A stretch of 64,000 nt of DNA from a virus. The number at the start of each line of letters is the position of its first letter. The first letter of the stretch is position 1. A model generated the notes under the pieces. It did not search any database and was not told where the DNA came from. It worked only from the letters and a program-made list of their open reading frames with translations. The translations under genes were made by a program, and so were the position numbers. This document shows positions 1-64,000 of the stretch, piece by piece. The stretch lies in the IMG/VR virus record IMGVR_UViG_3300034093_003283, one strand, 5' to 3'.

Positions 1-230
1 ACACCAATGAATTTCTCAGGAAAGAAATTGGTGATAAAGAACTGGTCAAATCATTTGATACCAGTACTGAAACTTTGGCAAACATTTGGAAAACCAAATA
101 TGCCAAAGGACGTATATCAATGTTGAAGAAAAAGAACAATGTATCTTATGAATCATTGTTCTATGATGACTTGATATACCTGTCTTGGGAAGAAACCAAG
201 GCAAAATATCTACCACAAGTTGGTAGATAA
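1..230 (+). CDS. 3' end of a gene truncated by the window edge (hypothetical protein)
   Basis: Frame 3 is open from the edge to TAA at 228-230 (...YDDLIYLSWEETKAKYLPQVGR*). Confidence 0.6.
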   Translation, partial: TNEFLRKEIGDKELVKSFDTSTETLANIWKTKYAKGRISMLKKKNNVSYESLFYDDLIYLSWEETKAKYLPQVGR

Positions 231-251
231 ACAAGTATACCGCAAATATAC

Positions 252-280
252 TTGACACACACACTAAGTAATAGTATAAT
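252..280 (+). promoter_or_regulatory. sigma70-type promoter
   Basis: TTGACA-N17-TATAAT. Confidence 0.8.
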
Positions 281-336
281 GTGAATTCTTGCACAACGCA
301 AGTACTTTGTTTAACTTTGTCATTAGGAGATTTATC

Positions 337-606
337 TTGACTAAACTATCCGCAAAAACCCGCATCCTTAATTTCTTGAACAAGAAAGAGGGATACAACA
401 CACTTTCGACCGCACAGGCTCGTGCTCGTTTCGGCATCCAAAACGTTGCCGCACGTATTGACGAACTCCGTCAAGAAGGTCATGTAATTTACACCAACAC
501 CAAATCCCGTGGTGATGGTAGCAAAGTTGCCGTGTATCGTATGGGCACACCAACCAAATCTATGGTTCGTGCTGCTATCAAAGCTGGTTACAGCTTCACT
601 GCCTAA
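337..606 (+). CDS. small winged helix-turn-helix DNA-binding protein
   Basis: AGGAGA RBS then TTG start; HTH-like LSTAQARARFGIQNVAARIDELRQEG. Confidence 0.7.
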   Translation: MTKLSAKTRILNFLNKKEGYNTLSTAQARARFGIQNVAARIDELRQEGHVIYTNTKSRGDGSKVAVYRMGTPTKSMVRAAIKAGYSFTA

Positions 607-618
607 TTAGGTGAATTG

Positions 619-656
619 TGGGGAGACCACTTCTAGTGGTACTCCCCTTTTTTTTT
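619..656 (+). terminator. intrinsic terminator
   Basis: GGGGAG-ACCAC...GTGGT-ACTCCCC hairpin followed by a T run. Confidence 0.8.
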
Positions 657-671
657 ATTTTTGGAGAGTAA

Positions 672-1490
672 ATGGAAATTTCAATTAAAAAAGAGGAACT
701 TCAAAAGAAAAGTATTTTTGTTGCGACACCAATGTATGGCGGCATGAATCATGGACTGTATGCGAAAGCTTGTCTTGATTTACAAGCCGTTTGTATGCAA
801 TATGGTGTGAGTGTGAAATTTTCATATCTTTTCAATGAGTCCCTAATCACTAGAGCAAGAAATTATCTCGTAGATGAATTTCTAAATCGTTCAGATTGTA
901 CACACATGTTGTTCATTGACGCTGACATTCATTTTGATCCTAAAGATGTTATTGCACTTCTGGCTTTGGATAAAGATGTTATTGGTGGACCTTATCCTAA
1001 GAAAGCCATTAAATGGTCTTCTGTTAAGAAAGCTATGACTAAAAATCCAGATATGGATGCTGGAAACTTGGACAAAGTTACAGGTGATTATGTATTTAAT
1101 CCTGTACGTGGTACTGATAAGTTCTCTGTTTCTGAACCACTTGAGGTTATGGAAATTGGAACTGGTTTTATGATGGTTAAACGTGAAGTGTTTCCTAAAT
1201 TTGCGGAATCATTCCCACAGTTGCGTTACAAACCAGATCATGTTGGCCAAGCTCACTTTGATGGTTCACGATACATTCATGCTTACTTTGATACAATGAT
1301 CGACACCGTAGATTCTGCAACAGGTGGTGGTTCTGACCGTTACCTATCAGAAGATTATATGTTCTGTCAGCTATGGCGCAAGACAGGCGGTTCGATTTGG
1401 TTGTGCCCTTGGATGCGTTTGGATCACATTGGAACATATCACTTCAAGGGAGATATGCCTGCCGTAGCAAACTTTGTTGGAGAAATGTGA
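672..1490 (+). CDS. GT-A fold glycosyltransferase-like protein
   Basis: ATPMYGG, ESLITRARN, FIDADI (DxD) and SEDY motifs. Confidence 0.7.
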   Translation: MEISIKKEELQKKSIFVATPMYGGMNHGLYAKACLDLQAVCMQYGVSVKFSYLFNESLITRARNYLVDEFLNRSDCTHMLFIDADIHFDPKDVIALLALDKDVIGGPYPKKAIKWSSVKKAMTKNPDMDAGNLDKVTGDYVFNPVRGTDKFSVSEPLEVMEIGTGFMMVKREVFPKFAESFPQLRYKPDHVGQAHFDGSRYIHAYFDTMIDTVDSATGGGSDRYLSEDYMFCQLWRKTGGSIWLCPWMRLDHIGTYHFKGDMPAVANFVGEM

Positions 1491-2143
1491 TGATTGTCGG
1501 CCTCGTAGGTTTCATTGGTTGCGGTAAAGGTACCGCTGGTGATATTTTAAAAGATGTTGGTTTTAAACAACTTAGTTTTGCCGGTGGTGTCAAAGATATT
1601 GCGGCAGTTATGTTTGATTGGCCAAGAGAGTACCTAGAGGGCGACACAAGCACATCCAGAGAGTGGCGGGAACAACCAGATAAATTCTGGTCTAAAAAAT
1701 TTGGCAAGGATTTTACACCACGATTAGCCCTACAGTTACTTGGTACTGAGGTTGGTCGTGGTATTTTCCATGAAAATTTTTGGGTCGATAGGTTAGAAAG
1801 ACTTATTGATAGAGAGAAAAATTATGTCATTACCGATGTACGATTTCAAAATGAAATTGATTTTGTGCATAAGAACGGTGGTGTTGTGGTTGAAGTCCAG
1901 CGTGGTATTACACCACACTGGTATGAAATTGCATCACAAGCAAATAGGGGTTCACATAAAGCCGAAAGTTTTATGTATGAAAATGGTCCACATGAATCTG
2001 AATGGAGATGGATAGGTGGTCATATTGACCACACCATTGACAATGATGGTACTGTGGAAGACTTGAAAAATAATTTAATAAAGTGCTTGACTCGTTCTTA
2101 CGGATCGAATACAATAAGTGAATTGACTGAAGGAGTATCGTAA
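1490..2143 (+). CDS. deoxynucleoside monophosphate kinase (T4 gp1-like)
   Basis: GFIGCGKGT P-loop, TPRLALQLLGTEVGR, ITDVRFQNE, HESE; start moved to ATG 1490. Confidence 0.9.
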   Translation: MIVGLVGFIGCGKGTAGDILKDVGFKQLSFAGGVKDIAAVMFDWPREYLEGDTSTSREWREQPDKFWSKKFGKDFTPRLALQLLGTEVGRGIFHENFWVDRLERLIDREKNYVITDVRFQNEIDFVHKNGGVVVEVQRGITPHWYEIASQANRGSHKAESFMYENGPHESEWRWIGGHIDHTIDNDGTVEDLKNNLIKCLTRSYGSNTISELTEGVS

Positions 2144-2820
2144 TGAAATTATCGAATGAGACCTTAACGGTTCTTAAAAACTTTGCCAACATTAATCCTG
2201 GCATTGAGTTTAAGACTGGTAAGAAATTGACAACCATTTCTGCAACCAAGACTGTCTTGGCAAAAGCCGGAATTAAAGATGACTTTCCACAAGACTTTTG
2301 TATCTATGATTTGAACCAATTTTTGTCGGTTCAATCCTTGTACAAAGACGGTGAAATTGATTTCGATAACGAACATGTTATCTTCAAGGTTGGTCGTAAG
2401 AAACTAAACTATCGCAAGACTGCAAAGAGCATGATTGTAACTCCACCAGATAAAGATTTAACTCTTCCTTCTATAGATGTTTCTTTCACACTAAAAGAAG
2501 ATGAATTGGCTTCTGTTCTTAAAACTGCAAGCATTCTACAATCACCAAATATTGCCATCACATCTGATGGTGAAAAGATTTACATTACAACTTGTGATTC
2601 GAAAGACAATTCTGCACATACCGATTCAACAGAAATTGCTGATGGTAATGGCAAAAAGTTTAAGGCATTATTCTTAACTGAAAACTTTAAGATGATCGCC
2701 GGTACCTATGAGGTACAAATTTCTTCAAAAGGATTATCCTATTTTAGAAATTCAAAAGAAGATATGCAATACTGGATTGCTATCGAAGCTAAAGAATCTG
2801 ATCTAACTTTTGGAGAATAA
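2143..2820 (+). CDS. gp45: sliding clamp
   Basis: MKLSNETLTVLKNFANINPGI and IYDLNQFLS are typical of gp45; synteny. Confidence 0.95.
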   Translation: MKLSNETLTVLKNFANINPGIEFKTGKKLTTISATKTVLAKAGIKDDFPQDFCIYDLNQFLSVQSLYKDGEIDFDNEHVIFKVGRKKLNYRKTAKSMIVTPPDKDLTLPSIDVSFTLKEDELASVLKTASILQSPNIAITSDGEKIYITTCDSKDNSAHTDSTEIADGNGKKFKALFLTENFKMIAGTYEVQISSKGLSYFRNSKEDMQYWIAIEAKESDLTFGE

Positions 2821-2821
2821 T

Positions 2822-3004
2822 ATGATTTGGATTACAGAATCAGCAAGCGGCAACAAGATTGCCGTTAATCCCACATACATTGTGGCCGTGTTCACCATTT
2901 CCGAAGGTGACCAAAAAGGTAAAACAGCAATCAATTTAACCAATGGTAATGTTGTTGTTGATGAATCTGATTATGATGTTATCGGAATGATTGTTGCAAA
3001 ATGA
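2822..3004 (+). CDS. small hypothetical protein (FlbD-like)
   Basis: GGAGA RBS; IAVNPTYI motif. Confidence 0.55.
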   Translation: MIWITESASGNKIAVNPTYIVAVFTISEGDQKGKTAINLTNGNVVVDESDYDVIGMIVAK

Positions 3005-3276
3005 CTAAAGTTAATACACTATTCGGTTCCTTTGATGATGAAGCATTGAAGAAACTCAAAGGTTATGTGGATGAAGCAGTTCACCACATGCACAAGAACG
3101 ATTCAAACAGTGCTGCAATCAAAGACATTATTGACCTTGCATATGATGAGTTGAAGATTCCTAAAAAGATTCTTAAACGCATGGCAAAAACACAACACAA
3201 GAATTCATTCCAAACTGAGGTTGCGGAATCTAAAGAATTTGAAGCACTATACGAAAGTATGGTTGAGGTGAAGTAA
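3001..3276 (+). CDS. double-stranded DNA-binding protein (T4 DsbA-like)
   Basis: IKDIIDLAYDELKIPKKILKRMAKTQHK...EALYE pattern. Confidence 0.75.
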   Translation: MTKVNTLFGSFDDEALKKLKGYVDEAVHHMHKNDSNSAAIKDIIDLAYDELKIPKKILKRMAKTQHKNSFQTEVAESKEFEALYESMVEVK

Positions 3277-3614
3277 TGCAACAGTTGGAGATTCAATTCT
3301 TTTATCCATTGACGGATCAAAAGACATTGGATTTGGATTTTACTCCAAGTGAACAATGGAATGTTGAACACCGAAAGAAATTGAATATTACTTATGGTGG
3401 CAATTTTTTGATTGGTAGTGGTGGCACTGGTCTTACTATATCATCGTCATCACCAACGGCAGGTTCTTTTGTTATAAGACCACCTTCTGTGAAAAATGTT
3501 GGTAAGTGGGAAATCACAGATTCTGTGTTTGTGTATAGACCCACTAAGCCAAATGCAGTCGTAAGATTTTTTGCCAAGTTACTGCTTGGCTTTAAATGGC
3601 ATGACGAAATTTAA
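3276..3614 (+). CDS. hypothetical protein
   Basis: Translationally coupled ORF. Confidence 0.6.
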   Translation: MQQLEIQFFYPLTDQKTLDLDFTPSEQWNVEHRKKLNITYGGNFLIGSGGTGLTISSSSPTAGSFVIRPPSVKNVGKWEITDSVFVYRPTKPNAVVRFFAKLLLGFKWHDEI

Positions 3615-3634
3615 TTATATTATGGAGAATTTGA

Positions 3635-4570
3635 ATGTCGCAACACATTTTGTGGGTGGAGAAGTATCGTCCTAAAACCATTGAAGATTGTATTCTTCCT
3701 GATGGTATCAAGTCAACATTTCAGGAGTATGTAAACCGTAAAGAGATTCCCAATCTCTTGTTGGCGGGTTCTGCTGGTGTCGGTAAAACTACAATTGCAA
3801 AGGCTCTCTGTGAAGAAGTCGGTTGTGATTATATTATGATTAACGGTTCAGATGAATCGGGTATCGATGTTCTACGGAACAAAATCAAAAACTACGCATC
3901 ATCCATGTCCTTGTCAGGCGGCCGCAAGGTTGTCATCATTGACGAAGCGGACTATCTAAATCCAAATTCAACTCAACCTGCCATGCGTGGTGCGATTGAG
4001 GAGTTTGCATCCAACTGTTCTTTCATCTTCACATGTAACTTTAAGAACAGAATCATTGATCCAATCCATTCTCGTTGTACTGTTGTTGACTTCAAAATCA
4101 ATGGCAGTAAACAAAAGATGGCTGCGGCTTTCTTTAAACGTGCTGAGTGGATTCTGGAACAAGAAGGTATAACCTACGACAAAGCCGTGGTCGCTGCCGT
4201 TATCACCAAACACTTTCCTGACAACCGCCGTGTTCTTAATGAATTGCAGCGTTACAGTGTTAGTGGTACAATCGACAAAGGCATTCTTGCATCGGTTTCT
4301 GATGTGCAGATGAATGAGCTGGTGTCTTCTATTATGAACAAGGACTTTGCTTCTTGTCGAAAATGGGTTACAAACAACCTCGACAATGACGTTACCAGAA
4401 TATTTAGAAACATCTATGATTCATTGTATGACAAATTAAAACCAAACTCTGTACCACAAATGGTTCTGATATTGGCCAAGTATCAATATCAATCGGCCTT
4501 TGTTGCAGACCATGAAATCAATTTGATTGCTTGTTTGACGGAACTTATGGTTGAATGTGAATTCAAATGA
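3635..4570 (+). CDS. gp44: clamp loader large subunit
   Basis: WVEKYRP, GSAGVGKTT, IIDEAD, HSRC. Confidence 0.97.
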   Translation: MSQHILWVEKYRPKTIEDCILPDGIKSTFQEYVNRKEIPNLLLAGSAGVGKTTIAKALCEEVGCDYIMINGSDESGIDVLRNKIKNYASSMSLSGGRKVVIIDEADYLNPNSTQPAMRGAIEEFASNCSFIFTCNFKNRIIDPIHSRCTVVDFKINGSKQKMAAAFFKRAEWILEQEGITYDKAVVAAVITKHFPDNRRVLNELQRYSVSGTIDKGILASVSDVQMNELVSSIMNKDFASCRKWVTNNLDNDVTRIFRNIYDSLYDKLKPNSVPQMVLILAKYQYQSAFVADHEINLIACLTELMVECEFK

Positions 4571-4956
4571 GTCCGTTCGACTATGCTGATTTCATCCTAA
4601 GAAAAAAGACACCAGAAGGTGACTTAGATTTCAAGGATTATGCTCCATTTCTAATCAACAGGTCTTTATCTAATCACCTGGATTGCGTGTTGTTTGTTAA
4701 CGAAATCAACATGTGGCCTGGTCTGGACAAGGACATGCAATACCAGTATCTTCTAAATAGTATCAGGCCCATGAAACGGAAGTTTGTTCCGTGGCAAAAA
4801 GCCGATTCTGATAGGAATATTGAGTGTGTGAAAATCTATTTTGGTTATTCAAACGCCAAGGCTAAAGAAGCCCTTCGTATTCTTACTGATGAACAAATCG
4901 CTGATATAAAAACAAAAATAGATACAGGCGGAGTGAAGAATAATGATAGACATTAA
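4567..4956 (+). CDS. gp62: clamp loader small subunit
   Basis: YAPFLINRSLS, YFGYSNAKAKEAL; follows gp44. Confidence 0.93.
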   Translation: MSPFDYADFILRKKTPEGDLDFKDYAPFLINRSLSNHLDCVLFVNEINMWPGLDKDMQYQYLLNSIRPMKRKFVPWQKADSDRNIECVKIYFGYSNAKAKEALRILTDEQIADIKTKIDTGGVKNNDRH

Positions 4957-5350
4957 AGACCTAGTTGAAGTGACATTGGATGAAAAAGATGATTTTTTAA
5001 AAGTTCGTGAAACACTGACACGGATCGGTGTTGCGTCCAAGAAGGACAAGACACTATATCAATCTTGCCACATACTCCACAAACGTGGTCAATACTATGT
5101 GGTACATTTCAAAGAGTTGTTTGCCCTAGATGGTAAACCAACCGACATTACCGAAAATGATCTATCACGTAGGAATGCTATTGCAAACCTATTGGAAGAT
5201 TGGGGTCTAGTAAAGATTGTCAACAAGAAACAGACCGAGGTACCTGCACCTATCTTTCTTTCACAGGTAAAGATTCTTTCTCATAAAGAGAAGAATGAGT
5301 GGCAATTAACTCCAAAGTACAATATTGGTAAAAAACCACAACCAGCTTGA
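4943..5350 (+). CDS. regA: translational repressor RegA
   Basis: DDFLKVRETLTRIG, LYQSCHILHK, VHFKELF. Confidence 0.97.
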   Translation: MIDIKDLVEVTLDEKDDFLKVRETLTRIGVASKKDKTLYQSCHILHKRGQYYVVHFKELFALDGKPTDITENDLSRRNAIANLLEDWGLVKIVNKKQTEVPAPIFLSQVKILSHKEKNEWQLTPKYNIGKKPQPA

Positions 5351-5375
5351 CAACCTGTATAAATAATACTATAAT
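5347..5375 (+). promoter_or_regulatory. sigma70 promoter with a nested T4 late promoter
   Basis: TTGACA-N17-TATAAT with TATAAATA at 5358-5365. Confidence 0.75.
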
Positions 5376-5380
5376 AATGG

Positions 5381-5437
5381 TGCCGTGCTCTTTGAGGCGG
5401 CAATTTTTTAATCTTGCTTTTTAAGGAGAAAACTATG
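5381..5437 (+). promoter_or_regulatory. ROSE-like RNA thermometer in the hsp20 5' UTR
   Basis: TCTTGCT pairs with the AGGAGA SD with a bulged G; upstream GC hairpin. Confidence 0.55.
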
Positions 5438-5875
5438 ACAGGATTACTGTTTCCAAAATTCGACCAACTGTACCCAAACATGATTGGTCTAGACCAGATT
5501 ACCGATATGTTGCAAGCTGCAACCAAAGATATTGCGAAATCTGTACCAACTTATCCCCCATACAATATCAAACAAATCAAAGACAACAAGTTCGTCATCG
5601 AAATGGCTGTTGCTGGATTTGGAAAATCTGATATTGAAATTACCATGGAAGGTAATAAGTTGGCCATCAAAGGTGCCTCTAAAGAGGATGATAACCAGGA
5701 CTATCTCTACAAAGGTATTGCCAACCGTGCATTTGAACGCACCTTCACATTGAAGGATACGATTGAAATTAAAAATGCTGAATTGGTTAATGGTATGCTT
5801 AAGGTGTGGTTGGAAAATATGGTGAAGGCTCAAGACGCCATCAAGAAAATTTCCATTCAAACAAAGGAAGACTAA
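5435..5875 (+). CDS. hsp20: small heat shock protein (IbpA/Hsp20)
   Basis: YPPYNI, EMAVAGF, YKGIANRAFERTF, NGML. Confidence 0.95.
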   Translation: MTGLLFPKFDQLYPNMIGLDQITDMLQAATKDIAKSVPTYPPYNIKQIKDNKFVIEMAVAGFGKSDIEITMEGNKLAIKGASKEDDNQDYLYKGIANRAFERTFTLKDTIEIKNAELVNGMLKVWLENMVKAQDAIKKISIQTKED

Positions 5876-5965
5876 TGTTTAAAAAACTATTTTCAAGTAT
5901 ATTGGAAGCCATAGAGGCTATCAAGAAACACAGGTCAGACCGTACCTTAAAAGGTAGATAACCAT

Positions 5966-5992
5966 AAGGGGTCTTGACAGACCCCTTTTTTT
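5966..5992 (+). terminator. intrinsic terminator
   Basis: AAGGGGTCT-TGAC-AGACCCCTT followed by Ts. Confidence 0.8.
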
Positions 5993-6011
5993 GTTGTATA
6001 ATGGTGTCATT

Positions 6012-6206
6012 ATGAAAACTGTTAAAACTTCCATTCGCAAATTACGCAACCGCTTGAACCCAAGTGAAATCTATTTTACTCAATCTGATTGGGATCCCAA
6101 AGAGATTGATGGTGTACTATTTCTGCCTGTGGCGGAACAGATACCTATTCCTAGAGGCCGCATGTTAAAATGGATGCGTAAAGATTCTTTAGAATATGTT
6201 AAATAA
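6012..6206 (+). CDS. hypothetical protein
   Basis: ORF downstream of a TTGACA/TATAAT pair. Confidence 0.55.
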   Translation: MKTVKTSIRKLRNRLNPSEIYFTQSDWDPKEIDGVLFLPVAEQIPIPRGRMLKWMRKDSLEYVK

Positions 6207-6207
6207 C

Positions 6208-6282
6208 GCCCATATAGCTTAATGGTAAAGCAGGGAACTCATAATTCCTTGAGTGGGGGTTCAATTCCCTCTGTGGGCACCA
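6208..6282 (+). tRNA. tRNA with CAU anticodon (Met or Ile2)
   Basis: Cloverleaf, loop CTCATAA, encoded CCA. Confidence 0.9.
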
Positions 6283-6296
6283 ATTGAAAGTGATAT

Positions 6297-6815
6297 GTGA
6301 AACAAAAATTTCGTGATGCTTATATGAAGGTGGCAGAGACTTTTGCAGAACTGTCTTCCGCCAGACGCCTTCATGTTGGCGCAATTATAGTGAAAGATGA
6401 TAGAATTATATCTATTGGATACAATGGTATGCCATCTGGTTGGGATAACAACTGTGAAGATAAAGAATACATGGACCAAACGGCGGGTGGTTGGTTGTCA
6501 CCTGAAGAAATTGAAGAACAGTGGCCATGGAGTGAACAACAGTTACCAAAAACTGAAGACCTTCCATGGCTTCGTTATAAGTTAAAAACAAAACCGGAGG
6601 TTCTTCATGCAGAAACTAATGCAATCGCTAAGCTGGCAAGATCGAATGAATCTGGCCTTGGGGCTCATCTCTTTGTTACTCATGCACCTTGTTTGGACTG
6701 TGCCAAGCTTGTTTACCAATCTGGTATCAATAGTGTTTATTATCGCAATAGTTATCGTATCCAAGATGGCTTACAATTCTTGGATAAAGCAGGAGTGAAA
6801 GTGGAAAAGATGTGA
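6297..6815 (+). CDS. cd: dCMP deaminase
   Basis: GYNG, HAETN and PCLDC zinc motifs. Confidence 0.93.
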   Translation: MKQKFRDAYMKVAETFAELSSARRLHVGAIIVKDDRIISIGYNGMPSGWDNNCEDKEYMDQTAGGWLSPEEIEEQWPWSEQQLPKTEDLPWLRYKLKTKPEVLHAETNAIAKLARSNESGLGAHLFVTHAPCLDCAKLVYQSGINSVYYRNSYRIQDGLQFLDKAGVKVEKM

Positions 6816-6858
6816 ATCTCTAAATAAGCCTGGGACATTATTGTCCAAAGGAGTTCCC

Positions 6859-7371
6859 ATGCGTGTTAGGGTAGTGAATTGTCCAGACAAAGACTTCAAG
6901 CCTTTTGTAGAAAGAGCTGCCCAATTCTACGCCAAAGAACTTGTGCCTAACACCAGAATACGAAACAACTGTTTTACTGAAATTAAATTTGATGAATCCA
7001 TACAAGAATATGGGTTTGCAAGTGTTAAAGAATACAATACAAGAAACAAACCAAGACAATTTTTGATAGAGATTCATCCAGGCATTGGGTCCAGAAGAAT
7101 ACTAGAAACACTGGCCCATGAAATGGTTCATGTCAAACAGTACATTCAAAATGAAACCAACGACCAGCTGACCAAGTGGCGGGGTAAAAGGATCAATTCT
7201 GACAAAGTGGACTATTGGGTGCAACCATGGGAAATAGATGCATATGGCCGTGAGACTGGACTACTAACAAAGTTTGCAATTTCAGAACATCTCTGGGAAA
7301 TATTTGAAGATTTTGTTAACCCTGGAGAACCAATAGTTAAACAATCAATCCGTTGGAAAATAAAATCTTAA
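6859..7371 (+). CDS. zincin-like metalloprotease (HExxH)
   Basis: TLAHEMVHVKQY, PWEIDAY. Confidence 0.75.
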   Translation: MRVRVVNCPDKDFKPFVERAAQFYAKELVPNTRIRNNCFTEIKFDESIQEYGFASVKEYNTRNKPRQFLIEIHPGIGSRRILETLAHEMVHVKQYIQNETNDQLTKWRGKRINSDKVDYWVQPWEIDAYGRETGLLTKFAISEHLWEIFEDFVNPGEPIVKQSIRWKIKS

Positions 7372-7391
7372 AAATATTTTTAAAAAACCGC

Positions 7392-7419
7392 TTGCCAAGG
7401 CTCAAAGTTTACTATATAA
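7392..7419 (+). promoter_or_regulatory. promoter for the leader and tRNA operon
   Basis: TTGCCA-N16-TATAAT. Confidence 0.7.
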
Positions 7420-7452
7420 TACAAACATATTTAATTTTTTAGAAAGAAAAAA

Positions 7453-7572
7453 GTGTCTCTCATATCCCATAAGCCCTTTACGTTACAACTAGAGTATCGC
7501 ACAATGAATTGCGCCGATAGCTCATGGGCGATTACAACCGGGTTTTGTGTAGATGAGGGATGGGACGGATAA
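7453..7572 (+). CDS. putative attenuator leader peptide, 39 aa, containing all 20 amino acids
   Basis: GTG...TAA, MSLISHKPFTLQLEYRTMNCADSSWAITTGFCVDEGWDG; AGAAAG upstream; overlaps the antiterminator strand. Confidence 0.7.
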   Translation: MSLISHKPFTLQLEYRTMNCADSSWAITTGFCVDEGWDG

Positions 7573-7599
7573 AAAAGTTCTAAAAAAGACTCCAAACAC

Positions 7600-7636
7600 A
7601 AGACCCTAGACCTAAAAAATCTAGGGTTTTTTGTTT
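7600..7636 (+). terminator. attenuator terminator upstream of the tRNA array
   Basis: AAGACCCTAGA / TCTAGGGTTTT stem with a T-rich tail; its 5' arm can instead pair with 7540-7550. Confidence 0.8.
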
Positions 7637-7708
7637 GTTGTTTCAATACAACACAGTGGTTGCCAGAATCTTTGGTTCTGATACAATACACACTTGTTCT
7701 TTAAAAAT
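7636..7708 (+). promoter_or_regulatory. TGTTG-N8-CAACA site, promoter and boxA-like element
   Basis: Palindrome 7636-7653; TTGCCA-N16-TACAAT 7660-7687; TGTTCTTTAAAAA. Confidence 0.7.
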
Positions 7709-7722
7709 TTGTTGTAGTTTAT

Positions 7723-7796
7723 TCCCGAATGGTGTAGTGGCAGCACAGCAGACTTTGACTCTGTTAGTATAAGTTCGATTCTTATTTCGGGTGCCA
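7723..7796 (+). tRNA. tRNA-Gln(TTG)
   Basis: Cloverleaf, CCA. Confidence 0.9.
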
Positions 7797-7888
7797 TATT
7801 CAAACACATTATAGTGACGCATGAGCAGGTCACCAACTTCCGCTGGTTACGACAATCGTAAGTGAGTGAAGATAGTGTGTTTCAATAT
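7797..7888 (+). ncRNA. structured spacer RNA closed by an AAACACATT/AGTGTGTTT stem
   Basis: Terminal inverted repeat and internal hairpins. Confidence 0.5.
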
Positions 7889-7981
7889 GGAAGATAATGC
7901 AGGTGGGATGGTCCGCCGACTAGCCTTGAAAACTAGGTTCTCTCAAAAAGGGATGGGGTTCGACTCCTCTGTCTTCCGCCA
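7889..7981 (+). tRNA. tRNA-Ser(TGA)
   Basis: Long variable arm, G73, CCA. Confidence 0.9.
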
Positions 7982-7989
7982 AATTTTAA

Positions 7990-8063
7990 CTGGGTATATG
8001 ATAGTGGCAGTCGCCGAGGTTTGGAACCTTGTAGTGCAAGTTCGATTCTTGCTACCCAGACCA
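7990..8063 (+). tRNA. tRNA-Pro(TGG), atypical with A37
   Basis: Loop TTTGGAA, CCA. Confidence 0.8.
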
Positions 8064-8068
8064 AAAAC

Positions 8069-8158
8069 GGAGAGTGGGCAGGATGGTAATGCAGCGGATT
8101 GCTAATCCGTAGGCTCATGAAAGTGGGCCACAGGGTTCGACTCCCTGACTCTCCACCA
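8069..8158 (+). tRNA. tRNA-Ser(GCT)
   Basis: Long variable arm, CCA. Confidence 0.9.
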
Positions 8159-8160
8159 AT

Positions 8161-8252
8161 GCCAGCGAGACTTGGTAGTCAGAGAGGTCTTATACACCTT
8201 TTAGCGCCAGATTAGCGTTCTTGATAGGGTTCGATTCCCTACGCTGGTACCA
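8161..8252 (+). tRNA. atypical tRNA with UAU anticodon and long variable arm
   Basis: GCCAGCG/CGCTGGT acceptor, loop CTTATAC, TTCGATT T-loop, ACCA. Confidence 0.75.
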
Positions 8253-8260
8253 GATTTTAT

Positions 8261-8336
8261 GTTGGTGTGACCCGAATGGCTAGGGAGCAGATTGCAAATC
8301 TGTTATATGCAGGTTCAAATCCTGTCACCAACTCCA
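8261..8336 (+). tRNA. tRNA-Cys(GCA)
   Basis: Cloverleaf, U73, CCA. Confidence 0.9.
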
Positions 8337-8340
8337 AACA

Positions 8341-8446
8341 TGTTGTAGAAATACAACAGTGCTGGTTGACAAAAGATGTGGTTGTGTTATACTTCATACA
8401 TGAATTGAGAAATCAATCAAACGTTCTTTAAAAATTTGTTGTAGTT
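8341..8446 (+). promoter_or_regulatory. TGTTG-N8-CAACA site, promoter and boxA-like element
   Basis: Palindrome 8341-8358; TTGACA-N17-TATACT; CGTTCTTTAAAAATTTGTTGTAGTT. Confidence 0.75.
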
Positions 8447-8450
8447 AATT

Positions 8451-8525
8451 GCACCTATCGTCTATCGGTTAGGACGCTGCCCTTTCAAGGCGGAAAGAGG
8501 AGTTCGATTCTCCTTAGGTGTACCA
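8451..8525 (+). tRNA. tRNA-Glu(TTC)
   Basis: Cloverleaf, CCA. Confidence 0.92.
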
Positions 8526-8648
8526 TTTGTTTTGCTGATGTAAGCCATGAGGTAAACGTCAACCTTGAGTAACTCTGTATAGAAACGGTAATTGCTGCAG
8601 CTAATTCCGTTGAGCATAGCAAATAGTGCGTCAGCAAAACAAATGGTA
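8526..8648 (+). ncRNA. structured RNA closed by a ~20-bp stem
   Basis: TACCATTTGTTTTGCTGATG (from 8521) pairs with CGTCAGCAAAACAAATGGTA. Confidence 0.55.
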
Positions 8649-8654
8649 GTTTAT

Positions 8655-8729
8655 GGAGGTATAACTTAACGGCGAAAGTAGCTGGCTTTTAACCAGTAAA
8701 TCAGAGTTCGATTCTCTGTGCCTCTACCA
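8655..8729 (+). tRNA. tRNA-Lys(TTT)
   Basis: Cloverleaf, CCA. Confidence 0.92.
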
Positions 8730-8807
8730 TATAAAAACACATTTCAATAGTTTCGACTGTGATGGATAGTTTCTGTTTAGTACAGTATCCGAAGTGTGTT
8801 TCTATAT
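8730..8807 (+). ncRNA. structured spacer RNA closed by an AAACACATTT/GAAGTGTGTTT stem
   Basis: Same terminal stem as 7797-7888 with a different interior. Confidence 0.5.
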
Positions 8808-8900
8808 GGAGCAATTGATGCTATGGCGTGTGCATCGGCGGACTGTAAATCCGTCCCCTCCGGGTAAACAATCTTGGTTCGACTCCAAGTTGCTCCACCA
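8808..8900 (+). tRNA. tRNA-Tyr(GTA)
   Basis: Long variable arm, CCA. Confidence 0.9.
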
Positions 8901-8903
8901 AAT

Positions 8904-9085
8904 CCCGGTACTACTTCCGTTAAAGTAGCGTTTGATTAGCGATAGAGATCCGGTGGCAGAAGACCGTTAGCGGAGTAATCCTGAATCTGATAGGCAGAAT
9001 CTCACTGCACACAGACTCCGAATAAATGAGATGGACAGAGTAACTGCTCAATTAAGGGCTGGCGTGGAACCCAGTAGCTTATACT
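8904..9085 (+). ncRNA. unknown structured RNA
   Basis: Several hairpins plus crossing pairs CGGAGT/ACTCCG and ATCTCA/TGAGAT. Confidence 0.5.
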
Positions 9086-9090
9086 AATTT

Positions 9091-9165
9091 GGTCTCAAAG
9101 TGTTCATGGACGCACGTATGCCTGTCACGCATAAAGAAGGGGATCGTTACCCCTTGGGACCGCCA
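9091..9165 (+). tRNA. tRNA-Asp(GTC)
   Basis: Cloverleaf, atypical T-loop ATCGTTA. Confidence 0.88.
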
Positions 9166-9173
9166 AGTTTTAT

Positions 9174-9249
9174 TCCGCAGTAGCTCAGTCGGTAGAGTAG
9201 ATGACTGTTAATCATTTGGTCGGTGGTTCGAGCCCACCCTGTGGAGCCA
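9174..9249 (+). tRNA. tRNA-Asn(GTT)
   Basis: Cloverleaf, CCA. Confidence 0.93.
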
Positions 9250-9257
9250 ATTTTTTC

Positions 9258-9334
9258 CCGTGTGTAGCTCAGCTAGGTAGAGCTCTTGGTTTGGGACCAA
9301 GTGGTCGCATGTTCGAATCGTGTCACACGGACCA
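9258..9334 (+). tRNA. tRNA-Pro(TGG)
   Basis: Cloverleaf, G37, CCA. Confidence 0.92.
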
Positions 9335-9387
9335 ATTTCGCCTTTGTTGACGGCGTATAATAGGATAAGTTGTCAACAACAAATTTT

Positions 9388-9462
9388 GGGCTGGTAGTGA
9401 TAATGGGAGCACAGGGGCTTTGCAAGCCTTTAGTCGGGGTTCGATCCCCCGCCGGTCCACCA
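9388..9462 (+). tRNA. tRNA-Ala(TGC)
   Basis: G3:U70, CCA. Confidence 0.92.
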
Positions 9463-9467
9463 AATTC

Positions 9468-9542
9468 GGTTCAGTAGCACAGTGGTAGTGCAACTCCTTC
9501 ATACGGAGTAGGTCGTTGGCTCGTATCCAACCTGAACCACCA
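9468..9542 (+). tRNA. tRNA-Met(CAT)
   Basis: Loop TTCATAC, atypical T-loop CTCGTAT, CCA. Confidence 0.85.
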
Positions 9543-9546
9543 GTAT

Positions 9547-9622
9547 GGGTCTTTAACTCAGTGAACAGAGTACTTGGCTACGAACCAAGAAGTCGTAGGT
9601 TTGAATCCTACAAGACCCTCCA
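9547..9622 (+). tRNA. tRNA-Arg(ACG)
   Basis: Cloverleaf, CCA. Confidence 0.88.
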
Positions 9623-9623
9623 A

Positions 9624-9843
9624 GCCGTTCCGCTTTGTTAGCGGATACTGTGACCCACAGGATAGAAGTGAGGTGACTCTCACGGGTGGTAGTCTTTAAA
9701 CCGAAAGGCCGCTGGCAGTGCGATAACGGTCCTGGTCGGGAAGCGGGTGGAGGGTGTGTGTTACAAGGCGTTGAACCAAACGGGGAGCCAAGTAACAACG
9801 GTGCGAGCTGACACACTAAATTACCGCCGCAGGACGCAGAGCA
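9624..9843 (+). ncRNA. ~220-nt GC-rich, pseudoknotted RNA of unknown family
   Basis: Several hairpins, CC-GAAA-GG tetraloop, long-range GGTGGTAGT/ATTACCGCC pairing. Confidence 0.65.
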
Positions 9844-9848
9844 TTTAT

Positions 9849-9922
9849 ACCCCGTTAGCTCAAAGGTAGAGCACCCGGCTGATAACCGGGAGACAGAGGA
9901 TCGTTACCTCTACAGGGTACCA
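9849..9922 (+). tRNA. tRNA-Ile(GAT)
   Basis: Cloverleaf, atypical T-loop ATCGTTA, CCA. Confidence 0.85.
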
Positions 9923-9928
9923 AATTTT

Positions 9929-10002
9929 TTCTCGCTGGTGTAATGGCAGCATAGCGGTCTCCAAAACCGTTGGTTGGGGTTCGAGTCCCTAGCGGGAAGC
10001 CA
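9929..10002 (+). tRNA. tRNA-Trp(CCA)
   Basis: Loop CTCCAAA, G73, CCA. Confidence 0.9.
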
Positions 10003-10023
10003 ATTTTTATAAAGGTGATTGAT

Positions 10024-10512
10024 ATGAAAAAGTTCGACATAGAAGAAGTCAAAACATTCCTTGCAAAACAAGGACAAGATACCAAAGTGTACCTTGGTGC
10101 TGACTCTGAAAGAATTAGAGTTAACGGTGTTTGGTATGCTGATTATGCTTTGGCTGTCGTAGTTCATATTGATGGCCGCCACGGTTGTAAGATATTTGGT
10201 TATGTAGATAGAGAAATGGATTATGACCATAAGAAAAGTAAACCTGCTATGCGTCTGATGACAGAAGTATACAAGGTTTCAGAATTGTTCCAAAACTTGG
10301 CTGACGTATTAGAAGATTTTCATGTTGAAGTTCATTTGGACTTGAACAAATCTGATGAATTCGGAAGTTCATGTGTTGTGCAACAAGCAATAGGTTATAT
10401 CAAAGGTACATGTAACATGACACCGATGGTTAAACCAGATGCACCTGCTGCTAGTTTCTGTGCCGATAGATTGAAAAGAATCTTGGCCGAACAAGAAGCA
10501 GTGCATGTCTAA
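10024..10512 (+). CDS. RNase H-fold protein (YkuK/DUF458-like)
   Basis: VYLGADS, RLMTEV, EVHLD, VKPDAPAASFCAD. Confidence 0.75.
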   Translation: MKKFDIEEVKTFLAKQGQDTKVYLGADSERIRVNGVWYADYALAVVVHIDGRHGCKIFGYVDREMDYDHKKSKPAMRLMTEVYKVSELFQNLADVLEDFHVEVHLDLNKSDEFGSSCVVQQAIGYIKGTCNMTPMVKPDAPAASFCADRLKRILAEQEAVHV

Positions 10513-10543
10513 CAGACCTCCAAAGTAATTAAGTTTACTTTGG

Positions 10544-10619
10544 GCAGTGCTTAGTGTAGTGGTCTGCACCTCTCGCTGTGACCGAGATAGTATGAGTTCG
10601 ATCCTCATAGTGCTGCCCA
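10544..10619 (+). tRNA. tRNA-His(GTG)
   Basis: G-1:C73, loop CTGTGAC. Confidence 0.9.
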
Positions 10620-10629
10620 AAGTAAATTT

Positions 10630-10704
10630 GCCTTGTTAACTCAGCGGTAGAGTGTCTCCCTTACAAGGAGAAGGTCGGCGGTTCGATCCCGTCACAAGGT
10701 ACCA
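10630..10704 (+). tRNA. tRNA-Val(TAC)
   Basis: Cloverleaf, CCA. Confidence 0.93.
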
Positions 10705-10708
10705 ACAT

Positions 10709-10784
10709 GCTGCTTTAGCTGATGTGGTCATAGCGCTGGTTTGAAGAACCAGTGAAAGAGGTTCGATCCCTCTAGGCAGCACCA
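10709..10784 (+). tRNA. tRNA-Phe(GAA)
   Basis: Cloverleaf, CCA. Confidence 0.9.
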
Positions 10785-10792
10785 ATTATTAT

Positions 10793-10869
10793 ACCCAAGT
10801 GACGAAATTGGCAAACGTGTCTCTCTCAAAAGGAGAATTTTGTGGGTTCGAATCCCATCTTGGGTACCA
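10793..10869 (+). tRNA. tRNA-Leu(CAA) with short variable loop
   Basis: Loop CTCAAAA, variable region ATTTT. Confidence 0.88.
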
Positions 10870-10870
10870 T

Positions 10871-10944
10871 GCTCTCATAGTATAATGGCATTACACATCC
10901 TTGGTAAGGATGAAAACCAAGTTCAATCCTTGGTGGGAGCACCA
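10871..10944 (+). tRNA. tRNA-Thr(GGT)
   Basis: Cloverleaf, CCA. Confidence 0.9.
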
Positions 10945-11106
10945 ATATTTTTTATTTCATCCAGTACAAAAAGCTGTTGCCTTGTTTCAAAGGATGGTGT
11001 AAAATCATTGCTGTTGGTGAATGATTTTGTTTCTTGATATGATTCCAATTTATTGGCCATATCGTATAAATCTTTAACATAATTTTTTTCCATAGAAGTA
11101 TTTATT

Positions 11107-11183
11107 GCCCCGGTGACGGAATTGGTATACGTGTTGGTCTTAGAAGCCAAATTTTGAGAGTTCGAGTCTCTCCTGGGGCACCA
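11107..11183 (+). tRNA. tRNA-Leu(TAG) with short variable loop
   Basis: Loop CTTAGAA, variable region ATTTT. Confidence 0.88.
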
Positions 11184-11190
11184 AGTTTTT

Positions 11191-11260
11191 AGTTACAGTC
11201 AGTACTGTGGGAAGTACAGGTGGACAACACCAGGACAAGGTTCGAATCCAAACTGTAATT
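11191..11260 (+). ncRNA. tRNA-like RNA without CCA
   Basis: AGTTACAGT/ACTGTAATT closing stem, two hairpins and a GGTTCGAATCC T-loop. Confidence 0.55.
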
Positions 11261-11263
11261 TTT

Positions 11264-11338
11264 CTGGCGTTAGTATAATGGACAATACAGTAGGCTTCTA
11301 CCCTTCTAATGGGAGTTCGATTCTCTCACGCCGGACCA
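11264..11338 (+). tRNA. tRNA-Arg(TCT)
   Basis: Loop CTTCTAC, CCA. Confidence 0.85.
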
Positions 11339-11342
11339 GATT

Positions 11343-11425
11343 GCGAGTATGGTGGAATAGGTAGACACAAGAGACTTAAAATCTCTCGCTTCGGCGTACC
11401 GGTTCGATTCCGGTTACTCGTACCA
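11343..11425 (+). tRNA. tRNA-Leu(TAA)
   Basis: Long variable arm, CCA. Confidence 0.92.
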
Positions 11426-11443
11426 AGTATACCAAAATATTGG

Positions 11444-11472
11444 TTGACAGTTGAATAGAAAGCATATATAAT
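11444..11472 (+). promoter_or_regulatory. sigma70 promoter before tRNA-Gly(GCC)
   Basis: TTGACA-N17-TATAAT. Confidence 0.75.
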
Positions 11473-11481
11473 AACTCTATT

Positions 11482-11556
11482 GCGGGTATGGTGCTAGTGG
11501 TAACACAAGACCTTGCCAAGGTTTAGTTGTGAGTTCGATTCTCACTACCCGCTCCA
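11482..11556 (+). tRNA. tRNA-Gly(GCC)
   Basis: Cloverleaf, U73, CCA. Confidence 0.92.
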
Positions 11557-11561
11557 GATTC

Positions 11562-11635
11562 GCCCTATTAGTATAATGGTATTACACCTGTTTTGTAATC
11601 AGGTTACGGCAGTTCGATTCTGTCATGGGGCACCA
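11562..11635 (+). tRNA. tRNA-Thr(TGT)
   Basis: Cloverleaf, CCA. Confidence 0.9.
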
Positions 11636-11643
11636 AATAAGTA

Positions 11644-11672
11644 TTGACTACAACAGATTTTTAGTGTATAAT
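11644..11672 (+). promoter_or_regulatory. sigma70 promoter before tRNA-Gly(TCC)
   Basis: TTGACT-N17-TATAAT. Confidence 0.7.
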
Positions 11673-11681
11673 AGTTTATGT

Positions 11682-11755
11682 GCGGGATTAGTTTAATGGT
11701 AAAACAGCAGATTTCCAATCTTCGGTCATCAGTTCGATTCTGATATCCCGCTCCA
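11682..11755 (+). tRNA. tRNA-Gly(TCC)
   Basis: Cloverleaf, U73, CCA. Confidence 0.9.
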
Positions 11756-11761
11756 TTTAAT

Positions 11762-11828
11762 GCGGTCGTTATAGAACAGTTTAGGTGTCCAACTTAAGCA
11801 GTATGTGCGAATCATACAGGCCGCTCCA
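11762..11828 (+). ncRNA. D-armless tRNA-Gly(TCC)-like RNA
   Basis: GCGGTC/GGCCGC-TCCA acceptor, anticodon arm and T-arm, no D-stem. Confidence 0.6.
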
Positions 11829-11846
11829 TTTATTTTTGAGGTCATT

Positions 11847-12092
11847 ATGAACATCACACCACTTGCAAATAAAATTGTTATTAAACGAATCGAAGGTTCT
11901 AAGCAAACAGAATCAGGCATCATTCTACAGAGAACAGATGAACCTGATAGAGCAGAAGTTATGGCCATCGGTCCTGATGTTGATGAAGTTTCTGTTGGTG
12001 ATATTGTTCTTTTGGATTGGAATGCTGCAATGAAATCCGGCGACTACTATGTTGCCAAAATTGATGGCGTAGTTTTCGTATACGGAGAATAA
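11847..12092 (+). CDS. groES: co-chaperonin GroES (Cpn10)
   Basis: ITPLANKIVIK, TESGIIL, VMAIGP, VSVGDIV. Confidence 0.9.
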   Translation: MNITPLANKIVIKRIEGSKQTESGIILQRTDEPDRAEVMAIGPDVDEVSVGDIVLLDWNAAMKSGDYYVAKIDGVVFVYGE

Positions 12093-12093
12093 A

Positions 12094-12315
12094 ATGTCTG
12101 ATGGTGGTAAAGGTTCTAACCCAAGACCATTTAGTGTTTCACAGGAAACATTTGGTGATAACTTTGATGCAATCTTTCGTAAGCCATCACCAAAAGAAAT
12201 AGAAGATGCTAAAGCCGAACAAGAAGAATTCGATAGAATCTTAGAAGATAATCTTAAACGCACTAGGCATGAATTCGATAAAAACGTTATTATGAAACCT
12301 GAATTTTTCGAATAA
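12094..12315 (+). CDS. hypothetical protein
   Basis: GGAGA RBS; GGKGSNPRP...FGDNFDAIF. Confidence 0.7.
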   Translation: MSDGGKGSNPRPFSVSQETFGDNFDAIFRKPSPKEIEDAKAEQEEFDRILEDNLKRTRHEFDKNVIMKPEFFE

Positions 12316-12322
12316 ATATTAT

Positions 12323-12395
12323 AGCGGGTTGGTGAAACAGTATCACAGTGGGCTCATAATCCTCAGTTCCGGTGCAAATCCGTGACCCGCAACCA
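12323..12395 (+). tRNA. initiator-like tRNA-Met(CAT)
   Basis: 1:72 mismatch, GGG in the anticodon stem, CCA. Confidence 0.8.
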
Positions 12396-12396
12396 A

Positions 12397-13170
12397 TTAC
12401 TCTCTATACATATTAGATAAGAATTCTGCCTCAGGAATTCTAGTTCTTGTATTCTTACTACCAAGAACAACAACAATCCTATTCCCAATATTAGTGTCCA
12501 AGAATAATGTTATGCATCCACCAGATGCACTAATGTATCCTGTTTTACTGACAACAATATTTTGGTGAGTGCCAATCAATGGATTGGTATTACGAAAAAC
12601 AAACCACTTATTTTTAATTTGTATTTTTATTTCAGACTTACGGCTAGCGTATCTGATGTTGCCATAGAAACTCGCTTCTCTTGTAAGTTTAATTAATTGT
12701 CTTGCAGTACTAACATTTCGTGCATCTAATCCAGTTGGTTCATACACAACCGTATTTGTCATTTCCAAACTTCTAATTTTTTGGTTCATTGCTTGTACAC
12801 ATTCGACCAATCCACCAGGATAATGTTCACAAAGAGTTAGTGCAGCTCTATTGTCACTGGCTGTTATTGTTAGGTTTATTAATTCCAACCTAGTTAATTT
12901 TTGATTGTTTCTTGGTAACTTGTCGGCCAATTTTGTTGTCATTGTTATTTTTTCATCAACATTTTGGTTTGCATCTAAGACAACCATAACAGTCAACAGT
13001 TTTGTTATACTAGCAATTGGCCGGACCACATCAATATTTTCACCATCAATAATATTACCACGTATATCCGATATCAACCAGGATTTTGCGGTGATGGGTT
13101 TTGCTGAGACAACTTGTTGATTAAAAAGTATGGTGAAAAATAGCAAATAAGTAAAAATTTTGTATAACAA
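12397..13170 (-). CDS. D,D-peptidase (peptidase S11, PBP7/DacA-like), secreted
   Basis: Signal peptide; SITK, SDN and KTG motifs. Confidence 0.9.
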   Translation of the reverse strand: MLYKIFTYLLFFTILFNQQVVSAKPITAKSWLISDIRGNIIDGENIDVVRPIASITKLLTVMVVLDANQNVDEKITMTTKLADKLPRNNQKLTRLELINLTITASDNRAALTLCEHYPGGLVECVQAMNQKIRSLEMTNTVVYEPTGLDARNVSTARQLIKLTREASFYGNIRYASRKSEIKIQIKNKWFVFRNTNPLIGTHQNIVVSKTGYISASGGCITLFLDTNIGNRIVVVLGSKNTRTRIPEAEFLSNMYRE

Positions 13171-13195
13171 TCAAACACCTCATCAAAGTTTTGAA

Positions 13196-13486
13196 TCATG
13201 GTGATTCAATTTGTGGTTTACAAGCTCTAGCATTATTAAATGAGGTTGTGTATATGGATTTCTTTTCACCTTTTTGACTGGTGGTAACCAAACATTTGTA
13301 TTCACAGACTTGTAATCCTTTTTCATTCGTAAAACTCTTTTCCAATTGACAATAGTTCTTATCGTTAATTGAAGATGCTTTTGTATATATGATAGCATCC
13401 GGCATAAAATTTATATTGATGGTCGGATGAGTAACCATCAACGTTGCACTGGTTGTCAACAATGTAAAAAGTAATTTATTTTTCAT
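13196..13486 (-). CDS. secreted Cys-containing hypothetical protein
   Basis: Hydrophobic N-terminus, 4 Cys. Confidence 0.6.
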   Translation of the reverse strand: MKNKLLFTLLTTSATLMVTHPTININFMPDAIIYTKASSINDKNYCQLEKSFTNEKGLQVCEYKCLVTTSQKGEKKSIYTTSFNNARACKPQIESP

Positions 13487-13615
13487 CTATAGTCTTTGGT
13501 ATACCACCAAACAAAGGTCAATAGTCCTGATCCGACCAATAGAATGAATACGTAAAAGAATAAAATAAATTTACCAAGACCAACATTGTCAAATACCCAT
13601 TCTAAAAATGTGTAC

Positions 13616-14443
13616 TTATTTTTTTTCATCTGGTGTTATTAGTTTTTTGTTTTCTTCTTGATTTTTCTCATCAAGATATTTGATTGCTTGTAAAATTCTT
13701 TCGGTTCTTAATTGCTTCTCTCTTTCCAACTCTTGTTGGTATGTTCTTTGATGCAATTCTGGCCATCTTTTTTTCTTATCAAAATGTATCCAGGTAAACA
13801 AAGCACCCATTATGACAAAAATCATTATTATTCCAACAATCAATGAAATTTCCATTGAAAGGGCTTCCATTCTTTTTCTGCGTTTTGCCGCTTTGATTGC
13901 ATCTTCTTTTTCTCTGACCAATCTAGCAACTTTTTGTTCCTGTATAATTTGTCCACGCATTTCTTGGAATCGTGTCCACAAATCTTTTAGGTCTGCTGGT
14001 ACGTGATAAATCATTTGTTCACGCAATTCAACTTCCATCTGTTCAAGTCTGGAACGAATCAATACACGTTGCAATGCTCTACGGCTTAGTGATACATCAC
14101 CAACGTATACCTCTTTAGATTTCTTTTCTTCTTCATAGAACAATTCTTCAATCTTGTCCATAGCATCAAAGAATGTTCCCAATTGGTCTCCAATGACGGA
14201 CATAACATCATTTGGATCCTTCTCAATATTTGCTCTTGTTTCTTTTTTCTTTTGCTCAAACTGTTGGCGTTGTTCTTTGGTAGCCGGTTTGTTTTCATGT
14301 TGCTTGTTGAATTGCTTATCCAAATCGTCAAGCACACCCTTCACATCACCGGCTGCGCTTTTGATATCTTTGTAGAGTTGGCAACCTTTCTTTATGGCTG
14401 CCACAGCCCCATTTGCAAGGGCCAGGAGGGTTAACGGATCCAT
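13616..14443 (-). CDS. coiled-coil membrane protein
   Basis: MDPLTLLALANGAVAAIK N-terminus, one TM helix near the C-terminus. Confidence 0.75.
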   Translation of the reverse strand: MDPLTLLALANGAVAAIKKGCQLYKDIKSAAGDVKGVLDDLDKQFNKQHENKPATKEQRQQFEQKKKETRANIEKDPNDVMSVIGDQLGTFFDAMDKIEELFYEEEKKSKEVYVGDVSLSRRALQRVLIRSRLEQMEVELREQMIYHVPADLKDLWTRFQEMRGQIIQEQKVARLVREKEDAIKAAKRRKRMEALSMEISLIVGIIMIFVIMGALFTWIHFDKKKRWPELHQRTYQQELEREKQLRTERILQAIKYLDEKNQEENKKLITPDEKK

Positions 14444-14566
14444 CTTTTATACCATTTTTGTATTGACTTTATGACAAAACAATGATATACTACGATCTCA
14501 AAACACACTATATACTTATTTATATGGTATTCTTTTGTTTATCCCATATCCTATAAAGGTTTTATT

Positions 14567-14878
14567 ATGACTATAATTGTACTCAAACTCATCACCCACG
14601 AAGAAGTTTTAGGTGAAGTGAAATCCGAAACACCATCAACATTTACCTTATCTAATCCCGTAGCAATTGCTGTTGTGCGAGGCCAAGATGGCCAACCCAA
14701 TGTTGGATTTGCGCCATTTCCAACGCACGCTAACCATGGCAAAAATTCAACTATTGACATTGACAAGAAGAATGTAGTATACTACTATATTCCTGCTGAA
14801 GATTTTATTACAAACTACAATGAAATTTTTGGTTCAGGTATCATTCTCCCAGGACAAAAACAAATTATTACAGGTTAA
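14567..14878 (+). CDS. conserved T4-like hypothetical protein (Sm-like)
   Basis: LKLITHEEVLG...YNEIFGSGII; precedes gp43. Confidence 0.75.
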   Translation: MTIIVLKLITHEEVLGEVKSETPSTFTLSNPVAIAVVRGQDGQPNVGFAPFPTHANHGKNSTIDIDKKNVVYYYIPAEDFITNYNEIFGSGIILPGQKQIITG

Positions 14879-17433
14879 TGGCTAATTTCTACACAAATGT
14901 TCAATCTTTCGGTGGCAAGATTCTTTATCGTGGTGTCAAAGACGGTAAACGAATCAAACTAAAGATTGATTATGAACCACAATTGTATCTTCCTGCTCGG
15001 CGTGGTAATGGTACACACAAATCTCTTGATGGTATAGACCTCGTACCAAAGCGATTTGATGGCATCCGTGAAGCAAGAGACTATGTAAAACAATTTGAAG
15101 ATGTTGCTGGTGGTACAAAAATCTATGGTAACACCAGATTTGAATATGCATTTATCGCAGAACAACATACCGAAATGGTTGATTGGGATGCTGATAAAGT
15201 TTCTGTTGGTGTAATTGATATTGAGGTTGGTTCAGAGAATGGTTTTCCAGACCCATATCTGGCCAACGAACCAATCACCGCAATTGCCATAACCTATCTA
15301 AATGGCATGACCCATGTTTTTGGTTGTGGTGATTACAATAATTATGACGATAATGTAACATACGTAAAATGCAGAGATGAATGGTCTCTTTGCAAAAGAT
15401 TCTTGGAATTGTGGTCACACAATACACCAGATGTTATCACTGGTTGGAACACCAAGTTCTTTGATATACCATATCTTGTGAATCGTTTTCGTAAGATTCT
15501 TGGTGAAGATGAAACTAGAAAATTATCTCCGTGGAACTTTATCACAGAACGAAAAACCAATATCAATGGCCGACAATTGATTGCATATAGTCTTGTTGGT
15601 GTTGAATCACTCGACTATATTGAATTATACAAATGGTATGCGCCGGGTGGTAAGTCACAAGAATCGTATCGATTGGATAATATCGCACAGGTGGAACTTG
15701 GTGAAGGTAAAATCTCATATGATGAATTCGATAACCTTCATGCATTGTATCGCCTCAACTTCCAAAAGTTTATTGAATACAACATCAAAGACGTTAAGTT
15801 GATTATAAAATTGGAAGACAAACTTAAGCTTTTGGAATTGGCCTTAACTCTTGCATATGATACCAAATGTAACTATGAAGATGTATTTGCACAAACACGT
15901 ATGTGGGATGCACTGACATATTCGTATCTGTTGAATCGTGGTATCATTGTACCACCCCGTGAAGTACAAGATAAAGATGCTGCGTTTGAAGGTGCGTATG
16001 TAAAAGACCCACAAGTTGGTATGCACAATTGGGTTGCATCGTTTGACTTGAATAGTTTGTATCCACATTTGATGATGCAGTATAACATTTCACCAGAGAC
16101 ACTAATCGAACCACAAGACTATACACCTGAAATGCGAGAAGTTATTTCTCAAGGTGTAAGCGTTGATAAATTGTTGATTAAGTCGGTTAATCTATCAAAT
16201 CTGACTGATTGCACAATTACACCAAACGGACAATTTTTTCGCACAGATAAGATTGGTTTCTTACCTGCAATGATGGAAGAGATGTATCAAGACCGTAAAA
16301 AGTTTAAGAAGATGATGTTGATTGCTCAACAGGAGTATGAAAATGAAAAAGACGAATTCAAAAAATACGAAATTGACAAACGTGTGGCTAGATTTAATAA
16401 CCTACAACTCGCAAAGAAAGTATCCCTCAACTCTGCCTACGGCGCTTTGGGAAGCCAGTATTTTAGGTTTTATGACCTACGCATGGCTCTGGGAGTTACA
16501 ACAGCAGGCCAACTATCAATCAAATGGATTGAAGCAAAAATCAACCAGTACATGAATAAGCTTTTGTCCACAGACAATGTGGACTATGTGATTGCATCAG
16601 ACACAGATTCTATTTACCTACGCCTTGGTGATTTGGTTAACAAGGTCTATGGTGTTGATGGTGTTGTTAAAATGCCTGCACAAAAGATTATTGAATTTAT
16701 GGATCGTGTTTGTGAAGACAAATTACAACCACACATTGATAGATCATACCAAGAGTTGGCAGATTATGTTCATGCATTTGCACAAAAGATGCAGATGAAA
16801 CGTGAAGGTCTTTCTGATAAGGGTGTGTGGACTGCCAAGAAGCGTTATATTCTAAATGTGTATAACAATGAAGGTGTGCAGTATGCTGAACCACACATGA
16901 AGGTGATGGGTTTGGAAATGATTAAATCATCCACACCATCTGCCATCCGTGAGAAGATGAAATTATCTATTAAGTTGATGATGACTGGTACAGAACAAGA
17001 GGTGCAAGACTTTATTGCCAAGTTTAGGCAGGAGTTTAAAACACTGCCTGCGGAAGAAATATCTTTCCCTAGAGGATTGAATGGGCTAAATACTTATTCC
17101 GATCCAGTAATGTTGTTCAAAAAAGGCACACCAATCCATGTTCGTGGTGCGATTGTGTACAATCATTATCTGAAACAAAAAGATTTGACTAAGAAGTACC
17201 CATTGATTCAAGAAGGTGAAAAACTTAAATTTACCTATCTGAAAATGCCAAATCATTTCAAAAATGATGTGATTTCTTTCCCATCAAGAATACCAAAAGA
17301 GTTTGAGCTTGACAACTACATCGACTATGATGTACAATTCGACAAGGCCTTTCTGGAACCAATCAGTGTAATTCTACGTTGCATGAATTGGTCGGCTGAA
17401 AAAACAAATTCATTAGAGGACTTTTTTACATGA
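14878..17433 (+). CDS. gp43: family B DNA polymerase
   Basis: DIEV exonuclease, SFDLNSLYP, KVSLNSAYG, SDTDS, C-terminal SLEDFF clamp-binding motif. Confidence 0.98.
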   Translation: MANFYTNVQSFGGKILYRGVKDGKRIKLKIDYEPQLYLPARRGNGTHKSLDGIDLVPKRFDGIREARDYVKQFEDVAGGTKIYGNTRFEYAFIAEQHTEMVDWDADKVSVGVIDIEVGSENGFPDPYLANEPITAIAITYLNGMTHVFGCGDYNNYDDNVTYVKCRDEWSLCKRFLELWSHNTPDVITGWNTKFFDIPYLVNRFRKILGEDETRKLSPWNFITERKTNINGRQLIAYSLVGVESLDYIELYKWYAPGGKSQESYRLDNIAQVELGEGKISYDEFDNLHALYRLNFQKFIEYNIKDVKLIIKLEDKLKLLELALTLAYDTKCNYEDVFAQTRMWDALTYSYLLNRGIIVPPREVQDKDAAFEGAYVKDPQVGMHNWVASFDLNSLYPHLMMQYNISPETLIEPQDYTPEMREVISQGVSVDKLLIKSVNLSNLTDCTITPNGQFFRTDKIGFLPAMMEEMYQDRKKFKKMMLIAQQEYENEKDEFKKYEIDKRVARFNNLQLAKKVSLNSAYGALGSQYFRFYDLRMALGVTTAGQLSIKWIEAKINQYMNKLLSTDNVDYVIASDTDSIYLRLGDLVNKVYGVDGVVKMPAQKIIEFMDRVCEDKLQPHIDRSYQELADYVHAFAQKMQMKREGLSDKGVWTAKKRYILNVYNNEGVQYAEPHMKVMGLEMIKSSTPSAIREKMKLSIKLMMTGTEQEVQDFIAKFRQEFKTLPAEEISFPRGLNGLNTYSDPVMLFKKGTPIHVRGAIVYNHYLKQKDLTKKYPLIQEGEKLKFTYLKMPNHFKNDVISFPSRIPKEFELDNYIDYDVQFDKAFLEPISVILRCMNWSAEKTNSLEDFFT

Positions 17434-18425
17434 TTTTCCTAACATTCCTGACAGCAATGGCGCTGTCGGGAGTTGCTGCTTATTATTCTGTCATTGGATT
17501 GGCAGCAATATTTCCAGGTTCGTTTTGGCCTGTTGTTCTTATGGGTTCTGTACTTGAAGGTGCAAAACTGGTAACTGTTTCTTGGTTGTATCGTAATTGG
17601 AAAGAAATTCCAATACTGATGAAATCATATCTGGTTATAGCCTGTTTCATTTTGATGCTTATTACATCAATGGGCATTTTTGGTTATTTGTCAAAGGCAC
17701 ACCTGGAACATTCTTCTGATGCTGCACCATTGGTAAATAAAATTGCACTCATTGATGAAAAGATAAAAGTATCTAAGGAGAATGTTGATGTTAATCGCAA
17801 GGCACTCAAACAGATGGATGAGGCTGTGGACCAAGTTATGGGTCGCTCAAGTGATGAAAAGGGTGCCGAGAAAGCAGTGGTTATCCGTAGAGGGCAACAA
17901 AAGGAACGTGGAAGAATCTTTGCTGAAATCGAAGCCGAACAGAAAAAAATTGGCAGTCTTAATGAGGAACGGATGCCTATGGCCACAGAAGCTCAGAAGA
18001 CCGCTGCGGACTTAGGACCAATTAAATATGTTGCAGAATTAATTTATGGTTCTGGTGATGCCGATGTGGTAGACAAAGCAGTCCGCCTGGTAATCATGTT
18101 AATCATGGTTGTATTTGACCCGTTAGCTGTGTTATTATTGATTGCAGCAAACATGTCGATGCAAGATAGGCGTGTAAAGGAAATTGTACAAAAGCCGAAT
18201 GAAGAATTGCCACCTGCGCCACCAATCAAAGAAGAATTGATAGAAGAACCTGAATCCAAAAAGGAAGAAACTGTAGAGATTAGAAAAGACAACATGATTA
18301 TAATTGATGAAGCCACTGGTGAATCAATACCACCAATTACTTCATCTGAACAACAATTACCTAAAAAGTTAGAACCTAAGTATGATTATGATGAACCATA
18401 TTCGTTTCGTGAAAAAGGAAAATAA
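17430..18425 (+). CDS. membrane and coiled-coil hypothetical protein
   Basis: N-terminal TM segments, GIFGYLSKAH, VFDPLAVLLL. Confidence 0.8.
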   Translation: MIFLTFLTAMALSGVAAYYSVIGLAAIFPGSFWPVVLMGSVLEGAKLVTVSWLYRNWKEIPILMKSYLVIACFILMLITSMGIFGYLSKAHLEHSSDAAPLVNKIALIDEKIKVSKENVDVNRKALKQMDEAVDQVMGRSSDEKGAEKAVVIRRGQQKERGRIFAEIEAEQKKIGSLNEERMPMATEAQKTAADLGPIKYVAELIYGSGDADVVDKAVRLVIMLIMVVFDPLAVLLLIAANMSMQDRRVKEIVQKPNEELPPAPPIKEELIEEPESKKEETVEIRKDNMIIIDEATGESIPPITSSEQQLPKKLEPKYDYDEPYSFREKGK

Positions 18426-19493
18426 ATGAGCATTCTCGACAAAATTAAAAAGAACAGCAGTATCAAAGATTCTGCCATCTTATCAAAATCAAAATTCTTT
18501 AATGATAAAGATATGATTCCAACCGCAGTGCCAATCATTAACGTGGCACTTTCTGGTAAGTTAGACGGTGGTCTAACACCAGGTCTTACAATGTGGGCCG
18601 GTCCATCTAAACACTTTAAGACAGCATTCAGTTTATTGATGGCCAAATCTTACTTGGACAAATATCCAGATGCAGCACTCCTATTCTATGATTCGGAGTT
18701 TGGTACTCCACAGTCTTATTTTGACAGTTTTGGTATTGACACAGAGCGGGTGCTCCATACTCCTCTTACAGATATTGAACAACTCAAGTTCGACATAATG
18801 GCTCAATTGACACAACTTGAGCGTGGTGATAAATTGATTATCGTCATTGATTCAATTGGCAACTTAGCATCAAAGAAAGAAGTTGAAGATGCTTTGGCTG
18901 AAAAATCAGTTGCTGATATGTCTAGAGCAAAACAAGTCAAGTCTTTGTTCCGTATGGTAACACCACACTTGTCTTTAAAAGATATTCCAATGGTTGTTGT
19001 TAATCACACATACATGGAAATTGGAATGTTCCCGAAAGCAATCGTTGGTGGTGGTACTGGTTCATACTACTCTGCTGATAATATTTTCATCATCGGTCGC
19101 CAACAAGAAAAAGACGGTACAGAAGTTACCGGTTACAATTTTATTATTAACGTAGAGAAAAGTAGATATGTCAAAGAAAAATCTAAGATACCTGTTAGCG
19201 TATCTTTTGACGGTGGTATTAGCACTTGGTCTGGTTTGCTCGACCTTGCTTTGGAATCCAAGCATGTGGTCAAACCAAAGAATGGTTGGTACCAACGTGT
19301 TGATTCTGACGGTGTGATTGAAGAAAAGAATTACCGTGAAAAAGAAACTGACACTAAAGATTTCTGGATGCCTATTCTTAAACAGAAATCTTTCCGTGAT
19401 TTTGTTGAGAACAAATATCGTGTAGCAGCCGGTGAAATTATGACAAGCAACATTGACGAAACATTCGATGTTGAAACTATGAATGGTGCATGA
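18426..19493 (+). CDS. uvsX: RecA-like recombinase
   Basis: GPSKHFKT, YDSEFG, IDSIGNL. Confidence 0.97.
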   Translation: MSILDKIKKNSSIKDSAILSKSKFFNDKDMIPTAVPIINVALSGKLDGGLTPGLTMWAGPSKHFKTAFSLLMAKSYLDKYPDAALLFYDSEFGTPQSYFDSFGIDTERVLHTPLTDIEQLKFDIMAQLTQLERGDKLIIVIDSIGNLASKKEVEDALAEKSVADMSRAKQVKSLFRMVTPHLSLKDIPMVVVNHTYMEIGMFPKAIVGGGTGSYYSADNIFIIGRQQEKDGTEVTGYNFIINVEKSRYVKEKSKIPVSVSFDGGISTWSGLLDLALESKHVVKPKNGWYQRVDSDGVIEEKNYREKETDTKDFWMPILKQKSFRDFVENKYRVAAGEIMTSNIDETFDVETMNGA

Positions 19494-19813
19494 TGATAGA
19501 AGGTATTGATTATTGCTTCATCTATCCAAAAGATGACAAGTCTTCCGTTCATATTAAATTTTTGGATGGACCATACAAAGATACCATCTTCAAGTATGGT
19601 AAGGTAAAGTTCAAAGAAGAAAATGAACAAGTCTATTTACTTTTTGCTTACGATGTGTTAGAATCGACAGTCAAGAAGCCAGCCAAACTGGAAAAAGATG
19701 GCGACTTTAAAAATTATATTGGTGACTTATTGGTAGAAATAATGTCATCTAACATGGAACAGGAAGTGGTTGATGAAACTGGAACAGACGATCTTAAAGA
19801 ATCTAATTTATAA
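19490..19813 (+). CDS. hypothetical protein between uvsX and gp41
   Basis: Coupled ORF at the T4 gene 40 position. Confidence 0.7.
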   Translation: MMIEGIDYCFIYPKDDKSSVHIKFLDGPYKDTIFKYGKVKFKEENEQVYLLFAYDVLESTVKKPAKLEKDGDFKNYIGDLLVEIMSSNMEQEVVDETGTDDLKESNL

Positions 19814-21167
19814 TGAAGAATATCTACGCAAGGTTTTGCCATTCTTAAAATCGGAATATTTTACAGACAGAACAGATAAGACATTATACCATGAAATTGC
19901 ATCGTTCACAGAAACTTACAATTCTCCACCAACGATTGAAGCGCTTGTATTGGCCGTCAAAGAGAGGCGTAACCTCACAGATGATGAAGTGGAGAAGTGT
20001 GAAACTTATCTCCAAGAAATTGCAAAAACTAAGGATGAAGAATCCAAGGTTCAATGGCTTACTGACAAAACCGAACAATTCTGTCAAGAGAAAGCGATAT
20101 ACAATGCAGTACTGGGGGCTATTTCCATACTTGACGGGAAAGACAAGACCCAAGACAAAGGTGCGATTCCCAAGGTATTATCGGACGCTCTGGCTGTAAG
20201 TTTCGATAATTCAGTTGGCCATGACTATCTAGAAAACTCGGAAGAACGATATGAATTCTACCATCGTAAAGAAGAACGAATCCCCTTTGATTTGGATTTC
20301 TTTAACAAGATCACAAAAGGTGGTCTACCTACTAAAACGCTTAATATCGCTCTTGCCGGAACTGGCGTGGGAAAAAGTTTGTTCATGTGCCATGTGGCTG
20401 CGGGCTGTATGGTACAAGGCAAGAATGCACTTTACATCACCATGGAAATGGCTGAAGAAAAGATCGCAGAAAGAATAGATGCGAATCTATTGAATGTTAC
20501 AGTTGATGACCTTGTAAATTTACCTAAAGAGATGTATGATAAGAAGATTGCTAAGCTCCGTGAAAAGACTATTGGAAAACTCATCATTAAAGAGTACCCT
20601 ACAGCATCTGCGAGCACCACTCATTTTCGCACCTTACTCAATGAGCTTAACCTTAAAAAGTCTTTTGTTCCTGATATTATCTTTATTGATTATCTTAACA
20701 TTTGTTGTAGTGCTAGAGTTAAAGCTGGTGCTAACGTCAACAGTTACACCTATGTTAAGGCTATTGCCGAAGAATTGCGTGGACTTGCAGTTGAATACGG
20801 AGTACCAATTGTATCTGCAACACAAACAACAAGAAGTGGTTTTACTTCATCCGACCCAGGACTTGAGGACACAAGTGAGAGTTTTGGTCTGCCAGCAACC
20901 GCAGACTTGATGTTTGCTTTGATTTCTTCCGAAGAATTGGAAGAACTTGGTCAGATTATGGTCAAACAGTTGAAGAATCGTTACTCGGATCCAACAATGT
21001 ATAAACGATTCACCTTGGGTATTGACAGAGCAAAGATGCGCCTGTATGATGTGGATCAATCTGGTCAAAATGGCATCACTGATTCCGGTCAACCAGATAA
21101 ACCACTCAACACATTTGGCAATAGAGAAAAACCACAAAAGAAATCATTTGATGGATTTAAAGTATGA
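19770..21167 (+). CDS. gp41: replicative DNA helicase
   Basis: AGTGVGKS, IDYLNI, SATQTTR, KQLKNRY. Confidence 0.97.
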   Translation: MMKLEQTILKNLIYNEEYLRKVLPFLKSEYFTDRTDKTLYHEIASFTETYNSPPTIEALVLAVKERRNLTDDEVEKCETYLQEIAKTKDEESKVQWLTDKTEQFCQEKAIYNAVLGAISILDGKDKTQDKGAIPKVLSDALAVSFDNSVGHDYLENSEERYEFYHRKEERIPFDLDFFNKITKGGLPTKTLNIALAGTGVGKSLFMCHVAAGCMVQGKNALYITMEMAEEKIAERIDANLLNVTVDDLVNLPKEMYDKKIAKLREKTIGKLIIKEYPTASASTTHFRTLLNELNLKKSFVPDIIFIDYLNICCSARVKAGANVNSYTYVKAIAEELRGLAVEYGVPIVSATQTTRSGFTSSDPGLEDTSESFGLPATADLMFALISSEELEELGQIMVKQLKNRYSDPTMYKRFTLGIDRAKMRLYDVDQSGQNGITDSGQPDKPLNTFGNREKPQKKSFDGFKV

Positions 21168-22270
21168 ATTTAACCAAAGATGATGCATTACATTGTGCCA
21201 AAGTATTTCAAGATTACTTTGGTAACTTTCATCGTGTCGATGATTATATGCGTGACCAGAAATTGGCATCTTTGTCTGGTCTATCTTCCAATCCTTTGTT
21301 TCCATTAGAAGATGATTTATTCTCAGACTTCACAATGCATCCAAATGATATGGATTTTGAAGTACTAGAAATACCACAAGAGACTTGGGAAACATTACTC
21401 AATATTACCAGTTCACATATCAACATTTCACCAGTTGGCCGTCAGATAAGATTGGCCGTCAAAGAGAAGAACACAGGAAAGTTCGTTGGATTCATTCGAT
21501 TAGGTTCACCTGTAATCAACATGAAACCACGCAATGAAATGCTTGGACAAGTGTTTACACAGAAACCGGAATGGTCCAAACGATTCAATGGGTCTGCAAT
21601 GATGGGTTTTGTGATTGTACCAGCGCAACCTTTCGGTTTCAATTACCTTGGCGGAAAGTTACTTGCAGGTATATGTACATCACATGAAGTCCGTGAGATT
21701 GCAAACAAAAAGTATGGTATGAATCTGTGTTTGTTTGAGACTACCAGTTTGTATGGAAGTTCTAAGACCGTATCACAATATGATGGTATGAAACCATATA
21801 TTCGTTATAAAGGTTTGACTGACAGTGATTTCATTCCCATGATGCATGGTAAACCTTATGAAGATTTACGCAACTTTGTGGAAGATAAGGTTGGTGATAT
21901 TGTTGATGAAGATGTTTCAAGTAAGAAGTTAAAGACTACCATGAGGATTATAGCTTTAACTAAAGCTGCACTTAAAGGCCAACCTGAAGGGGCATCATTC
22001 ATGGAAACGATTGTCAATGCAAAAAAGTTGACAGAGCAAAAAAGATATTACATCAGTGATTATGGTTACAAAAACATGGTAGACTACGTTAACTGTAAGA
22101 CCGATATGCTTATTCCTGGTGAAAACTATGAGAAACACAATCTGGTAAACTTGATTGCATGGTGGAAGAACAAGGCATCAAACCGATTCGACACACTAAA
22201 GACTGAAAATAGATTGAGAACCGAATTAGAGGTTTGGACTTCTGGAAAGCCTATTGATATTATCAGATAA
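21164..22270 (+). CDS. DUF4338/DruA-like domain protein
   Basis: QPFGFNYLGGKLLA, FETTSLYG, SQYDG. Confidence 0.65.
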   Translation: MNLTKDDALHCAKVFQDYFGNFHRVDDYMRDQKLASLSGLSSNPLFPLEDDLFSDFTMHPNDMDFEVLEIPQETWETLLNITSSHINISPVGRQIRLAVKEKNTGKFVGFIRLGSPVINMKPRNEMLGQVFTQKPEWSKRFNGSAMMGFVIVPAQPFGFNYLGGKLLAGICTSHEVREIANKKYGMNLCLFETTSLYGSSKTVSQYDGMKPYIRYKGLTDSDFIPMMHGKPYEDLRNFVEDKVGDIVDEDVSSKKLKTTMRIIALTKAALKGQPEGASFMETIVNAKKLTEQKRYYISDYGYKNMVDYVNCKTDMLIPGENYEKHNLVNLIAWWKNKASNRFDTLKTENRLRTELEVWTSGKPIDIIR

Positions 22271-22291
22271 ATACTTTTATTTGGGGTGAAA

Positions 22292-22999
22292 ATGGATACC
22301 AACAATAAAGGTTTTTTATATGAAAATACAATTAATAAAAATTTAAAAGCTGCAGGTGTGCAGAAAAAGTCTTTTGCTGGTGCAGGTGCAGATTCGAATG
22401 CTCCGGATGCAGAAATAACTTTTAAAGGTAAAGATTACAAAGTTGAAGTTAAGTTGGATTTAAATGTTGATTTCGGACAAGGTTCACTTGATTATGATTT
22501 AGATAAAGAAAAATGGAAACTCGGCGGCGCAAAGACTGCATCAGCAGAACAAATGAGAGAGTTTTTAACACAAATTGGTGTTCTTGATATGGTGAATAAA
22601 GAATGGGGACCAAAAGGTCCCCCAAGACGTTATACCGTACCAACAAGTAAATATAAAAAAGAAGATGTTGATTTTGACTATAAAAATTTCAAAGATTTTT
22701 TTGTTGATATACCAAAAACTTCAGTAGCAAATTATTATAATAGTAAAAAAACATATTATATACAAATTGGTGGTTATGGTTTATACCATATGGGTAAAGA
22801 CATTGCTAAATTAGGCACAGAAGAATTTAAATTAAATTTGCGTTTGAGAGTTAGATTGAAACGTGGTGGAAGTAATCCAATTTACAACTATCGATTCACC
22901 ACAGCAATTCAGGCGGTAAAGAATTCCTTGAAAAAATCAGATTCTGACCTTGATGATAAAGATTATTTAAAGGCTTTGGCTGCTAGAGGTAAAAAATAA
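22292..22999 (+). CDS. PD-(D/E)xK nuclease-like protein
   Basis: GFLYE...PDAEI...KVEVK. Confidence 0.6.
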   Translation: MDTNNKGFLYENTINKNLKAAGVQKKSFAGAGADSNAPDAEITFKGKDYKVEVKLDLNVDFGQGSLDYDLDKEKWKLGGAKTASAEQMREFLTQIGVLDMVNKEWGPKGPPRRYTVPTSKYKKEDVDFDYKNFKDFFVDIPKTSVANYYNSKKTYYIQIGGYGLYHMGKDIAKLGTEEFKLNLRLRVRLKRGGSNPIYNYRFTTAIQAVKNSLKKSDSDLDDKDYLKALAARGKK

Positions 23000-23301
23000 T
23001 GCCACTAACCGATTTTGATAAAATTTTAAAGAGTTACGAAGATTCAGAAGATGATTTTGGATTCTCTGCCGTATCTGAGCAAGAATATAACTCAGCCATC
23101 AAAGAGAGTGTTAAGACTGTTGAGACAGTTAAAAATACTTTATCTGAAACTGAACAACGAATGGTTGAACTTGAGAAGATGATTATTCCTTTCCTAAAGA
23201 AACTACATAGTACAGGTGATAAAGAATACATCTATTGGCCAAACCGTAAACCTGCAATTGAAAAACAAATAGAGAAAATATTAAAACTGACTAGAGGATG
23301 A
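22999..23301 (+). CDS. conserved hypothetical protein
   Basis: DDFGFSAV, KEYIYWPNR. Confidence 0.75.
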   Translation: MPLTDFDKILKSYEDSEDDFGFSAVSEQEYNSAIKESVKTVETVKNTLSETEQRMVELEKMIIPFLKKLHSTGDKEYIYWPNRKPAIEKQIEKILKLTRG

Positions 23302-23304
23302 TTT

Positions 23305-24015
23305 ATGTCTGCGACTGTGATTTTGCCAACTACTGGTGTTCCGGAGTTGAGAAGTGCTGTTCAAAGTGTACTTGAACAAACCTATGATACTAAATGTTAT
23401 GTTGTTGCTGATGGTTTTAAATGCCATTCAAACACTAGAATAATAACAGATGATTTTTTAAGCCGAAAAAATCTGGAAAGATGTTATTTGCCTATCAATG
23501 TTGGTGCCAATGGTTTTTATGGTCACCGAACCTATGCCGCATTCACACACTTAATTGATACCAAATATGTTTTGTATTTGGACCAAGATTGTTGGCTCGA
23601 TCCAGACCACGTTGAAAATTGTATTCAAACAATTGAACAAAATGATTTGGATTGGTCATATTCACTCAGAAAAATATATGACAAAGATGGCAATTATATT
23701 ACAAATGATGACTGTGAATCATTAGGTAAATGGCAATCTTATCATGGTATCAATCATATAGATACAAATTGCTATTGCCTCAAGACTGAAATTGCGATAA
23801 AATTAGCACAAGTCTGGCATGGCGGTTGGGGACAAGATAGAGTTTGGTTACAGGTGTTATCACAACATTTTCCTAAGTATGAATGTACCAGAAAATACAC
23901 AGTAAATTATAGAGTAGATGGTAATGCAGGTTCAGTCAATGCCGACTTCTTTCACAATGGTAATAAAATAATGAATGAAAAATATAATGGAGTTTTCCCG
24001 TGGCAAAAAATTTAA
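23305..24015 (+). CDS. glycosyltransferase family 2
   Basis: VQSVLEQTY, VVADG, YLDQD. Confidence 0.85.
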   Translation: MSATVILPTTGVPELRSAVQSVLEQTYDTKCYVVADGFKCHSNTRIITDDFLSRKNLERCYLPINVGANGFYGHRTYAAFTHLIDTKYVLYLDQDCWLDPDHVENCIQTIEQNDLDWSYSLRKIYDKDGNYITNDDCESLGKWQSYHGINHIDTNCYCLKTEIAIKLAQVWHGGWGQDRVWLQVLSQHFPKYECTRKYTVNYRVDGNAGSVNADFFHNGNKIMNEKYNGVFPWQKI

Positions 24016-24857
24016 TAATCGGTGCTTTTACAGGTTACAATTACAATCAATTGAAACCATGGGTTGAATCAATTGATTCTTGTGGTTTTGTTGGTGACAA
24101 AGTGATGGTTGTTGGTGATGCATCGCAAGACACTAGGAACGAATTACTCAAACAAGGTTTTCGGTTACATGATATGCCAAGAATTAATGCACCAATACAT
24201 GTTGCAAGATTTTGGTCAATCTATGACTTTCTTCATAACAACTGGGAAGAATATGATATTGTTGTAACCACAGATGTTAAAGATGTATATTTCCAAAGAG
24301 ACCCTTGTGCATGGATTAAGGAATACACAGACAAACCATTGGTTGCTGGTTCCGAATCTTTACGTTATAAAGACGAATCTTGGGGTGATGAAAATTTGAT
24401 GCAGGCTTATGGTCCAGAAGTTTACGAAAGATTCAAAAACAATATCATCTATAACGTAGGAACCTTTGGTGGCCAATCCGATTATGTTAGAGATATGTGT
24501 TTCAACATCTTCACCAATTCACTCAACAGGCCAATTCCTATTGTTGACCAGGCGGTCTATAATGTTTTAATCAATACACAACCTTATAAAGATAATGTAT
24601 TGTTTACCAACCAGGAAGATGGCTGGGCGGTACAACTTGGCACTACTGGTGACCCATCTAAGATGGAACGTTTCCGACCAAACTTAACTGAACCCGAACC
24701 ACTATTTGATTACAATAAAAAAGTAATTACAACATCGGCCGGTGAACCACATTGCATTGTACATCAGTATGATCGTGTTCCACTTTGGCAGAGTTTGGTT
24801 AGAAACATGTTTAACCAAGAAGACCCCAATCAATTTTTTACATTTAGGACTACATAA
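24000..24857 (+). CDS. glycosyltransferase-like protein
   Basis: TDVKDVYFQ, DQAVYN, HQYDR. Confidence 0.75.
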   Translation: MAKNLIIGAFTGYNYNQLKPWVESIDSCGFVGDKVMVVGDASQDTRNELLKQGFRLHDMPRINAPIHVARFWSIYDFLHNNWEEYDIVVTTDVKDVYFQRDPCAWIKEYTDKPLVAGSESLRYKDESWGDENLMQAYGPEVYERFKNNIIYNVGTFGGQSDYVRDMCFNIFTNSLNRPIPIVDQAVYNVLINTQPYKDNVLFTNQEDGWAVQLGTTGDPSKMERFRPNLTEPEPLFDYNKKVITTSAGEPHCIVHQYDRVPLWQSLVRNMFNQEDPNQFFTFRTT

Positions 24858-25327
24858 TGAGTGAATTAATAATGATTCCAGTAAAAACAGAATCTGATGT
24901 TGAAACGTTGCGGCAAATTAGAAATGTTTGCAAAAATTTTATGACAAGACATACCGATGAAATAACATACGAACAACAACAAAACTGGTATAAAAACATT
25001 GACAAAGACACCAATAAACTTTATTTGTTACATAAAATATATTGTGGATCCGTTGGTGATATTATTGGTTATGGATACATAAGAATTGAAGATGGTTGTG
25101 TACTATTAACGGGTGGTTTAATTGAATCTGAGAGAGCTAAAGGATATGGCCACATCCTTTTTGAATATCTTGTAAAGAATTCTGAACAGTTTAAAATACC
25201 AATTAAATTAGAGGTATTAAAAACAAACATGAAAGCATTTTCTGTTTACAACAAAATTGGTTTTAGGGTTACCGCAGACGATGGTAAAGTAATTAAAATG
25301 GAGTATTATTATGATTCAGTTATTTAA
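24857..25327 (+). CDS. GNAT acetyltransferase
   Basis: RAKGYG, NMKAFSVYNKIGF. Confidence 0.85.
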   Translation: MSELIMIPVKTESDVETLRQIRNVCKNFMTRHTDEITYEQQQNWYKNIDKDTNKLYLLHKIYCGSVGDIIGYGYIRIEDGCVLLTGGLIESERAKGYGHILFEYLVKNSEQFKIPIKLEVLKTNMKAFSVYNKIGFRVTADDGKVIKMEYYYDSVI

Positions 25328-26387
25328 AGTTAGAATGTCGGAGAGAGCTCCGGAAGAAGTTGGTAAAGTTTTACTATCCGGATTTATTGGCCAAGGTTCA
25401 AAAGTTGAAGAATTTGAAACTGCTTTACAAAAAGAATTAAAAACCAGTCAAAGACCGGTAACAATAAATTCTTGCACCTCAGCAATTGATTTGGCTCTAC
25501 ATCTATGTGGTGTACAACCTGGTGATGAAGTTATTGCAACTCCACAAACTTGTTTTGCTTCACAAGTGGGTATCATTCATCGGCACGCTAGAATTAGATG
25601 GGCAGATATTGACCCTGTAACCGGACTAATGGATCCAGAATCTGCTAGGAAATTGGTTAACGAAAAAACAAAAGCAATTGTTGCAGTTAATTGGGCAGGT
25701 AGAATTTGTGATTTTAAAACACTAAAGTCATTTGGTGTTCCTGTTATTGAAGATGCTGCACATACATGGGATTCTTTTCTGGAAGAAAAACCTGAACGTG
25801 GTGATTACATTTGTTATAGTCTACAAGCAATTAAGTTTTTAACAAGTGCTGATGGTGGTCTTTTGGTTTGTCCAAATGAAGAAAAAACAGAAGAAGCTAA
25901 AATTCTTAGATGGTATGGTTTAGACAGAACTAAATCAGAATCATTTAGGTGTACACAAAATATTAAAAGAGCTGGCCACAAATATCATATGAATGATGTT
26001 AATGCTATGATTGGTTTATGTAACATCCCAGAAGCCAGAGAATCCGTGTTACAACAAAGACAAAATGCAAAATTTCTTATTGAGAATGTTAAGAATCCAA
26101 ATTTAATAATGCCAACATATGATGAAACTTGTTCATTTTGGTTGTTAAGTATGCATGTCTTATCTGGAAGAAAAGCAGAATTTATAAAATATTTGGAAAC
26201 CAATGGTATTGTTTCCAGTCCAGTACACTTTAGAAATGACATGTACGATTCAACAATTCAATTCAAAGAAGGTGAATTGCCTGGTGTTACCAGTTTTGAT
26301 GCATCTCAAACCTGTGTTCCTATTGGTTGGTGGTTGAGTGAATCTGATTTGCTTAAAATTGTAGATGTAATGAATAAATTTAATTGA
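25311..26387 (+). CDS. DegT/DnrJ/EryC1/StrS sugar aminotransferase
   Basis: NSCTSAI, IEDAAH, SLQAIK (PLP Lys). Confidence 0.92.
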   Translation: MIQLFKVRMSERAPEEVGKVLLSGFIGQGSKVEEFETALQKELKTSQRPVTINSCTSAIDLALHLCGVQPGDEVIATPQTCFASQVGIIHRHARIRWADIDPVTGLMDPESARKLVNEKTKAIVAVNWAGRICDFKTLKSFGVPVIEDAAHTWDSFLEEKPERGDYICYSLQAIKFLTSADGGLLVCPNEEKTEEAKILRWYGLDRTKSESFRCTQNIKRAGHKYHMNDVNAMIGLCNIPEARESVLQQRQNAKFLIENVKNPNLIMPTYDETCSFWLLSMHVLSGRKAEFIKYLETNGIVSSPVHFRNDMYDSTIQFKEGELPGVTSFDASQTCVPIGWWLSESDLLKIVDVMNKFN

Positions 26388-27124
26388 TGGCTTCTTTATC
26401 ATTTTACATTCCTGGATTTTACGAAGAAGCTTCAATTGAAGTTATTAAAAGTATACGTAAATTTTATCCAGAAAACACTATTATTATATCTTCCGATTCT
26501 GGTCCTAACTATTATGATGTTTCAAAAGAATACAATTGTAATTTTCAATATTACGATTATCATATAGGATATTCCGTAAAACCTTACGGCCTAACAAAGT
26601 ACAAAGCTTTAGAATTTCTTAAAAGATTTTATGTTGCTTGCCTTTTATCCAAAGAAACACATATAATGTGTGCTGAAGATGATATTACTTTATTGGGTAA
26701 AGTTCATATAGAAGATTCTTGGGAATTATATGCACATCCAGTAACAAATTGGGTACCAGAGTTTTTATTGGATTTTTGTAAACAAGTTTCTGGTGTTTAT
26801 CCATCTAGGCCATATTACGGTGCCGGCGGAGGCACCATCTTTAAAGTCGATACATTCATACAAAATTACTTTTTCATAGTAAATATATTCGAACAACACT
26901 ATGAAGAAATACAAAAACATTATCCAACTTTTGGTTACTATGATTGTTTTTTGACGATATTCTATTTCTTATGTGGAAAAGAATATGTAATCAATAATGG
27001 CATATTCGAAATTAAGCCATTCAACAAAAATTTCGATCTTTCTACTGTGGATAGTACAAAATATCCCATAGTACATCTTTACAAAAATCATTATCCCAAA
27101 GATTACGGAGGCTTTTTATGGTGA
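26384..27124 (+). CDS. glycosyltransferase-like protein
   Basis: SIRKFYP, EDD; cluster context. Confidence 0.55.
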   Translation: MMASLSFYIPGFYEEASIEVIKSIRKFYPENTIIISSDSGPNYYDVSKEYNCNFQYYDYHIGYSVKPYGLTKYKALEFLKRFYVACLLSKETHIMCAEDDITLLGKVHIEDSWELYAHPVTNWVPEFLLDFCKQVSGVYPSRPYYGAGGGTIFKVDTFIQNYFFIVNIFEQHYEEIQKHYPTFGYYDCFLTIFYFLCGKEYVINNGIFEIKPFNKNFDLSTVDSTKYPIVHLYKNHYPKDYGGFLW

Positions 27125-27651
27125 ACACATATATTACATTACACAAATGTCCAGGTTTCGGACTTACAGAACTTCTATCAAATAAGATTGATGTTGTTGG
27201 TCTTGAAATTGGTTGTGATGTTGCTGCAACAACTGAATATTTATTGGAAACTCTTCCGAGTTTAACATTACATTCTATTGATCCATATACACAATATATG
27301 GATTGGAATGGCACAATTGTTCCTAGTCGTGAAAATGATTATCAGACTGCCATGAATAAATTGAAAAAATATGGCAAACGATTCTTTATGCATAAAAAAG
27401 ATTCTGCTGTATGTTATGATGAATTCGAAGATGGTTTCTTTGATTTTATTTTTGTTGACGGTATACACACATATGATGGAGTAATGTCAGATTGTATGAA
27501 ATATTATTCTAAAGTTAAACCTGGAGGCATCTTTTCTGGCCACGATTTCAGTATGATACCTGATGTTAACAGAGCGGTCAATGAGTTTGCAGCTTTACAT
27601 GGTAAACAAATATTGAACACAGAAGTTGATGTTTGGTATTGGTACAAATAA
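27118..27651 (+). CDS. class I SAM methyltransferase (Methyltransf_24-like)
   Basis: LEIG, DFIFVDGIH, KPGGIFSGHD. Confidence 0.85.
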   Translation: MVNTYITLHKCPGFGLTELLSNKIDVVGLEIGCDVAATTEYLLETLPSLTLHSIDPYTQYMDWNGTIVPSRENDYQTAMNKLKKYGKRFFMHKKDSAVCYDEFEDGFFDFIFVDGIHTYDGVMSDCMKYYSKVKPGGIFSGHDFSMIPDVNRAVNEFAALHGKQILNTEVDVWYWYK

Positions 27652-27653
27652 AA

Positions 27654-28463
27654 ATGAAAAAATACATATATTATCACATATATCTGACAGATGAAACTGG
27701 ATGTTGGTATAATTTATTCTTAGATCAATTGTATGATGTTATTGATTCTGGTCTATATGACAATATAGAAAAGATGTATGTTGTTTGTATTGGCCGCAGA
27801 AGTGAGATAGAATTATTTGCGGGCATATGTAATTGTTATCACAAGATTGAAATTTTAAATAAGCTTTATCTAGATGAGGATAAAGTAGAGGATTTGTCAT
27901 TGGCATACACCTCCACTGTTGATTATGAAAAAAATAATTTACATGATGAAACTTCAACAATGTGTCATTTACAAGAACATGCAAAAAGAGAAGATGCACA
28001 GTTCTTATACTTCCACTCAAAAGGAGTTACAGCTGCATGGAGAATGAAGGTGGAAAGACACTCACAAGCTTTCATTAATTATTACCTATGGAGAAAATTC
28101 TTGGCTTGGGGATGTATTGAAAACTGGAGAATTTGTACAGAAAAATTAGAGAACCATTCTTGCGCCGGTGTTAATTTTGGTTCATGGCCTGTACCTCATT
28201 ATTCTGGTACATTTTGGTGGACAAAATCTGAATATGTTAGAAAACTACCAAACATTAAAGAAAATGATTGGTGGACAAACTTAATGAAAACTACACCATT
28301 GAACACCTATGATTCCAACAGAGGTAAACCAGAGATGTGGATTGGCACACGCTTTGATAATGATTTTTATAATATTATTAGTTCAAGTATAATGCCACCA
28401 CAAGGAACACCAATACAAAATCATTGGCCAAGGTCAAAATATGAAGGTGCTGTTAATAAATGA
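27654..28463 (+). CDS. glycosyltransferase-like hypothetical protein
   Basis: LYFHSKG, HYSGTFWW, EMWIG. Confidence 0.6.
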   Translation: MKKYIYYHIYLTDETGCWYNLFLDQLYDVIDSGLYDNIEKMYVVCIGRRSEIELFAGICNCYHKIEILNKLYLDEDKVEDLSLAYTSTVDYEKNNLHDETSTMCHLQEHAKREDAQFLYFHSKGVTAAWRMKVERHSQAFINYYLWRKFLAWGCIENWRICTEKLENHSCAGVNFGSWPVPHYSGTFWWTKSEYVRKLPNIKENDWWTNLMKTTPLNTYDSNRGKPEMWIGTRFDNDFYNIISSSIMPPQGTPIQNHWPRSKYEGAVNK

Positions 28464-29158
28464 AAAACATTTTTATAGTTACCTCATGTTTACAACCATC
28501 TTTCCAAGGATACAATGTAATTAATTTTGAAGATCGTTACACACAAACTATTGAGACTTTCGATAGTGTCAGAAGGCAAACGAAAGATTCTTTGATTGTA
28601 TTTTCAGATAGTTCTGTGCATCCATTGGATGATTGGAAAATGGATGTCATAAAATCCAAGGTTGATATATTTCTTGATTTCAGTAAAAATGAACAAGCTC
28701 AAGAGATTAATAAACATGGATTAAAAAGTGTAGGTGAAAACTTTCTATTATTAAGTAGTATACATCACCTAAAAAGTCTTTATGATTTTACAACTATGCA
28801 AGGCCGAATGTTTAAATTGGGTGCAAGAGTAAATTTACAAGATTCTTTTGATTTAAAAGATTATGATAATTGTTATGGTAAATATGTATTTAAAAAAAGG
28901 TTAAACAGCTGGATGCCAGAAGAAATACAAAATTCATATGGTTCCACACACATACTGGAAACCAGACTATATTCATGGTGTTTTTCTTTAATTGATGAAT
29001 ATATTCAAGTTATACATAAAAATTTTGAATTGTTCAATAGAGGTCTAGATACAGAACACTCACATCTAATTAACATTCCTTCAGACAAATTATTGGAATA
29101 TGATATGGTAAACACTGGATGTGTTTTGGCTCTGAATGGTGAATATATGTTGGATTGA
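28460..29158 (+). CDS. hypothetical protein of the sugar-modification cluster
   Basis: Coupled ORF; RYTQT, FKLGAR. Confidence 0.6.
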   Translation: MKNIFIVTSCLQPSFQGYNVINFEDRYTQTIETFDSVRRQTKDSLIVFSDSSVHPLDDWKMDVIKSKVDIFLDFSKNEQAQEINKHGLKSVGENFLLLSSIHHLKSLYDFTTMQGRMFKLGARVNLQDSFDLKDYDNCYGKYVFKKRLNSWMPEEIQNSYGSTHILETRLYSWCFSLIDEYIQVIHKNFELFNRGLDTEHSHLINIPSDKLLEYDMVNTGCVLALNGEYMLD

Positions 29159-29213
29159 GCATTATATATCTAATCGAATAATTCAAAAAACCGTAATGTA
29201 ACTTAAAAAGTTG

Positions 29214-29221
29214 TATAAATA
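29214..29221 (+). promoter_or_regulatory. T4-type late promoter
   Basis: TATAAATA upstream of the internal-protein cluster. Confidence 0.7.
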
Positions 29222-29265
29222 ACCTCACGGGCAACCAAAGTGTGTTGCGTTTCTATAGGTAAACA

Positions 29266-30468
29266 ATGTTATCTTTCAAGAGCTTTTTAACCGAACAAGA
29301 GGATCCCGATGAGGGCGCCAGCCGTCAGATTAAACACCTGACGCATGTGGAAGACCGTCCCCTACAAACAGGTGAAAAAGGCACAGCACATGCTATCAAG
29401 TCATTGACAGCTTCAGCTGAACACATCAAGGCAGGTAAGAAGACTTCCGAACTTACCACAAAATATGATGGTTCACCTGCACTTGTTTATGGTCACCATC
29501 CAACCACTGGTAAATTCTTTGTTGCATCCAAATCAGCTTTCAACAAGACACCAAAGATTAACTATACACCAAAAGACATTGATAAGAACCACGGACACGC
29601 ACCTGGCCTAGCTGCCAAGTTAAAAGATGCGCTGACTCATTTGTTCAAGACTTCACCTAAACAAGGTGTTTATCAAGGTGATATGATGTTTGGTACCGAC
29701 AAGGGTGATAAACAACAAGAGAAAAATGGCGGACATTCTTTCCATCCAAATCCGTCTGGTCTAACTTATACTGCTCACGGCCAACATGCTGCCGATGTTA
29801 AGAAAGCAAAAATTGGTGTTGTGACACACTTGTCATATCAAGGTAAAGATGCAGGCAATTTAAATGTATCACACGAAGTTGACCATGAAAACTTCAAGAA
29901 ACATCCAGATGTATTCTCAGTTGATCCAAGAATGGACACAGCAAAAGTTCATTTCAGTCCAGAAGAACAAAAGAAATTCAACAAACATATTGCAATGGCT
30001 CAATCGGTACATGACACCCATGGTGATGACATGTATGCTGGTACAAAAGCACATCATGGAGTTGGTGGTTCATTGGAAACCTATATGAATCATACAGTTA
30101 GAACAAGTGAAGAACCCAATCATCAAAACTTTAAGAATTGGTTAGAAACCGATACAAATAAAAAAATTGATAAACTTAAAGTTGAAAAGAATCGTACAGC
30201 CAAACAAGCTGATCTTAAAGCTGAACTTGGTAAAATTGAAAGAAATAAAAAACACTATAACAATGTATTTAAAATGCATGGCCATTTACAAAAGGCCAAA
30301 GATACTCTCATTGGTGTTATGAATCAACACCAAGAATTTCAACACTCACATGCCGGTGAAGATGCTAATCCAGAAGGATATGTTTTCCATCACAATAACG
30401 AATCGGACAAATTTGTTAATCGTGCGGAATTCTCTAAGAGAAATTTTGCTGGGATCAGAAACATATGA
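29266..30468 (+). CDS. ligase-like nucleotidyltransferase-fold protein with a capsid-targeting-like N-terminus
   Basis: MLSFKSFLTE; TKYDGSP (KxDG), QGD, EGYV, KFVNR. Confidence 0.6.
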   Translation: MLSFKSFLTEQEDPDEGASRQIKHLTHVEDRPLQTGEKGTAHAIKSLTASAEHIKAGKKTSELTTKYDGSPALVYGHHPTTGKFFVASKSAFNKTPKINYTPKDIDKNHGHAPGLAAKLKDALTHLFKTSPKQGVYQGDMMFGTDKGDKQQEKNGGHSFHPNPSGLTYTAHGQHAADVKKAKIGVVTHLSYQGKDAGNLNVSHEVDHENFKKHPDVFSVDPRMDTAKVHFSPEEQKKFNKHIAMAQSVHDTHGDDMYAGTKAHHGVGGSLETYMNHTVRTSEEPNHQNFKNWLETDTNKKIDKLKVEKNRTAKQADLKAELGKIERNKKHYNNVFKMHGHLQKAKDTLIGVMNQHQEFQHSHAGEDANPEGYVFHHNNESDKFVNRAEFSKRNFAGIRNI

Positions 30469-32267
30469 AAAAGTTTTTAGAAAAAATACAAGAAGATGCA
30501 CAGACGCATACACCTGCGGTAATGGCATTTGGTCGGATGAATCCTCCAACTATTGGCCATGAGAAATTGGTTGATAAGGTAAAGCAGATAGCAAAAGACT
30601 ATAAAGCACCGCACCATATTATTGTTTCACATTCTATGGATGCAAAGAAGAACCCACTAGACACCACAAGCAAAATCAAACACGCAAAGAGATTCTTTCC
30701 TGGTGCAAATATAACTTCATCCAGTAAAGAGAAACCAACTTTCTTGCAACACGCTGCAGCATTACATGCAGCTGGCCACGATCACTTGATAATGGTTGCA
30801 GGTTCAGATAGAACCTCTGAGTATGAACAAAAACTAAATCAATACAACGGTGAAGGTCCAGGCAAACTATTCAACTTTAAAAAGATTGAAGTTAAGTCTG
30901 CTGGCCAGCGTGATCCTGATGCCGAAGGTGCAGAAGGTATGTCAGCCTCCAAGATGCGTGAACATGCAAAGAGTGGTGACTTCAACTCCTTCAAACAAGG
31001 TGTACCAGCACACGTACCTGAGAAACATGCAAAAGAATTGTTCCGTGATGTTCGTAAAGGTATGGGTATAAATGAGAATTACAATCGTGGTCTTTTCAGA
31101 GCCATATTTGTGACAGGTGGTCCTGGTTCTGGTAAAGACATTATCATTCGTGAAGCAATTCCAGAAACTAAGGCTGTAGAATTGAATTCAGTACAGGCTT
31201 TCGAATATCTAATGGATAAACAAAAGTTATCTGAAAAGACAAATGACCACCGCAGAGAAGCAATCCGCAATCGTGGCCCATTGATTATTAATGGACCGGC
31301 AGATGACCACTCCAGAATACTTACCATCAAAGAAGAACTAGAAGAATTAGGTTATAGTACCACTATGGTATTTGTTGACACAACCAACGAAGCCAGTAAA
31401 GAGAGAAATGAAAGATTGACAAAAACACTTGCCGAATCAATTAGATATGATAAGTGGAAACTTGCACAGACAAGTAAGCAAGCATACATTCAAAACTTTC
31501 AGAATTTTATGGAATTCAATAACAGTACTACATTAGATGAAATTGAAGAAGATATTTCTGACACTTACGAAAAAATAAATACATTTATTGAGAACAGAAA
31601 ATTTAATGAAATTGCGTTCTCTTGGTTGGAAAATCACGGTAAATATAATATAACTGACTCTGTTTTTAAGGAAGATGAAAATGTTAAAAAGAATTTTAGA
31701 TTTGTTGAAAATTACAAAACCAAGCGCACCGGTACAGGACAAGCATCCACTGGACATCCAAAAGTATCAGCCGGAACAGGCCCCAGTGCAGACGGTCCAA
31801 GTGACATTACCCCAGACAATCGTGCAGGAGACTCCAACGCCGACAATATCAAGTGGGACAGAAACGCCAAGCGTGGAGGTTACACCTTCAGAACCTACAC
31901 CGAAGACTCCGGCCCCACAGTTAAAGTCTACCCAGCCCCGAAAGAAAGCAACTTCAGCAAAGACAAAGAAAAAATAAAGAAAAAAGGCTTGGTTGATTCT
32001 CCTACTGTTAGTCAGAGGATGAGGAATGTTTCAGGAATCAGCCAAGAATTTGATACTCGCCAACAGGGAACAGTATACCCTATGTCTGGTCTTGGCGATG
32101 TGACATATAGAGAACAAGTCGATTTTAAACGATTTAGAGAATCATTTAATGATCCATCGGATTCCGAAATGGGAGTAGCTGGTGTTTTAGGTGGTTCTAC
32201 AAATAAAGAGCCAATGGAAAATCCAAACGATAAGATGGGTTACTTTAACAAGAAGAAAAAGAAATGA
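30465..32267 (+). CDS. cytidylyltransferase/NMNAT-like domain fused to a P-loop kinase
   Basis: FGRMNPPTIGH, AGSDR, MSASKMR; GGPGSGKD. Confidence 0.8.
   Translation: MKKFLEKIQEDAQTHTPAVMAFGRMNPPTIGHEKLVDKVKQIAKDYKAPHHIIVSHSMDAKKNPLDTTSKIKHAKRFFPGANITSSSKEKPTFLQHAAALHAAGHDHLIMVAGSDRTSEYEQKLNQYNGEGPGKLFNFKKIEVKSAGQRDPDAEGAEGMSASKMREHAKSGDFNSFKQGVPAHVPEKHAKELFRDVRKGMGINENYNRGLFRAIFVTGGPGSGKDIIIREAIPETKAVELNSVQAFEYLMDKQKLSEKTNDHRREAIRNRGPLIINGPADDHSRILTIKEELEELGYSTTMVFVDTTNEASKERNERLTKTLAESIRYDKWKLAQTSKQAYIQNFQNFMEFNNSTTLDEIEEDISDTYEKINTFIENRKFNEIAFSWLENHGKYNITDSVFKEDENVKKNFRFVENYKTKRTGTGQASTGHPKVSAGTGPSADGPSDITPDNRAGDSNADNIKWDRNAKRGGYTFRTYTEDSGPTVKVYPAPKESNFSKDKEKIKKKGLVDSPTVSQRMRNVSGISQEFDTRQQGTVYPMSGLGDVTYREQVDFKRFRESFNDPSDSEMGVAGVLGGSTNKEPMENPNDKMGYFNKKKKK
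31681..31977 (+). CDS. nested out-of-frame Pro/Thr/Lys-rich protein
   Basis: AAGGAAG SD 6 nt before ATG; amphipathic N-terminus and basic tail. Confidence 0.45.
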   Translation: MLKRILDLLKITKPSAPVQDKHPLDIQKYQPEQAPVQTVQVTLPQTIVQETPTPTISSGTETPSVEVTPSEPTPKTPAPQLKSTQPRKKATSAKTKKK

Positions 32268-32476
32268 AAAAATTCACAGAGTTTGTCAAAGAATCGACAC
32301 CAGCAACACAGCAACATGACGCTCAGGAATTGAAGCGTCAAAAAACCCATTTGATGAATAAATCAAAAGAGTATTCTGACCAGGCTGAAAAAGAGAAACA
32401 CTTTGGCCACGGCGGAGCAGCGGAAGCTAAAGGTGAAACAATGGCCCAGGCCGCACAAAATGTTAAAAAGTTTTAA
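32264..32476 (+). CDS. putative internal head protein
   Basis: MKKFTEFVKE N-terminus. Confidence 0.65.
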   Translation: MKKFTEFVKESTPATQQHDAQELKRQKTHLMNKSKEYSDQAEKEKHFGHGGAAEAKGETMAQAAQNVKKF

Positions 32477-32765
32477 AGAATTCATGATAGAAACTGCCGC
32501 ATGGCAGCGTTCTGCTGGAAAAAATCCAGATGGTGGCTTAAATAGAAAAGGTATTGCATCTTATCGTGCAGAAAATCCTGGTTCAAAATTGTCGATGGCT
32601 GTTACAACAAAACCATCAAAATTAAAACCTGGATCTAAGGCAGCAAATAGACGTAAATCCTTTTGTGCTAGAATGTCGGGAATGAAAAAGAGATTAACTT
32701 CTGCGGCAACCGCCAAGGATCCAGATTCAAGAATCAATAAATCACTACGCAAGTGGAATTGCTAA
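32460..32765 (+). CDS. putative internal head protein (basic)
   Basis: MLKSFKEFMIE; RRKSFCARM. Confidence 0.7.
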   Translation: MLKSFKEFMIETAAWQRSAGKNPDGGLNRKGIASYRAENPGSKLSMAVTTKPSKLKPGSKAANRRKSFCARMSGMKKRLTSAATAKDPDSRINKSLRKWNC

Positions 32766-32780
32766 AAACGGAGAACAAAA

Positions 32781-33668
32781 ATGATAGACCTAAGAAAAAA
32801 AGATGACATGATTGCAGCAATTGAACAAATTCTTCAACAAGAAGCACTCAAGGGCAATCAACATTTAATTGATAAAAATAAAAACAACAAAGTTGATCCA
32901 GAAGATTTTAAAATTCTTCGTGGTGAAAAGAAAACTGTCAAAGAAGAAGAAACTGTTGATGAAGGCATCAAAGAACTTGCCAAGAAAGCTTTCAAAGCAG
33001 TTACTGGTGGTTCAGATGAAGACCAACGTAAAGACCTACAACGCAAGATGGGTCTACCACAAACTGGTAAGAAACCAACTCCTCAAAAAGAAGAAGTTGT
33101 TGATGAAAGCCTACTAGGCCAATTGAGAGATCGTGGTAATGTTGCTACAGGTCAAAAACAACAAGATCGTAAGAATTTTGATACAAATACTGGTGCTGCA
33201 TTAAAACCAAATAGCACAATTAGTGGTATTAGAGCTAAGATGCAAAACAAAGTCCAAGAGGAATCTGAACAAATTGATGAGTTGTCTAAAAGCACTCTTG
33301 GTTCTTATATTAAAAAAGCAGCTGCTGACTCCACAATTTCTCGTAAAATTGGAGCTGATTTTGAAAATCGAGCAAATTCAAAAAGAAGTCCTGCAATGAA
33401 AGATGCATCTACAGCACTTTCAGATAAGTTTAAATCCGATTCACGTAAACGTAAAGCTAATGTCGATAAAGCAGTTGATCGTTTAACAAAAGAAGAAAAA
33501 CAACCAAAAACTCTCCGTCAATTCAAAGAAGGCTGGGAAGAAATGATGGCCGATGTTAAGAAACGTGCAGAGCCAAAACCAAATGGTGGTTCAGGTGTCA
33601 AACAAGGTTCTCGTTACGGTGGTTCTAAACAAAAAGACACACCAGAACAGGACACAGAAAAAAAGTAA
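32781..33668 (+). CDS. modular internal head polyprotein-like protein
   Basis: Modules separated by KEEETVDE, KEEVVDE, EESEQIDE. Confidence 0.7.
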   Translation: MIDLRKKDDMIAAIEQILQQEALKGNQHLIDKNKNNKVDPEDFKILRGEKKTVKEEETVDEGIKELAKKAFKAVTGGSDEDQRKDLQRKMGLPQTGKKPTPQKEEVVDESLLGQLRDRGNVATGQKQQDRKNFDTNTGAALKPNSTISGIRAKMQNKVQEESEQIDELSKSTLGSYIKKAAADSTISRKIGADFENRANSKRSPAMKDASTALSDKFKSDSRKRKANVDKAVDRLTKEEKQPKTLRQFKEGWEEMMADVKKRAEPKPNGGSGVKQGSRYGGSKQKDTPEQDTEKK

Positions 33669-33829
33669 CTGAGGCAAAAGGACCAACCAGTCAGGAAGAC
33701 GGACCTTTTGTCTCTAACATCAATGATGCAGAAGATTTGAAGCCATTGAATCACGCAAGATACTTGGCCAAAAAATCTTTGAAAAGAGTTAAGAACGAAA
33801 TGATGGGTAAAGCAGGTACATCAGAATAA
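33659..33829 (+). other. programmed -1 frameshift site and 54-codon extension
   Basis: A_AAA_AAG, 5-nt spacer, 11-bp stem; -1 frame open to TAA 33827-33829. Confidence 0.75.
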
Positions 33830-33837
33830 GGTAAAAA

Positions 33838-35418
33838 ATGAGCAAAGCGCTAACAATAAAATCAATAGTAAAAGGCACCGCAGATAAGCCAACTTTCGGT
33901 ACCAATCCTAGAGATCCGTGGTCCGCAAAAGCAAACATTGCGGAAGATGCTGCTTTAAACACATACTTGAAATCTAGAGGTATCAATCCAGAATTTGCAA
34001 CAAAAGACCAGAAGGTTTCGCATTCCAAGACAGGACAATTCATCAAGTGGAAAAGAGACCACATGATAGAGTCCATCACAGAAGCAATTGACAAGATGGA
34101 TGTTATCATGTTTGATATTCCATTGTTGATTCGTATGTTAGAGTATGCTCGTGAAGATGCAAAGACTGATATGGATTTGCACAAGGTTGTTGAGAAGTTA
34201 ATACACATTCGTAAAAAAGGTGTGTTGACTATGAAAGACTATACCTTTGTGACAAGGCTAAGAGAAGGCCTTGAACTTGATGAAAATCATGTTGCAATCG
34301 CAATGGGTCAAATGATGGACGATGAAGGTAGTATGGTTTTGAATCAGTTGGACCAAATGGAACGTGCCGTAAACATGGTTCGTGATTACATTGGTACAGA
34401 CTATGAAAAACAACTACCTGCATGGGTTCAGTCAAAACTAACATTGGCATCCGACTATATTGATACTGTTGGTAACTATCTAAACAGTAAGAATGAAGAT
34501 GTTAATGAAGCTGCATCAGCTTCTATCCGTATGTACAAGGCCTTGCAACAAGCCAAAGAGAAACGTGAACGTGAAGAACGCTTGGGTAACGAACTGTTGA
34601 ACAAGAAACCACCAGAACAAAAGCCTGTACAAAAAGAGGAAGTGAAAGACGAATATGCTCGTAAGGTCAACAAATATTTAAAAAAGAAATATGCACCAGA
34701 ACAGAAACCTGTGCAAAAAGAGGAAGTTGAAATTGACGAAGGATGGAAAAGAGCATTAGGTGCTACCGCAATAGCAGGCACTATGGCCCTGGCCAGTGGT
34801 GCCCACGCAAGAGTCAGTGGTGACCATGTGGACAACCCAGAAATTAATCGACTAACAGGTCAACCAAAAGTTACACAACAAATTTCTCCTGGCGCCACAA
34901 AACCCGCAGCGACAAATCCAGGGTTTAAGAAAGAATACTTACAAAGCGTTGCAGATGGAACACACCCAAGACCTTTGATTAGTAAAGAACGTGCTCAGGA
35001 ATTACTTCAACAACATAAAGACAGTGATAAAGGCACTCAAAAGAACGAAAACTATCAGGACCCAATGGCCGCAACATCTATGCCAAACGGCGGAGCAAAC
35101 AGTCCAGATGATGTTATGCCAAAAGATAAAAATAAGAAACTGATTCAAATGTCTAAGTCTGCTCGAATTATTAAGTCCATCTACAAAAGGAAGGGCATGA
35201 AAGAGGAGATTTATGACCACGAAAAGGAAGATAAGTCTGTTGCAACCTATGGTAAGAAACCAAAAATCCAAAGAGCAACAGATAATTCCAATATGGAGAA
35301 ACCACAAGCCGCTGCAGTTATGACGGGTGGCACCACCTTAACTGGTGAAAAGAGAGATACCATCGAAATCGATCCTATGATGAAGATGCGTAGTAGACCC
35401 GATTCTGGAAAAAGATAA
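33838..35418 (+). CDS. modular internal head polyprotein-like protein
   Basis: IAE, ITE, LDE, VNE and IDE junctions; duplicated PEQKPVQKEEV. Confidence 0.7.
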   Translation: MSKALTIKSIVKGTADKPTFGTNPRDPWSAKANIAEDAALNTYLKSRGINPEFATKDQKVSHSKTGQFIKWKRDHMIESITEAIDKMDVIMFDIPLLIRMLEYAREDAKTDMDLHKVVEKLIHIRKKGVLTMKDYTFVTRLREGLELDENHVAIAMGQMMDDEGSMVLNQLDQMERAVNMVRDYIGTDYEKQLPAWVQSKLTLASDYIDTVGNYLNSKNEDVNEAASASIRMYKALQQAKEKREREERLGNELLNKKPPEQKPVQKEEVKDEYARKVNKYLKKKYAPEQKPVQKEEVEIDEGWKRALGATAIAGTMALASGAHARVSGDHVDNPEINRLTGQPKVTQQISPGATKPAATNPGFKKEYLQSVADGTHPRPLISKERAQELLQQHKDSDKGTQKNENYQDPMAATSMPNGGANSPDDVMPKDKNKKLIQMSKSARIIKSIYKRKGMKEEIYDHEKEDKSVATYGKKPKIQRATDNSNMEKPQAAAVMTGGTTLTGEKRDTIEIDPMMKMRSRPDSGKR

Positions 35419-35453
35419 ATAGTAACATAACCCTCGGTTAAAAGGAGAATAAA

Positions 35454-36323
35454 ATGTCATCTTGGGGAAATAACGATAACGCAGCTAACGCACCATACTG
35501 GGCTGTTGAAACAGTACAAACAACAAATGCACCGGTTGCATCCGCACCAACAGCAGCAAACGTTGCATTGTTGTATGGTAACACACAATTCCAGGCATAT
35601 ACACAAGGTATGACTGTTGGATTATTCATGGTAGATGCTACAGAAACCACTGCTGGTGGTGATAATGTAGTAGATATCTCATTGTCAAATCAAGGTGCAG
35701 GATATGTTGAAGCACCTGGTGTTTCTATTGTAGCTAGTGCTGGTGCATATAGTGCAAGTGCCACCGCTACTATTTCTGCTGGACTGGTGAGTAATATTAC
35801 AGTTGCAAACACTGGTGTTGGTTACACATCAACTCCAGCAGTTACAATTCAAGTACCTGTTTTAACTGTTCCTACAGCTACAGTAATTGTTGCCAATAAC
35901 GTAATAATGTATACCGCACACGGGCAAGCAAATAGTGCGGCTCTTGTTTTCAACTGGGGCGGCTCTGCTAACATTAATGGTCTAACAAACGCAAACACAT
36001 ACTATGTTGTGCCTGTTGATGCAAATCGTTTCTCGTTGGCCAACACCGCAGCCCTTGCAGCAAACAATTCTGTTATTGACCTTTCATCAACTGGTGAAAC
36101 AGGACAATTCTTTACTATTGTTGATGCAACCAGAGCAACAGCAATTGCAAGTCGTGGTTTAAGTCAAAGTGTTGATGGATCAGAACATGCAACACACACT
36201 GGTTGGAACATAAAAACAGTTGGTTCCGGTGGCCGTGCAGGTCGTGTTCAGTATGAAACGTTAGTTGCCATTTCCGAAATTATAGGTGATGGTTCGGACG
36301 ATATTACTTTACCTGACGCTTAA
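35454..36323 (+). CDS. virion structural protein
   Basis: MSSWG start, Ala/Thr/Val-rich, GRVQYETLVA C-terminus. Confidence 0.7.
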   Translation: MSSWGNNDNAANAPYWAVETVQTTNAPVASAPTAANVALLYGNTQFQAYTQGMTVGLFMVDATETTAGGDNVVDISLSNQGAGYVEAPGVSIVASAGAYSASATATISAGLVSNITVANTGVGYTSTPAVTIQVPVLTVPTATVIVANNVIMYTAHGQANSAALVFNWGGSANINGLTNANTYYVVPVDANRFSLANTAALAANNSVIDLSSTGETGQFFTIVDATRATAIASRGLSQSVDGSEHATHTGWNIKTVGSGGRAGRVQYETLVAISEIIGDGSDDITLPDA

Positions 36324-36350
36324 TAAAAGGGGCTTCGGCCCCTCTATAAT

Positions 36351-36737
36351 ATGTTTGATGAATTGAATGAAGATAATTTTATGATGTATGCTATGAAATG
36401 CTATACATCACCACACTGTATTATGTCGGAATTTGAGGGAGATATTAAAAGAACGAAATACCTGAAAAGGTTATTCCGTAGATACAAGATAACAAAATCC
36501 CTCAAAGAACGATTGATTATAAACCATATCATTTTATTGAACAATGTTTTTGGTCCAGAAGCAACTGCAAGAATATTGTTCTATAAGACTGATGTTCGTG
36601 ATTATGATATTCTAAAAACTTTTTTGGATTATCTAGATATCATGCCTGATTTTGTTTATGGTGTAAATGGAAAAACTATAGTATCATCAGAAATACCACT
36701 AGATATAAATGTCGCAGAGATATTAAGAAACATATGA
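36351..36737 (+). CDS. conserved T4-like hypothetical protein
   Basis: RLIINHIILLNNVFG. Confidence 0.75.
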   Translation: MFDELNEDNFMMYAMKCYTSPHCIMSEFEGDIKRTKYLKRLFRRYKITKSLKERLIINHIILLNNVFGPEATARILFYKTDVRDYDILKTFLDYLDIMPDFVYGVNGKTIVSSEIPLDINVAEILRNI

Positions 36738-37387
36738 AAACATTCAAAGATTACTTAGAAGAAAAAGGTCGTTGCTGGCCAGGTCATAGACCTGTTCCGG
36801 GTAAAAAACCTTTTTCTCCAGGTAGCTGCACAAAAGAAGAACTTGAATTGCAAGAAGATTTGCGAAAGTGGTTTAAACAAAAATGGGTTCGCATGGACAC
36901 CAAGGGAAACATTAAAGGTGATTGTGCTCGTGAACCTGGTGAAGGCAAACCAAAATGCCTACCTCAATCAAAAGCACAAGCATTAGGCAAAGAAGGTCGT
37001 GCCAGTGCAGCAAGAAGAAAACGCAGAGAAGATCCTAATCCAGAACGCCGTGGTGCACCTATCAATGTTGCTACCGAAGAAGTTGAACAGATTGATGAAA
37101 AAAATGTTCCAACTAGTCCGGAAAAATGGGCTCGAGCAAAAGCAGCTGCTAAATCAAAATTTGCAGTATATCCATCAGCATATGCAAATGGCTGGGCGTC
37201 CAAAAAATATAAATCAATGGGTGGTGGATGGAGAGCAACATCGGAAGAAGTCATGTCAGCTGCACCAACTAACGCTGTCGGCACTGGTAACATTGCAGGT
37301 TCAGGTGGTGCAGGTGGAGAACCAGGTGTTTCTAAGAAAAGAAATCCACTAATGTCATTCTATAAACGAAAACCTCCAAAGATGTAA
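36734..37387 (+). CDS. modular internal head protein
   Basis: MKTFKDYLEE; KEELELQE, EEVEQIDE. Confidence 0.7.
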   Translation: MKTFKDYLEEKGRCWPGHRPVPGKKPFSPGSCTKEELELQEDLRKWFKQKWVRMDTKGNIKGDCAREPGEGKPKCLPQSKAQALGKEGRASAARRKRREDPNPERRGAPINVATEEVEQIDEKNVPTSPEKWARAKAAAKSKFAVYPSAYANGWASKKYKSMGGGWRATSEEVMSAAPTNAVGTGNIAGSGGAGGEPGVSKKRNPLMSFYKRKPPKM

Positions 37388-37388
37388 T

Positions 37389-37835
37389 ATGTGGATTCTT
37401 CAATGGTTGCCTAACTGGATCTTTTACGGGATATTTTTTGCAGGTCTATTAGGTCTGTTGGCCACTTATATAATGAAATTTATACCGCTTGTGTATGTGT
37501 ATCGGACACCAATACAAGCGGTTTCTGTTTTGTTGATTGCAATAGGCACTTATATGTCCGGTGCAATATCAAATGAAGAAGCATGGCAGAGTAGAGTGAA
37601 AGAGATGGAAGCTAAAGTGGAAGCGGCTGCGGTAGAATCAGCACAAGAGAATGTAAAGATAGTTGAAAAGGTTGTAAAGAAAACCGAATACATCAAAACC
37701 CGTGGCCAAGATGTTGTTAAATACATCGACAAAGAGATTGTCAAATATGATACTAAGTTTCTTCCAGGCGGTCAATGCGAGATACCAAAAGAATTTATTG
37801 AAGCACATAATAGAGCTGCCGAGGCACCTAAATGA
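37389..37835 (+). CDS. inner-membrane spanin-like protein
   Basis: N-terminal TM, coiled coil, Cys near the C-terminus. Confidence 0.7.
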   Translation: MWILQWLPNWIFYGIFFAGLLGLLATYIMKFIPLVYVYRTPIQAVSVLLIAIGTYMSGAISNEEAWQSRVKEMEAKVEAAAVESAQENVKIVEKVVKKTEYIKTRGQDVVKYIDKEIVKYDTKFLPGGQCEIPKEFIEAHNRAAEAPK

Positions 37836-38140
37836 AAAACATTGAAAAACAACAAAAGATTAGCACTATCCTGTTTGTTATAATAACAGCAATATTCTTT
37901 TTTGCAATGTTATCGGGATGTTCAACTACAGTTCCAGTCACAGCTAAATTTCCAAATGCGCCAGAACAATTACTAGCTAAATGCCCTCAATTAGAAAAAT
38001 TAGGTAATGAAGTAAAATTGAGTGATATAAGTAAGACGATTACTGCAAACTATACAACTTATTATGAATGTGCTGTGAAACATGATGCCTTTATTGAATG
38101 GTATAACGTACAGAAAAACATTTTTGAAAGTGTAAAATAA
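37832..38140 (+). CDS. outer-membrane spanin lipoprotein
   Basis: Lipobox LSGC; Pro and Cys rich. Confidence 0.75.
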   Translation: MKNIEKQQKISTILFVIITAIFFFAMLSGCSTTVPVTAKFPNAPEQLLAKCPQLEKLGNEVKLSDISKTITANYTTYYECAVKHDAFIEWYNVQKNIFESVK

Positions 38141-38763
38141 TGGAACTATCTAAAGAACAACTAAAACAATTATTGCCGAAGAATCCATACATTGACCAGT
38201 GGCATCATGCCCTAGAGCAGTTGTTGCCAGAATATGAAATCAATACACCACAACGTATTGCAGCTTTCATTGCACAATGTTCACATGAATCTGGTGGTTT
38301 CACAGCATTACAAGAAAATCTAAACTACAAGCCACCAACTCTACGCAAGTTGTTTGCTAAGTATTTTCCTAATGATGAAATTGCAATACAGTATGCATCT
38401 AAGCCAAATAAACAAGAAGCTATTGCTAATAGGATATATGCTAGCCGTATGGGCAATGGCGATGAATCTTCTGGTGATGGCTATAGGTATCGTGGCCGTG
38501 GTCTTATCCAGTTGACTGGTAAAGACAACTACACATTCTTTGCTGGCTCATTACAAATTTCTGTAGAAGAAGCAGCCGAGTACATGGCAACATTTGAAGG
38601 AGCCGCACAGTCAGCTTGCTGGTTCTGGGAAACAAACAACTTGAACCAATGGGCGGACAAAGGTGATATTGTTACATTGACAAAACGAATCAACGGTGGT
38701 ACCATTGGTCTTGATGACCGAATCAAACATTACGAACATGCACTTCATGTTTTAGGAGTTTGA
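38140..38763 (+). CDS. endolysin, glycoside hydrolase family 19
   Basis: AQCSHES, YRGRGLIQLTG, INGG. Confidence 0.92.
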   Translation: MELSKEQLKQLLPKNPYIDQWHHALEQLLPEYEINTPQRIAAFIAQCSHESGGFTALQENLNYKPPTLRKLFAKYFPNDEIAIQYASKPNKQEAIANRIYASRMGNGDESSGDGYRYRGRGLIQLTGKDNYTFFAGSLQISVEEAAEYMATFEGAAQSACWFWETNNLNQWADKGDIVTLTKRINGGTIGLDDRIKHYEHALHVLGV

Positions 38764-38764
38764 T

Positions 38765-39064
38765 ATGAACGATAAAAAACTATTTTTTGTTGCAATGGGC
38801 TTACTAGTATTGCCGCTTGCACTAGCCTTCTTTGGAGGTGATAGATTTCGTTATCCATGTCAAGACCCAGATAACTGGGAAAAAGATATTTGTAAATTAC
38901 CAAGATGTGATGTGACAAGAACATGTCCTGAACATATTTTTAAAGGTCAACGTGACCCCAGAATAGGACCCCCAAAAGATGGACAAACTCAAACAACTAC
39001 GGCAGTGGTTCCAACACCGGCTTGCCAAGCACCAACAACACAAGGAGCAAATTGTGGAAAATAA
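38765..39064 (+). CDS. membrane-anchored Cys-rich protein
   Basis: TM then RFRYPCQDP. Confidence 0.65.
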   Translation: MNDKKLFFVAMGLLVLPLALAFFGGDRFRYPCQDPDNWEKDICKLPRCDVTRTCPEHIFKGQRDPRIGPPKDGQTQTTTAVVPTPACQAPTTQGANCGK

Positions 39065-39551
39065 TCAAATGTACACCGAAGACCAGTTGATGGCTAGATT
39101 GAAATTCTTTATTGGAATTTGCTTAGCCCTAACACTAACAGGCATTGTATTCGTTGTTCTATACTCAATCATTTTTGTTACACAGCCATTGAATGCTATC
39201 AGTCCTATTGACCAGAAATTCTTTGAGTTGATTATTCCTATCGCTACATTCTTGACTGGTACTCTATCTGGTATCATGTTGGCGGGTAACGATAAGGATG
39301 CACAGAAGGCTGCACTACAAGCGGCTAACAAAGGCTGGGACAAACCACCAACACCAATACAAAAAAATGAAACAACAACCAGCGCACCTTCCTTCTCTCC
39401 AACACCTAGCGTTTCTTCAACAGTCACGAACTCGTTTGGAACACAATCAATGGGCAGCGGAAATAGCTTTGGAAGCGTATCTCAGCCCCAAGTTGTCACA
39501 GGCTTCGGAGGCAAACCAGCCCCAGCGCCAGCCCCACAACCAGAACTATAA
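39054..39551 (+). CDS. two-TM membrane protein (holin candidate)
   Basis: AGGAG RBS, GTG start, 2 TMs. Confidence 0.6.
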   Translation: MENNQMYTEDQLMARLKFFIGICLALTLTGIVFVVLYSIIFVTQPLNAISPIDQKFFELIIPIATFLTGTLSGIMLAGNDKDAQKAALQAANKGWDKPPTPIQKNETTTSAPSFSPTPSVSSTVTNSFGTQSMGSGNSFGSVSQPQVVTGFGGKPAPAPAPQPEL

Positions 39552-39767
39552 ATGAACTTCATACTAAGTATGTTATCAGACGGCACTAATAGTACCGTTT
39601 CTAGTAAAAGAGTAGTTACCCTTCTCGCATTCTTGTTATGCGGCGGAGGGTACATTGCTATGGTATATGGTTACCCAATAGATTCAAAGATTTTTGATTC
39701 TATGATGTATATTGTAATAGCAGGCTTAGGTTTTACAGCATCCGAAAAATTCACTAAAAAGGAATAA
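39552..39767 (+). CDS. small two-TM protein (holin candidate)
   Basis: SSKR, 2 TMs, charged C-terminus. Confidence 0.6.
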   Translation: MNFILSMLSDGTNSTVSSKRVVTLLAFLLCGGGYIAMVYGYPIDSKIFDSMMYIVIAGLGFTASEKFTKKE

Positions 39768-39769
39768 AA

Positions 39770-39976
39770 ATGAAATCAGTAGTATTATCCATCGCTTTAT
39801 TGTTTGGTATGTCAACAGCAGTTTACGCTGAGGCTGAAAAAACAAAAGTGTGTGTTGATGTTAAAGACAAAGAAGGTAAGCCTGTTAAAGATGCCAAAGG
39901 CAATGTAAAACAGAATTGCAAGGAAATGAAAGTGCATAAGAAACTAGAGGGCACAGAAGTTCCTGTGAAAAAATAA
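39770..39976 (+). CDS. small secreted protein
   Basis: Signal peptide, 2 Cys. Confidence 0.65.
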   Translation: MKSVVLSIALLFGMSTAVYAEAEKTKVCVDVKDKEGKPVKDAKGNVKQNCKEMKVHKKLEGTEVPVKK

Positions 39977-40282
39977 ATGGCAACCACTGTAGAAAGAATT
40001 GGTATAGTTGAAACTAAGGTAGAAAACCTTAGTGAAAAGCTGGATGACTTGAAGGTTGATGTTAAGGAGATGCATGATTGCCTTGACAAGACCAGAGACA
40101 GCTTGACAGATAAACTAAATGAGATGTATAATGCATCGTGTGAGCAACACTCCGAATTGGCCAAGAAGATTGGTAACCTGGAACAAATCCGTCAAAAAAT
40201 GATTTGGATGGTAGCTGGTGGTGTTGCATTTGCCGGCATTCTTTCCGGTCATTTTGAAAAAATCGTTGCTTTTATCAATTGA
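39977..40282 (+). CDS. coiled-coil protein with a C-terminal TM
   Basis: Heptad pattern and C-terminal hydrophobic helix. Confidence 0.65.
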   Translation: MATTVERIGIVETKVENLSEKLDDLKVDVKEMHDCLDKTRDSLTDKLNEMYNASCEQHSELAKKIGNLEQIRQKMIWMVAGGVAFAGILSGHFEKIVAFIN

Positions 40283-40326
40283 TTGTTGTATAATCTAGAT
40301 TCTTTGCAATCTTTCTACTTTTTGTT

Positions 40327-41337
40327 ATGTCCGTTTTTATTGATAGAACCTTTCTGCTAAGGGTATCCCCGAAGCTTCAAAAATTCACACAGAAGAAGAC
40401 TGACCTGTATAACTTCAGGTGTCCTCTCTGTGGCGATTCTTCCAAAAACAAAACCAAAGCTCGTGGTTATATTTTTGCCAAAAAGAACAACTACTTTTAT
40501 ATGTGCCACAATTGTGGTGCATCCATTAACTTTTATAATTTTCTGGAAAAAGTAGACGAATCTCTTTGTAAAGAATATGCTTTGGAACGGTATAAAAATG
40601 CCGACACGGGAACTAAAAATGAAAAACCAACCTTTGATGAATTTAAAACTGAAGCACCAAAGTTCAAAAAGAAATTGCAAATTCCTTCCATTGAATCGTT
40701 ACCAGAAGCGCATTTTGCTAAGGCATATGTTCAATCCCGTAAAATTCCAGAGGCCTTTCATTCGGACTTATATTTTGCAGAGGACTTTAAAGGCTTTGTT
40801 GAAAAACTCGGTATCGAAAAGGAAGGTCTCAAGGAAGAGGACCCAAGATTGGTAATTCCTTTCTATGATGAAGATAAGAATCTAGTGGCCTTTCAAGGTC
40901 GAGCACTTGGTGAATCTAAGCTTAGATATATTACCATAAAGACCGACAACGACAACCACAAGTTGTTCGGCACAGACAGGATCAATCAGGAAGAGATGAT
41001 TTATGTTGTGGAAGGTCCTATTGACTCCATGTTCTTAGAGAATGCCGTGGCCACTGCCGATTCAAATTTGATGGCCGCAGCTAAACATTTCGACAAGTCT
41101 AAGATTGTATTGGTGTACGATAATGAACCACGAAATAAAGAACTACATAAGCAGATGGACAAGGCCATTGAGGAACACTACAATGTGGTAATCTGGCCAG
41201 AAATGATTGAAGAAAAAGATGTAAATGATATGGTTTTGAATGGATTCTCACCTGACGAAATCCAAGATATCATAAGTAAACATACATTTGTGAATCTTAG
41301 AGCAAAAATGGAATTTATCAACTGGAAAAAGACTTGA
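40327..41337 (+). CDS. gp61: DNA primase
   Basis: CPLCGDS...CHNC zinc finger; VEGPIDS, DNEPRN. Confidence 0.96.
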   Translation: MSVFIDRTFLLRVSPKLQKFTQKKTDLYNFRCPLCGDSSKNKTKARGYIFAKKNNYFYMCHNCGASINFYNFLEKVDESLCKEYALERYKNADTGTKNEKPTFDEFKTEAPKFKKKLQIPSIESLPEAHFAKAYVQSRKIPEAFHSDLYFAEDFKGFVEKLGIEKEGLKEEDPRLVIPFYDEDKNLVAFQGRALGESKLRYITIKTDNDNHKLFGTDRINQEEMIYVVEGPIDSMFLENAVATADSNLMAAAKHFDKSKIVLVYDNEPRNKELHKQMDKAIEEHYNVVIWPEMIEEKDVNDMVLNGFSPDEIQDIISKHTFVNLRAKMEFINWKKT

Positions 41338-41351
41338 ATGGAGATTTTGTT

Positions 41352-41996
41352 ATGAATGTAAAATTGATATCATACACACAGGGAGCAGACGGCAAGAATT
41401 TGTTGGAACAGGTTGCATATGCAGCCAGAGTCTCAAATCCTGCCAATCAAAATAATAGCGATACAGCTGAAAAGTTGGTTCGTTATCTTATCAAAAATCA
41501 ACATTGGTCACCATTAGAAATGGTGAACATTTGTCTGGAGATAGAAACTACTAGAGATATTGCAAGGCAGATTTTGCGGCATCGTTCCTTTTCCTTTCAG
41601 GAATTCAGCCAGCGTTATGCTGTTGCGGACCTTGGTTGGGAATTAAAAGAAGCCAGATTACAAGATACTAAAAATAGACAAAACAGTATTGTGACTGACA
41701 ACTTGGCCTTACAGGCCTGGTGGGAAACACAACAAAAAAGAGTTATAGATGCATCTCAAAGTGCATATGATTGGGCCATTCAAAATGGCATAGCAAAAGA
41801 ACAAGCGAGGGCAGTGCTGCCGGAGGGTATAACAGTTTCTCGCTTATACATGAACGGAACGCTTCGTAGTTGGGTTCACTATATACAACTCCGCAGTGAA
41901 AAGGGAACACAAAAAGAACATCGTGATGTTGCGATACATTGTGCAGGTGTAATTGAACCAATTTTTCCTATGATTAAGGAATATGTAAATGCCTAA
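41352..41996 (+). CDS. thyX: flavin-dependent thymidylate synthase
   Basis: RHRSFSFQEFSQRY. Confidence 0.96.
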   Translation: MNVKLISYTQGADGKNLLEQVAYAARVSNPANQNNSDTAEKLVRYLIKNQHWSPLEMVNICLEIETTRDIARQILRHRSFSFQEFSQRYAVADLGWELKEARLQDTKNRQNSIVTDNLALQAWWETQQKRVIDASQSAYDWAIQNGIAKEQARAVLPEGITVSRLYMNGTLRSWVHYIQLRSEKGTQKEHRDVAIHCAGVIEPIFPMIKEYVNA

Positions 41997-42786
41997 ACTT
42001 ATTAATGATGTGAATTGGTTATCTTTAAGAGAAGGATTTTTAAACAATGAACCTTTTAATCATGTCATCATTGATAATTTTTTTACGGAAGAAACGGTAA
42101 ATAATCTTTTATTGGAATTTCCAGATTATGAAAGTGAGAAATGGGATTTTCATTATTCGAATGCGATTGAAAATAAAAAGGCTTGCAACCATTGGGATAA
42201 ATTTCCAAAAACAACATACTTGGTTATGAGTTATCTTTGTGGACCAGAATTCAAAAAGATTGTGAAAGATATTACAGGACAAAAAAGTGTTCAAGCTGAT
42301 GTTGGATTACATGGCGGTGGATGGCATGCTCATAAAACAAATGGTAAATTAAACATTCATTTGGATTATTCAATACATCCAAAATTAGGTTTAGAGAGAA
42401 AATATAATTTAATAATTTATTTAACACCAAATTGGTTACCTGAATGGGGTGGAGAACTGGAATTGTGGTCGCATGACAATGAAACAAATAGTGCAAAAGA
42501 ATGTGTTAAAAGTATAGAAAATAAATTTAATCGTGCGGTGTTATTTCACACATTACAAAATTCTTGGCACGGTTTACCAGACAACTTAAATTGTCCAGAT
42601 GGTGAAATGAGGAGAAGTCTTGCTATATACTATGTCACAGAACCAAGTGAAATTGCATCTCCAAGAAGTAAGGCTCTATTTGTTCCACATGGTGACCAAG
42701 TAAATGATGAATCTGTATTAAAATTGATAGAACAGCGAAGCAATATTGAAACAGCAAATCTGGTGTATAGAGAGAATAAAAAATAA
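41989..42786 (+). CDS. 2OG-Fe(II) oxygenase
   Basis: HLD...WGGEL...FNR...SWHG...R. Confidence 0.88.
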   Translation: MPKLINDVNWLSLREGFLNNEPFNHVIIDNFFTEETVNNLLLEFPDYESEKWDFHYSNAIENKKACNHWDKFPKTTYLVMSYLCGPEFKKIVKDITGQKSVQADVGLHGGGWHAHKTNGKLNIHLDYSIHPKLGLERKYNLIIYLTPNWLPEWGGELELWSHDNETNSAKECVKSIENKFNRAVLFHTLQNSWHGLPDNLNCPDGEMRRSLAIYYVTEPSEIASPRSKALFVPHGDQVNDESVLKLIEQRSNIETANLVYRENKK

Positions 42787-42813
42787 TGTATTGTAATAAT
42801 AAGGAGTATATCA

Positions 42814-43173
42814 ATGAACAGTAAAGACGATGTTAAAACATTTATGATTGCATGTGGCCAAACTAAAAATGATTTTGGTCCTCAGGCAGAATTGTATGTC
42901 GATTTGGTTATTGAAGAATTTAAAGAACTTATGACAGCATATGGCAACAGAGACAAAGTGGAAATTGCCGATGCATGTGCAGATTTGAAATGGGTCATTG
43001 AAGGATTGGAACACTCTTTAAATATTCCACAACAAGAAGTGTGGGATGAAGTATCAAGAAGCAATTTGGCCAAAATCAGCCCTAGTGGTAAAGTAGAAAA
43101 AAGAGAAGATGGTAAAGTGTTGAAACCTGAAGGTTGGACACCACCTAATATTAAAGCAATTATAAAGAGGTAA
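42814..43173 (+). CDS. MazG-like NTP pyrophosphohydrolase
   Basis: EEFKE, EIADACAD, SNLAK, DGKVLKP. Confidence 0.85.
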   Translation: MNSKDDVKTFMIACGQTKNDFGPQAELYVDLVIEEFKELMTAYGNRDKVEIADACADLKWVIEGLEHSLNIPQQEVWDEVSRSNLAKISPSGKVEKREDGKVLKPEGWTPPNIKAIIKR

Positions 43174-43179
43174 AAAGAT

Positions 43180-44964
43180 ATGGAATATATGGGTGTCAAA
43201 ATAGACTTGGAAAAAGATAAACTATTTGATGAATTGGGAATAAAACGATTACAAGAATCGTACATGAAAGATGATGAAACCTCACCACAACAAAGATTTG
43301 CGTTTGTATCAAAAAGTTTTGGAAGTAATCCTGAACATGCTCAGCGCCTTTACGATTACGCCTCTAATCATTGGCTCAGTTATTCTACTCCAATTCTTTC
43401 TTTTGGTCGTTCTAAGCGTGGGATGCCTATTTCGTGTTTCCTTAACTACATTGAAGATACTGCGGAGGGTCTAGTTGAAAACTTATCTGAAACCAATTGG
43501 CTTAGTATGTACGGCGGCGGAGTGGGTATTGGCTTCGGCATTAGGTCTGCTGATGACAAGTCTACTGGTGTTATGCCTCACCTTAAAATTTATGATGCAT
43601 CTTCTTTGGCTTATCGTCAAGGCCGGACTCGCCGTGGTTCTTATGCCGCTTATCTTGACATATCTCACCCTGATATTATTCCGTTCCTAGAAATGCGTAA
43701 ACCAACAGGTGACCAAAATGTACGTTGCCTGAATTTACATCATGGTATTAATATCACCGATGACTTCATGTCACTTATTGAAAAATGTATGTTGGATCCA
43801 GAAGCAGACGATAGTTGGCAATTGAGAGATCCACACTCTGGTGAAGCGAGAGAAGTGGTCTCTGCAAAACATCTTTGGCAACAGATTCTTGAAATGCGTA
43901 TGCACACCGGTGAACCATACATTCACTATATTGATACAAGCAATAGAATGTTGCCACAGTTTCTAAAAGACAAAGGATTGAAAGTGCATCAATCAAATCT
44001 TTGTTCAGAAATTATTTTACCAACTAATGAACAACGTACCGCAGTGTGTTGTTTGTCCTCTTTAAATTTGGAACACTATGATGAATGGAAAGACCATCCT
44101 ACTTTTCTTCGTGATGTTGCTGAAATGCTTGACAATGTTCTTCAGTATTTTATCGATAATGCTCCTTCCACCATTCAGCGTGCAAAGTATTCTGCCAGTC
44201 GTGAGCGCAGCATTGGTGTCGGTGCTTTGGGTTTCCATGCTTATCTACAACGGAAGGGTGTCGCTTTTGAAGGTGTAATGGCCAAAGTCACAAACAATCA
44301 AATGTTCAAACAAATTAGAAGGGGATTAGATGAAGCTAATATCAGTTTGGGAAAAGAACGTGGCGAAGCTCCAGATGCTGTTGGCAGCGGTCAACGTTTC
44401 AGTCATCTTATGGCTATTGCTCCAAATGCTTCTTCGTCTATCATTATGGGAAATACTAGCCCTAGTATCGAACCTTATCGTGCTAATGCTTATCGTCAGG
44501 ACACGTTATCTGGCGCATTTCTAAACAAGAATCGTTGGCTAGATATAATCATCAAAGGTCTAACACAAACAGAGGAAGAATATAATGATATTTGGTCATC
44601 AATTATTGCAAATGATGGTTCAGTTCAACATTTGAATATTCTTGATGAAAATCAAAAAGCAGTATTCAAAACATCCATGGAAATTGACCAACGTTGGGTG
44701 ATTGAATTAGCTGCTGACCGACAAATGTACATCGATCAAGCACAATCGTTGAATTTGTTCTTCCGTCCAGATGCACACATCAAGTACATTCATGCAATAC
44801 ACTTCATGGCATGGAAGAAGGGTGTGAAAACACTTTACTACTGCCGTTCAGAGAAATTGGCCAAGGCAGACAAAGTATCCAAGAAAATTGAACGACAAGT
44901 TATCAAAGAACTGGATATGATTCAAGTAGCACAAGGAAATGACTGTATAGCCTGTGAGGGTTGA
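43180..44964 (+). CDS. nrdA: class I ribonucleotide reductase alpha subunit
   Basis: PISCF, SNLCSEI, APNASSS, TLYY, C-terminal CIAC; no ATP cone. Confidence 0.96.
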   Translation: MEYMGVKIDLEKDKLFDELGIKRLQESYMKDDETSPQQRFAFVSKSFGSNPEHAQRLYDYASNHWLSYSTPILSFGRSKRGMPISCFLNYIEDTAEGLVENLSETNWLSMYGGGVGIGFGIRSADDKSTGVMPHLKIYDASSLAYRQGRTRRGSYAAYLDISHPDIIPFLEMRKPTGDQNVRCLNLHHGINITDDFMSLIEKCMLDPEADDSWQLRDPHSGEAREVVSAKHLWQQILEMRMHTGEPYIHYIDTSNRMLPQFLKDKGLKVHQSNLCSEIILPTNEQRTAVCCLSSLNLEHYDEWKDHPTFLRDVAEMLDNVLQYFIDNAPSTIQRAKYSASRERSIGVGALGFHAYLQRKGVAFEGVMAKVTNNQMFKQIRRGLDEANISLGKERGEAPDAVGSGQRFSHLMAIAPNASSSIIMGNTSPSIEPYRANAYRQDTLSGAFLNKNRWLDIIIKGLTQTEEEYNDIWSSIIANDGSVQHLNILDENQKAVFKTSMEIDQRWVIELAADRQMYIDQAQSLNLFFRPDAHIKYIHAIHFMAWKKGVKTLYYCRSEKLAKADKVSKKIERQVIKELDMIQVAQGNDCIACEG

Positions 44965-45603
44965 ATGAAACCCACTATAGCATTGTTTATACATGATCCA
45001 AAGTGCTCAGTGCAAAGTGGTAATGGAATTATCAAAGCCTTAAATTCAAAGTACGAATTCAAAATATTTTCAAAGAATGAGTTGGAAGATGATTTCTTTG
45101 ATGATGTACAAATGATTGCAGTACCGGGTGGCTTTGGTGATTCCGATTCATATGATAGATTATTTAATTACAATGCATATCGTGTGAAAGAATTTGTAAA
45201 GAATGGTGGTCACTATCTTGGTATTTGCATGGGTGCATATTGGGCAGGTAAACACTATCTCGATATTCTAGGTGTTGTAAAAGTTGAACAATATATAAAA
45301 AGACCAAACACAGATACAAGGCGACCACATGCAAAGAATATGCCAATCGTATGGAATGGCATAGATGATAACATGTTCTTTTATGACGGCTGTGCATTTG
45401 GACCAGGTCAGTATGAGATTGTTGCAAAGTATATGAATGATGATCCGATGGCTATCATAAAAGGTAGAATTGGTCTTATTGGTTGTCATCCCGAAAGTCA
45501 ACCGCATTGGTATGAGAGTTACAGTTGGATGAAAGGCAAGTATCATAATGGTAGACACCACACACAACTGTTGGAATTTGTAGATAAATTAATGAAAAAA
45601 TAA
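44965..45603 (+). CDS. class I glutamine amidotransferase-like (BPL_N-like) protein
   Basis: VPGG, GICMGAY, HPE. Confidence 0.8.
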   Translation: MKPTIALFIHDPKCSVQSGNGIIKALNSKYEFKIFSKNELEDDFFDDVQMIAVPGGFGDSDSYDRLFNYNAYRVKEFVKNGGHYLGICMGAYWAGKHYLDILGVVKVEQYIKRPNTDTRRPHAKNMPIVWNGIDDNMFFYDGCAFGPGQYEIVAKYMNDDPMAIIKGRIGLIGCHPESQPHWYESYSWMKGKYHNGRHHTQLLEFVDKLMKK

Positions 45604-45614
45604 TAAAGGAAAAA

Positions 45615-46055
45615 ATGAAAAAAATAATTATAGGCGTAATAGCCATGTTATCAATTGTAGCCTTTGCACAAGGCAAACAAAAGGATGGTGTCATCTATGA
45701 TGCAGTTATCACCAGAGTTATTGATGGTGATACTGTAGCATTTCAAGCACCATTTCTACCTGCACCATTGAAGCAGGAACTATCTATTCGTGTGTTCGGT
45801 GTTGATACACCAGAAAAAGGACATAGAGCCCAATGCCCAAGCGAGGATCAAAGAGGACAGGCTGCATCCGCATTTACTAAGTCACAAATAAATGCTGCTG
45901 TCAAACGTCAGGTCATTCTAATGGATTGGGACAAATATGGCGGCCGTGTGTTGGGTGATGTTATTCTTGATGGTAAGAGTTTGCGTCAGATGTTAATATC
46001 AAATGGTTATGCCCGTGAGTATTACGGTGAAGCCAAACAAAGCTGGTGCAATTGA
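45615..46055 (+). CDS. secreted thermonuclease (SNase-like)
   Basis: Signal peptide; VIDGDT, GVDTPE, DKYGGR. Confidence 0.9.
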   Translation: MKKIIIGVIAMLSIVAFAQGKQKDGVIYDAVITRVIDGDTVAFQAPFLPAPLKQELSIRVFGVDTPEKGHRAQCPSEDQRGQAASAFTKSQINAAVKRQVILMDWDKYGGRVLGDVILDGKSLRQMLISNGYAREYYGEAKQSWCN

Positions 46056-46056
46056 T

Positions 46057-46302
46057 ATGAGAATTTTAAGATTTACAGCATCATGGTGTGGTCCATGCAA
46101 ATTATTGGCAAAGAATTTGGAAGAAGCCGACATTAGTATACCAATTGAAGTTGTTGATGTTGATGTTCATTCCGATGTTGCAGTAGAATACGGCATTCGT
46201 GGTGTACCAACATTAATTTTATTAGATGAAAATGATAATATATCTAAAAGACTTGTTGGTAATAAAACAGTTTCAGAATTAAGGGAATGGATCAATGATT
46301 AA
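46057..46302 (+). CDS. thioredoxin
   Basis: WCGPC, GVPT. Confidence 0.92.
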   Translation: MRILRFTASWCGPCKLLAKNLEEADISIPIEVVDVDVHSDVAVEYGIRGVPTLILLDENDNISKRLVGNKTVSELREWIND

Positions 46303-47287
46303 GAAAACCGCAACCAGATTAACAGATGAAAGAAATAGTTTTAAACCTTTCAACTATCCATGGGCTTATGATGCATGGTTGAAACATGAACAGTCACATT
46401 GGTTACACACAGAGGTACCAATGGCTGAAGATGTGAAAGATTGGAAGAAAAAACTATCAACAGAAGAAAAGCAATTTCTAACACACATCTTCCGATTCTT
46501 TACACAAGGTGATATTGATGTGGCTGGTGGGTATGTTAAAAATTATCTGCCGTATTTTCCACAACCAGAAGTTCGTATGATGTTGATGGGTTTCGCTGCA
46601 AGAGAAGCACTTCATGTGGCCGCATATAGTCATTTAATTGAAACACTTGGACTACCAGAAACAACATACAACCAATTCTTAGATTATCAGGAGATGAAAG
46701 ATAAACACGATTATGTTTTGGATATCTCTAATACGAATGGTGACCTCTCTAGTACTGCTACTCACATTGCTGTTTTTTCCGCTTTTACCGAAGGTATGCA
46801 GCTTTTTAGTTCTTTTATCATGTTGCTTAATTTTCCACGCCACGGTAAAATGAAAGGTATGGGACAGATTGTTACTTGGTCTATTGTTGATGAAACAATG
46901 CACGCTGAATCAATGATTAAATTGTTCCGTACATACATTGAAGAAAATAAAGAAATCTGGAATGATGAACTTAAAGGTAAGATATATACAATTGCTGAGA
47001 AGATGGTTCAATTAGAAGATAAGTTTATTGATTTAGCATTTAGTATGCAAGCTATAGAAGGTCTAACCAATGCTGATGTTAAACAATACATTCGTTATAT
47101 TGCTGACCGTAGACTTATTAGTCTTGGCCTAAAAGGCATCTTTAAAGTGAAGAAGAACCCATTACCTTGGGTTGAAGAAATGATTAATGCACCAACACAT
47201 ACCAATTTCTTTGAGAATCGTGCTACTGACTATGCTAAGGGTGCGTTGTCGGGTAATTGGGGTGATGTTTGGGCTAAAGCAGCTTAA
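46295..47287 (+). CDS. nrdB: ribonucleotide reductase beta subunit
   Basis: EALH, EGMQLFSSF, DETMH, NFFENR. Confidence 0.96.
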   Translation: MIKKTATRLTDERNSFKPFNYPWAYDAWLKHEQSHWLHTEVPMAEDVKDWKKKLSTEEKQFLTHIFRFFTQGDIDVAGGYVKNYLPYFPQPEVRMMLMGFAAREALHVAAYSHLIETLGLPETTYNQFLDYQEMKDKHDYVLDISNTNGDLSSTATHIAVFSAFTEGMQLFSSFIMLLNFPRHGKMKGMGQIVTWSIVDETMHAESMIKLFRTYIEENKEIWNDELKGKIYTIAEKMVQLEDKFIDLAFSMQAIEGLTNADVKQYIRYIADRRLISLGLKGIFKVKKNPLPWVEEMINAPTHTNFFENRATDYAKGALSGNWGDVWAKAA

Positions 47288-47296
47288 AGGAAGAAA

Positions 47297-47485
47297 ATGG
47301 GAACAAAAACAATAACAGCAGAATGTTTAAACTGTGAATCGAGCTATGATATGATTTATATGGAAGAATTAGTATCGGAAGAATATCCGGAGTTTTGCCC
47401 ATTTTGTGGTGAGACAATAGAATCATTAACCGAAGAAGAAGAAGATAATGAAGATGATGATTCCGATGAAGACAAATGGGAATAA
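47297..47485 (+). CDS. zinc-ribbon protein
   Basis: CLNC...CPFC, acidic tail. Confidence 0.75.
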   Translation: MGTKTITAECLNCESSYDMIYMEELVSEEYPEFCPFCGETIESLTEEEEDNEDDDSDEDKWE

Positions 47486-47889
47486 ACTGGACACATAAAA
47501 GTGAAGATTTTACAGAAGATTTAATTGGTGACAATTACGGTTTTGTGTATATTATAACAAATCAAGTTACCAATAAAAAATACATTGGTAAGAAATTCTT
47601 TTATTCATCAAGAACAAAACAAGTAAAGGGTAAGAAGAAAAAATTCAAAGTTTCTTCGGACTGGCAAACTTACTATGGTAGCAATGAGGAATTGAAAAAA
47701 GATGTTATAATGCATGGCCAAGATTTGTTTAGCCGAGAAATCATACATCTGTGCAAAAGTAAAGGTGAATGTGGTTATCTTGAAGCTAAAGAACAATTTG
47801 TTCACGGTGCTTTAGAAACAGATAACTATTACAATTCTTGGATTATGGTAAGAGTAAGAAAGTCACACATTAAAGGTTTGCAATGTTAG
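47476..47889 (+). CDS. denA: GIY-YIG endonuclease (T4 endonuclease II-like)
   Basis: GFVY...YIGKK, YYGS, YYNSWI. Confidence 0.8.
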   Translation: MGINWTHKSEDFTEDLIGDNYGFVYIITNQVTNKKYIGKKFFYSSRTKQVKGKKKKFKVSSDWQTYYGSNEELKKDVIMHGQDLFSREIIHLCKSKGECGYLEAKEQFVHGALETDNYYNSWIMVRVRKSHIKGLQC

Positions 47890-48221
47890 AGTACTTGAAA
47901 GATATTGAGGAATATGATGCTTTGTTTTTCATGCCTCATCCAGATGTGGACATACACATCCAATCAAATAGATACAAAAATCCTGGAACACCAATAGATG
48001 TTAGCTCTATTGGACCAAGTTGGCACGTTTTGTTGTTTACCTGCAACGAAGATACCGACACACTGGAAAACTTGGATGCATTTGATGCCGTACTGAGTGA
48101 TCCTAGAGAGTATATCTCAACATTAATACCACAAGGTTGGTTTGGTATAGTTGCCAAAAAAACAACCACATCCAATTCTTTTATGTCTGATGCGCTTGAC
48201 AAAATTAAGAGTTTGATGTAA
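47883..48221 (+). CDS. hypothetical protein
   Basis: Coupled ORF. Confidence 0.6.
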   Translation: MLEYLKDIEEYDALFFMPHPDVDIHIQSNRYKNPGTPIDVSSIGPSWHVLLFTCNEDTDTLENLDAFDAVLSDPREYISTLIPQGWFGIVAKKTTTSNSFMSDALDKIKSLM

Positions 48222-48250
48222 AATAGAATCTTTGAAACTGAAAGTATACT

Positions 48251-49114
48251 ATGATTCTTGTTGACCTTAACCAGGTATTGTTGGCTGGACTGATGGCACA
48301 AATTGCCAGTCAAAAGGGTGTTAAATTAGAAGAAGGTCTTATCAGACATATGGTCCTGAACATCATCAGGACGCACCTAAAGAACTTCCGTAAAGAATAT
48401 GGTGAAGTTGTACTCTGTAGTGACAACCGCAAATACTGGCGCAAGGAGTTCTTTCCTTTCTACAAGGCCGGCCGCAAGAAAACAAGAGAAAAATCAGACC
48501 TTGATTGGCACATGATTTTTGACATGCTTGCAAAATTCAAACAAGAGTTGCGTGACAATTTCCCCTACAAAGTTGTTGATGTTGAGGGAGCAGAAGCGGA
48601 TGATATCATTGGTACACTTGTACCTCGCCATATCATGCACGAAAACCTCCTAATCATTTCAAGTGATGGTGATTTTCTACAATTACAGATGTATAATGGT
48701 AGAAGTGAATTTACTGTCAAGCAATATAATCCTGCACAAAAGAAATTTCTCATTTCGGAAAATCCAATAGCCGAATTGAAAGAAAAAATCATCCGTGGAG
48801 ATAAAGGTGACGGCATACCGAATGTGTTATCAGTATCGGATTGTTTTGTACGTGATATTCGTCAAACACCAATCAACAAAGGTAAACTTGATAAATTGAT
48901 GGAAAAAGATTATGGTCTATGGGAAGACGAAAATGCTAGAATTGGTTTTTCTCGCAACCAGACACTCATCGACCTCAGAAATATACCAGGCGATATCAAA
49001 GAGAAAATCATAAATACTTATGAAGAAACTAAACCAGCACCCAAAGGTAAAATTTTGGATTATTTAATTGCCAACAAACTGAAAAGTTTAATTGATGTTA
49101 TTGAGGAATTTTAA
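48251..49114 (+). CDS. rnh: T4 RNase H / 5'-3' exonuclease
   Basis: YWRK, YKAGR, EADD, SSDGDF, GDKGDGIPN. Confidence 0.95.
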   Translation: MILVDLNQVLLAGLMAQIASQKGVKLEEGLIRHMVLNIIRTHLKNFRKEYGEVVLCSDNRKYWRKEFFPFYKAGRKKTREKSDLDWHMIFDMLAKFKQELRDNFPYKVVDVEGAEADDIIGTLVPRHIMHENLLIISSDGDFLQLQMYNGRSEFTVKQYNPAQKKFLISENPIAELKEKIIRGDKGDGIPNVLSVSDCFVRDIRQTPINKGKLDKLMEKDYGLWEDENARIGFSRNQTLIDLRNIPGDIKEKIINTYEETKPAPKGKILDYLIANKLKSLIDVIEEF

Positions 49115-49539
49115 TGAAACCGTTGTATGAAATATTTGACGCAATTGATGATGCTCAAAGTAGAAAAGAGAGAATGGACATAATTAGCCAAAATTTGTCA
49201 CAACCACTAGTTGATGTTTTCAAGTTAACATATCATCCAGATTTTCAATGGAAGATAAAAGAAATACCTGAAAATTATAAAGTGCCAACTGATATGTTAC
49301 CTGGTATCACGCATGATAGTCTAGCACACCAGCTGCGTAGATTGTATATGTTTCAAGAAGGCAATCCAATGGCCGAAACATTGACAGATAGAAGAAGAAA
49401 TGAACTACTGATTCAAATGTTGGAATCAATCGAACCAAGAGAAGCGGAAATCTTATTGGGTATATTCCAAAAAGATTTGGGAGTAAAAGGTATTAACTAT
49501 AAATTTGTAAAAGAGGCATTTCCAGACCTTCTACCATAA
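49114..49539 (+). CDS. conserved T4-like hypothetical protein
   Basis: IQMLESIEPREAEIL, VKEAFP. Confidence 0.75.
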   Translation: MKPLYEIFDAIDDAQSRKERMDIISQNLSQPLVDVFKLTYHPDFQWKIKEIPENYKVPTDMLPGITHDSLAHQLRRLYMFQEGNPMAETLTDRRRNELLIQMLESIEPREAEILLGIFQKDLGVKGINYKFVKEAFPDLLP

Positions 49540-49907
49540 TGGACAGAGAAAAAATAATTGTCATATCCGGTGAATTTGATCCTCCTTCTTATAATGAATT
49601 TAAATTATTAAAAAAATGCAAGTCAATGTGTGATTGGCTTGTTGTTGGCGTACATTCTGATGCTTACATGAAGTTACTCAGAAATGGCTATAAAAACACA
49701 CTCGACCAAAGGAAAGAAGTAGTAGGAAGTTTTCCATTTGTTGATGAAGTGTTCTCATATAATGATAAAGATGGAACATCATGCAATTTGTTGAAATTAA
49801 TAAAAATATGTTACCCAATGTCGAATATAATCTATGTGTCGCAAACAGACATAACAAATATGCCAGAATCTCGTATTCGTGGCATAACCTTTGAGACTAT
49901 TAAATAA
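49539..49907 (+). CDS. cytidylyltransferase-like protein with a degenerate HxGH motif
   Basis: SGEFDPP, LVVGVHSD, VDEV. Confidence 0.7.
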   Translation: MDREKIIVISGEFDPPSYNEFKLLKKCKSMCDWLVVGVHSDAYMKLLRNGYKNTLDQRKEVVGSFPFVDEVFSYNDKDGTSCNLLKLIKICYPMSNIIYVSQTDITNMPESRIRGITFETIK

Positions 49908-49921
49908 GGAGTTAAATTAAA

Positions 49922-50107
49922 GTGTCAAAATTTTCCGGTAAGTTTCGCAATTACGATGATGATGAAAATGCAAATTTTCAACCAAGAAAAAAGAAAAGGG
50001 ATCAACAAAAAACCACAAGAAGTAAATCTAATTATGATGATTATGATTATTTCATGGGTAATGAGGACTATCAAAAATCTGGTAGAAGAAAAGCAAAACA
50101 ATTCTAG
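49922..50107 (+). CDS. small charged hypothetical protein
   Basis: AGGAG RBS, GTG start. Confidence 0.6.
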   Translation: MSKFSGKFRNYDDDENANFQPRKKKRDQQKTTRSKSNYDDYDYFMGNEDYQKSGRRKAKQF

Positions 50108-50159
50108 TGTTGTTTTTGTGCAACACACATATTGACAAATACCTTGAATAGTGTATAAT
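50108..50159 (+). promoter_or_regulatory. TGTTG-N8-CAACA site and sigma70 promoter
   Basis: Palindrome 50108-50125; TTGACA at 50132; TATAAT. Confidence 0.7.
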
Positions 50160-50183
50160 ACACTTATTCGTTGGAGAAATTTT

Positions 50184-50519
50184 ATGATGTTCTATGTACG
50201 TTCACCTAAGTCCAAGGCCAAAAAAGTGCCTAAGGCTAAGCTCGAGCAATACGAAAAATGGTTGGAATCACACCAACCAACAAAACCACTTAAAATCCAA
50301 AAAACCAACAATACATTGTCTTATAAGCTGTCAACACCTGTTGGCCGTGAAACCAAGCAATACAAATCGTTAAATACTGGTGAAGTTGGTGCAACCAAAG
50401 CTGATCCAAAGGTTTATACTGGCACAAACATGCTGGGTATTGCAACAATGCATAAATCCAACGCTGTTCCCGTGTTTAACACTGAAGCAGCTGTTGAAAT
50501 TTCAAACATGAGGCGCTAA
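50184..50519 (+). CDS. conserved hypothetical protein
   Basis: YTGTNMLGIATMHKSNAVPV. Confidence 0.75.
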   Translation: MMFYVRSPKSKAKKVPKAKLEQYEKWLESHQPTKPLKIQKTNNTLSYKLSTPVGRETKQYKSLNTGEVGATKADPKVYTGTNMLGIATMHKSNAVPVFNTEAAVEISNMRR

Positions 50520-50808
50520 AATGAGTAAAAAACTGAGTTTTGTTGTAAAATTGCAACGACCGGTGTGTCGAACACCAATCAAGCCTGTGCAAGCGCATAA
50601 AAATGTCGCAAAATACAGTCGTAAAAATGATAAAAAGACAATTTTGTCGCAAATCACTGAGCTAGGAGCATAAAATGTCGCAAATCACTGAGCCAAAACA
50701 AGAACCGATTGAATGGCAACCTTTGGATAAAGTTGTACGTGAGTGGGCAGTCATGTCCCAATTCGAAAATGACCAAGATTGGTACAATAAACTGAAGGAA
50801 CAGTGCGA

Positions 50809-51009
50809 ATGAGCAAAATTTACAACTACGAAGAAATTTTCGAAGAAATACCTGGCGATCCTGACAACATTTTGCTAAAATTTCCACCGGAAATGTTGGA
50901 ACAAACCGGTTGGAAAGAAGGCGACACTATAAACATTAAAATTGTTAACGGAAGTTTACATATTTCAAAAAATGATGTTGCAGAAAAACAACTCAGCCTT
51001 GATTTTTGA
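50809..51009 (+). CDS. AbrB/MazE-like DNA-binding protein
   Basis: LKFPPEMLEQTGWKEGDTI. Confidence 0.65.
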   Translation: MSKIYNYEEIFEEIPGDPDNILLKFPPEMLEQTGWKEGDTINIKIVNGSLHISKNDVAEKQLSLDF

Positions 51010-51050
51010 TTGATAGTGTGATATAATAGAGTTATCACACAGGAGTTTTC

Positions 51051-53147
51051 ATGGAATTGATTGAATCTAAATCGTTGCTGGCCAAATTGATGGCTACAGA
51101 GAATCTAACGATTGAACAGCGCCCGGTACAAACAGCATCCTTTGATGTTCGTAATCGTGTTTTGGTTGTACCCATCCTCGACAAGAATATTTCAAATGAA
51201 ATTTATGATTTATTCATGGGACACGAAGTTGGTCATGCTCTTTACACTCCGATGGAGGGTATGCTTAAAGTAAGAAAGCTAAAATTAAATAGTGATGTTG
51301 CCAATGTGGTTGAAGATTCCCGCATTGAACGCAAAATCAAATACAAATATCCTGGCCTCAAAAATTCTTTTGCAAGAGCTTATAAAGAGCTCTTTGAAAA
51401 AGATTTCTTTGGTGTTAAAGATTCTGACCTAAACAAATTAAATTTACTTGATAGGATTAACCTTCACTGCAAAGGCGGAGCTGGATTGCGTATTCAGTTT
51501 AATGATATTGAACGTGGTCTGGTTGGAGAAGTTGAAACAACTGAAACCTATGATGAAGTAATTAAAGTAACCAAGAAAATTATCGATTACATGAAAATGC
51601 AAATCGAAGAAGAAGAAAAACTAAGAATCAAATCAGATGAAGATGGTGATGAATATGATGATGAATCTGATATGTCAGAGGAAGAAATGGGCTTTGGTTC
51701 CGACTATGATGAGGACTATGAAGATTTCGATGGCAATAGTGAATCTGAGGTAAACGTAAACGAAGACGGAGAACAAGTACCAGCTTCTGGTTCAAAATCC
51801 GGAAAAAGTTTGGATGAAAAACTTGAAGAAAAAATCAAGTCACATACTAGTGAAGCATTTCGCCAAAACGAAAAGAAGTTATTTGAATCTAAACCTGGAA
51901 CTTATGCATACGTAAATGTTCCACAATTAGATACAAAATATATTTTTGACCATAAAGAATTGTGGAAAAAATACAAAGAAGAGGACCATAAGGTTTGCAC
52001 AGAATCTTATATAAAAATTCGAAATGAAAGTAACAAAGTTGTTTCTTATCTTGTTAAAGAATTTGAAATGCGTAAGAACGCAGACCAGTTAAAACGTGCT
52101 TCTGTTGCAAAGACTGGTGACTTGAATATGAAGAAAATCTTTTCATATCAATTCAACGAAGATATCTTCAAAAAGATTACAGTTGTACCTGGTGGAAAAT
52201 CTCATGGTCTTGTGATGTTCCTTGACTGGTCAGGTTCAATGGTTGAACACATTGGTAATACTGTTAAACAGTTAATTAATCTTGTGTTGTTTTGCAAGAA
52301 GGTTAATATACCATATGAAGTATATGCTTTTATTGAAGATTCTGCTGGTAAGCATTACGTAAGACAAAAAGCTGTAAAAGGAGACCTCTATTTGAGAGGT
52401 TTTGGATTATGCAATTTGTTGTCTAGTAGAATGTCTAGTTCGGAATTTACTTATGCAGCTTCTGGTCTTGTGTATATGTCAGGGCTTTCGAAAAATTATA
52501 ATAGACCTGGCCACACTCCACATTGGTTGAGTTTATCTGGAACACCATTGAATGAAGCAATCATTTATTCAATGACAATTGTTCCAGAGTTCCAGAAAAA
52601 ATATAAATTGCAAATTGTTAACACAATCTTTTTGACAGATGGTGAAGGACACAATTTGCGTGAAGTGTATGATGATAATGGTTATGATTATATGATGCCG
52701 AAAGCCATCAAAGCAGAAACTTTGGTTATTCGTGATCCAATCACCAAGAACCAGGAATCTGTTGACCTAAAATCTTATGCATATGATGCACAATCTAAAG
52801 CATTGATAAAATTGTTAAGAGCTAGAACCAACTCTAATGTAATTGGTTTCTATATTATCAGTGGTCGTGATTTTGGCCGCAAAGTGCAACAATGGTTCCC
52901 GAAACAAAATAACCACGAATCATTAAAATCAGATTTCCGTAAAAACAAATTTATGGTACTACAGAATAGTGGGTATGATGAATATTATATTCTCCGTTCT
53001 GGCGGCCTAGATACGGAAGAAGATGCAACTTTTGAGGTTAAAGAAAATTCTACAATCAAAGGAATTGCATCCGCTTTTGCGAAACACAATGTTAACCGAA
53101 TTGGTAGCCGTGTGGTATTAAATCGCTTCATTAAACTAGTAGCTTAA
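51051..53147 (+). CDS. metallopeptidase-like plus vWA domain protein (CobT-like)
   Basis: HEVGH, NVVEDSRIE, acidic linker, DWSGS MIDAS, GTPL, LTDG. Confidence 0.85.
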   Translation: MELIESKSLLAKLMATENLTIEQRPVQTASFDVRNRVLVVPILDKNISNEIYDLFMGHEVGHALYTPMEGMLKVRKLKLNSDVANVVEDSRIERKIKYKYPGLKNSFARAYKELFEKDFFGVKDSDLNKLNLLDRINLHCKGGAGLRIQFNDIERGLVGEVETTETYDEVIKVTKKIIDYMKMQIEEEEKLRIKSDEDGDEYDDESDMSEEEMGFGSDYDEDYEDFDGNSESEVNVNEDGEQVPASGSKSGKSLDEKLEEKIKSHTSEAFRQNEKKLFESKPGTYAYVNVPQLDTKYIFDHKELWKKYKEEDHKVCTESYIKIRNESNKVVSYLVKEFEMRKNADQLKRASVAKTGDLNMKKIFSYQFNEDIFKKITVVPGGKSHGLVMFLDWSGSMVEHIGNTVKQLINLVLFCKKVNIPYEVYAFIEDSAGKHYVRQKAVKGDLYLRGFGLCNLLSSRMSSSEFTYAASGLVYMSGLSKNYNRPGHTPHWLSLSGTPLNEAIIYSMTIVPEFQKKYKLQIVNTIFLTDGEGHNLREVYDDNGYDYMMPKAIKAETLVIRDPITKNQESVDLKSYAYDAQSKALIKLLRARTNSNVIGFYIISGRDFGRKVQQWFPKQNNHESLKSDFRKNKFMVLQNSGYDEYYILRSGGLDTEEDATFEVKENSTIKGIASAFAKHNVNRIGSRVVLNRFIKLVA

Positions 53148-53158
53148 AAGGAATTAAA

Positions 53159-53377
53159 ATGACTATGTATTCAGAATTTGTTAACGTTGACAGAAAAGCA
53201 ACACTCACTCGTTTAGACCAAGGTCTTATGACACAGTGGGTTGTTGAAATGTATATTGATAAAAGAGTTATTCAAAAGGTAACATTGGGTGACCAACAAA
53301 AGGCCAAATCTTTGGCAGAAAATTTTGTTCGTAATGACGGTCAAGCAGTACAAACATTGCTCAGTGAATTTGTATGA
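53159..53377 (+). CDS. hypothetical protein
   Basis: AAGGA RBS. Confidence 0.6.
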   Translation: MTMYSEFVNVDRKATLTRLDQGLMTQWVVEMYIDKRVIQKVTLGDQQKAKSLAENFVRNDGQAVQTLLSEFV

Positions 53378-53652
53378 AAATTGACAAGCAGACTAAAGAG
53401 GTTTTATGTATTGCACAGGAAGAATGTGCCGAAGTCACACAAGCCATTTCAAAAATATTCCGATTTGGCTTTGATTCGGTACATCCTGTAACCAATAAGA
53501 CGAACCAACAAAGTCTGGAGGAAGAAGTCGGTGATTTACTGGCGATGGTTGACATTATGATAGAAAAGTGTATAATATCAGATTCTAATGTTAATGCAGC
53601 CAGACAGGCAAAAAAAGAGAAACTTAAAATTTGGTCAAGTATCGAGGTGTAA
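53374..53652 (+). CDS. MazG-like protein
   Basis: EECAEV, RFG, EEVGD. Confidence 0.75.
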   Translation: MKIDKQTKEVLCIAQEECAEVTQAISKIFRFGFDSVHPVTNKTNQQSLEEEVGDLLAMVDIMIEKCIISDSNVNAARQAKKEKLKIWSSIEV

Positions 53653-53653
53653 A

Positions 53654-54115
53654 ATGGAATATGATTATGTAAGATTTGAAGAACTGTTACAGAACCTTTT
53701 AGAGGACATGTATTATGATCCAGAGGACTTGACCATTGGTGAAGATATCTCACACATACCTGAAGTCAAAATCATCTTTGATGGTTATGGTGATTTGGAA
53801 GATGAGGATGAGGATGGTGAATATAGATACACCGAAGGTGGCAACACCAATATGGAATCGTATGCAATCTTTCTACACAAAGATTCTTTAACCGAAGAAT
53901 TTGTATTCCCTCCACATGATGTATATGCGTTCACTTTTGGTTCAATGATTCAACATCGACCAAAAGAAGAAGTGTGTATCTATGCATGGCATGATGTGAT
54001 AGATGGTTCATGGGAAATTCTTCCATTGGAAGATAGATTGTCAGAAGATAACTCAATGAACGAAGAAGATGTTATGAAAATTTTGGAAGGATTGTATGTC
54101 AAATATTATGCATAA
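53654..54115 (+). CDS. acidic hypothetical protein
   Basis: GAGGT RBS. Confidence 0.65.
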   Translation: MEYDYVRFEELLQNLLEDMYYDPEDLTIGEDISHIPEVKIIFDGYGDLEDEDEDGEYRYTEGGNTNMESYAIFLHKDSLTEEFVFPPHDVYAFTFGSMIQHRPKEEVCIYAWHDVIDGSWEILPLEDRLSEDNSMNEEDVMKILEGLYVKYYA

Positions 54116-54554
54116 GTTGATGAACAAGATTGGCCGTTATCGGTTGATTTTGGATAGAGTGACAAAAGAACCGTACATGCATCGGTACTATTTGTTTCTC
54201 AAAGACCGTAAATGGTTTCCTTTTAATGTGGTATTACACAAGATTATGAAATCAGATGAACCTGTTTTCCATGACCATCCATGGCCATTTATGACCATCA
54301 TCATCAAAGGTGGTTATTGGGAACACACACCAATCTTGGATGATAATGGTAGGCAGATTGTAGACATTGCACGATGGTGTGGTCCAGGTTCTATCATCAT
54401 GCGTGGCTCAAAAGATTATCATTGGTTGGAACTACACAACAATGAACCAGTAACCACATTGTTCTTTATGGGTCCACAACTCCGTGAATGGGGTTTCCTC
54501 AAAGACAAATGGATACATAATGAAGAATACTTGAAACAAAGATTGGCAAAATGA
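54096..54554 (+). CDS. cupin-fold protein
   Basis: HDHPW, GGYWE, H..., WGF. Confidence 0.7.
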   Translation: MSNIMHKLMNKIGRYRLILDRVTKEPYMHRYYLFLKDRKWFPFNVVLHKIMKSDEPVFHDHPWPFMTIIIKGGYWEHTPILDDNGRQIVDIARWCGPGSIIMRGSKDYHWLELHNNEPVTTLFFMGPQLREWGFLKDKWIHNEEYLKQRLAK

Positions 54555-55160
54555 ATGATGAACAGATCATGGCCGCATACGATAAACTGAAACAACATTT
54601 TGGTGATAAGCTTCCAGACCCCGAACACAGCCCACTGCAATTTGCATACTTTGTAAAAATATACAAATACTACTATGAAAATCGACAGAATTAAAGAATA
54701 TCACATCCAACAAAGGCGGTTACAAGATCGCCGTCAAGAAGAACGTGTACAAGAGAAAAGAATTCTTGAGGAAAAGCGCAAAGAGAAAATCCGAAGAATG
54801 GATAAGCATCGTATTGATGTTTATGCATAATTATGGGATTAAGTGATTGGTCGTTTTTCTTATTTGTTTTCCTCTGTTTCTCTATATTCTCTGGTGAACC
54901 AGATGTATGGGACAAGGCTCACGAATACACAATGCAAAGATTGACAACAAATCCATGAAGTACATCTGGATGGCCATCAAAACCGCATTGATACTTTTGT
55001 GGTCCTATGCAATGCTTATAGTAATAATTCTAATTGCTGCAATGACATACGGTGGTATCAAAGAGCTTCTAAAATAAATTGGTATTTTCAAGCGCTTCCG
55101 GGCTTGACATGCACACAGAGACATGATACAATACACCATGTCTTTTTTATTGGAGAAATC

Positions 55161-55796
55161 ATGTTACAATTGAGCAAAGTCGATTCGAAAAACCTCGAAA
55201 CCCTTCTTACCCTTACCGATCAATTCGAATTCAATATTACCAAAAAACTGCGGGATAATATTGACTGGGACATGGTATTCTCGGTTATACAATCGTACAA
55301 AAGCACTTACAACGAAAATATGCTGAGGTTCGTCAAATCTCACCTTATTAGTAAAGCCATTCAAAAATACTCTGGTGGTTACATGGAGTATGTCAATCAA
55401 ACCGGATATGATTTTATCACCAAAGATAACTTTAAGATTGAGTTAAAAACTGGGCTTAAAATCTTTCAGAAAAGAAAACAACAAACATCCGATATCATTA
55501 TCAGTAATACGCAGGGTCAATCCACGGACACCAAGGTATTCGAAAAGACATTTGATTACCTATTGATGGTCGAACCTGGTATGGCAGGTGTTACCAGTTG
55601 GGAGAAGATGCGCCCATACATTAAACCCCGAGGTGACTGTTTCAAAGCACAGATACCAATGACAGAGATAGAAATCTTCAAGGTGGAACATTCTGTGGAA
55701 GATTTCAATTTTGATCTTTCAGATAGGATCGAAGAAGCCTTAGATAAAGCTTTACTGGATATCGAAAAGAAATTTAAAAGAATCAGAAGTAAGTGA
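55161..55796 (+). CDS. PD-(D/E)xK nuclease-like protein
   Basis: GYDF...IELK, KTFDYLL; own promoter TTGACA-N17-TACAAT. Confidence 0.55.
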   Translation: MLQLSKVDSKNLETLLTLTDQFEFNITKKLRDNIDWDMVFSVIQSYKSTYNENMLRFVKSHLISKAIQKYSGGYMEYVNQTGYDFITKDNFKIELKTGLKIFQKRKQQTSDIIISNTQGQSTDTKVFEKTFDYLLMVEPGMAGVTSWEKMRPYIKPRGDCFKAQIPMTEIEIFKVEHSVEDFNFDLSDRIEEALDKALLDIEKKFKRIRSK

Positions 55797-56065
55797 AAAA
55801 ATTTGCAATCGCAGGTACATCCAGTCAGTTTTATGATTGGATGCGAAACAATGGCCGTTCTCATACCGATTGGATTTATGTGAGTGGACTTGATACTATC
55901 AGAGGTACCAGTAATCCACACGGTATGTTCATTGGTACCTGGTATGAAAGACCTGATATGCTAGAAGTGGTACATATGCTCAGACTTTGTACACACATAA
56001 AAAATGAGAAACTGGATGAAGTGTTCCAGGTGTATATGAACTATAGATTGGGATTAGAAGGATGA
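55793..56065 (+). CDS. hypothetical protein
   Basis: Coupled ORF. Confidence 0.6.
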   Translation: MKKFAIAGTSSQFYDWMRNNGRSHTDWIYVSGLDTIRGTSNPHGMFIGTWYERPDMLEVVHMLRLCTHIKNEKLDEVFQVYMNYRLGLEG

Positions 56066-56289
56066 ATGAACGAATTAAAGAACTAGTAGAAAAAGCTGGG
56101 ATATACATTGCATATGACAATAGAGCAGTGCTGGACAAAGAAATAGAATTTTTAGCCGAGTTGATTGTTCGTGAATGTATGGCATGTTCTATTTGGGTTG
56201 GCAAGATGAATACCAATAGTGTTGAACCAATACACACAGCTCACGCTATCAATCAGCGTATCAAAGAACATTTCGGAGTTGAAGAATGA
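56062..56289 (+). CDS. hypothetical protein
   Basis: MNERIKEL...AELIVREC...IKEHFGVE. Confidence 0.7.
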   Translation: MNERIKELVEKAGIYIAYDNRAVLDKEIEFLAELIVRECMACSIWVGKMNTNSVEPIHTAHAINQRIKEHFGVEE

Positions 56290-56688
56290 ACACCATCGTG
56301 ACTCTTGGAGTGCTTGTGTATGATTTTCTATTGGTTGCTGGTACCGCATACCTTGTTGTAGTACATGACTGGTCCATGTGGACCTTTCTGTTAACCCTTT
56401 TATTCTGTATGAGCATCACTAAGAAGGATAAAAAAGATGAGAGATGAAGACGTACAAAGGCTCATAGAGAACCTTGAGAGGTCCTTGATGGAAGCCTCCG
56501 AGAAAAAAATCCAGGAATCAAAAGAAGAAAAAAAGTTGGACCCATTGGAGGGCCCAGAAAATAAAAAACAGGAATAAAGAGTTTGACCAGGTGGGGCTTT
56601 TTTATTATATCGCATCCCCATGGCGCCCCCATCCCCTACGCTTACAGTCACCAGCCACCCAGCAACACACACCAGCCAGCTGGCGACC

Positions 56689-56723
56689 AAAAAAAGGACT
56701 GGGAGCACAGCTCGACCAGTCCC
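56689..56723 (-). terminator. intrinsic terminator of the leftward early genes
   Basis: Minus strand GGGACTGG...CCAGTCC followed by T7. Confidence 0.7.
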
Positions 56724-56761
56724 TATAAAGCAGCACGGTTTTCAGTGCTATACCTAACCTT

Positions 56762-57409
56762 TTAAGCGGCTACTGCCAACCGAATAACCTTGGCCATTTT
56801 GCGGCCGTGGGCGGGATAACCAACCACTGCCACGCTTTTGTCATAGCAAGCACGGCAGCCATTGCACTTACCGCCATGCTCATATGCACGGCAGAGCGTC
56901 ACACCAGCAGGCACATTGGACGCATCGGGAAGGATAGTGCTACCATGCACGCCAGCAGTATATGTACCGTCAATAGCATCCGATGATGGACGCACCATGA
57001 CATTGGGGAGGGCTTGCATCCGAGCAAGGATGGCCTGGTACTTGGGGAATTTATACATGCGGGTGGGCAACCAGTGCTGTACATGGGGAGTAGCCACCAT
57101 AACGTCATACATTTTGAGCGCCAAGGAGAGGGAGTACATATCACCGCTGTCAAACCAACGGAAGTAGCTCTGCTTTTTGAGAGCGCTAACCATGGTGTCA
57201 ACCCAATCAGCCTCTTGCCATGCAAGCTTGTTGTCAGAGCGAACCGCTTTGGTCGCTTTGAAGGAGTAGCAACCAGTGGTAGCGTAGCAACCAGAGCAAG
57301 CGTCAACCAGAGCACCAGAAGCGGTGACGGAACCAGGACAGGTTTCGAGCGCCTGGAGGGACCAGCTGAGGATGTTATCGAGCTTTGAGGTTTTGGAGAG
57401 CTTGTTCAT
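56762..57409 (-). CDS. Gp88-family Cys-rich (Fe-S) protein
   Basis: CPG...CSGCYA, FRWFDSGD, HWLPTR, CNGCRAC. Confidence 0.8.
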   Translation of the reverse strand: MNKLSKTSKLDNILSWSLQALETCPGSVTASGALVDACSGCYATTGCYSFKATKAVRSDNKLAWQEADWVDTMVSALKKQSYFRWFDSGDMYSLSLALKMYDVMVATPHVQHWLPTRMYKFPKYQAILARMQALPNVMVRPSSDAIDGTYTAGVHGSTILPDASNVPAGVTLCRAYEHGGKCNGCRACYDKSVAVVGYPAHGRKMAKVIRLAVAA

Positions 57410-57486
57410 ATTGTGCTTTGCTTTGTTTGTTTCAATGGTTGTATTATGACAGAACCAGAGAAAATGGCAACCATATACTTTAGTAT

Positions 57487-57633
57487 TCAGCTAACCCACT
57501 GGACTATTTGGCTGCCCAGGAGCAACAAAGCGGCGCCGGCAGTGGAGCAACATGCGCTTGCCAAGGCCAGGACAGCTGTGTTAAAATAAGCGCCCACTAG
57601 GAGACCAACAGCGAAAATGAATACTTTTATCAT
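57487..57633 (-). CDS. small hydrophobic protein
   Basis: AAGGT RBS, 48 aa, hydrophobic. Confidence 0.5.
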   Translation of the reverse strand: MIKVFIFAVGLLVGAYFNTAVLALASACCSTAGAALLLLGSQIVQWVS

Positions 57634-57710
57634 ATGTTACCTTTTGTTTTCAATCAACAGCAAGACCAATTCCTTTAAAAACCGGGGGGTTGTTCGCCCC
57701 GGGGGATTGG

Positions 57711-58067
57711 TCAGGCTGTTGCTTTGCGAGCCATGATGGCAGCAGCAATGGCGTTATCTTCAGCACCGAAGGTCACAGCCTTGGAGGGACGCTTGTTGGC
57801 TTTCACTGCCTTGGCACCCACGGCGCCGACCTGCTTTGCAAGCAACTTAGCGAGGCGTGCTTCAGCCTTTGCGATAGCAGCGGCCTGCTTTTCTGCAGCA
57901 GTAGCGGCCTTGGCTTCTGCCTTGACCCGTTTGTCATTGGCAAGAGCGAAGCGCTCATGCTTGACCTGGAGGGACAATTGCTTGACCTGCTCACGGAAGA
58001 ATTTAAGGGAGGCACGAGCTGAGACCAATTCAACGGCCAGGGGGGAGAGAGCTTTCGACATATACAT
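57711..58067 (-). CDS. Ala/Lys-rich basic protein
   Basis: AAGGA RBS, own promoter, histone-like composition. Confidence 0.75.
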   Translation of the reverse strand: MYMSKALSPLAVELVSARASLKFFREQVKQLSLQVKHERFALANDKRVKAEAKAATAAEKQAAAIAKAEARLAKLLAKQVGAVGAKAVKANKRPSKAVTFGAEDNAIAAAIMARKATA

Positions 58068-58154
58068 TTTCCTTTGTTTGTTTGTATGAATGAATTATAC
58101 CAGATTTGGTGAAAATGGCAACCGTAAACTTTTGTATTCCAGTTGCCTGTAGTG

Positions 58155-58436
58155 TTATTCTACTTGGTCCAGATGAGCAGCAGAGTCCAAATAATCGGAG
58201 TCTGTAGTACTTTTGGTTTCAAGCATTTCGGACAGGATGTATTTGGCAATATTCATGAGCTTGCGGGACTGGTCAAGCGCCTGTGCATGGTTGAAGGACT
58301 GGAGCTCTTGAGCATCGGAGAGGATGCCCATGATAACCATTTCAATCCCGCTGAAGCGTGCCGTGACGCTGTGGATATACTGCTCATGGATATCTGCTTC
58401 GGTGATCCCGTAGCACTGCTTTTCGAATTCGGTCAT
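58155..58436 (-). CDS. hypothetical early protein
   Basis: AAGGA RBS, own promoter. Confidence 0.75.
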   Translation of the reverse strand: MTEFEKQCYGITEADIHEQYIHSVTARFSGIEMVIMGILSDAQELQSFNHAQALDQSRKLMNIAKYILSEMLETKSTTDSDYLDSAAHLDQVE

Positions 58437-58529
58437 TTTATGTCCTTTGTTTGTTTGTATGAATGAATTATAGGGGATCCTGCAGGTTTTGGCAACCTGA
58501 GAACTTTAGTATTCCAGTGGCCTGTGTGG

Positions 58530-58742
58530 TTAATAGGACTGGTGGGAATGGCCCAGGCGGTACACTACGGTACCGGCAGGCAGTCCGCCTTCGTCATTCT
58601 CCATGGTGTACGCCTCAGGGAGGCACACGGACGCCAGCTCACCATAGCAATAATAGCCGGATTCGGTTACTACCAAGCGAGCATCGGCGGGGAGGCGGGA
58701 CAATGCAGCGATCATATCTGCTACGGTTATATTGGTTTCCAT
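58530..58742 (-). CDS. hypothetical early protein
   Basis: AAGGA RBS; TVADMIAALSRLPADA. Confidence 0.7.
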   Translation of the reverse strand: METNITVADMIAALSRLPADARLVVTESGYYCYGELASVCLPEAYTMENDEGGLPAGTVVYRLGHSHQSY

Positions 58743-59030
58743 ATCTTCTTTCCTTTGCGTTTTTCAATGGTTGTATTATGACACATCCAAGGGGATTGGC
58801 AACCTGAGAACTTTAGTACTCCATTGGGGCAACTGAGAACCTTTGCGCTATATTGCCAGACCGGCTGGTACCTGTATAATGGACCCTATTCGAAAGCAGA
58901 CTGGGGTGGACGCTGGGGCTGCGTGTTGAAAACGGAAGTACTATAGCAACCCAATGGAGAACTTTTGTACTATATTGCCAAACCCAGGGAAACCTGTATA
59001 ATCCACACATATTGTAAACAGGAGTATTAC

Positions 59031-59222
59031 ATGGGAAAAATGTCAGACATTAGTATTCAATTAGAGGAATTCAGAGACCTTTTGTATTCAAGGGGTCTCG
59101 GCGACCCAATGGTGCAGTCGGAAATGAAAACTATTTCATTACTGGGGTTCCGTGATGAAATCGAATGTATTATTTTTGAATTCGAAACAGCAGTATTCAA
59201 CGGGGATTTAGAGAACTTTTGA
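59031..59222 (+). CDS. hypothetical early protein
   Basis: AGGAG RBS. Confidence 0.65.
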   Translation: MGKMSDISIQLEEFRDLLYSRGLGDPMVQSEMKTISLLGFRDEIECIIFEFETAVFNGDLENF

Positions 59223-59439
59223 GTTACCACTGAGAATGCTTTGTAATGCTTTATGATGACCAAAGTCTAAGTCACAAAGGTGACACTATGGGCCCGACAG
59301 GTAATGCGTTGGTACTACAAAATTGCACTTTATTGCACTTTATGACACTTTTGCATTATTTCACACAGCATCTTAGTACTTTTTCAGTACACCAGGTCTT
59401 GGTGTAACACGGTAGTACTCATTAACATGGAACTCGGAG

Positions 59440-59502
59440 TTATCCACAGCATACCCACAATCCCTGCGATTTGTACACATTTTATCCACAGAGTTATCCA
59501 CA
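59440..59502 (+). promoter_or_regulatory. DnaA-box cluster
   Basis: TTATCCACA at 59440, 59482, 59494; near matches at 59451 and 59471. Confidence 0.8.
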
Positions 59503-59619
59503 GCATTATAATGAGAACTTTAGTACTCCAGTGGCCTATATGAGAACTTTTCTCTTATATTGCCATTCTCTGGATTTTTGATATAATGATATCTTACAAA
59601 CAAACAAAAGATTGAAAAA

Positions 59620-59814
59620 ATGAAACAATTTGAATTAATTTTTGACGGTGTAAGTATTGAGTATACAGGCTATTTCAAAAATGAGAAGGAATGTATTACA
59701 TATACGAAGAAACGTTACAAAAATGGCGGAGAAGGTATACTAATTCATGCAGTTTACCCTGTACTGGAAAATGTGTACTATTGTGTTAAAACTGGAAAAG
59801 TAGTATCAAAATGA
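59620..59814 (+). CDS. hypothetical early protein
   Basis: Follows a promoter cassette. Confidence 0.6.
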   Translation: MKQFELIFDGVSIEYTGYFKNEKECITYTKKRYKNGGEGILIHAVYPVLENVYYCVKTGKVVSK

Positions 59815-59971
59815 CAAAAAGTGAAACTATAGCACTCATTATCGAGCATATTGTAATGCAAGGGTATTCAGATGCAGATAAATTTGTGAACTATGTTACT
59901 ACAATTCTCCCTATGATGAGTACTTCTGACTTACTGGCCGAATTGAATACTTTAGAACTGGAAATCTGAAA

Positions 59972-60247
59972 ATGAATACTATTCACTTCAATAAAAAGTA
60001 TGAATTAAGACCAAATTACTATGTAATACCTTTTTCTTGCTCTGACTTGAATCTTGTTAATACTGAGGTATTACATCGTGACCGGTCAGAAGCTGAACAA
60101 AAAGTATTAGATAATATTCGGTATCGTATTACTTTGGCATTACTGGAAAACGGTTTTGAAATGGAATCTGTGAACTTTAGTTCTATGTCAATTTCTGCAA
60201 AGAAAATTGAAACTTACATACTAAAGTACTCCAGTCAGGTAATGTAA
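59972..60247 (+). CDS. hypothetical protein
   Basis: ORF track. Confidence 0.5.
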   Translation: MNTIHFNKKYELRPNYYVIPFSCSDLNLVNTEVLHRDRSEAEQKVLDNIRYRITLALLENGFEMESVNFSSMSISAKKIETYILKYSSQVM

Positions 60248-60321
60248 TACTAAGGTGTTAGGTTGCCAAGTCAGGTAAACTGTGGTATAATTGTTTTTTA
60301 AATGCGAGAGGTAAAGAAAAA

Positions 60322-60579
60322 ATGCAAAATTCTAAACGTGATGATATTTTGGAAATGGTCGATGAAATGTTGGACATGGACGGCCCGGTGATGATCGGTT
60401 CTTTGGAATTCTCAAAATCCCAGATTCTGAAGCGTCTGGACCCCGTTGCTTATCGTGAGGCTTGCATTGACTTGATTGATTCCCACATTAGCGACCTTCA
60501 GTATGACCTGGAACGCTCAGATGATGAGGAAGAAATCGTTTGGTTGAAAGAGCAAATCGAAGAACTGGAGGATTTCTAA
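60322..60579 (+). CDS. acidic hypothetical early protein
   Basis: GAGG RBS; LKRLDPVAYR. Confidence 0.7.
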   Translation: MQNSKRDDILEMVDEMLDMDGPVMIGSLEFSKSQILKRLDPVAYREACIDLIDSHISDLQYDLERSDDEEEIVWLKEQIEELEDF

Positions 60580-60819
60580 ATGCATGAATTAATGCAATAT
60601 TTCTCCCTGTACCAATCCGGTGTAGGTAGGAATTCGATGCTGCATCAGGTGCCCATGCGTCACCTGAATCAGGTAAGACTTTTGTTTGCAAAGTCAGGTA
60701 TCAAGGTGAAGGTCCGTTTTCGTGGACCTCGAGCACACAATCGTGGACGTGGTGTCAACACCAGATCATCCACCTGTTTGAAGAATGATGCCGTGACTTT
60801 TGCAGTTTATCGTGATTAA
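60580..60819 (+). CDS. hypothetical protein
   Basis: RFRGPR...AVY. Confidence 0.65.
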   Translation: MHELMQYFSLYQSGVGRNSMLHQVPMRHLNQVRLLFAKSGIKVKVRFRGPRAHNRGRGVNTRSSTCLKNDAVTFAVYRD

Positions 60820-61028
60820 TGGTTAGTAGGTACTAATGAGGTGAATATTGTGAATGATAAAGTGAAAAAAGAGAAACCAGAAATGCCGGTGTGCCCGTCT
60901 TGCAAAGCAAAGATGCGTCCATCGTATTTCAATGGTTATTATGAGTCCTTTTCCATGTGGAAATGTGATTGTAAGAAAATCCCAGGTGCCAAGTCGGTTC
61001 GTGGTTCATACGCTTAATGAGGTAAAAA

Positions 61029-61250
61029 ATGGGTAGCAAATTGATGCAATTGGCAATCGATCAGATTCGGTCTGATTTGGAAGTTGGTGATGTGACGGCA
61101 ATTCAGGTATTGCTGCAAAAACTGGACAAGGATGACTTGTATTATTTCCTGTCTGAGGAAAATCAGGCATTGGCAAATCATTTCGAATATGAATATGATG
61201 GCCAACCTGATGAATCTCAGGAATGGGAATCATACGATCCTGATTGTTGA
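61029..61250 (+). CDS. hypothetical protein
   Basis: GAGGT RBS; DGQPDESQEWESYDPDC. Confidence 0.7.
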   Translation: MGSKLMQLAIDQIRSDLEVGDVTAIQVLLQKLDKDDLYYFLSEENQALANHFEYEYDGQPDESQEWESYDPDC

Positions 61251-61592
61251 GATAACATTCAGGTGTTGGTTACTTAGTACTAACTTATTTTTTGGTTTAT
61301 ATTTTAAAGGTGGTTTTATGAAAGATTTGAATTGGTTGTATATGCTGGATGTGCTGAAAGGTGATAAATTCACTAATATTGGTCTCCAACAAATGGCAGA
61401 ATTGAATATCGGCGAGGTCACAGGTTCAAAACAATACCTGAAATTGACGGAACGCCTGTATACACCAACCATTATGGAAAAATTTGCGATGAAATAATAC
61501 TTGACCACAGGGATGGAGTACTTTAGTAGTATATTGCCAAAACCCTATGGTTCCTGTATAATGGGTTTCATTGAGTTGATAAAGGATAGATT

Positions 61593-61808
61593 GTGAAAAA
61601 AATTCGTGTGATTGTAAATGGTGTTTGCTTTTATACCAGTAAAAAGGATATAAAGCAAAAGTGCGTTGGTGATTTCGGTTTGCAAAATGATGCATTGGCA
61701 TGGGCATTAGATCAAATGGGTACTAACAAAGGAATTGGTACCACTGTTCGGTACTTTGACCATAACATGAAACAAGAAATTTTTCAAATTCAATTAACAG
61801 AGGTATAA
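61593..61808 (+). CDS. hypothetical protein
   Basis: AAGGA RBS after a promoter cassette. Confidence 0.6.
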   Translation: MKKIRVIVNGVCFYTSKKDIKQKCVGDFGLQNDALAWALDQMGTNKGIGTTVRYFDHNMKQEIFQIQLTEV

Positions 61809-62330
61809 ATGGAATTTAACACTGATAAACCTACCCGTTCGGCCATGTACTTGGTCGACCGTGGTATGCAAGGCAAGCATTATCGATGGTATAATGCAGA
61901 GACTGACACCTGGTCGCTCTGTGGTTCAGATATGAACGAAGCCAATGCCAATAAAGATAAACCATCACCCGTTGGTTTCTTTCCGTGGATTGGTCCTTTG
62001 ACTGGTCCTAAATTTGATGCAAACAAAGAGGTCGTGATGGTTAGTGAAGACAAACCAAAATCAACAAAGGCGCCTGCTAAGAAAATGGCACGCCAACGCA
62101 CCGCAACGCCTGCCAAACTGGTTATTGTGACAGTTGGCAATACCCGTGTCGGTTCGATTGTGAGAGGCACCAAGACATTGCATCCTGATGGTGCCGTTTG
62201 GTTCCGTGAAGATCGGCAGAAATGGGTTGCTATGATGAATGGCAAACAAGAAGCGGCACGGCCAACACCTGAAGCGTGTTTGTCGTTTTTGAAGAAAAAA
62301 TATAATGTCGATGGCATTGTTTTGAAATAA
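61809..62330 (+). CDS. hypothetical protein with a C-terminal AP2-like DNA-binding motif
   Basis: GAVWFREDRQKWVA. Confidence 0.55.
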   Translation: MEFNTDKPTRSAMYLVDRGMQGKHYRWYNAETDTWSLCGSDMNEANANKDKPSPVGFFPWIGPLTGPKFDANKEVVMVSEDKPKSTKAPAKKMARQRTATPAKLVIVTVGNTRVGSIVRGTKTLHPDGAVWFREDRQKWVAMMNGKQEAARPTPEACLSFLKKKYNVDGIVLK

Positions 62331-62337
62331 GGAGTAA

Positions 62338-62730
62338 ATGATGGGTTTAGATATGTACGCTTGGCGTGTCAAAGCAGAGGACGCCATTGATGATTTTTCG
62401 GTCGCTTCTGGCGATGATGGTTCCAATAAAGTTGAAGAACTGTATTATTGGCGTAAACACCACGACCTCCATGGTTGGATGGAACGCCTGTACCGTGAAA
62501 AGGGTGGTACCAAGGAGTCCTTTAATTGCGTGAAAGTGCGATTGACAATGGAAGACCTGCAGCGATTGGCAGTGGATGTAACAAAAGGCCGATTGCCTGA
62601 AACCACTGGTTTCTTTTTTGGTGATAATCCACCTGACCCAGATTCTGTTGCACAGGATATGGAATTTATTGGCAAGGCAATGGCAGTTGTCGCTGTAGGC
62701 GATGCCGTTTATTATGATTCATGGTGGTAA
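62338..62730 (+). CDS. conserved phage hypothetical protein
   Basis: MGLDMY, YWRKH, TTGFFFG, YYDSWW. Confidence 0.8.
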   Translation: MMGLDMYAWRVKAEDAIDDFSVASGDDGSNKVEELYYWRKHHDLHGWMERLYREKGGTKESFNCVKVRLTMEDLQRLAVDVTKGRLPETTGFFFGDNPPDPDSVAQDMEFIGKAMAVVAVGDAVYYDSWW

Positions 62731-62731
62731 T

Positions 62732-62971
62732 ATGACATACGATAGAAAAGTGATGGTTGAGCTGGATTGGGATACTGTTGACAAAATTGTGCAAAACGAA
62801 TTGCGAGGCGTATACGAATCATTAAAGTATGATTTGGAGCGGCGTGCCGAGGGCAAGACCTGGGGCATCTTTGCAACGGATGAAGCCGAAGATATTGCAC
62901 AGATTACGGAACACATCTATGCATTGGAATTGATTTTGAAGTATTATGGTGCATGGAGTGAAAGCCAATGA
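62732..62971 (+). CDS. hypothetical protein
   Basis: Coupled ORF. Confidence 0.6.
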   Translation: MTYDRKVMVELDWDTVDKIVQNELRGVYESLKYDLERRAEGKTWGIFATDEAEDIAQITEHIYALELILKYYGAWSESQ

Positions 62972-63219
62972 AAACGAATGAAATTAAAAAAGGCATGAGA
63001 ATCCTTCTAACCAACGGATGGGAAGGAACCATGAAAGACAACGGCCGTGGAGTTACCCGAATTGCTGAAATTGAGGGATTCTACACGGAGACAGGATCGG
63101 TGTATTCGTTTGATATTGCATCCGCACAACCGAACAATGATGGCGTTTGGCACAAAATCGAATACACGGAAAAAGAGTTGAAAACTCAGGCAATGAATGC
63201 CGCCATTTTCGGAGGATGA
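62968..63219 (+). CDS. hypothetical protein
   Basis: GGAG RBS; ETGSVYSFDI. Confidence 0.7.
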   Translation: MKTNEIKKGMRILLTNGWEGTMKDNGRGVTRIAEIEGFYTETGSVYSFDIASAQPNNDGVWHKIEYTEKELKTQAMNAAIFGG

Positions 63220-63220
63220 A

Positions 63221-63424
63221 ATGTACGAATTAGAACTTTCTTACTCACAAGATTTTGCGATTGATTCTGCCCTCCGTTTCCTGTGCGGTCAACCCTGGAG
63301 TGTATCCAACGATATCCAGAACGTTTCCAGTGCGTCTGGACTTGATCCTGACCTCATGGAACTGGCGGTGGCCGTTCTATTTCCGTCTGCCGTGGTCCAT
63401 GTAGCGACAGGGAAATCGGTTTGA
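63221..63424 (+). CDS. hypothetical protein
   Basis: GGAGG RBS. Confidence 0.55.
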   Translation: MYELELSYSQDFAIDSALRFLCGQPWSVSNDIQNVSSASGLDPDLMELAVAVLFPSAVVHVATGKSV

Positions 63425-63675
63425 TTATCACTTTGACAGATGAAGAAAACAAGGAAATCCGCATGGCGGCGGCCTTGAACACCAAACCAATTCCTGGGAA
63501 AAGCATGGGAGAGTGTTTTCAAATAACCTTGATAAACTTGGTCCTTGACAAAATAAGGGAAAAAAACAAAATCAAACAGTAATACTTGACCGGATGGCTT
63601 GAGTACTTTCGTTGTATATTGCCATCCTCACCAGGACCTGTAGAATACGTAGTATTGATTGATTAGGAGTAACTG

Positions 63676-64000
63676 ATGAGCGAGATTAAATTTGTGAATG
63701 GTAAGTATGTTGCCACCGTCAACGGCAAGACCGTCAAGCGTAGCAAGCGTGAGCACCTTGAATATGTGATCCGCAAGGCGACCAAAGAGTCCGTGGACTC
63801 CGCACCTGTGCAGGAGTCCCGGTTCAGTATCAATGAGCGTTTCGGCTTTGTGTCTGATATGGTTGCAATGCTCGCTTCAGGTGCTCAGGCATCCGTTGTT
63901 GTGACAGGTCCTGGCGGTCTTGGTAAGTCCTTCACTGTATCGCAAACCTTGACAGCTCTTGGCTTCAAGGATGTGTCAGTGCTTGAAGATTTTGCAGTAG
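63676..64000 (+). CDS. P-loop (AAA-type) ATPase, truncated by the window end
   Basis: AGGAG RBS; VVVTGPGGLGKS Walker A. Confidence 0.8.
   Translation, partial: MSEIKFVNGKYVATVNGKTVKRSKREHLEYVIRKATKESVDSAPVQESRFSINERFGFVSDMVAMLASGAQASVVVTGPGGLGKSFTVSQTLTALGFKDVSVLEDFAV

Follow-up and report, generated by a model that had tools for sequence, protein, structure and literature searches.

A conserved leader with near-complete amino-acid coverage as a candidate transcription attenuator of tRNA arrays in uncultured T4-like phages

A short conserved leader in front of a phage tRNA array seems to constitute a ribosome-dependent transcription attenuator that would report the decoding of many amino acids, a reading to which we assign a probability of about 0.55. 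As part of the same reading, the leader peptide appears to be selected for including nearly all amino acids, each with about one codon. This interpretation is drawn from the anatomy of the locus, its conservation, the apparent selection for coverage of the amino acids, indications that the ORF is translated, and alternative RNA pairings, all of them read from sequence. The window, i.e., the whole 64-kb stretch of DNA analyzed here, is part of a 111-kb record of an uncultured virus, and this virus is T4-like, with a family-B DNA polymerase of about 50% identity to the enzymes of cyanomyoviruses. DNA searches of GenBank phages in near and distant modes did not find a close relative. Distant homologs of the SprT-like neighbour of the leader occur in Stenotrophomonas phage DLP_6 and Caulobacter phage Cr30, neither of which has an adjacent leader or tRNA array, and a cultured model was not identified. 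The promoter, ORF, pairing, terminator, and downstream promoters that a preliminary description had proposed for this DNA are all present where it had placed them, and the features of the locus are given here with their coordinates in the window.

7392-7420, + strand: promoter P1, TTGCCA-17-TATAAT, with 11 of 12 consensus matches, driving the leader
7441-7446, + strand: Shine-Dalgarno-like purine-rich AGAAAG, 6 nt 5' of the GTG start
7453-7572, + strand: leader ORF with GTG start, 39 codons plus stop, all 20 amino acids
7468-7476, + strand: candidate segment 1 (CATAAGCCC), which might pair weakly with segment 2 and does so in the full-length fold
7492-7523, + strand: mid-ORF hairpin H1, base TATCGC / GCGATA-like, nucleotides near-invariant
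7540-7550, + strand: segment 2, the 5' strand of the antiterminator (GGGTTTTGTGT), codons 30-33
7570-7572, + strand: stop codon of the leader, in the window 19 nt beyond the core of segment 2
7596-7606, + strand: segment 3, the strand common to both helices (ACACAAGACCC), with segment 2 or the terminator 3' arm as partner
7600-7636, + strand: intrinsic terminator, stem 7600-7610 / 7620-7630, 9-nt loop, T-run
7660-7687, + strand: second promoter P2, 3' of the terminator, TTGCCA-16-TACAAT, the -10 hexamer being preceded by TG
7695-7718, + strand: boxA-like element, 3' of P2 and 5' of the first tRNA
7723-7796, + strand: tRNA-Gln(UUG), first of a 27-tRNA array (7723-11755)

The order of promoter, short ORF, intrinsic terminator, and tRNA array is kept across homologous leaders. 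Among 80 loci from viral metagenome contigs, anchored on the upstream SprT-like gene, the intergenic DNA is homologous in many, and 43 homologous leaders were obtained from them. A second, independent sample, anchored on the terminator sequence alone, added 36 new distinct leaders, and the total is 78 distinct leader peptides of 30-44 aa on contigs of related uncultured T4-like phages. In every true homolog a short ORF with a common core precedes the first tRNA, and the position of P1 is kept, its score being 10-12 of 12 in most homologs. The arrays behind these leaders comprise 20-32 tRNAs and cover nearly all amino acids. Pattern matches in bacterial genomes (120) include none with a leader upstream; they are therefore regarded as chance terminators and are uninformative on the host. 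The Rfam scan of the locus returned only Thr_leader at 23.5 bits (gathering score 55, E = 0.5), a chance-level match limited to the terminator, and no match to a T-box. Searches of four diverse leaders against Pfam and PHROG profiles identified no family at E ≤ 1.

Comparative evidence points to a leader ORF that is really translated. The examination of regions upstream of related tRNA arrays, which the preliminary description had suggested, finds the leader frame open in 78/78 cases, whereas frame +1 is stop-free in only 6/43 and frame +2 in 0/43. In a frame-blind nucleotide alignment, 32/43 gap events (74%) within the ORF are multiples of 3, compared with 17/65 after the stop codon. Start codons come in two arrangements. 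In 17 leaderless cases an ATG, and never GTG or TTG, lies exactly 6-7 nt after the -10 hexamer, while in 19 leaders a 5' UTR, about 30 nt in length, precedes the ATG or GTG start and carries a purine-rich Shine-Dalgarno site (AGAAAG, AGGA, or GGAG at this position). Leaderless starts are found in about half of the leader homologs, e.g., L006, L015, L016, L024, L030, and L039. A short ORF with start signals directly behind a promoter, as expected for an attenuator, is therefore present.

These data bear on a reading in which the transcript of about 200 nt serves as a small RNA without coding function or as a processing element, similar to the stable RNAs of the T4 tRNA cluster, and the ORF is incidental. 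Nucleotide-invariant blocks (GAGTATCGC, segment 2, and segment 3) would suit such an RNA, the fold of the full transcript is more stable than that of its shuffles (z = -3.7), and a terminated leader RNA would build up anyway. However, one frame is open and the others are closed, indels are mostly in frame inside the ORF, unlike outside of it, and the start codons and Shine-Dalgarno sites follow a coherent logic. As, in addition, amino-acid coverage seems to be selected and no Rfam family was matched beyond the chance-level terminator hit, we consider a purely non-coding function very improbable.

It is the composition of the peptide that distinguishes this leader. All 20 amino acids occur in 46 of the 78 leaders and at least 19 in 67 of them, against baseline frequencies of about 0.001 for 20 and about 0.02 for at least 19 in 36-aa windows of this phage's proteins. 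Column shuffling keeps the composition at each position and breaks compensation within a sequence. Compared with such shuffles, and with the reservation that the kinship of the sequences inflates all shuffle statistics, 36 representatives of less than 70% identity contain a mean of 19.4 amino acids (17.6 ± 0.17 after shuffling; reached by 0/5000), and 12 of 14 representatives of less than 40% identity contain at least 19 (3.2 ± 1.4 expected; 0/20000). His is present in 97% of leaders (56% expected), distributed over 14 alignment columns, and Cys in 92% (32% expected), distributed over 12 columns; in some clades, His and Arg trade places. Ser excepted, the number of copies ranges from 1.1 to 2.4 per amino acid. 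Kinship inflation notwithstanding, selection on the presence of amino acids, not on their position, seems to be the simplest reading of these data.

The sequence of the peptide behaves differently from its composition. Within clades, 91, 93, and 136 changes are counted at codon positions 1, 2, and 3, respectively, and 152 changes are of the nonsynonymous type vs. 56 of the synonymous type. The few invariant residues fall on nucleotide-invariant RNA segments. The ORF thus appears to evolve almost neutrally in sequence while its composition stays constrained, and the leader peptide itself is probably not the functional product. Alternatively, the promoter, the ORF, and a terminator of the usual kind would make up a separate gene for a small protein that acts in trans, e.g., as a fast-evolving anti-defence or regulatory peptide, with the tRNAs being transcribed from P2 or by leakage through the terminator. 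All comparative signs that favour translation of the ORF agree with such a gene as well, and Tyr, Trp, Cys-x-Asp, and a DEGWDG-like C-terminal tail recur across clades. Against it stand the predominance of nonsynonymous changes within clades, the coincidence of conserved residues with nucleotide-invariant pairing segments, the lack of a Pfam or PHROG family, and the invariable location directly 5' of tRNAs. Moreover, the complementarity between the end of the ORF and the terminator arm and the near-complete set of amino acids would be left unexplained. We therefore judge a trans-acting small protein improbable, although somewhat less so than an RNA with an incidental ORF.

Considered alone, the leader in the window is less telling than the family. 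Its count of all 20 amino acids holds with the GTG start read as Met, and in the window alone this property is found in 2/299 mechanical ORFs with a length of 30-45 aa, i.e., it is only mildly unusual. Since it is not significant after multiple testing, significance rests on conservation in homologs. Several statements of the preliminary description on codon choice were confirmed. Codons 2-29 represent 27 distinct codons out of 28, and the synonymous sets that it listed are correct. Such diversity has a chance of about 3e-4 when compared with ORFs drawn from genome codon usage, and the same is obtained with real 28-codon windows. Also, the leader is rich in GC-ending codons that are uncommon elsewhere (GC3 of 0.47 vs. 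0.31 in window genes), and rare codons occur in it, i.e., GGG (0.02), ACG (0.04), CCC (0.06), and AGC (0.06). The view that synonymous codons vary deliberately did not hold up, as isoacceptor coverage in the window is 21 vs. 20.9 by synonymous resampling and the excess in the family is only mild. Across the family, 397 codon pairs for the same residue differ where 335 are expected, and the phage's own anticodons are covered 297 times vs. 268 expected over 14 arrays, with the window being at expectation. Synonymous or isoacceptor coverage was therefore rejected as the main feature, with a weak excess in the family and none in the window.

Most of the coverage is located 5' of the pairing segment, where leaders average 18.3 amino acids in 28 residues. 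Some amino acids are often supplied solely by segment 2, namely Val in 47/76 and Gly in 32/76 leaders. The earlier proposal that Gly codons come too late to be sensed is correct insofar as Gly lies in or after the pairing segment; it was incomplete, since Val is usually located there too, also in the window. When amino acids missing from the leader were compared with tRNAs missing from the array, no clear correspondence was found, few arrays being complete.

With regard to the RNA, segment 2 (7540-7550) and segment 3 (7596-7606) form 11 bp including one G-U, as originally described, and this pairing is the minimum-free-energy structure of a transcript ending before the 3' arm of the terminator. 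In the full transcript, the terminator hairpin (7600-7630) with its T-run wins. The two helices are mutually exclusive, as had been claimed, and some covariation is seen in homologs. The terminator is conserved, many of its stems being compensated, and its covariation is clear, with 91% of cells paired and 42 two-sided changes vs. 12.8 in shuffles; among homologs a tRNA begins 4-118 nt after it, so that an intrinsic terminator is placed as an attenuator requires. The distal segment of the ORF pairs in such a way that the terminator is excluded, and in 40/43 homologs the best partner of the terminator 5' arm within the ORF is this same segment. In a per-sequence duplex analysis, antiterminator energies range from -13 to -23 kcal/mol (z of -2 to -7), and the homolog's own partner pairs at -18.9 kcal/mol, compared with -14.95 ± 0.65 kcal/mol for the partners of other homologs (0/20000 permutations). 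Compensating pairs are exemplified by TTATGT/ACATAA in L012, TTCGTG/CACGAA in L076, and GTGGA/TCCAC in L074. Column-based counts are less pronounced, with 83.7% of antiterminator cells paired vs. 81.1% in shuffles and 8 two-sided changes vs. 4.3 (29/500 shuffles reach 8), partly because clades are out of register. For the same reason, RNAalifold on a whole-leader MAFFT alignment recovered little, i.e., the terminator base alone, and per-sequence duplexes and a trimmed alignment were used instead. Column covariation of the putative antiterminator is modest, and much of the support for this helix consists in conservation.

Two further structures of the leader were considered. A candidate for segment 1 sits consistently at codons 4-9, with energies like those of shuffles (z about 0, mean -0.5), and pairing of segments 1 and 2 is strong only in the clade of L039. 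As pairing energies are no better than those of shuffles, they do not support a segment 1:2 anti-antiterminator as a general feature. If this pairing is absent, the ribosome could stall at any upstream codon with the same effect, as would suit a sensor indifferent to codon position. For the mid-ORF hairpin H1, the stem base is conserved, and inner stems and loops vary between clades; it might serve as a pause or insulator hairpin.

The position of the ribosome was modelled by masking 30 nt of the leader. With the A site at codons 1 to about 25, the probability of the antiterminator is near 1, whereas with the A site at codons 27 to about 36, i.e., over segment 2, it is near 0. In most homologs, the stop codon is situated between -9 and +7 nt from the point where segment 2 ends, with segment 3 following 18-26 nt later. 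For a mask at the stop codon, the probability is near 0 in clades with short ORFs, but segment 2 is re-exposed in the window, L006, and L070. A C-terminal extension reading DEGWDG, DEGWDD, or EEGYDG recurs in distant clades (7550-7569 in the window; L032, L070, and L120) and puts the stop codon 16-19 nt past the pairing segment.

From this arrangement we infer how read-through would depend on ribosome position, and in which direction and to which physiological trigger the element would respond. Transcripts from P1 would be translated at once, with initiation at a Shine-Dalgarno site in the window and, for about half of the related leaders, at a leaderless ATG. A ribosome moving in step with RNA polymerase would reach the end of the ORF and cover or hinder segment 2 (7540-7550), so that segment 3 would pair with the terminator 3' arm and transcription would stop at 7632-7636. 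A delay at any codon up to about 25, or a lack of translation, would leave segment 2 free to pair with newly made segment 3; no terminator would form and polymerase would enter the tRNA genes. As the sensed part contains about 18 amino acids once or twice each, we propose that shortage or destruction of many tRNAs or amino acids raises the amount of phage tRNAs, which in turn would relieve the stall and thereby close a negative feedback loop. In its most specific and still tentative form, the proposal makes the leader a “pangram” sensor of aminoacyl-tRNA supply, in which a stall at nearly any codon would switch on the phage's near-complete set of tRNAs; candidate triggers are a host defence that cleaves tRNAs or the decay of host tRNAs during infection.

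The same attenuator hardware could instead report the global status of translation, e.g., free ribosomes, elongation rate, or the pace of the ribosome relative to RNA polymerase, and an even composition would then average over the tRNA pool with no single amino acid dominating. The very even copy number of amino acids other than Ser is consistent with such a function, and so is the one-codon-per-amino-acid design, for which a weak response to mild starvation for a single amino acid is expected. Also, in view of the lack of strong segment 1:2 pairing, the untranslated state would read through, and leaderless starts, used by half of the family, could couple initiation to the state of the ribosome. 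However, a sensor of general speed needs no set composition, and the rare residues His, Cys, Trp, and Met are kept at shifting positions, by selection as it seems, which suggests that every amino acid counts. Although the global and per-amino-acid readings overlap and are inseparable in silico, we hold the former to be unlikely as the account of this leader.

Several observations sit uneasily with an attenuator that senses many amino acids. Where the stop codon lies 16-19 nt past segment 2, as in the window and some clades, the footprint of a terminating ribosome leaves segment 2 free, and a stall at the Val or Gly codons inside segment 2 would favour termination. Furthermore, a strong P2 and the boxA-like element follow immediately 3' of the terminator in 51 of 71 assessable loci including the window, which makes the gain from P1 read-through uncertain. 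P2 is absent in 19/71 loci, where the distance from the T-run to the first tRNA is 4-75 nt with no promoter between, and the first tRNAs of these loci therefore need read-through. The preliminary description had correctly located promoters at 7660 and 8366 downstream of the terminator and had concluded that the switch would boost the array rather than gate it completely. This conclusion is retained for most relatives, because 51/71 possess P2, but not for the 19/71 lacking it, where gating is expected. For an independent small-protein gene, the presence of P2 behind the terminator in most loci would be convenient, whereas the 19 loci without P2 argue against it.

Other elements of the array deserve mention in their own right. 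The boxA-like element (TGTTCTTTAAAAATT...), at 0-1 mismatches, occurs in the window only at 7695-7718 and 8422-8448, each copy being situated just 3' of a promoter (7660 and 8366, respectively) and 5' of a tRNA, and a regular expression for it matches in nearly all homologous loci with P2. Both Gly tRNAs lie directly behind their own promoters, as had been noted; they are found at 11482 and 11682, about 10 nt 3' of consensus promoters at 11444-11472 and 11644-11672. Positions 7889-7977 encode a tRNA of class II, its anticodon being Ser(UGA), which ARAGORN missed in the window and called in homologous loci, and which gives a tRNA-Sec-like match of 33.7 bits in Rfam. In the middle of the tRNA array, positions 10025-10510 contain an ORF that codes for a protein of about 160 aa. 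Further upstream, in the region 5966-6208, a promoter (5974-6002) has its -35 hexamer in the loop of a terminator hairpin. Transcription is predicted to start only about 3 nt from an ATG at 6012, which is thus nearly leaderless and begins an ORF of 64 aa, the end of which is 1 nt short of a tRNA-Met (6208).

The biological setting is one in which tRNAs are cleaved by the host and decoding is rescued by tRNAs of the phage (PMC10264068; PMC11464382; PMC12409363), and phage tRNA arrays have been linked to escape from tRNA-targeting immunity (PMC10264068; PMC11464382). Judging by their abstracts, PMC10264068, PMC11464382, and PMC12409363 deal with the tRNAs as such and do not describe regulated, stall-induced expression of a tRNA array, nor was it encountered in a full-text literature search, which also found no published description of an all-amino-acid leader before phage tRNAs. 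If the pangram reading is true, this element would be the first known attenuator of tRNA genes and the first with a leader selected for amino-acid completeness, and tRNA arrays would constitute an inducible and self-limiting counter-defence. Phages would then gauge decoding capacity and match their tRNA supply to it, by a new design principle of attenuators in which the whole decoding pool is sensed rather than one metabolite. As the element is compact (about 250 nt) and employs consensus sigma-70 promoters and a standard terminator, it is directly testable in laboratory bacteria, and it might be of use as a reporter for shortage of tRNAs or amino acids. The combination of near-neutral sequence and constrained composition is an unusual signature that could be used to find similar sensors.

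Among known systems, the leaders of amino-acid operons, i.e., trpL, hisL, thrL, ilvL/ivbL, leuL, and pheL, have the same layout of promoter, short ORF, alternative hairpins sharing a strand, and intrinsic terminator, and also share a stop codon placed such that the finishing ribosome hinders the antiterminator strand. They differ in that codons for only one to three amino acids occur in runs and that biosynthetic enzymes are controlled, whereas the phage leader has about one codon each and precedes phage tRNAs. Known attenuators employ dedicated regulatory codons for the relevant amino acid (PMC1183508); here codon runs are lacking and 18-20 amino acids occur about once or twice each. In most clades of the phage leader, segments 1 and 2 show no significant pairing, about half of the leaders are leaderless, and a match in Rfam is lacking, which sets them further apart from amino-acid operon leaders. 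The pheM leader of pheST is an example of leader-peptide attenuation of a gene of the translation apparatus, as proposed for the phage leader; it differs in being specific for Phe codons, controlling a tRNA synthetase, and being cellular, not viral.

In the mef/mel leader, read-through of a terminator is set off by a slowed ribosome on a short ORF (PMC4335068). The trigger of such inhibitor-induced attenuators is not one amino acid, as in the phage leader, but they differ in responding through a drug-bound ribosome, often at specific peptide motifs, and in having resistance genes as output. The bmrB-bmrCD and vmlR leaders are inhibitor-induced ribosome-stalling attenuators of the mef/mel kind, and for this group we know of no selection for a complete set of amino acids. 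With T-boxes, too, it depends on tRNA charging whether the leader terminator of a gene for the translation apparatus is read through, but a T-box binds one uncharged tRNA directly and needs no translation. Compared with attenuators of the trp/his type, the phage leader would thus use the same hardware, with near-complete amino-acid coverage in place of runs of regulatory codons, tRNA genes as targets, and a phage as its setting.

Follow-up and report, generated by a model that had tools for sequence, protein, structure and literature searches.

In lambda (G/GT) and T7 (10A/10B), a -1 slip near the end of a late gene leads to two products, a major short form and a minor form with a C-terminal extension. 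The extension of the T7 capsid protein 10B is about 50 aa long, and the lambda signal consists of the slippery sequence G_GGA_AAG and does not need a hairpin. The frameshift in the lambda tail assembly chaperone gene has been described previously (PMC5009743). Escherichia coli dnaX (tau/gamma) uses the heptamer A_AAA_AAG, read by tRNA-Lys, with a stable stem-loop a few nucleotides downstream and a Shine-Dalgarno (SD)-like element upstream. At dnaX-type sites, the reading of AAG by a tRNA with a UUU anticodon is a slip-prone situation (Atkins et al. 2016, PMC5009743). The OrfA-OrfAB frameshift of IS3/IS911 likewise combines A_AAA_AAG (or A_AAA_AAA) with a 3' structure, and the fusion protein arises close to where the upstream ORF ends; among related elements, the slippage is ribosomal in some cases and transcriptional in others (PMC5009743, PMC4066793).

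Here, we analyzed the end of a gene in a 64,000-nt stretch of phage DNA (the window). The source is an uncultured T4-like freshwater/aquatic phage, and the gene product, P0001, is very probably extended by a slippery-sequence-plus-hairpin signal. The features are listed below; relatives that carry the extension in the -1 frame are called shift-type loci.

32781-33668, plus strand: zero-frame ORF P0001, 295 aa, ending in ...DTEKK*
33649-33652, plus strand: AGGA, candidate SD-like stimulator 6 nt upstream of the heptamer
33659-33665, plus strand: slippery heptamer A_AAA_AAG in the X_XXY_YYZ register of the zero frame (codons AAA AAG)
33666-33668, plus strand: zero-frame stop TAA, abutting the heptamer and invariant in all shift-type loci
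33671-33714, plus strand: stem-loop of 11 bp, including one G-U (arms 33671-33681 and 33704-33714)
33665-33829, plus strand: -1 frame extension of 54 codons (VTEAKGP...GTSE) plus a TAA stop (33827-33829); predicted tryptic peptide, GPTSQEDGPFVSNINDAEDLKPLNHAR
33838-35418, plus strand: next gene, P0002, 526 aa, also modular and Lys/Glu-rich, starting at ATG 33838

The 3' end of the zero-frame ORF reads GAA (33657-33659) AAA AAG TAA (33666-33668), and the A's of the heptamer are part of an A7 run at 33658-33664. After a 5-nt spacer (UAACU), GAGGCAAAAGG (33671-33681) pairs with CCTTTTGTCTC (33704-33714). The -1 frame from 33665 reads VTEAKGPTSQEDGPF...KAGTSE and ends 8 nt before the ATG at 33838, with the ribosome-binding site of P0002 (TAAGGT) overlapping its stop. 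Counting from the upstream stop, the extension frame has no ATG, GTG, or TTG before codon 25. The predicted trans-frame product is 349 aa long, with the junction ...DTEKK-VTEAK.... All of the sequence statements in the original prediction (ORF end, heptamer, spacer, stem arms, 54-codon -1 frame, the distance to the next gene, and the lack of a convincing start within the extension) were thus confirmed.

The heptamer and the stable stem-loop are shared with dnaX, as may be the upstream SD-like element (candidate AGGA). In dnaX, however, the -1 frame stops almost at once and the shifted product is the shorter one, whereas here it is the zero frame that stops, directly after the heptamer, and the shifted product is longer by 54 residues; the AGGA is closer (6 to 9 nt) than the dnaX SD and only a candidate, and the gene families are unrelated. 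The IS3/IS911 signal is similar in sequence, structure, and position, but there the extension is the catalytic domain of a transposase, while here a phage protein gains a small terminal module. The phage late-gene frameshifts also resemble this locus in the slip near the gene end and, for T7, in the size of the extension. They differ in the signal (A_AAA_AAG with a stem here) and in the protein, which is a tail chaperone in lambda and the major capsid protein in T7 but a modular Lys/Glu-rich protein in our phage.

The N-terminal module of P0001 is EF-hand-like, and the short modules after it are separated by acidic [V/I]-x-E boundaries. Its homologues (n = 1,385) have module insertions and deletions exactly at EEVxE boundaries, and the close ones all end in EKK*. 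Searches of 50,697 cultured-phage records with the region or P0001 (megablast, blastn, and tblastn) gave no useful match. Among cultured phages, matches were limited to a neighboring module, found in T4-like cyanophages that carry a family member, such as S-B43 (QDH50537) and Syn9 (gp114).

As in dnaX- and IS-type frameshifts, the heptamer is competent for re-pairing and lies in the zero-frame register, and it is invariant across all shift-type loci. The heptamer alone was rejected as evidence because it occurs at chance frequency in the window (40 copies versus 37.8 expected). Five copies lie within ORFs in the slippery register, and this one alone combines an ORF end with a long -1 frame: it opens 54 codons, compared with 4 to 14 at the other four. 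An AGG(A) is kept 6 to 9 nt upstream in variants, yet it overlaps conserved codons and its spacing is shorter than in dnaX. The phage gene set includes a tRNA-Lys(UUU); a tRNA-Lys(CUU) was not found among the phage's own tRNAs.

The stem-loop provides a stable 3' structure within the distance from the heptamer typical of dnaX/IS-type signals (about 5 to 9 nt), with a putative stimulatory role. Its minimum free energy was -18.8 kcal/mol, compared with a shuffle mean of -9.95 (standard deviation, 2.46; z = -3.6), and none of 200 shuffles folded as well. Nucleotide identity among relatives peaked at 0.94 to 0.97 between -4 and +55 (heptamer, spacer, and stem), versus 0.80 to 0.87 in the flanks. 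Third codon positions varied at 1 of 6 sites in the stem arms versus 31 of 43 elsewhere (P = 0.015), and the 60 nt after the junction had a mean folding energy of -18.5 kcal/mol in 22 distinct shift-type sequences versus -9.2 kcal/mol in 26 distinct in-frame sequences; these third-position and folding statistics rest on closely related shift-type sequences that are not phylogenetically independent. The few changes seen in the stem keep or lengthen the pairing (A-U to G-U; GGA to GGU, with the stem then reaching 14 bp and -27.7 kcal/mol). We found no compensatory covariation, as 11 of the 14 pairs never vary among shift-type sequences, which are too similar (about 95% identical in this part) for covariation to be detectable. 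The arms fall within the conserved peptide motifs EAKG and GPFV, stand-alone loci have a comparable hairpin, and some in-frame loci have weaker ones, so coding constraints may account for some of the pairing. No pseudoknot was identified.

We then considered the coding capacity of the extension. A tblastn search with the extension peptide returned about 55 loci at 100 to 48% identity. The frame is intact in every locus and always stops immediately upstream of the ribosome-binding site that follows, and the same neighbor gene lies downstream in all loci. Pairwise dN/dS values of 0.03 to 0.50 indicate purifying selection, also between lineages in which the upstream protein is only 43 to 49% identical, and variable sites were distributed 16/14/32 over the three codon positions. 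The first 16 codons, upstream of any possible start, are the best-conserved part. Such a conserved -1 ORF that lacks its own start and has in-frame homologues is characteristic of dnaX/IS-type frameshifting. The extension is a genuine protein module of about 50 aa, with the motifs EAKGP...PF...KPL..A..LAKKSL..(V/I)..EMMGK. It did not match any family in Pfam, PHROGs, or the ESM Atlas.

The exact A7-G-TAA sequence with the stem was present in all 51 IMG/VR contigs and in all but one of the 52 metagenome contigs (the two sets overlap in part and comprise about 100 contig records from many samples). The cassette is kept although the upstream modules end differently (...DTPEQDTEKK, ...DKPEQETDEKK, ...DVPEKDTDEKK, or ...DKPEQAKEKK). 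The original prediction had named an eighth A, pointing to an assembly error, as grounds for refutation; all but one of these contigs have A7, which is therefore not an assembly error. Conservation of heptamer and stem, proposed there as a check, held in the shift-type relatives, in which the stop is also invariant. Together with purifying selection on the -1 ORF, this supports the frameshift reading.

Other relatives arrange the same modules differently, with the extension module in frame at the C terminus or in a small gene of its own. Two loci (L067 and L038) fuse them in frame (...GGSKQKDKPEQE-VKEGKDP... and ...PEQDTDKK-VNESKRP...). The junction of a distant relative, DTDKKVNESK, thus parallels the DTEKKVTEAK predicted here; this in-frame form lacks a strong stem. 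In L072 and P0125 to P0129, the extension module is joined in frame to another module, and in L076 and L031, it forms a stand-alone gene that has a start codon (ATG), is coupled by an ATGA overlap, and carries the leader MKSFKEFKSLME. In-frame homologues without the stem had been named in advance as a finding against the frameshift. They do exist among distant relatives, but that criterion was misspecified: since close and mid-distance relatives all keep the shift, the distant in-frame fusions support recoding. L055/L056, which appeared to be shift-type (A9-G-TAA), are in-frame fusions, as the true upstream frame passes through A9 (...DDDKKK-VTESKRP). P0124, a single contig, was given no weight because its extension frame is reached via an upstream deletion.

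Expression of the extension by slippage of some kind appears highly likely. We also consider it likely, on the evidence of the signal and its conservation, that the slip is programmed -1 ribosomal frameshifting at the end of ORF 32781-33668, which would give products of 295 and 349 aa. Most ribosomes would read GAA AAA AAG and terminate at TAA, yielding the 295-aa protein. Some would pause over A_AAA_AAG because of the stem-loop 5 nt downstream, perhaps aided by the stop codon abutting the heptamer, and the two tRNA-Lys would re-pair one base back onto AAA AAA. These ribosomes would then resume at GUA ACU GAG... and translate another 54 codons. Through the shift, the last module is probably made at a lower dose than the remainder of the protein. 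We infer the ribosomal nature of the slip, its efficiency, and its purpose.

The same 349-aa product would arise if RNA polymerase added one A at the A7 run, so that a fraction of the mRNA carried A8 and was translated in the standard way; the hairpin would then be incidental or act on the polymerase or on mRNA stability. We regard such transcriptional slippage as unlikely. Known programmed transcriptional slippage uses about nine or more A's, and seven are few for efficient slippage by bacterial RNA polymerase. The window and the approximately 100 related contig records have A7 rather than a long A/T run (about nine or more), and the run is fixed at A7 followed by G, an optimal ribosomal heptamer, with a stable hairpin at the canonical 5-nt distance. 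On the other hand, the covariation that would prove that the stem acts on the ribosome was not found, and two shift-type lineages without a strong stem (L069 and L142/L143) have A10 runs, a length at which polymerase slippage is known to occur (Atkins et al. 2016, PMC5009743), so that slippage without a stem can suffice there. The contrast between A7 with a stem and A10 resembles the alternation between ribosomal and transcriptional slippage in IS3/IS911. Across the variants, however, the hairpin is strong where the run is short and weak where it is long, as expected of a ribosomal stimulator.

It is less probable still that the extension is translated separately as a small protein, through internal or noncanonical initiation or through reinitiation after the TAA. 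The ATGA-coupled genes of L076 and L031 show that the module can be a separate gene, and an ATG directly follows the TAA in half of the shift-type loci. That ATG, however, is in the zero frame, and the window and many other loci have CTG instead; a zero-frame mini-ORF after the TAA was rejected on these grounds and because the substitutions fit the -1 frame. Moreover, the TTG at codon 25, before which no start occurs, is not conserved (TTT in L009; a differently placed ATG in L012), and the best-conserved first 16 codons precede any possible start. We give least credence to an absence of recoding, with the gene ending at TAA and either the -1 ORF being the remnant of a formerly fused module (through a frameshift mutation in the A run) or A7 being a sequencing artifact. 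Homopolymer runs are indel prone, one metagenome contig has A6, and one Logan contig (P0123) has A8 and reads through in frame. Nevertheless, A7 is shared by about 100 contig records from many samples. P0123 was rejected as a natural fused allele: its contig, in which the gene is broken at a second place, looks error prone, and its A8 is probably a homopolymer error. A dead remnant would also accumulate stops and show dN/dS near 1, in contrast to the intact frames and the dN/dS of 0.03 to 0.5 observed.

The original prediction had called P0001 an internal head polyprotein. This putative label is plausible, given that the contig encodes a gp21-type protease, that the module boundaries are of the [V/I]-x-E type, and that leaders nearby resemble the T4 capsid targeting sequence (CTS). 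The protease matches Peptidase_S77 (PF03420; 113.9 bits; E = 3.8e-34; G000:C1:25503-25946). The T4 gp21 cleavage motif is L/I-X-E (PMC9026906), to which the boundaries here are close. In P0001, these putative cleavage sites are VDE59, VDE107, and IDE165, followed by VTE296 at the start of the extension, which bears out the earlier comparison of the VTE junction to the other module boundaries; module insertions in homologues fall exactly at [V/I]-x-E sites. The N terminus of P0001, MIDLRKKDDMIAAIEQ, weakly resembles the T4 CTS, MKTYQEFIAE (PMC8442874). Clearly CTS-like leaders are found in the neighbors at 30465, 32264, 32460, and 36734 and in the stand-alone extension homologue (MKKFTEFVKE, MLKSFKEFMIE, MKTFKDYLEE, and MKSFKEFKSLME). 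Neither P0001 nor the extension nor their relatives matched head or internal protein families in Pfam or PHROGs, and we found no sequence homology of P0001 to the T4 internal proteins (IPs).

IPI to IPIII, Alt, and the core proteins of T4 share with this locus a gp21-type protease, boundaries near L/I-X-E, and, among the neighbors of P0001, CTS-like leaders. The T4 IPs, however, are single proteins cut once, whereas P0001 is a multimodule chain. To our knowledge, no T4 IP uses frameshifting. A further analogy, to a system wholly unrelated to phages, is that of retroviral Gag/Gag-Pol, in which a -1 shift at the end of a capsid-directed polyprotein provides substoichiometric cargo and a capsid-associated protease cuts the chain; in our phage, capsid targeting and cleavage are putative. 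We tentatively suggest, as a possibility and not as the expected outcome, that P0001 is a capsid-targeted chain of small cargo peptides cut apart at [V/I]-x-E by the gp21-type protease. The last cargo peptide, AKGPTSQ...GTSE (about 51 aa once cut at VTE|A), would be packaged into the head and delivered together with the DNA, and the -1 shift would fix its substoichiometric dose. In evolution, the module would have toggled among three modes of expression: fused in frame (1:1), frameshifted (at a reduced dose), or encoded separately with its own capsid-targeting leader.

Our literature search found no described -1 frameshift for this gene family or for uncultured T4-like aquatic myoviruses, and the present locus adds a comparatively well-supported one to both. 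The proposed mechanism is ordinary, a classical slippery sequence with a hairpin; the example itself is new. For annotation, it means that the 54-codon extension is overlooked by gene callers in all relatives, with a spurious intergenic gap of 170 nt in its place. The occurrence of one junction as A7 with a hairpin, as A10 without a hairpin, in frame, and as split genes amounts to a natural experiment in signal strength, which makes the family suitable for asking how frameshift signals originate and what strength they require. If P0001 is indeed a protease-processed chain of head cargo, the frameshift would serve to dose an injected peptide, which would be new for tailed phages.

Re-examination of the 3′ end of the P0001 ORF found every coordinate in the original prediction of a programmed −1 frameshift to be correct. 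The elements are as follows.

32781-33668: P0001 ORF, 295 aa, 3′ end GAA AAA AAG TAA
33659-33665: heptamer A_AAA_AAG, in the X_XXY_YYZ register
Between heptamer and stem: 5-nt spacer, UAACU
33671-33681 and 33704-33714: paired stem arms, GAGGCAAAAGG and CCUUUUGUCUC
From 33665: −1 frame VTEAKGPTSQEDGPF...GKAGTSE, open for 54 codons (the extension), stop at 33827-33829

The extension stop is followed, after 8 nt, by the ATG of the next gene, and the first 24 codons of the extension frame include no start codon. The heptamer by itself is uninformative, because its copy number in the window is close to expectation (40 versus 37.8). Five copies are in register inside ORFs, and the sole one at an ORF end with a long −1 frame is that at 33659-33665 (54 open codons versus 4 to 14 for the other four). 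In the next gene, encoding P0002 (33838-35418), an in-register copy at 34680 is followed by just 14 open codons in the −1 frame. The stem-loop had a minimum free energy of −18.8 kcal/mol versus −9.95 ± 2.46 for shuffled sequences (z = −3.6), and no shuffle folded equally well.

Related loci were retrieved with P0001 (80 loci), with a neighboring module plus the extension as the query (80 further loci), and with the cassette (heptamer, stop, and stem-loop) as a DNA pattern (51 IMG/VR and 52 metagenome contigs, two partly overlapping sets). A run of exactly seven A's (A7) was present in all 51 IMG/VR contigs and in 51 of the 52 metagenome contigs (partly the same contigs), the remaining one having A6. 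These counts contradict an assembly error concealing eight A's, the alternative raised with the original prediction; A7 plus stop is not an artifact. The run was kept despite differing upstream protein sequences (...DTPEQDTEKK, ...KPEQETDEKK, ...VPEKDTDEKK, and ...PEQAKEKK). One Logan contig (SRR17410013; L215:415-1054) carried A8 at the slippery site, giving an in-frame fusion (P0123). We rejected it as a natural fusion: homopolymer sequencing errors are likely, and the same gene is broken again upstream.

Judged from its conservation, the −1 frame is protein coding. A tblastn search recovered the extension peptide from about 55 loci (100 to 48% identity), in a reading frame unbroken wherever the contig permits and always ending just 5′ of the ribosome binding site and ATG that open the same downstream gene. 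Among loci that need a −1 shift to reach it (shift type), dN/dS was 0.03 to 0.50, and variable sites fell 16/14/32 across the three codon positions.

The same module also occurs in other arrangements. Both modules share a single frame in L067 (...GSRYGGSKQKDKPEQE-VKEGKDPN...MMGKKNV*) and in L038, whose junction (...KPEQDTDKK-VNESKRP...) agrees with that predicted for the window (...PEQDTEKK-VTEAKGP...). In L072, L140, and P0125 to P0129, another module precedes the extension and is fused to it in frame; L069 shares that preceding module but is shifted (...ATKSAKNEEKKK*, −1, VNEAKRPESD...). In L076 and L031, the extension stands alone as its own gene, which has the leader MKSFKEFKSLME and is coupled through an ATGA overlap. 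Distinct junction sequences numbered 26 in frame, 2 stand-alone, and 22 script-classed as shift type, one of which (L055/L056), when inspected, turned out to be fused in frame through an A9 run. In the homologue comparison proposed earlier, close shift-type relatives keep A7 and the stem; the in-frame fusions with weaker folding (the 26 junctions) come from more distant relatives and speak for recoding.

The stem appears constrained as an RNA signal in its own right; its conservation in homologues was a check proposed with the original prediction. In 27 distinct A7 sequences, pairwise identity averaged 0.94 to 0.97 over positions −4 to +55, counted from the heptamer G, a span coinciding exactly with heptamer, spacer, and stem-loop; it was 0.80 to 0.87 on both sides and fell further out. 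Third codon positions varied at 1 of 6 sites within the stem arms versus 31 of 43 elsewhere (Fisher P = 0.015), and mean folding of the 60 nt past the junction was −18.5 kcal/mol in shift-type versus −9.2 in in-frame sequences (Mann-Whitney P = 3e-7), both P values being inflated because the shift-type sequences are closely related. The changes seen keep or lengthen the pairing: A-U became G-U in four sequences, and GGA to GGU extends the stem to 14 bp (−26 to −27.7 kcal/mol). No compensatory double changes were found in the shift-type stems, where 11 of 14 pairs were invariant. In-frame L072 retains the peptide motifs EAK...PF, yet 4 of its 11 stem pairs are broken. Part of the complementarity (GAAGG/CCUUUU) may be a product of the conservation of E/K-G and P-F codons; weaker hairpins also occur in some in-frame loci. 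The stand-alone genes (L076:4239-4421 and L031:4206-4388) carry a hairpin of about −19 kcal/mol at the module start, in another register and with no frameshift needed.

The P0001 end is best read as a site of programmed −1 ribosomal frameshifting of the dnaX/IS type. Two tRNA-Lys would slip in tandem on A_AAA_AAG, stimulated by the downstream stem-loop, to yield products of 295 and 349 aa. The adjoining stop may contribute, because slow termination gives time for P-site slippage on A_AAG, as may an upstream AGGA; a published motif survey included Z_ZZN tetramers alongside X_XXZ_ZZN heptamers (Sharma et al. 2014, PMC4066793). Transcriptional slippage at the A run would result in an identical protein; it is less likely for A7 and more plausible in relatives with A10. 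The two shift-type lineages without the strong stem both belong to the latter.

L069:3940-4100: A10-G-TAA, strong hairpin missing
L142:1480-1650 (= L143): A10-G-TAA, strong hairpin missing

Folding there is −8.6 to −9.0 kcal/mol, and a more slippery run would offset the loss of the stimulator; transcriptional slippage and stem-independent ribosomal slippage are both candidates at these junctions. For the A7 loci, with the cassette kept in relatives, the −1 frame coding, and the same module in frame elsewhere, the −1 recoding claim held up, and we consider the P0001 end a real, conserved recoding site of classical type.

The window belongs to a 111-kb IMG/VR viral contig whose gene content indicates a T4-like phage: its family-B DNA polymerase is about 50% identical to T4-like cyanophage counterparts, and it encodes a DnaB-type helicase, ribonucleotide reductase, and endolysin.

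6208-11755: array of 28 tRNA genes

The array includes tRNA-Lys(UUU) (8655-8729), which bears on AAG decoding at the slippery site; no tRNA-Lys(CUU) was found among the 28 genes, so phage-supplied tRNA-Lys is UUU only. There is synteny with cultured cyanophage S-B43, in which a cytidylyltransferase is followed by a modular protein, with primase and NrdA further on; the P0001 gene family is thus present in cultured T4-like cyanophages too. The extension and cassette were unmatched in those carrying it. In Synechococcus phage Syn9 (NC_008296.2:102789-104207), a module match (KERIVKGMKK...VMYATA) begins 5′ of the annotated GTG of gp114 (VMYATANK...), so that start is probably too far downstream.

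P0001 has more than 1,300 metagenomic homologues of about 200 to more than 500 aa (P0003 to P0026 among them). They are mosaic chains of short modules gained, lost, and swapped exactly at acidic EE-[V/I]-x-E boundaries, and all close homologues terminate ...EKK*. The first module has an EF-hand-like loop, DKNKNNKVDPED; precomputed EF-hand Pfam hits exist for several homologues, and P0001 itself scores below threshold. Family and structure-atlas searches found no family match explaining P0001 or the extension. P0002 (526 aa) is likewise modular and Lys/Glu rich; its linker PEQKPVQKEEV is duplicated, and it has [V/I]-x-E sites.

That P0001 is a head-targeted, protease-cleaved internal head polyprotein is a reasonable hypothesis, circumstantial but coherent, because a gp21-type prohead protease (encoded elsewhere on the contig), [V/I]-x-E boundaries, and leaders like the capsid targeting sequence (CTS) occur in this phage. 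T4 gp21 cleaves after L/I-X-E (PMC9026906). The P0001 boundaries, at which cleavage is putative, resemble this site (VDE, VDE, and IDE), and the shift junction forms VTE, whose likeness to the other module boundaries the original prediction had noted. The T4 CTS is MKTYQEFIAE (PMC8442874), and similar leaders open five ORFs of the window.

29214: T4-late-promoter-like motif TATAAATA, upstream of ORFs with CTS-like leaders (region 29214-37387)
29266: ORF start, MLSFKSFLTE
30465: ORF start, MKKFLEKIQE, cytidylyltransferase/kinase fusion
32264: ORF start, MKKFTEFVKE
32460: ORF start, MLKSFKEFMIE, DUF6321 protein (listed TTG start at 32403 probably wrong)
36734: ORF start, MKTFKDYLEE

The leader of the stand-alone extension gene was counted with them. 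The arrangement suggests that the ORFs with these leaders may encode a set of head-packaged cargo proteins.

What is new here is the gene family and phage group in which this classical type of recoding is found; the mechanism is ordinary. The recoding site is evolutionarily neat and was overlooked by annotation.
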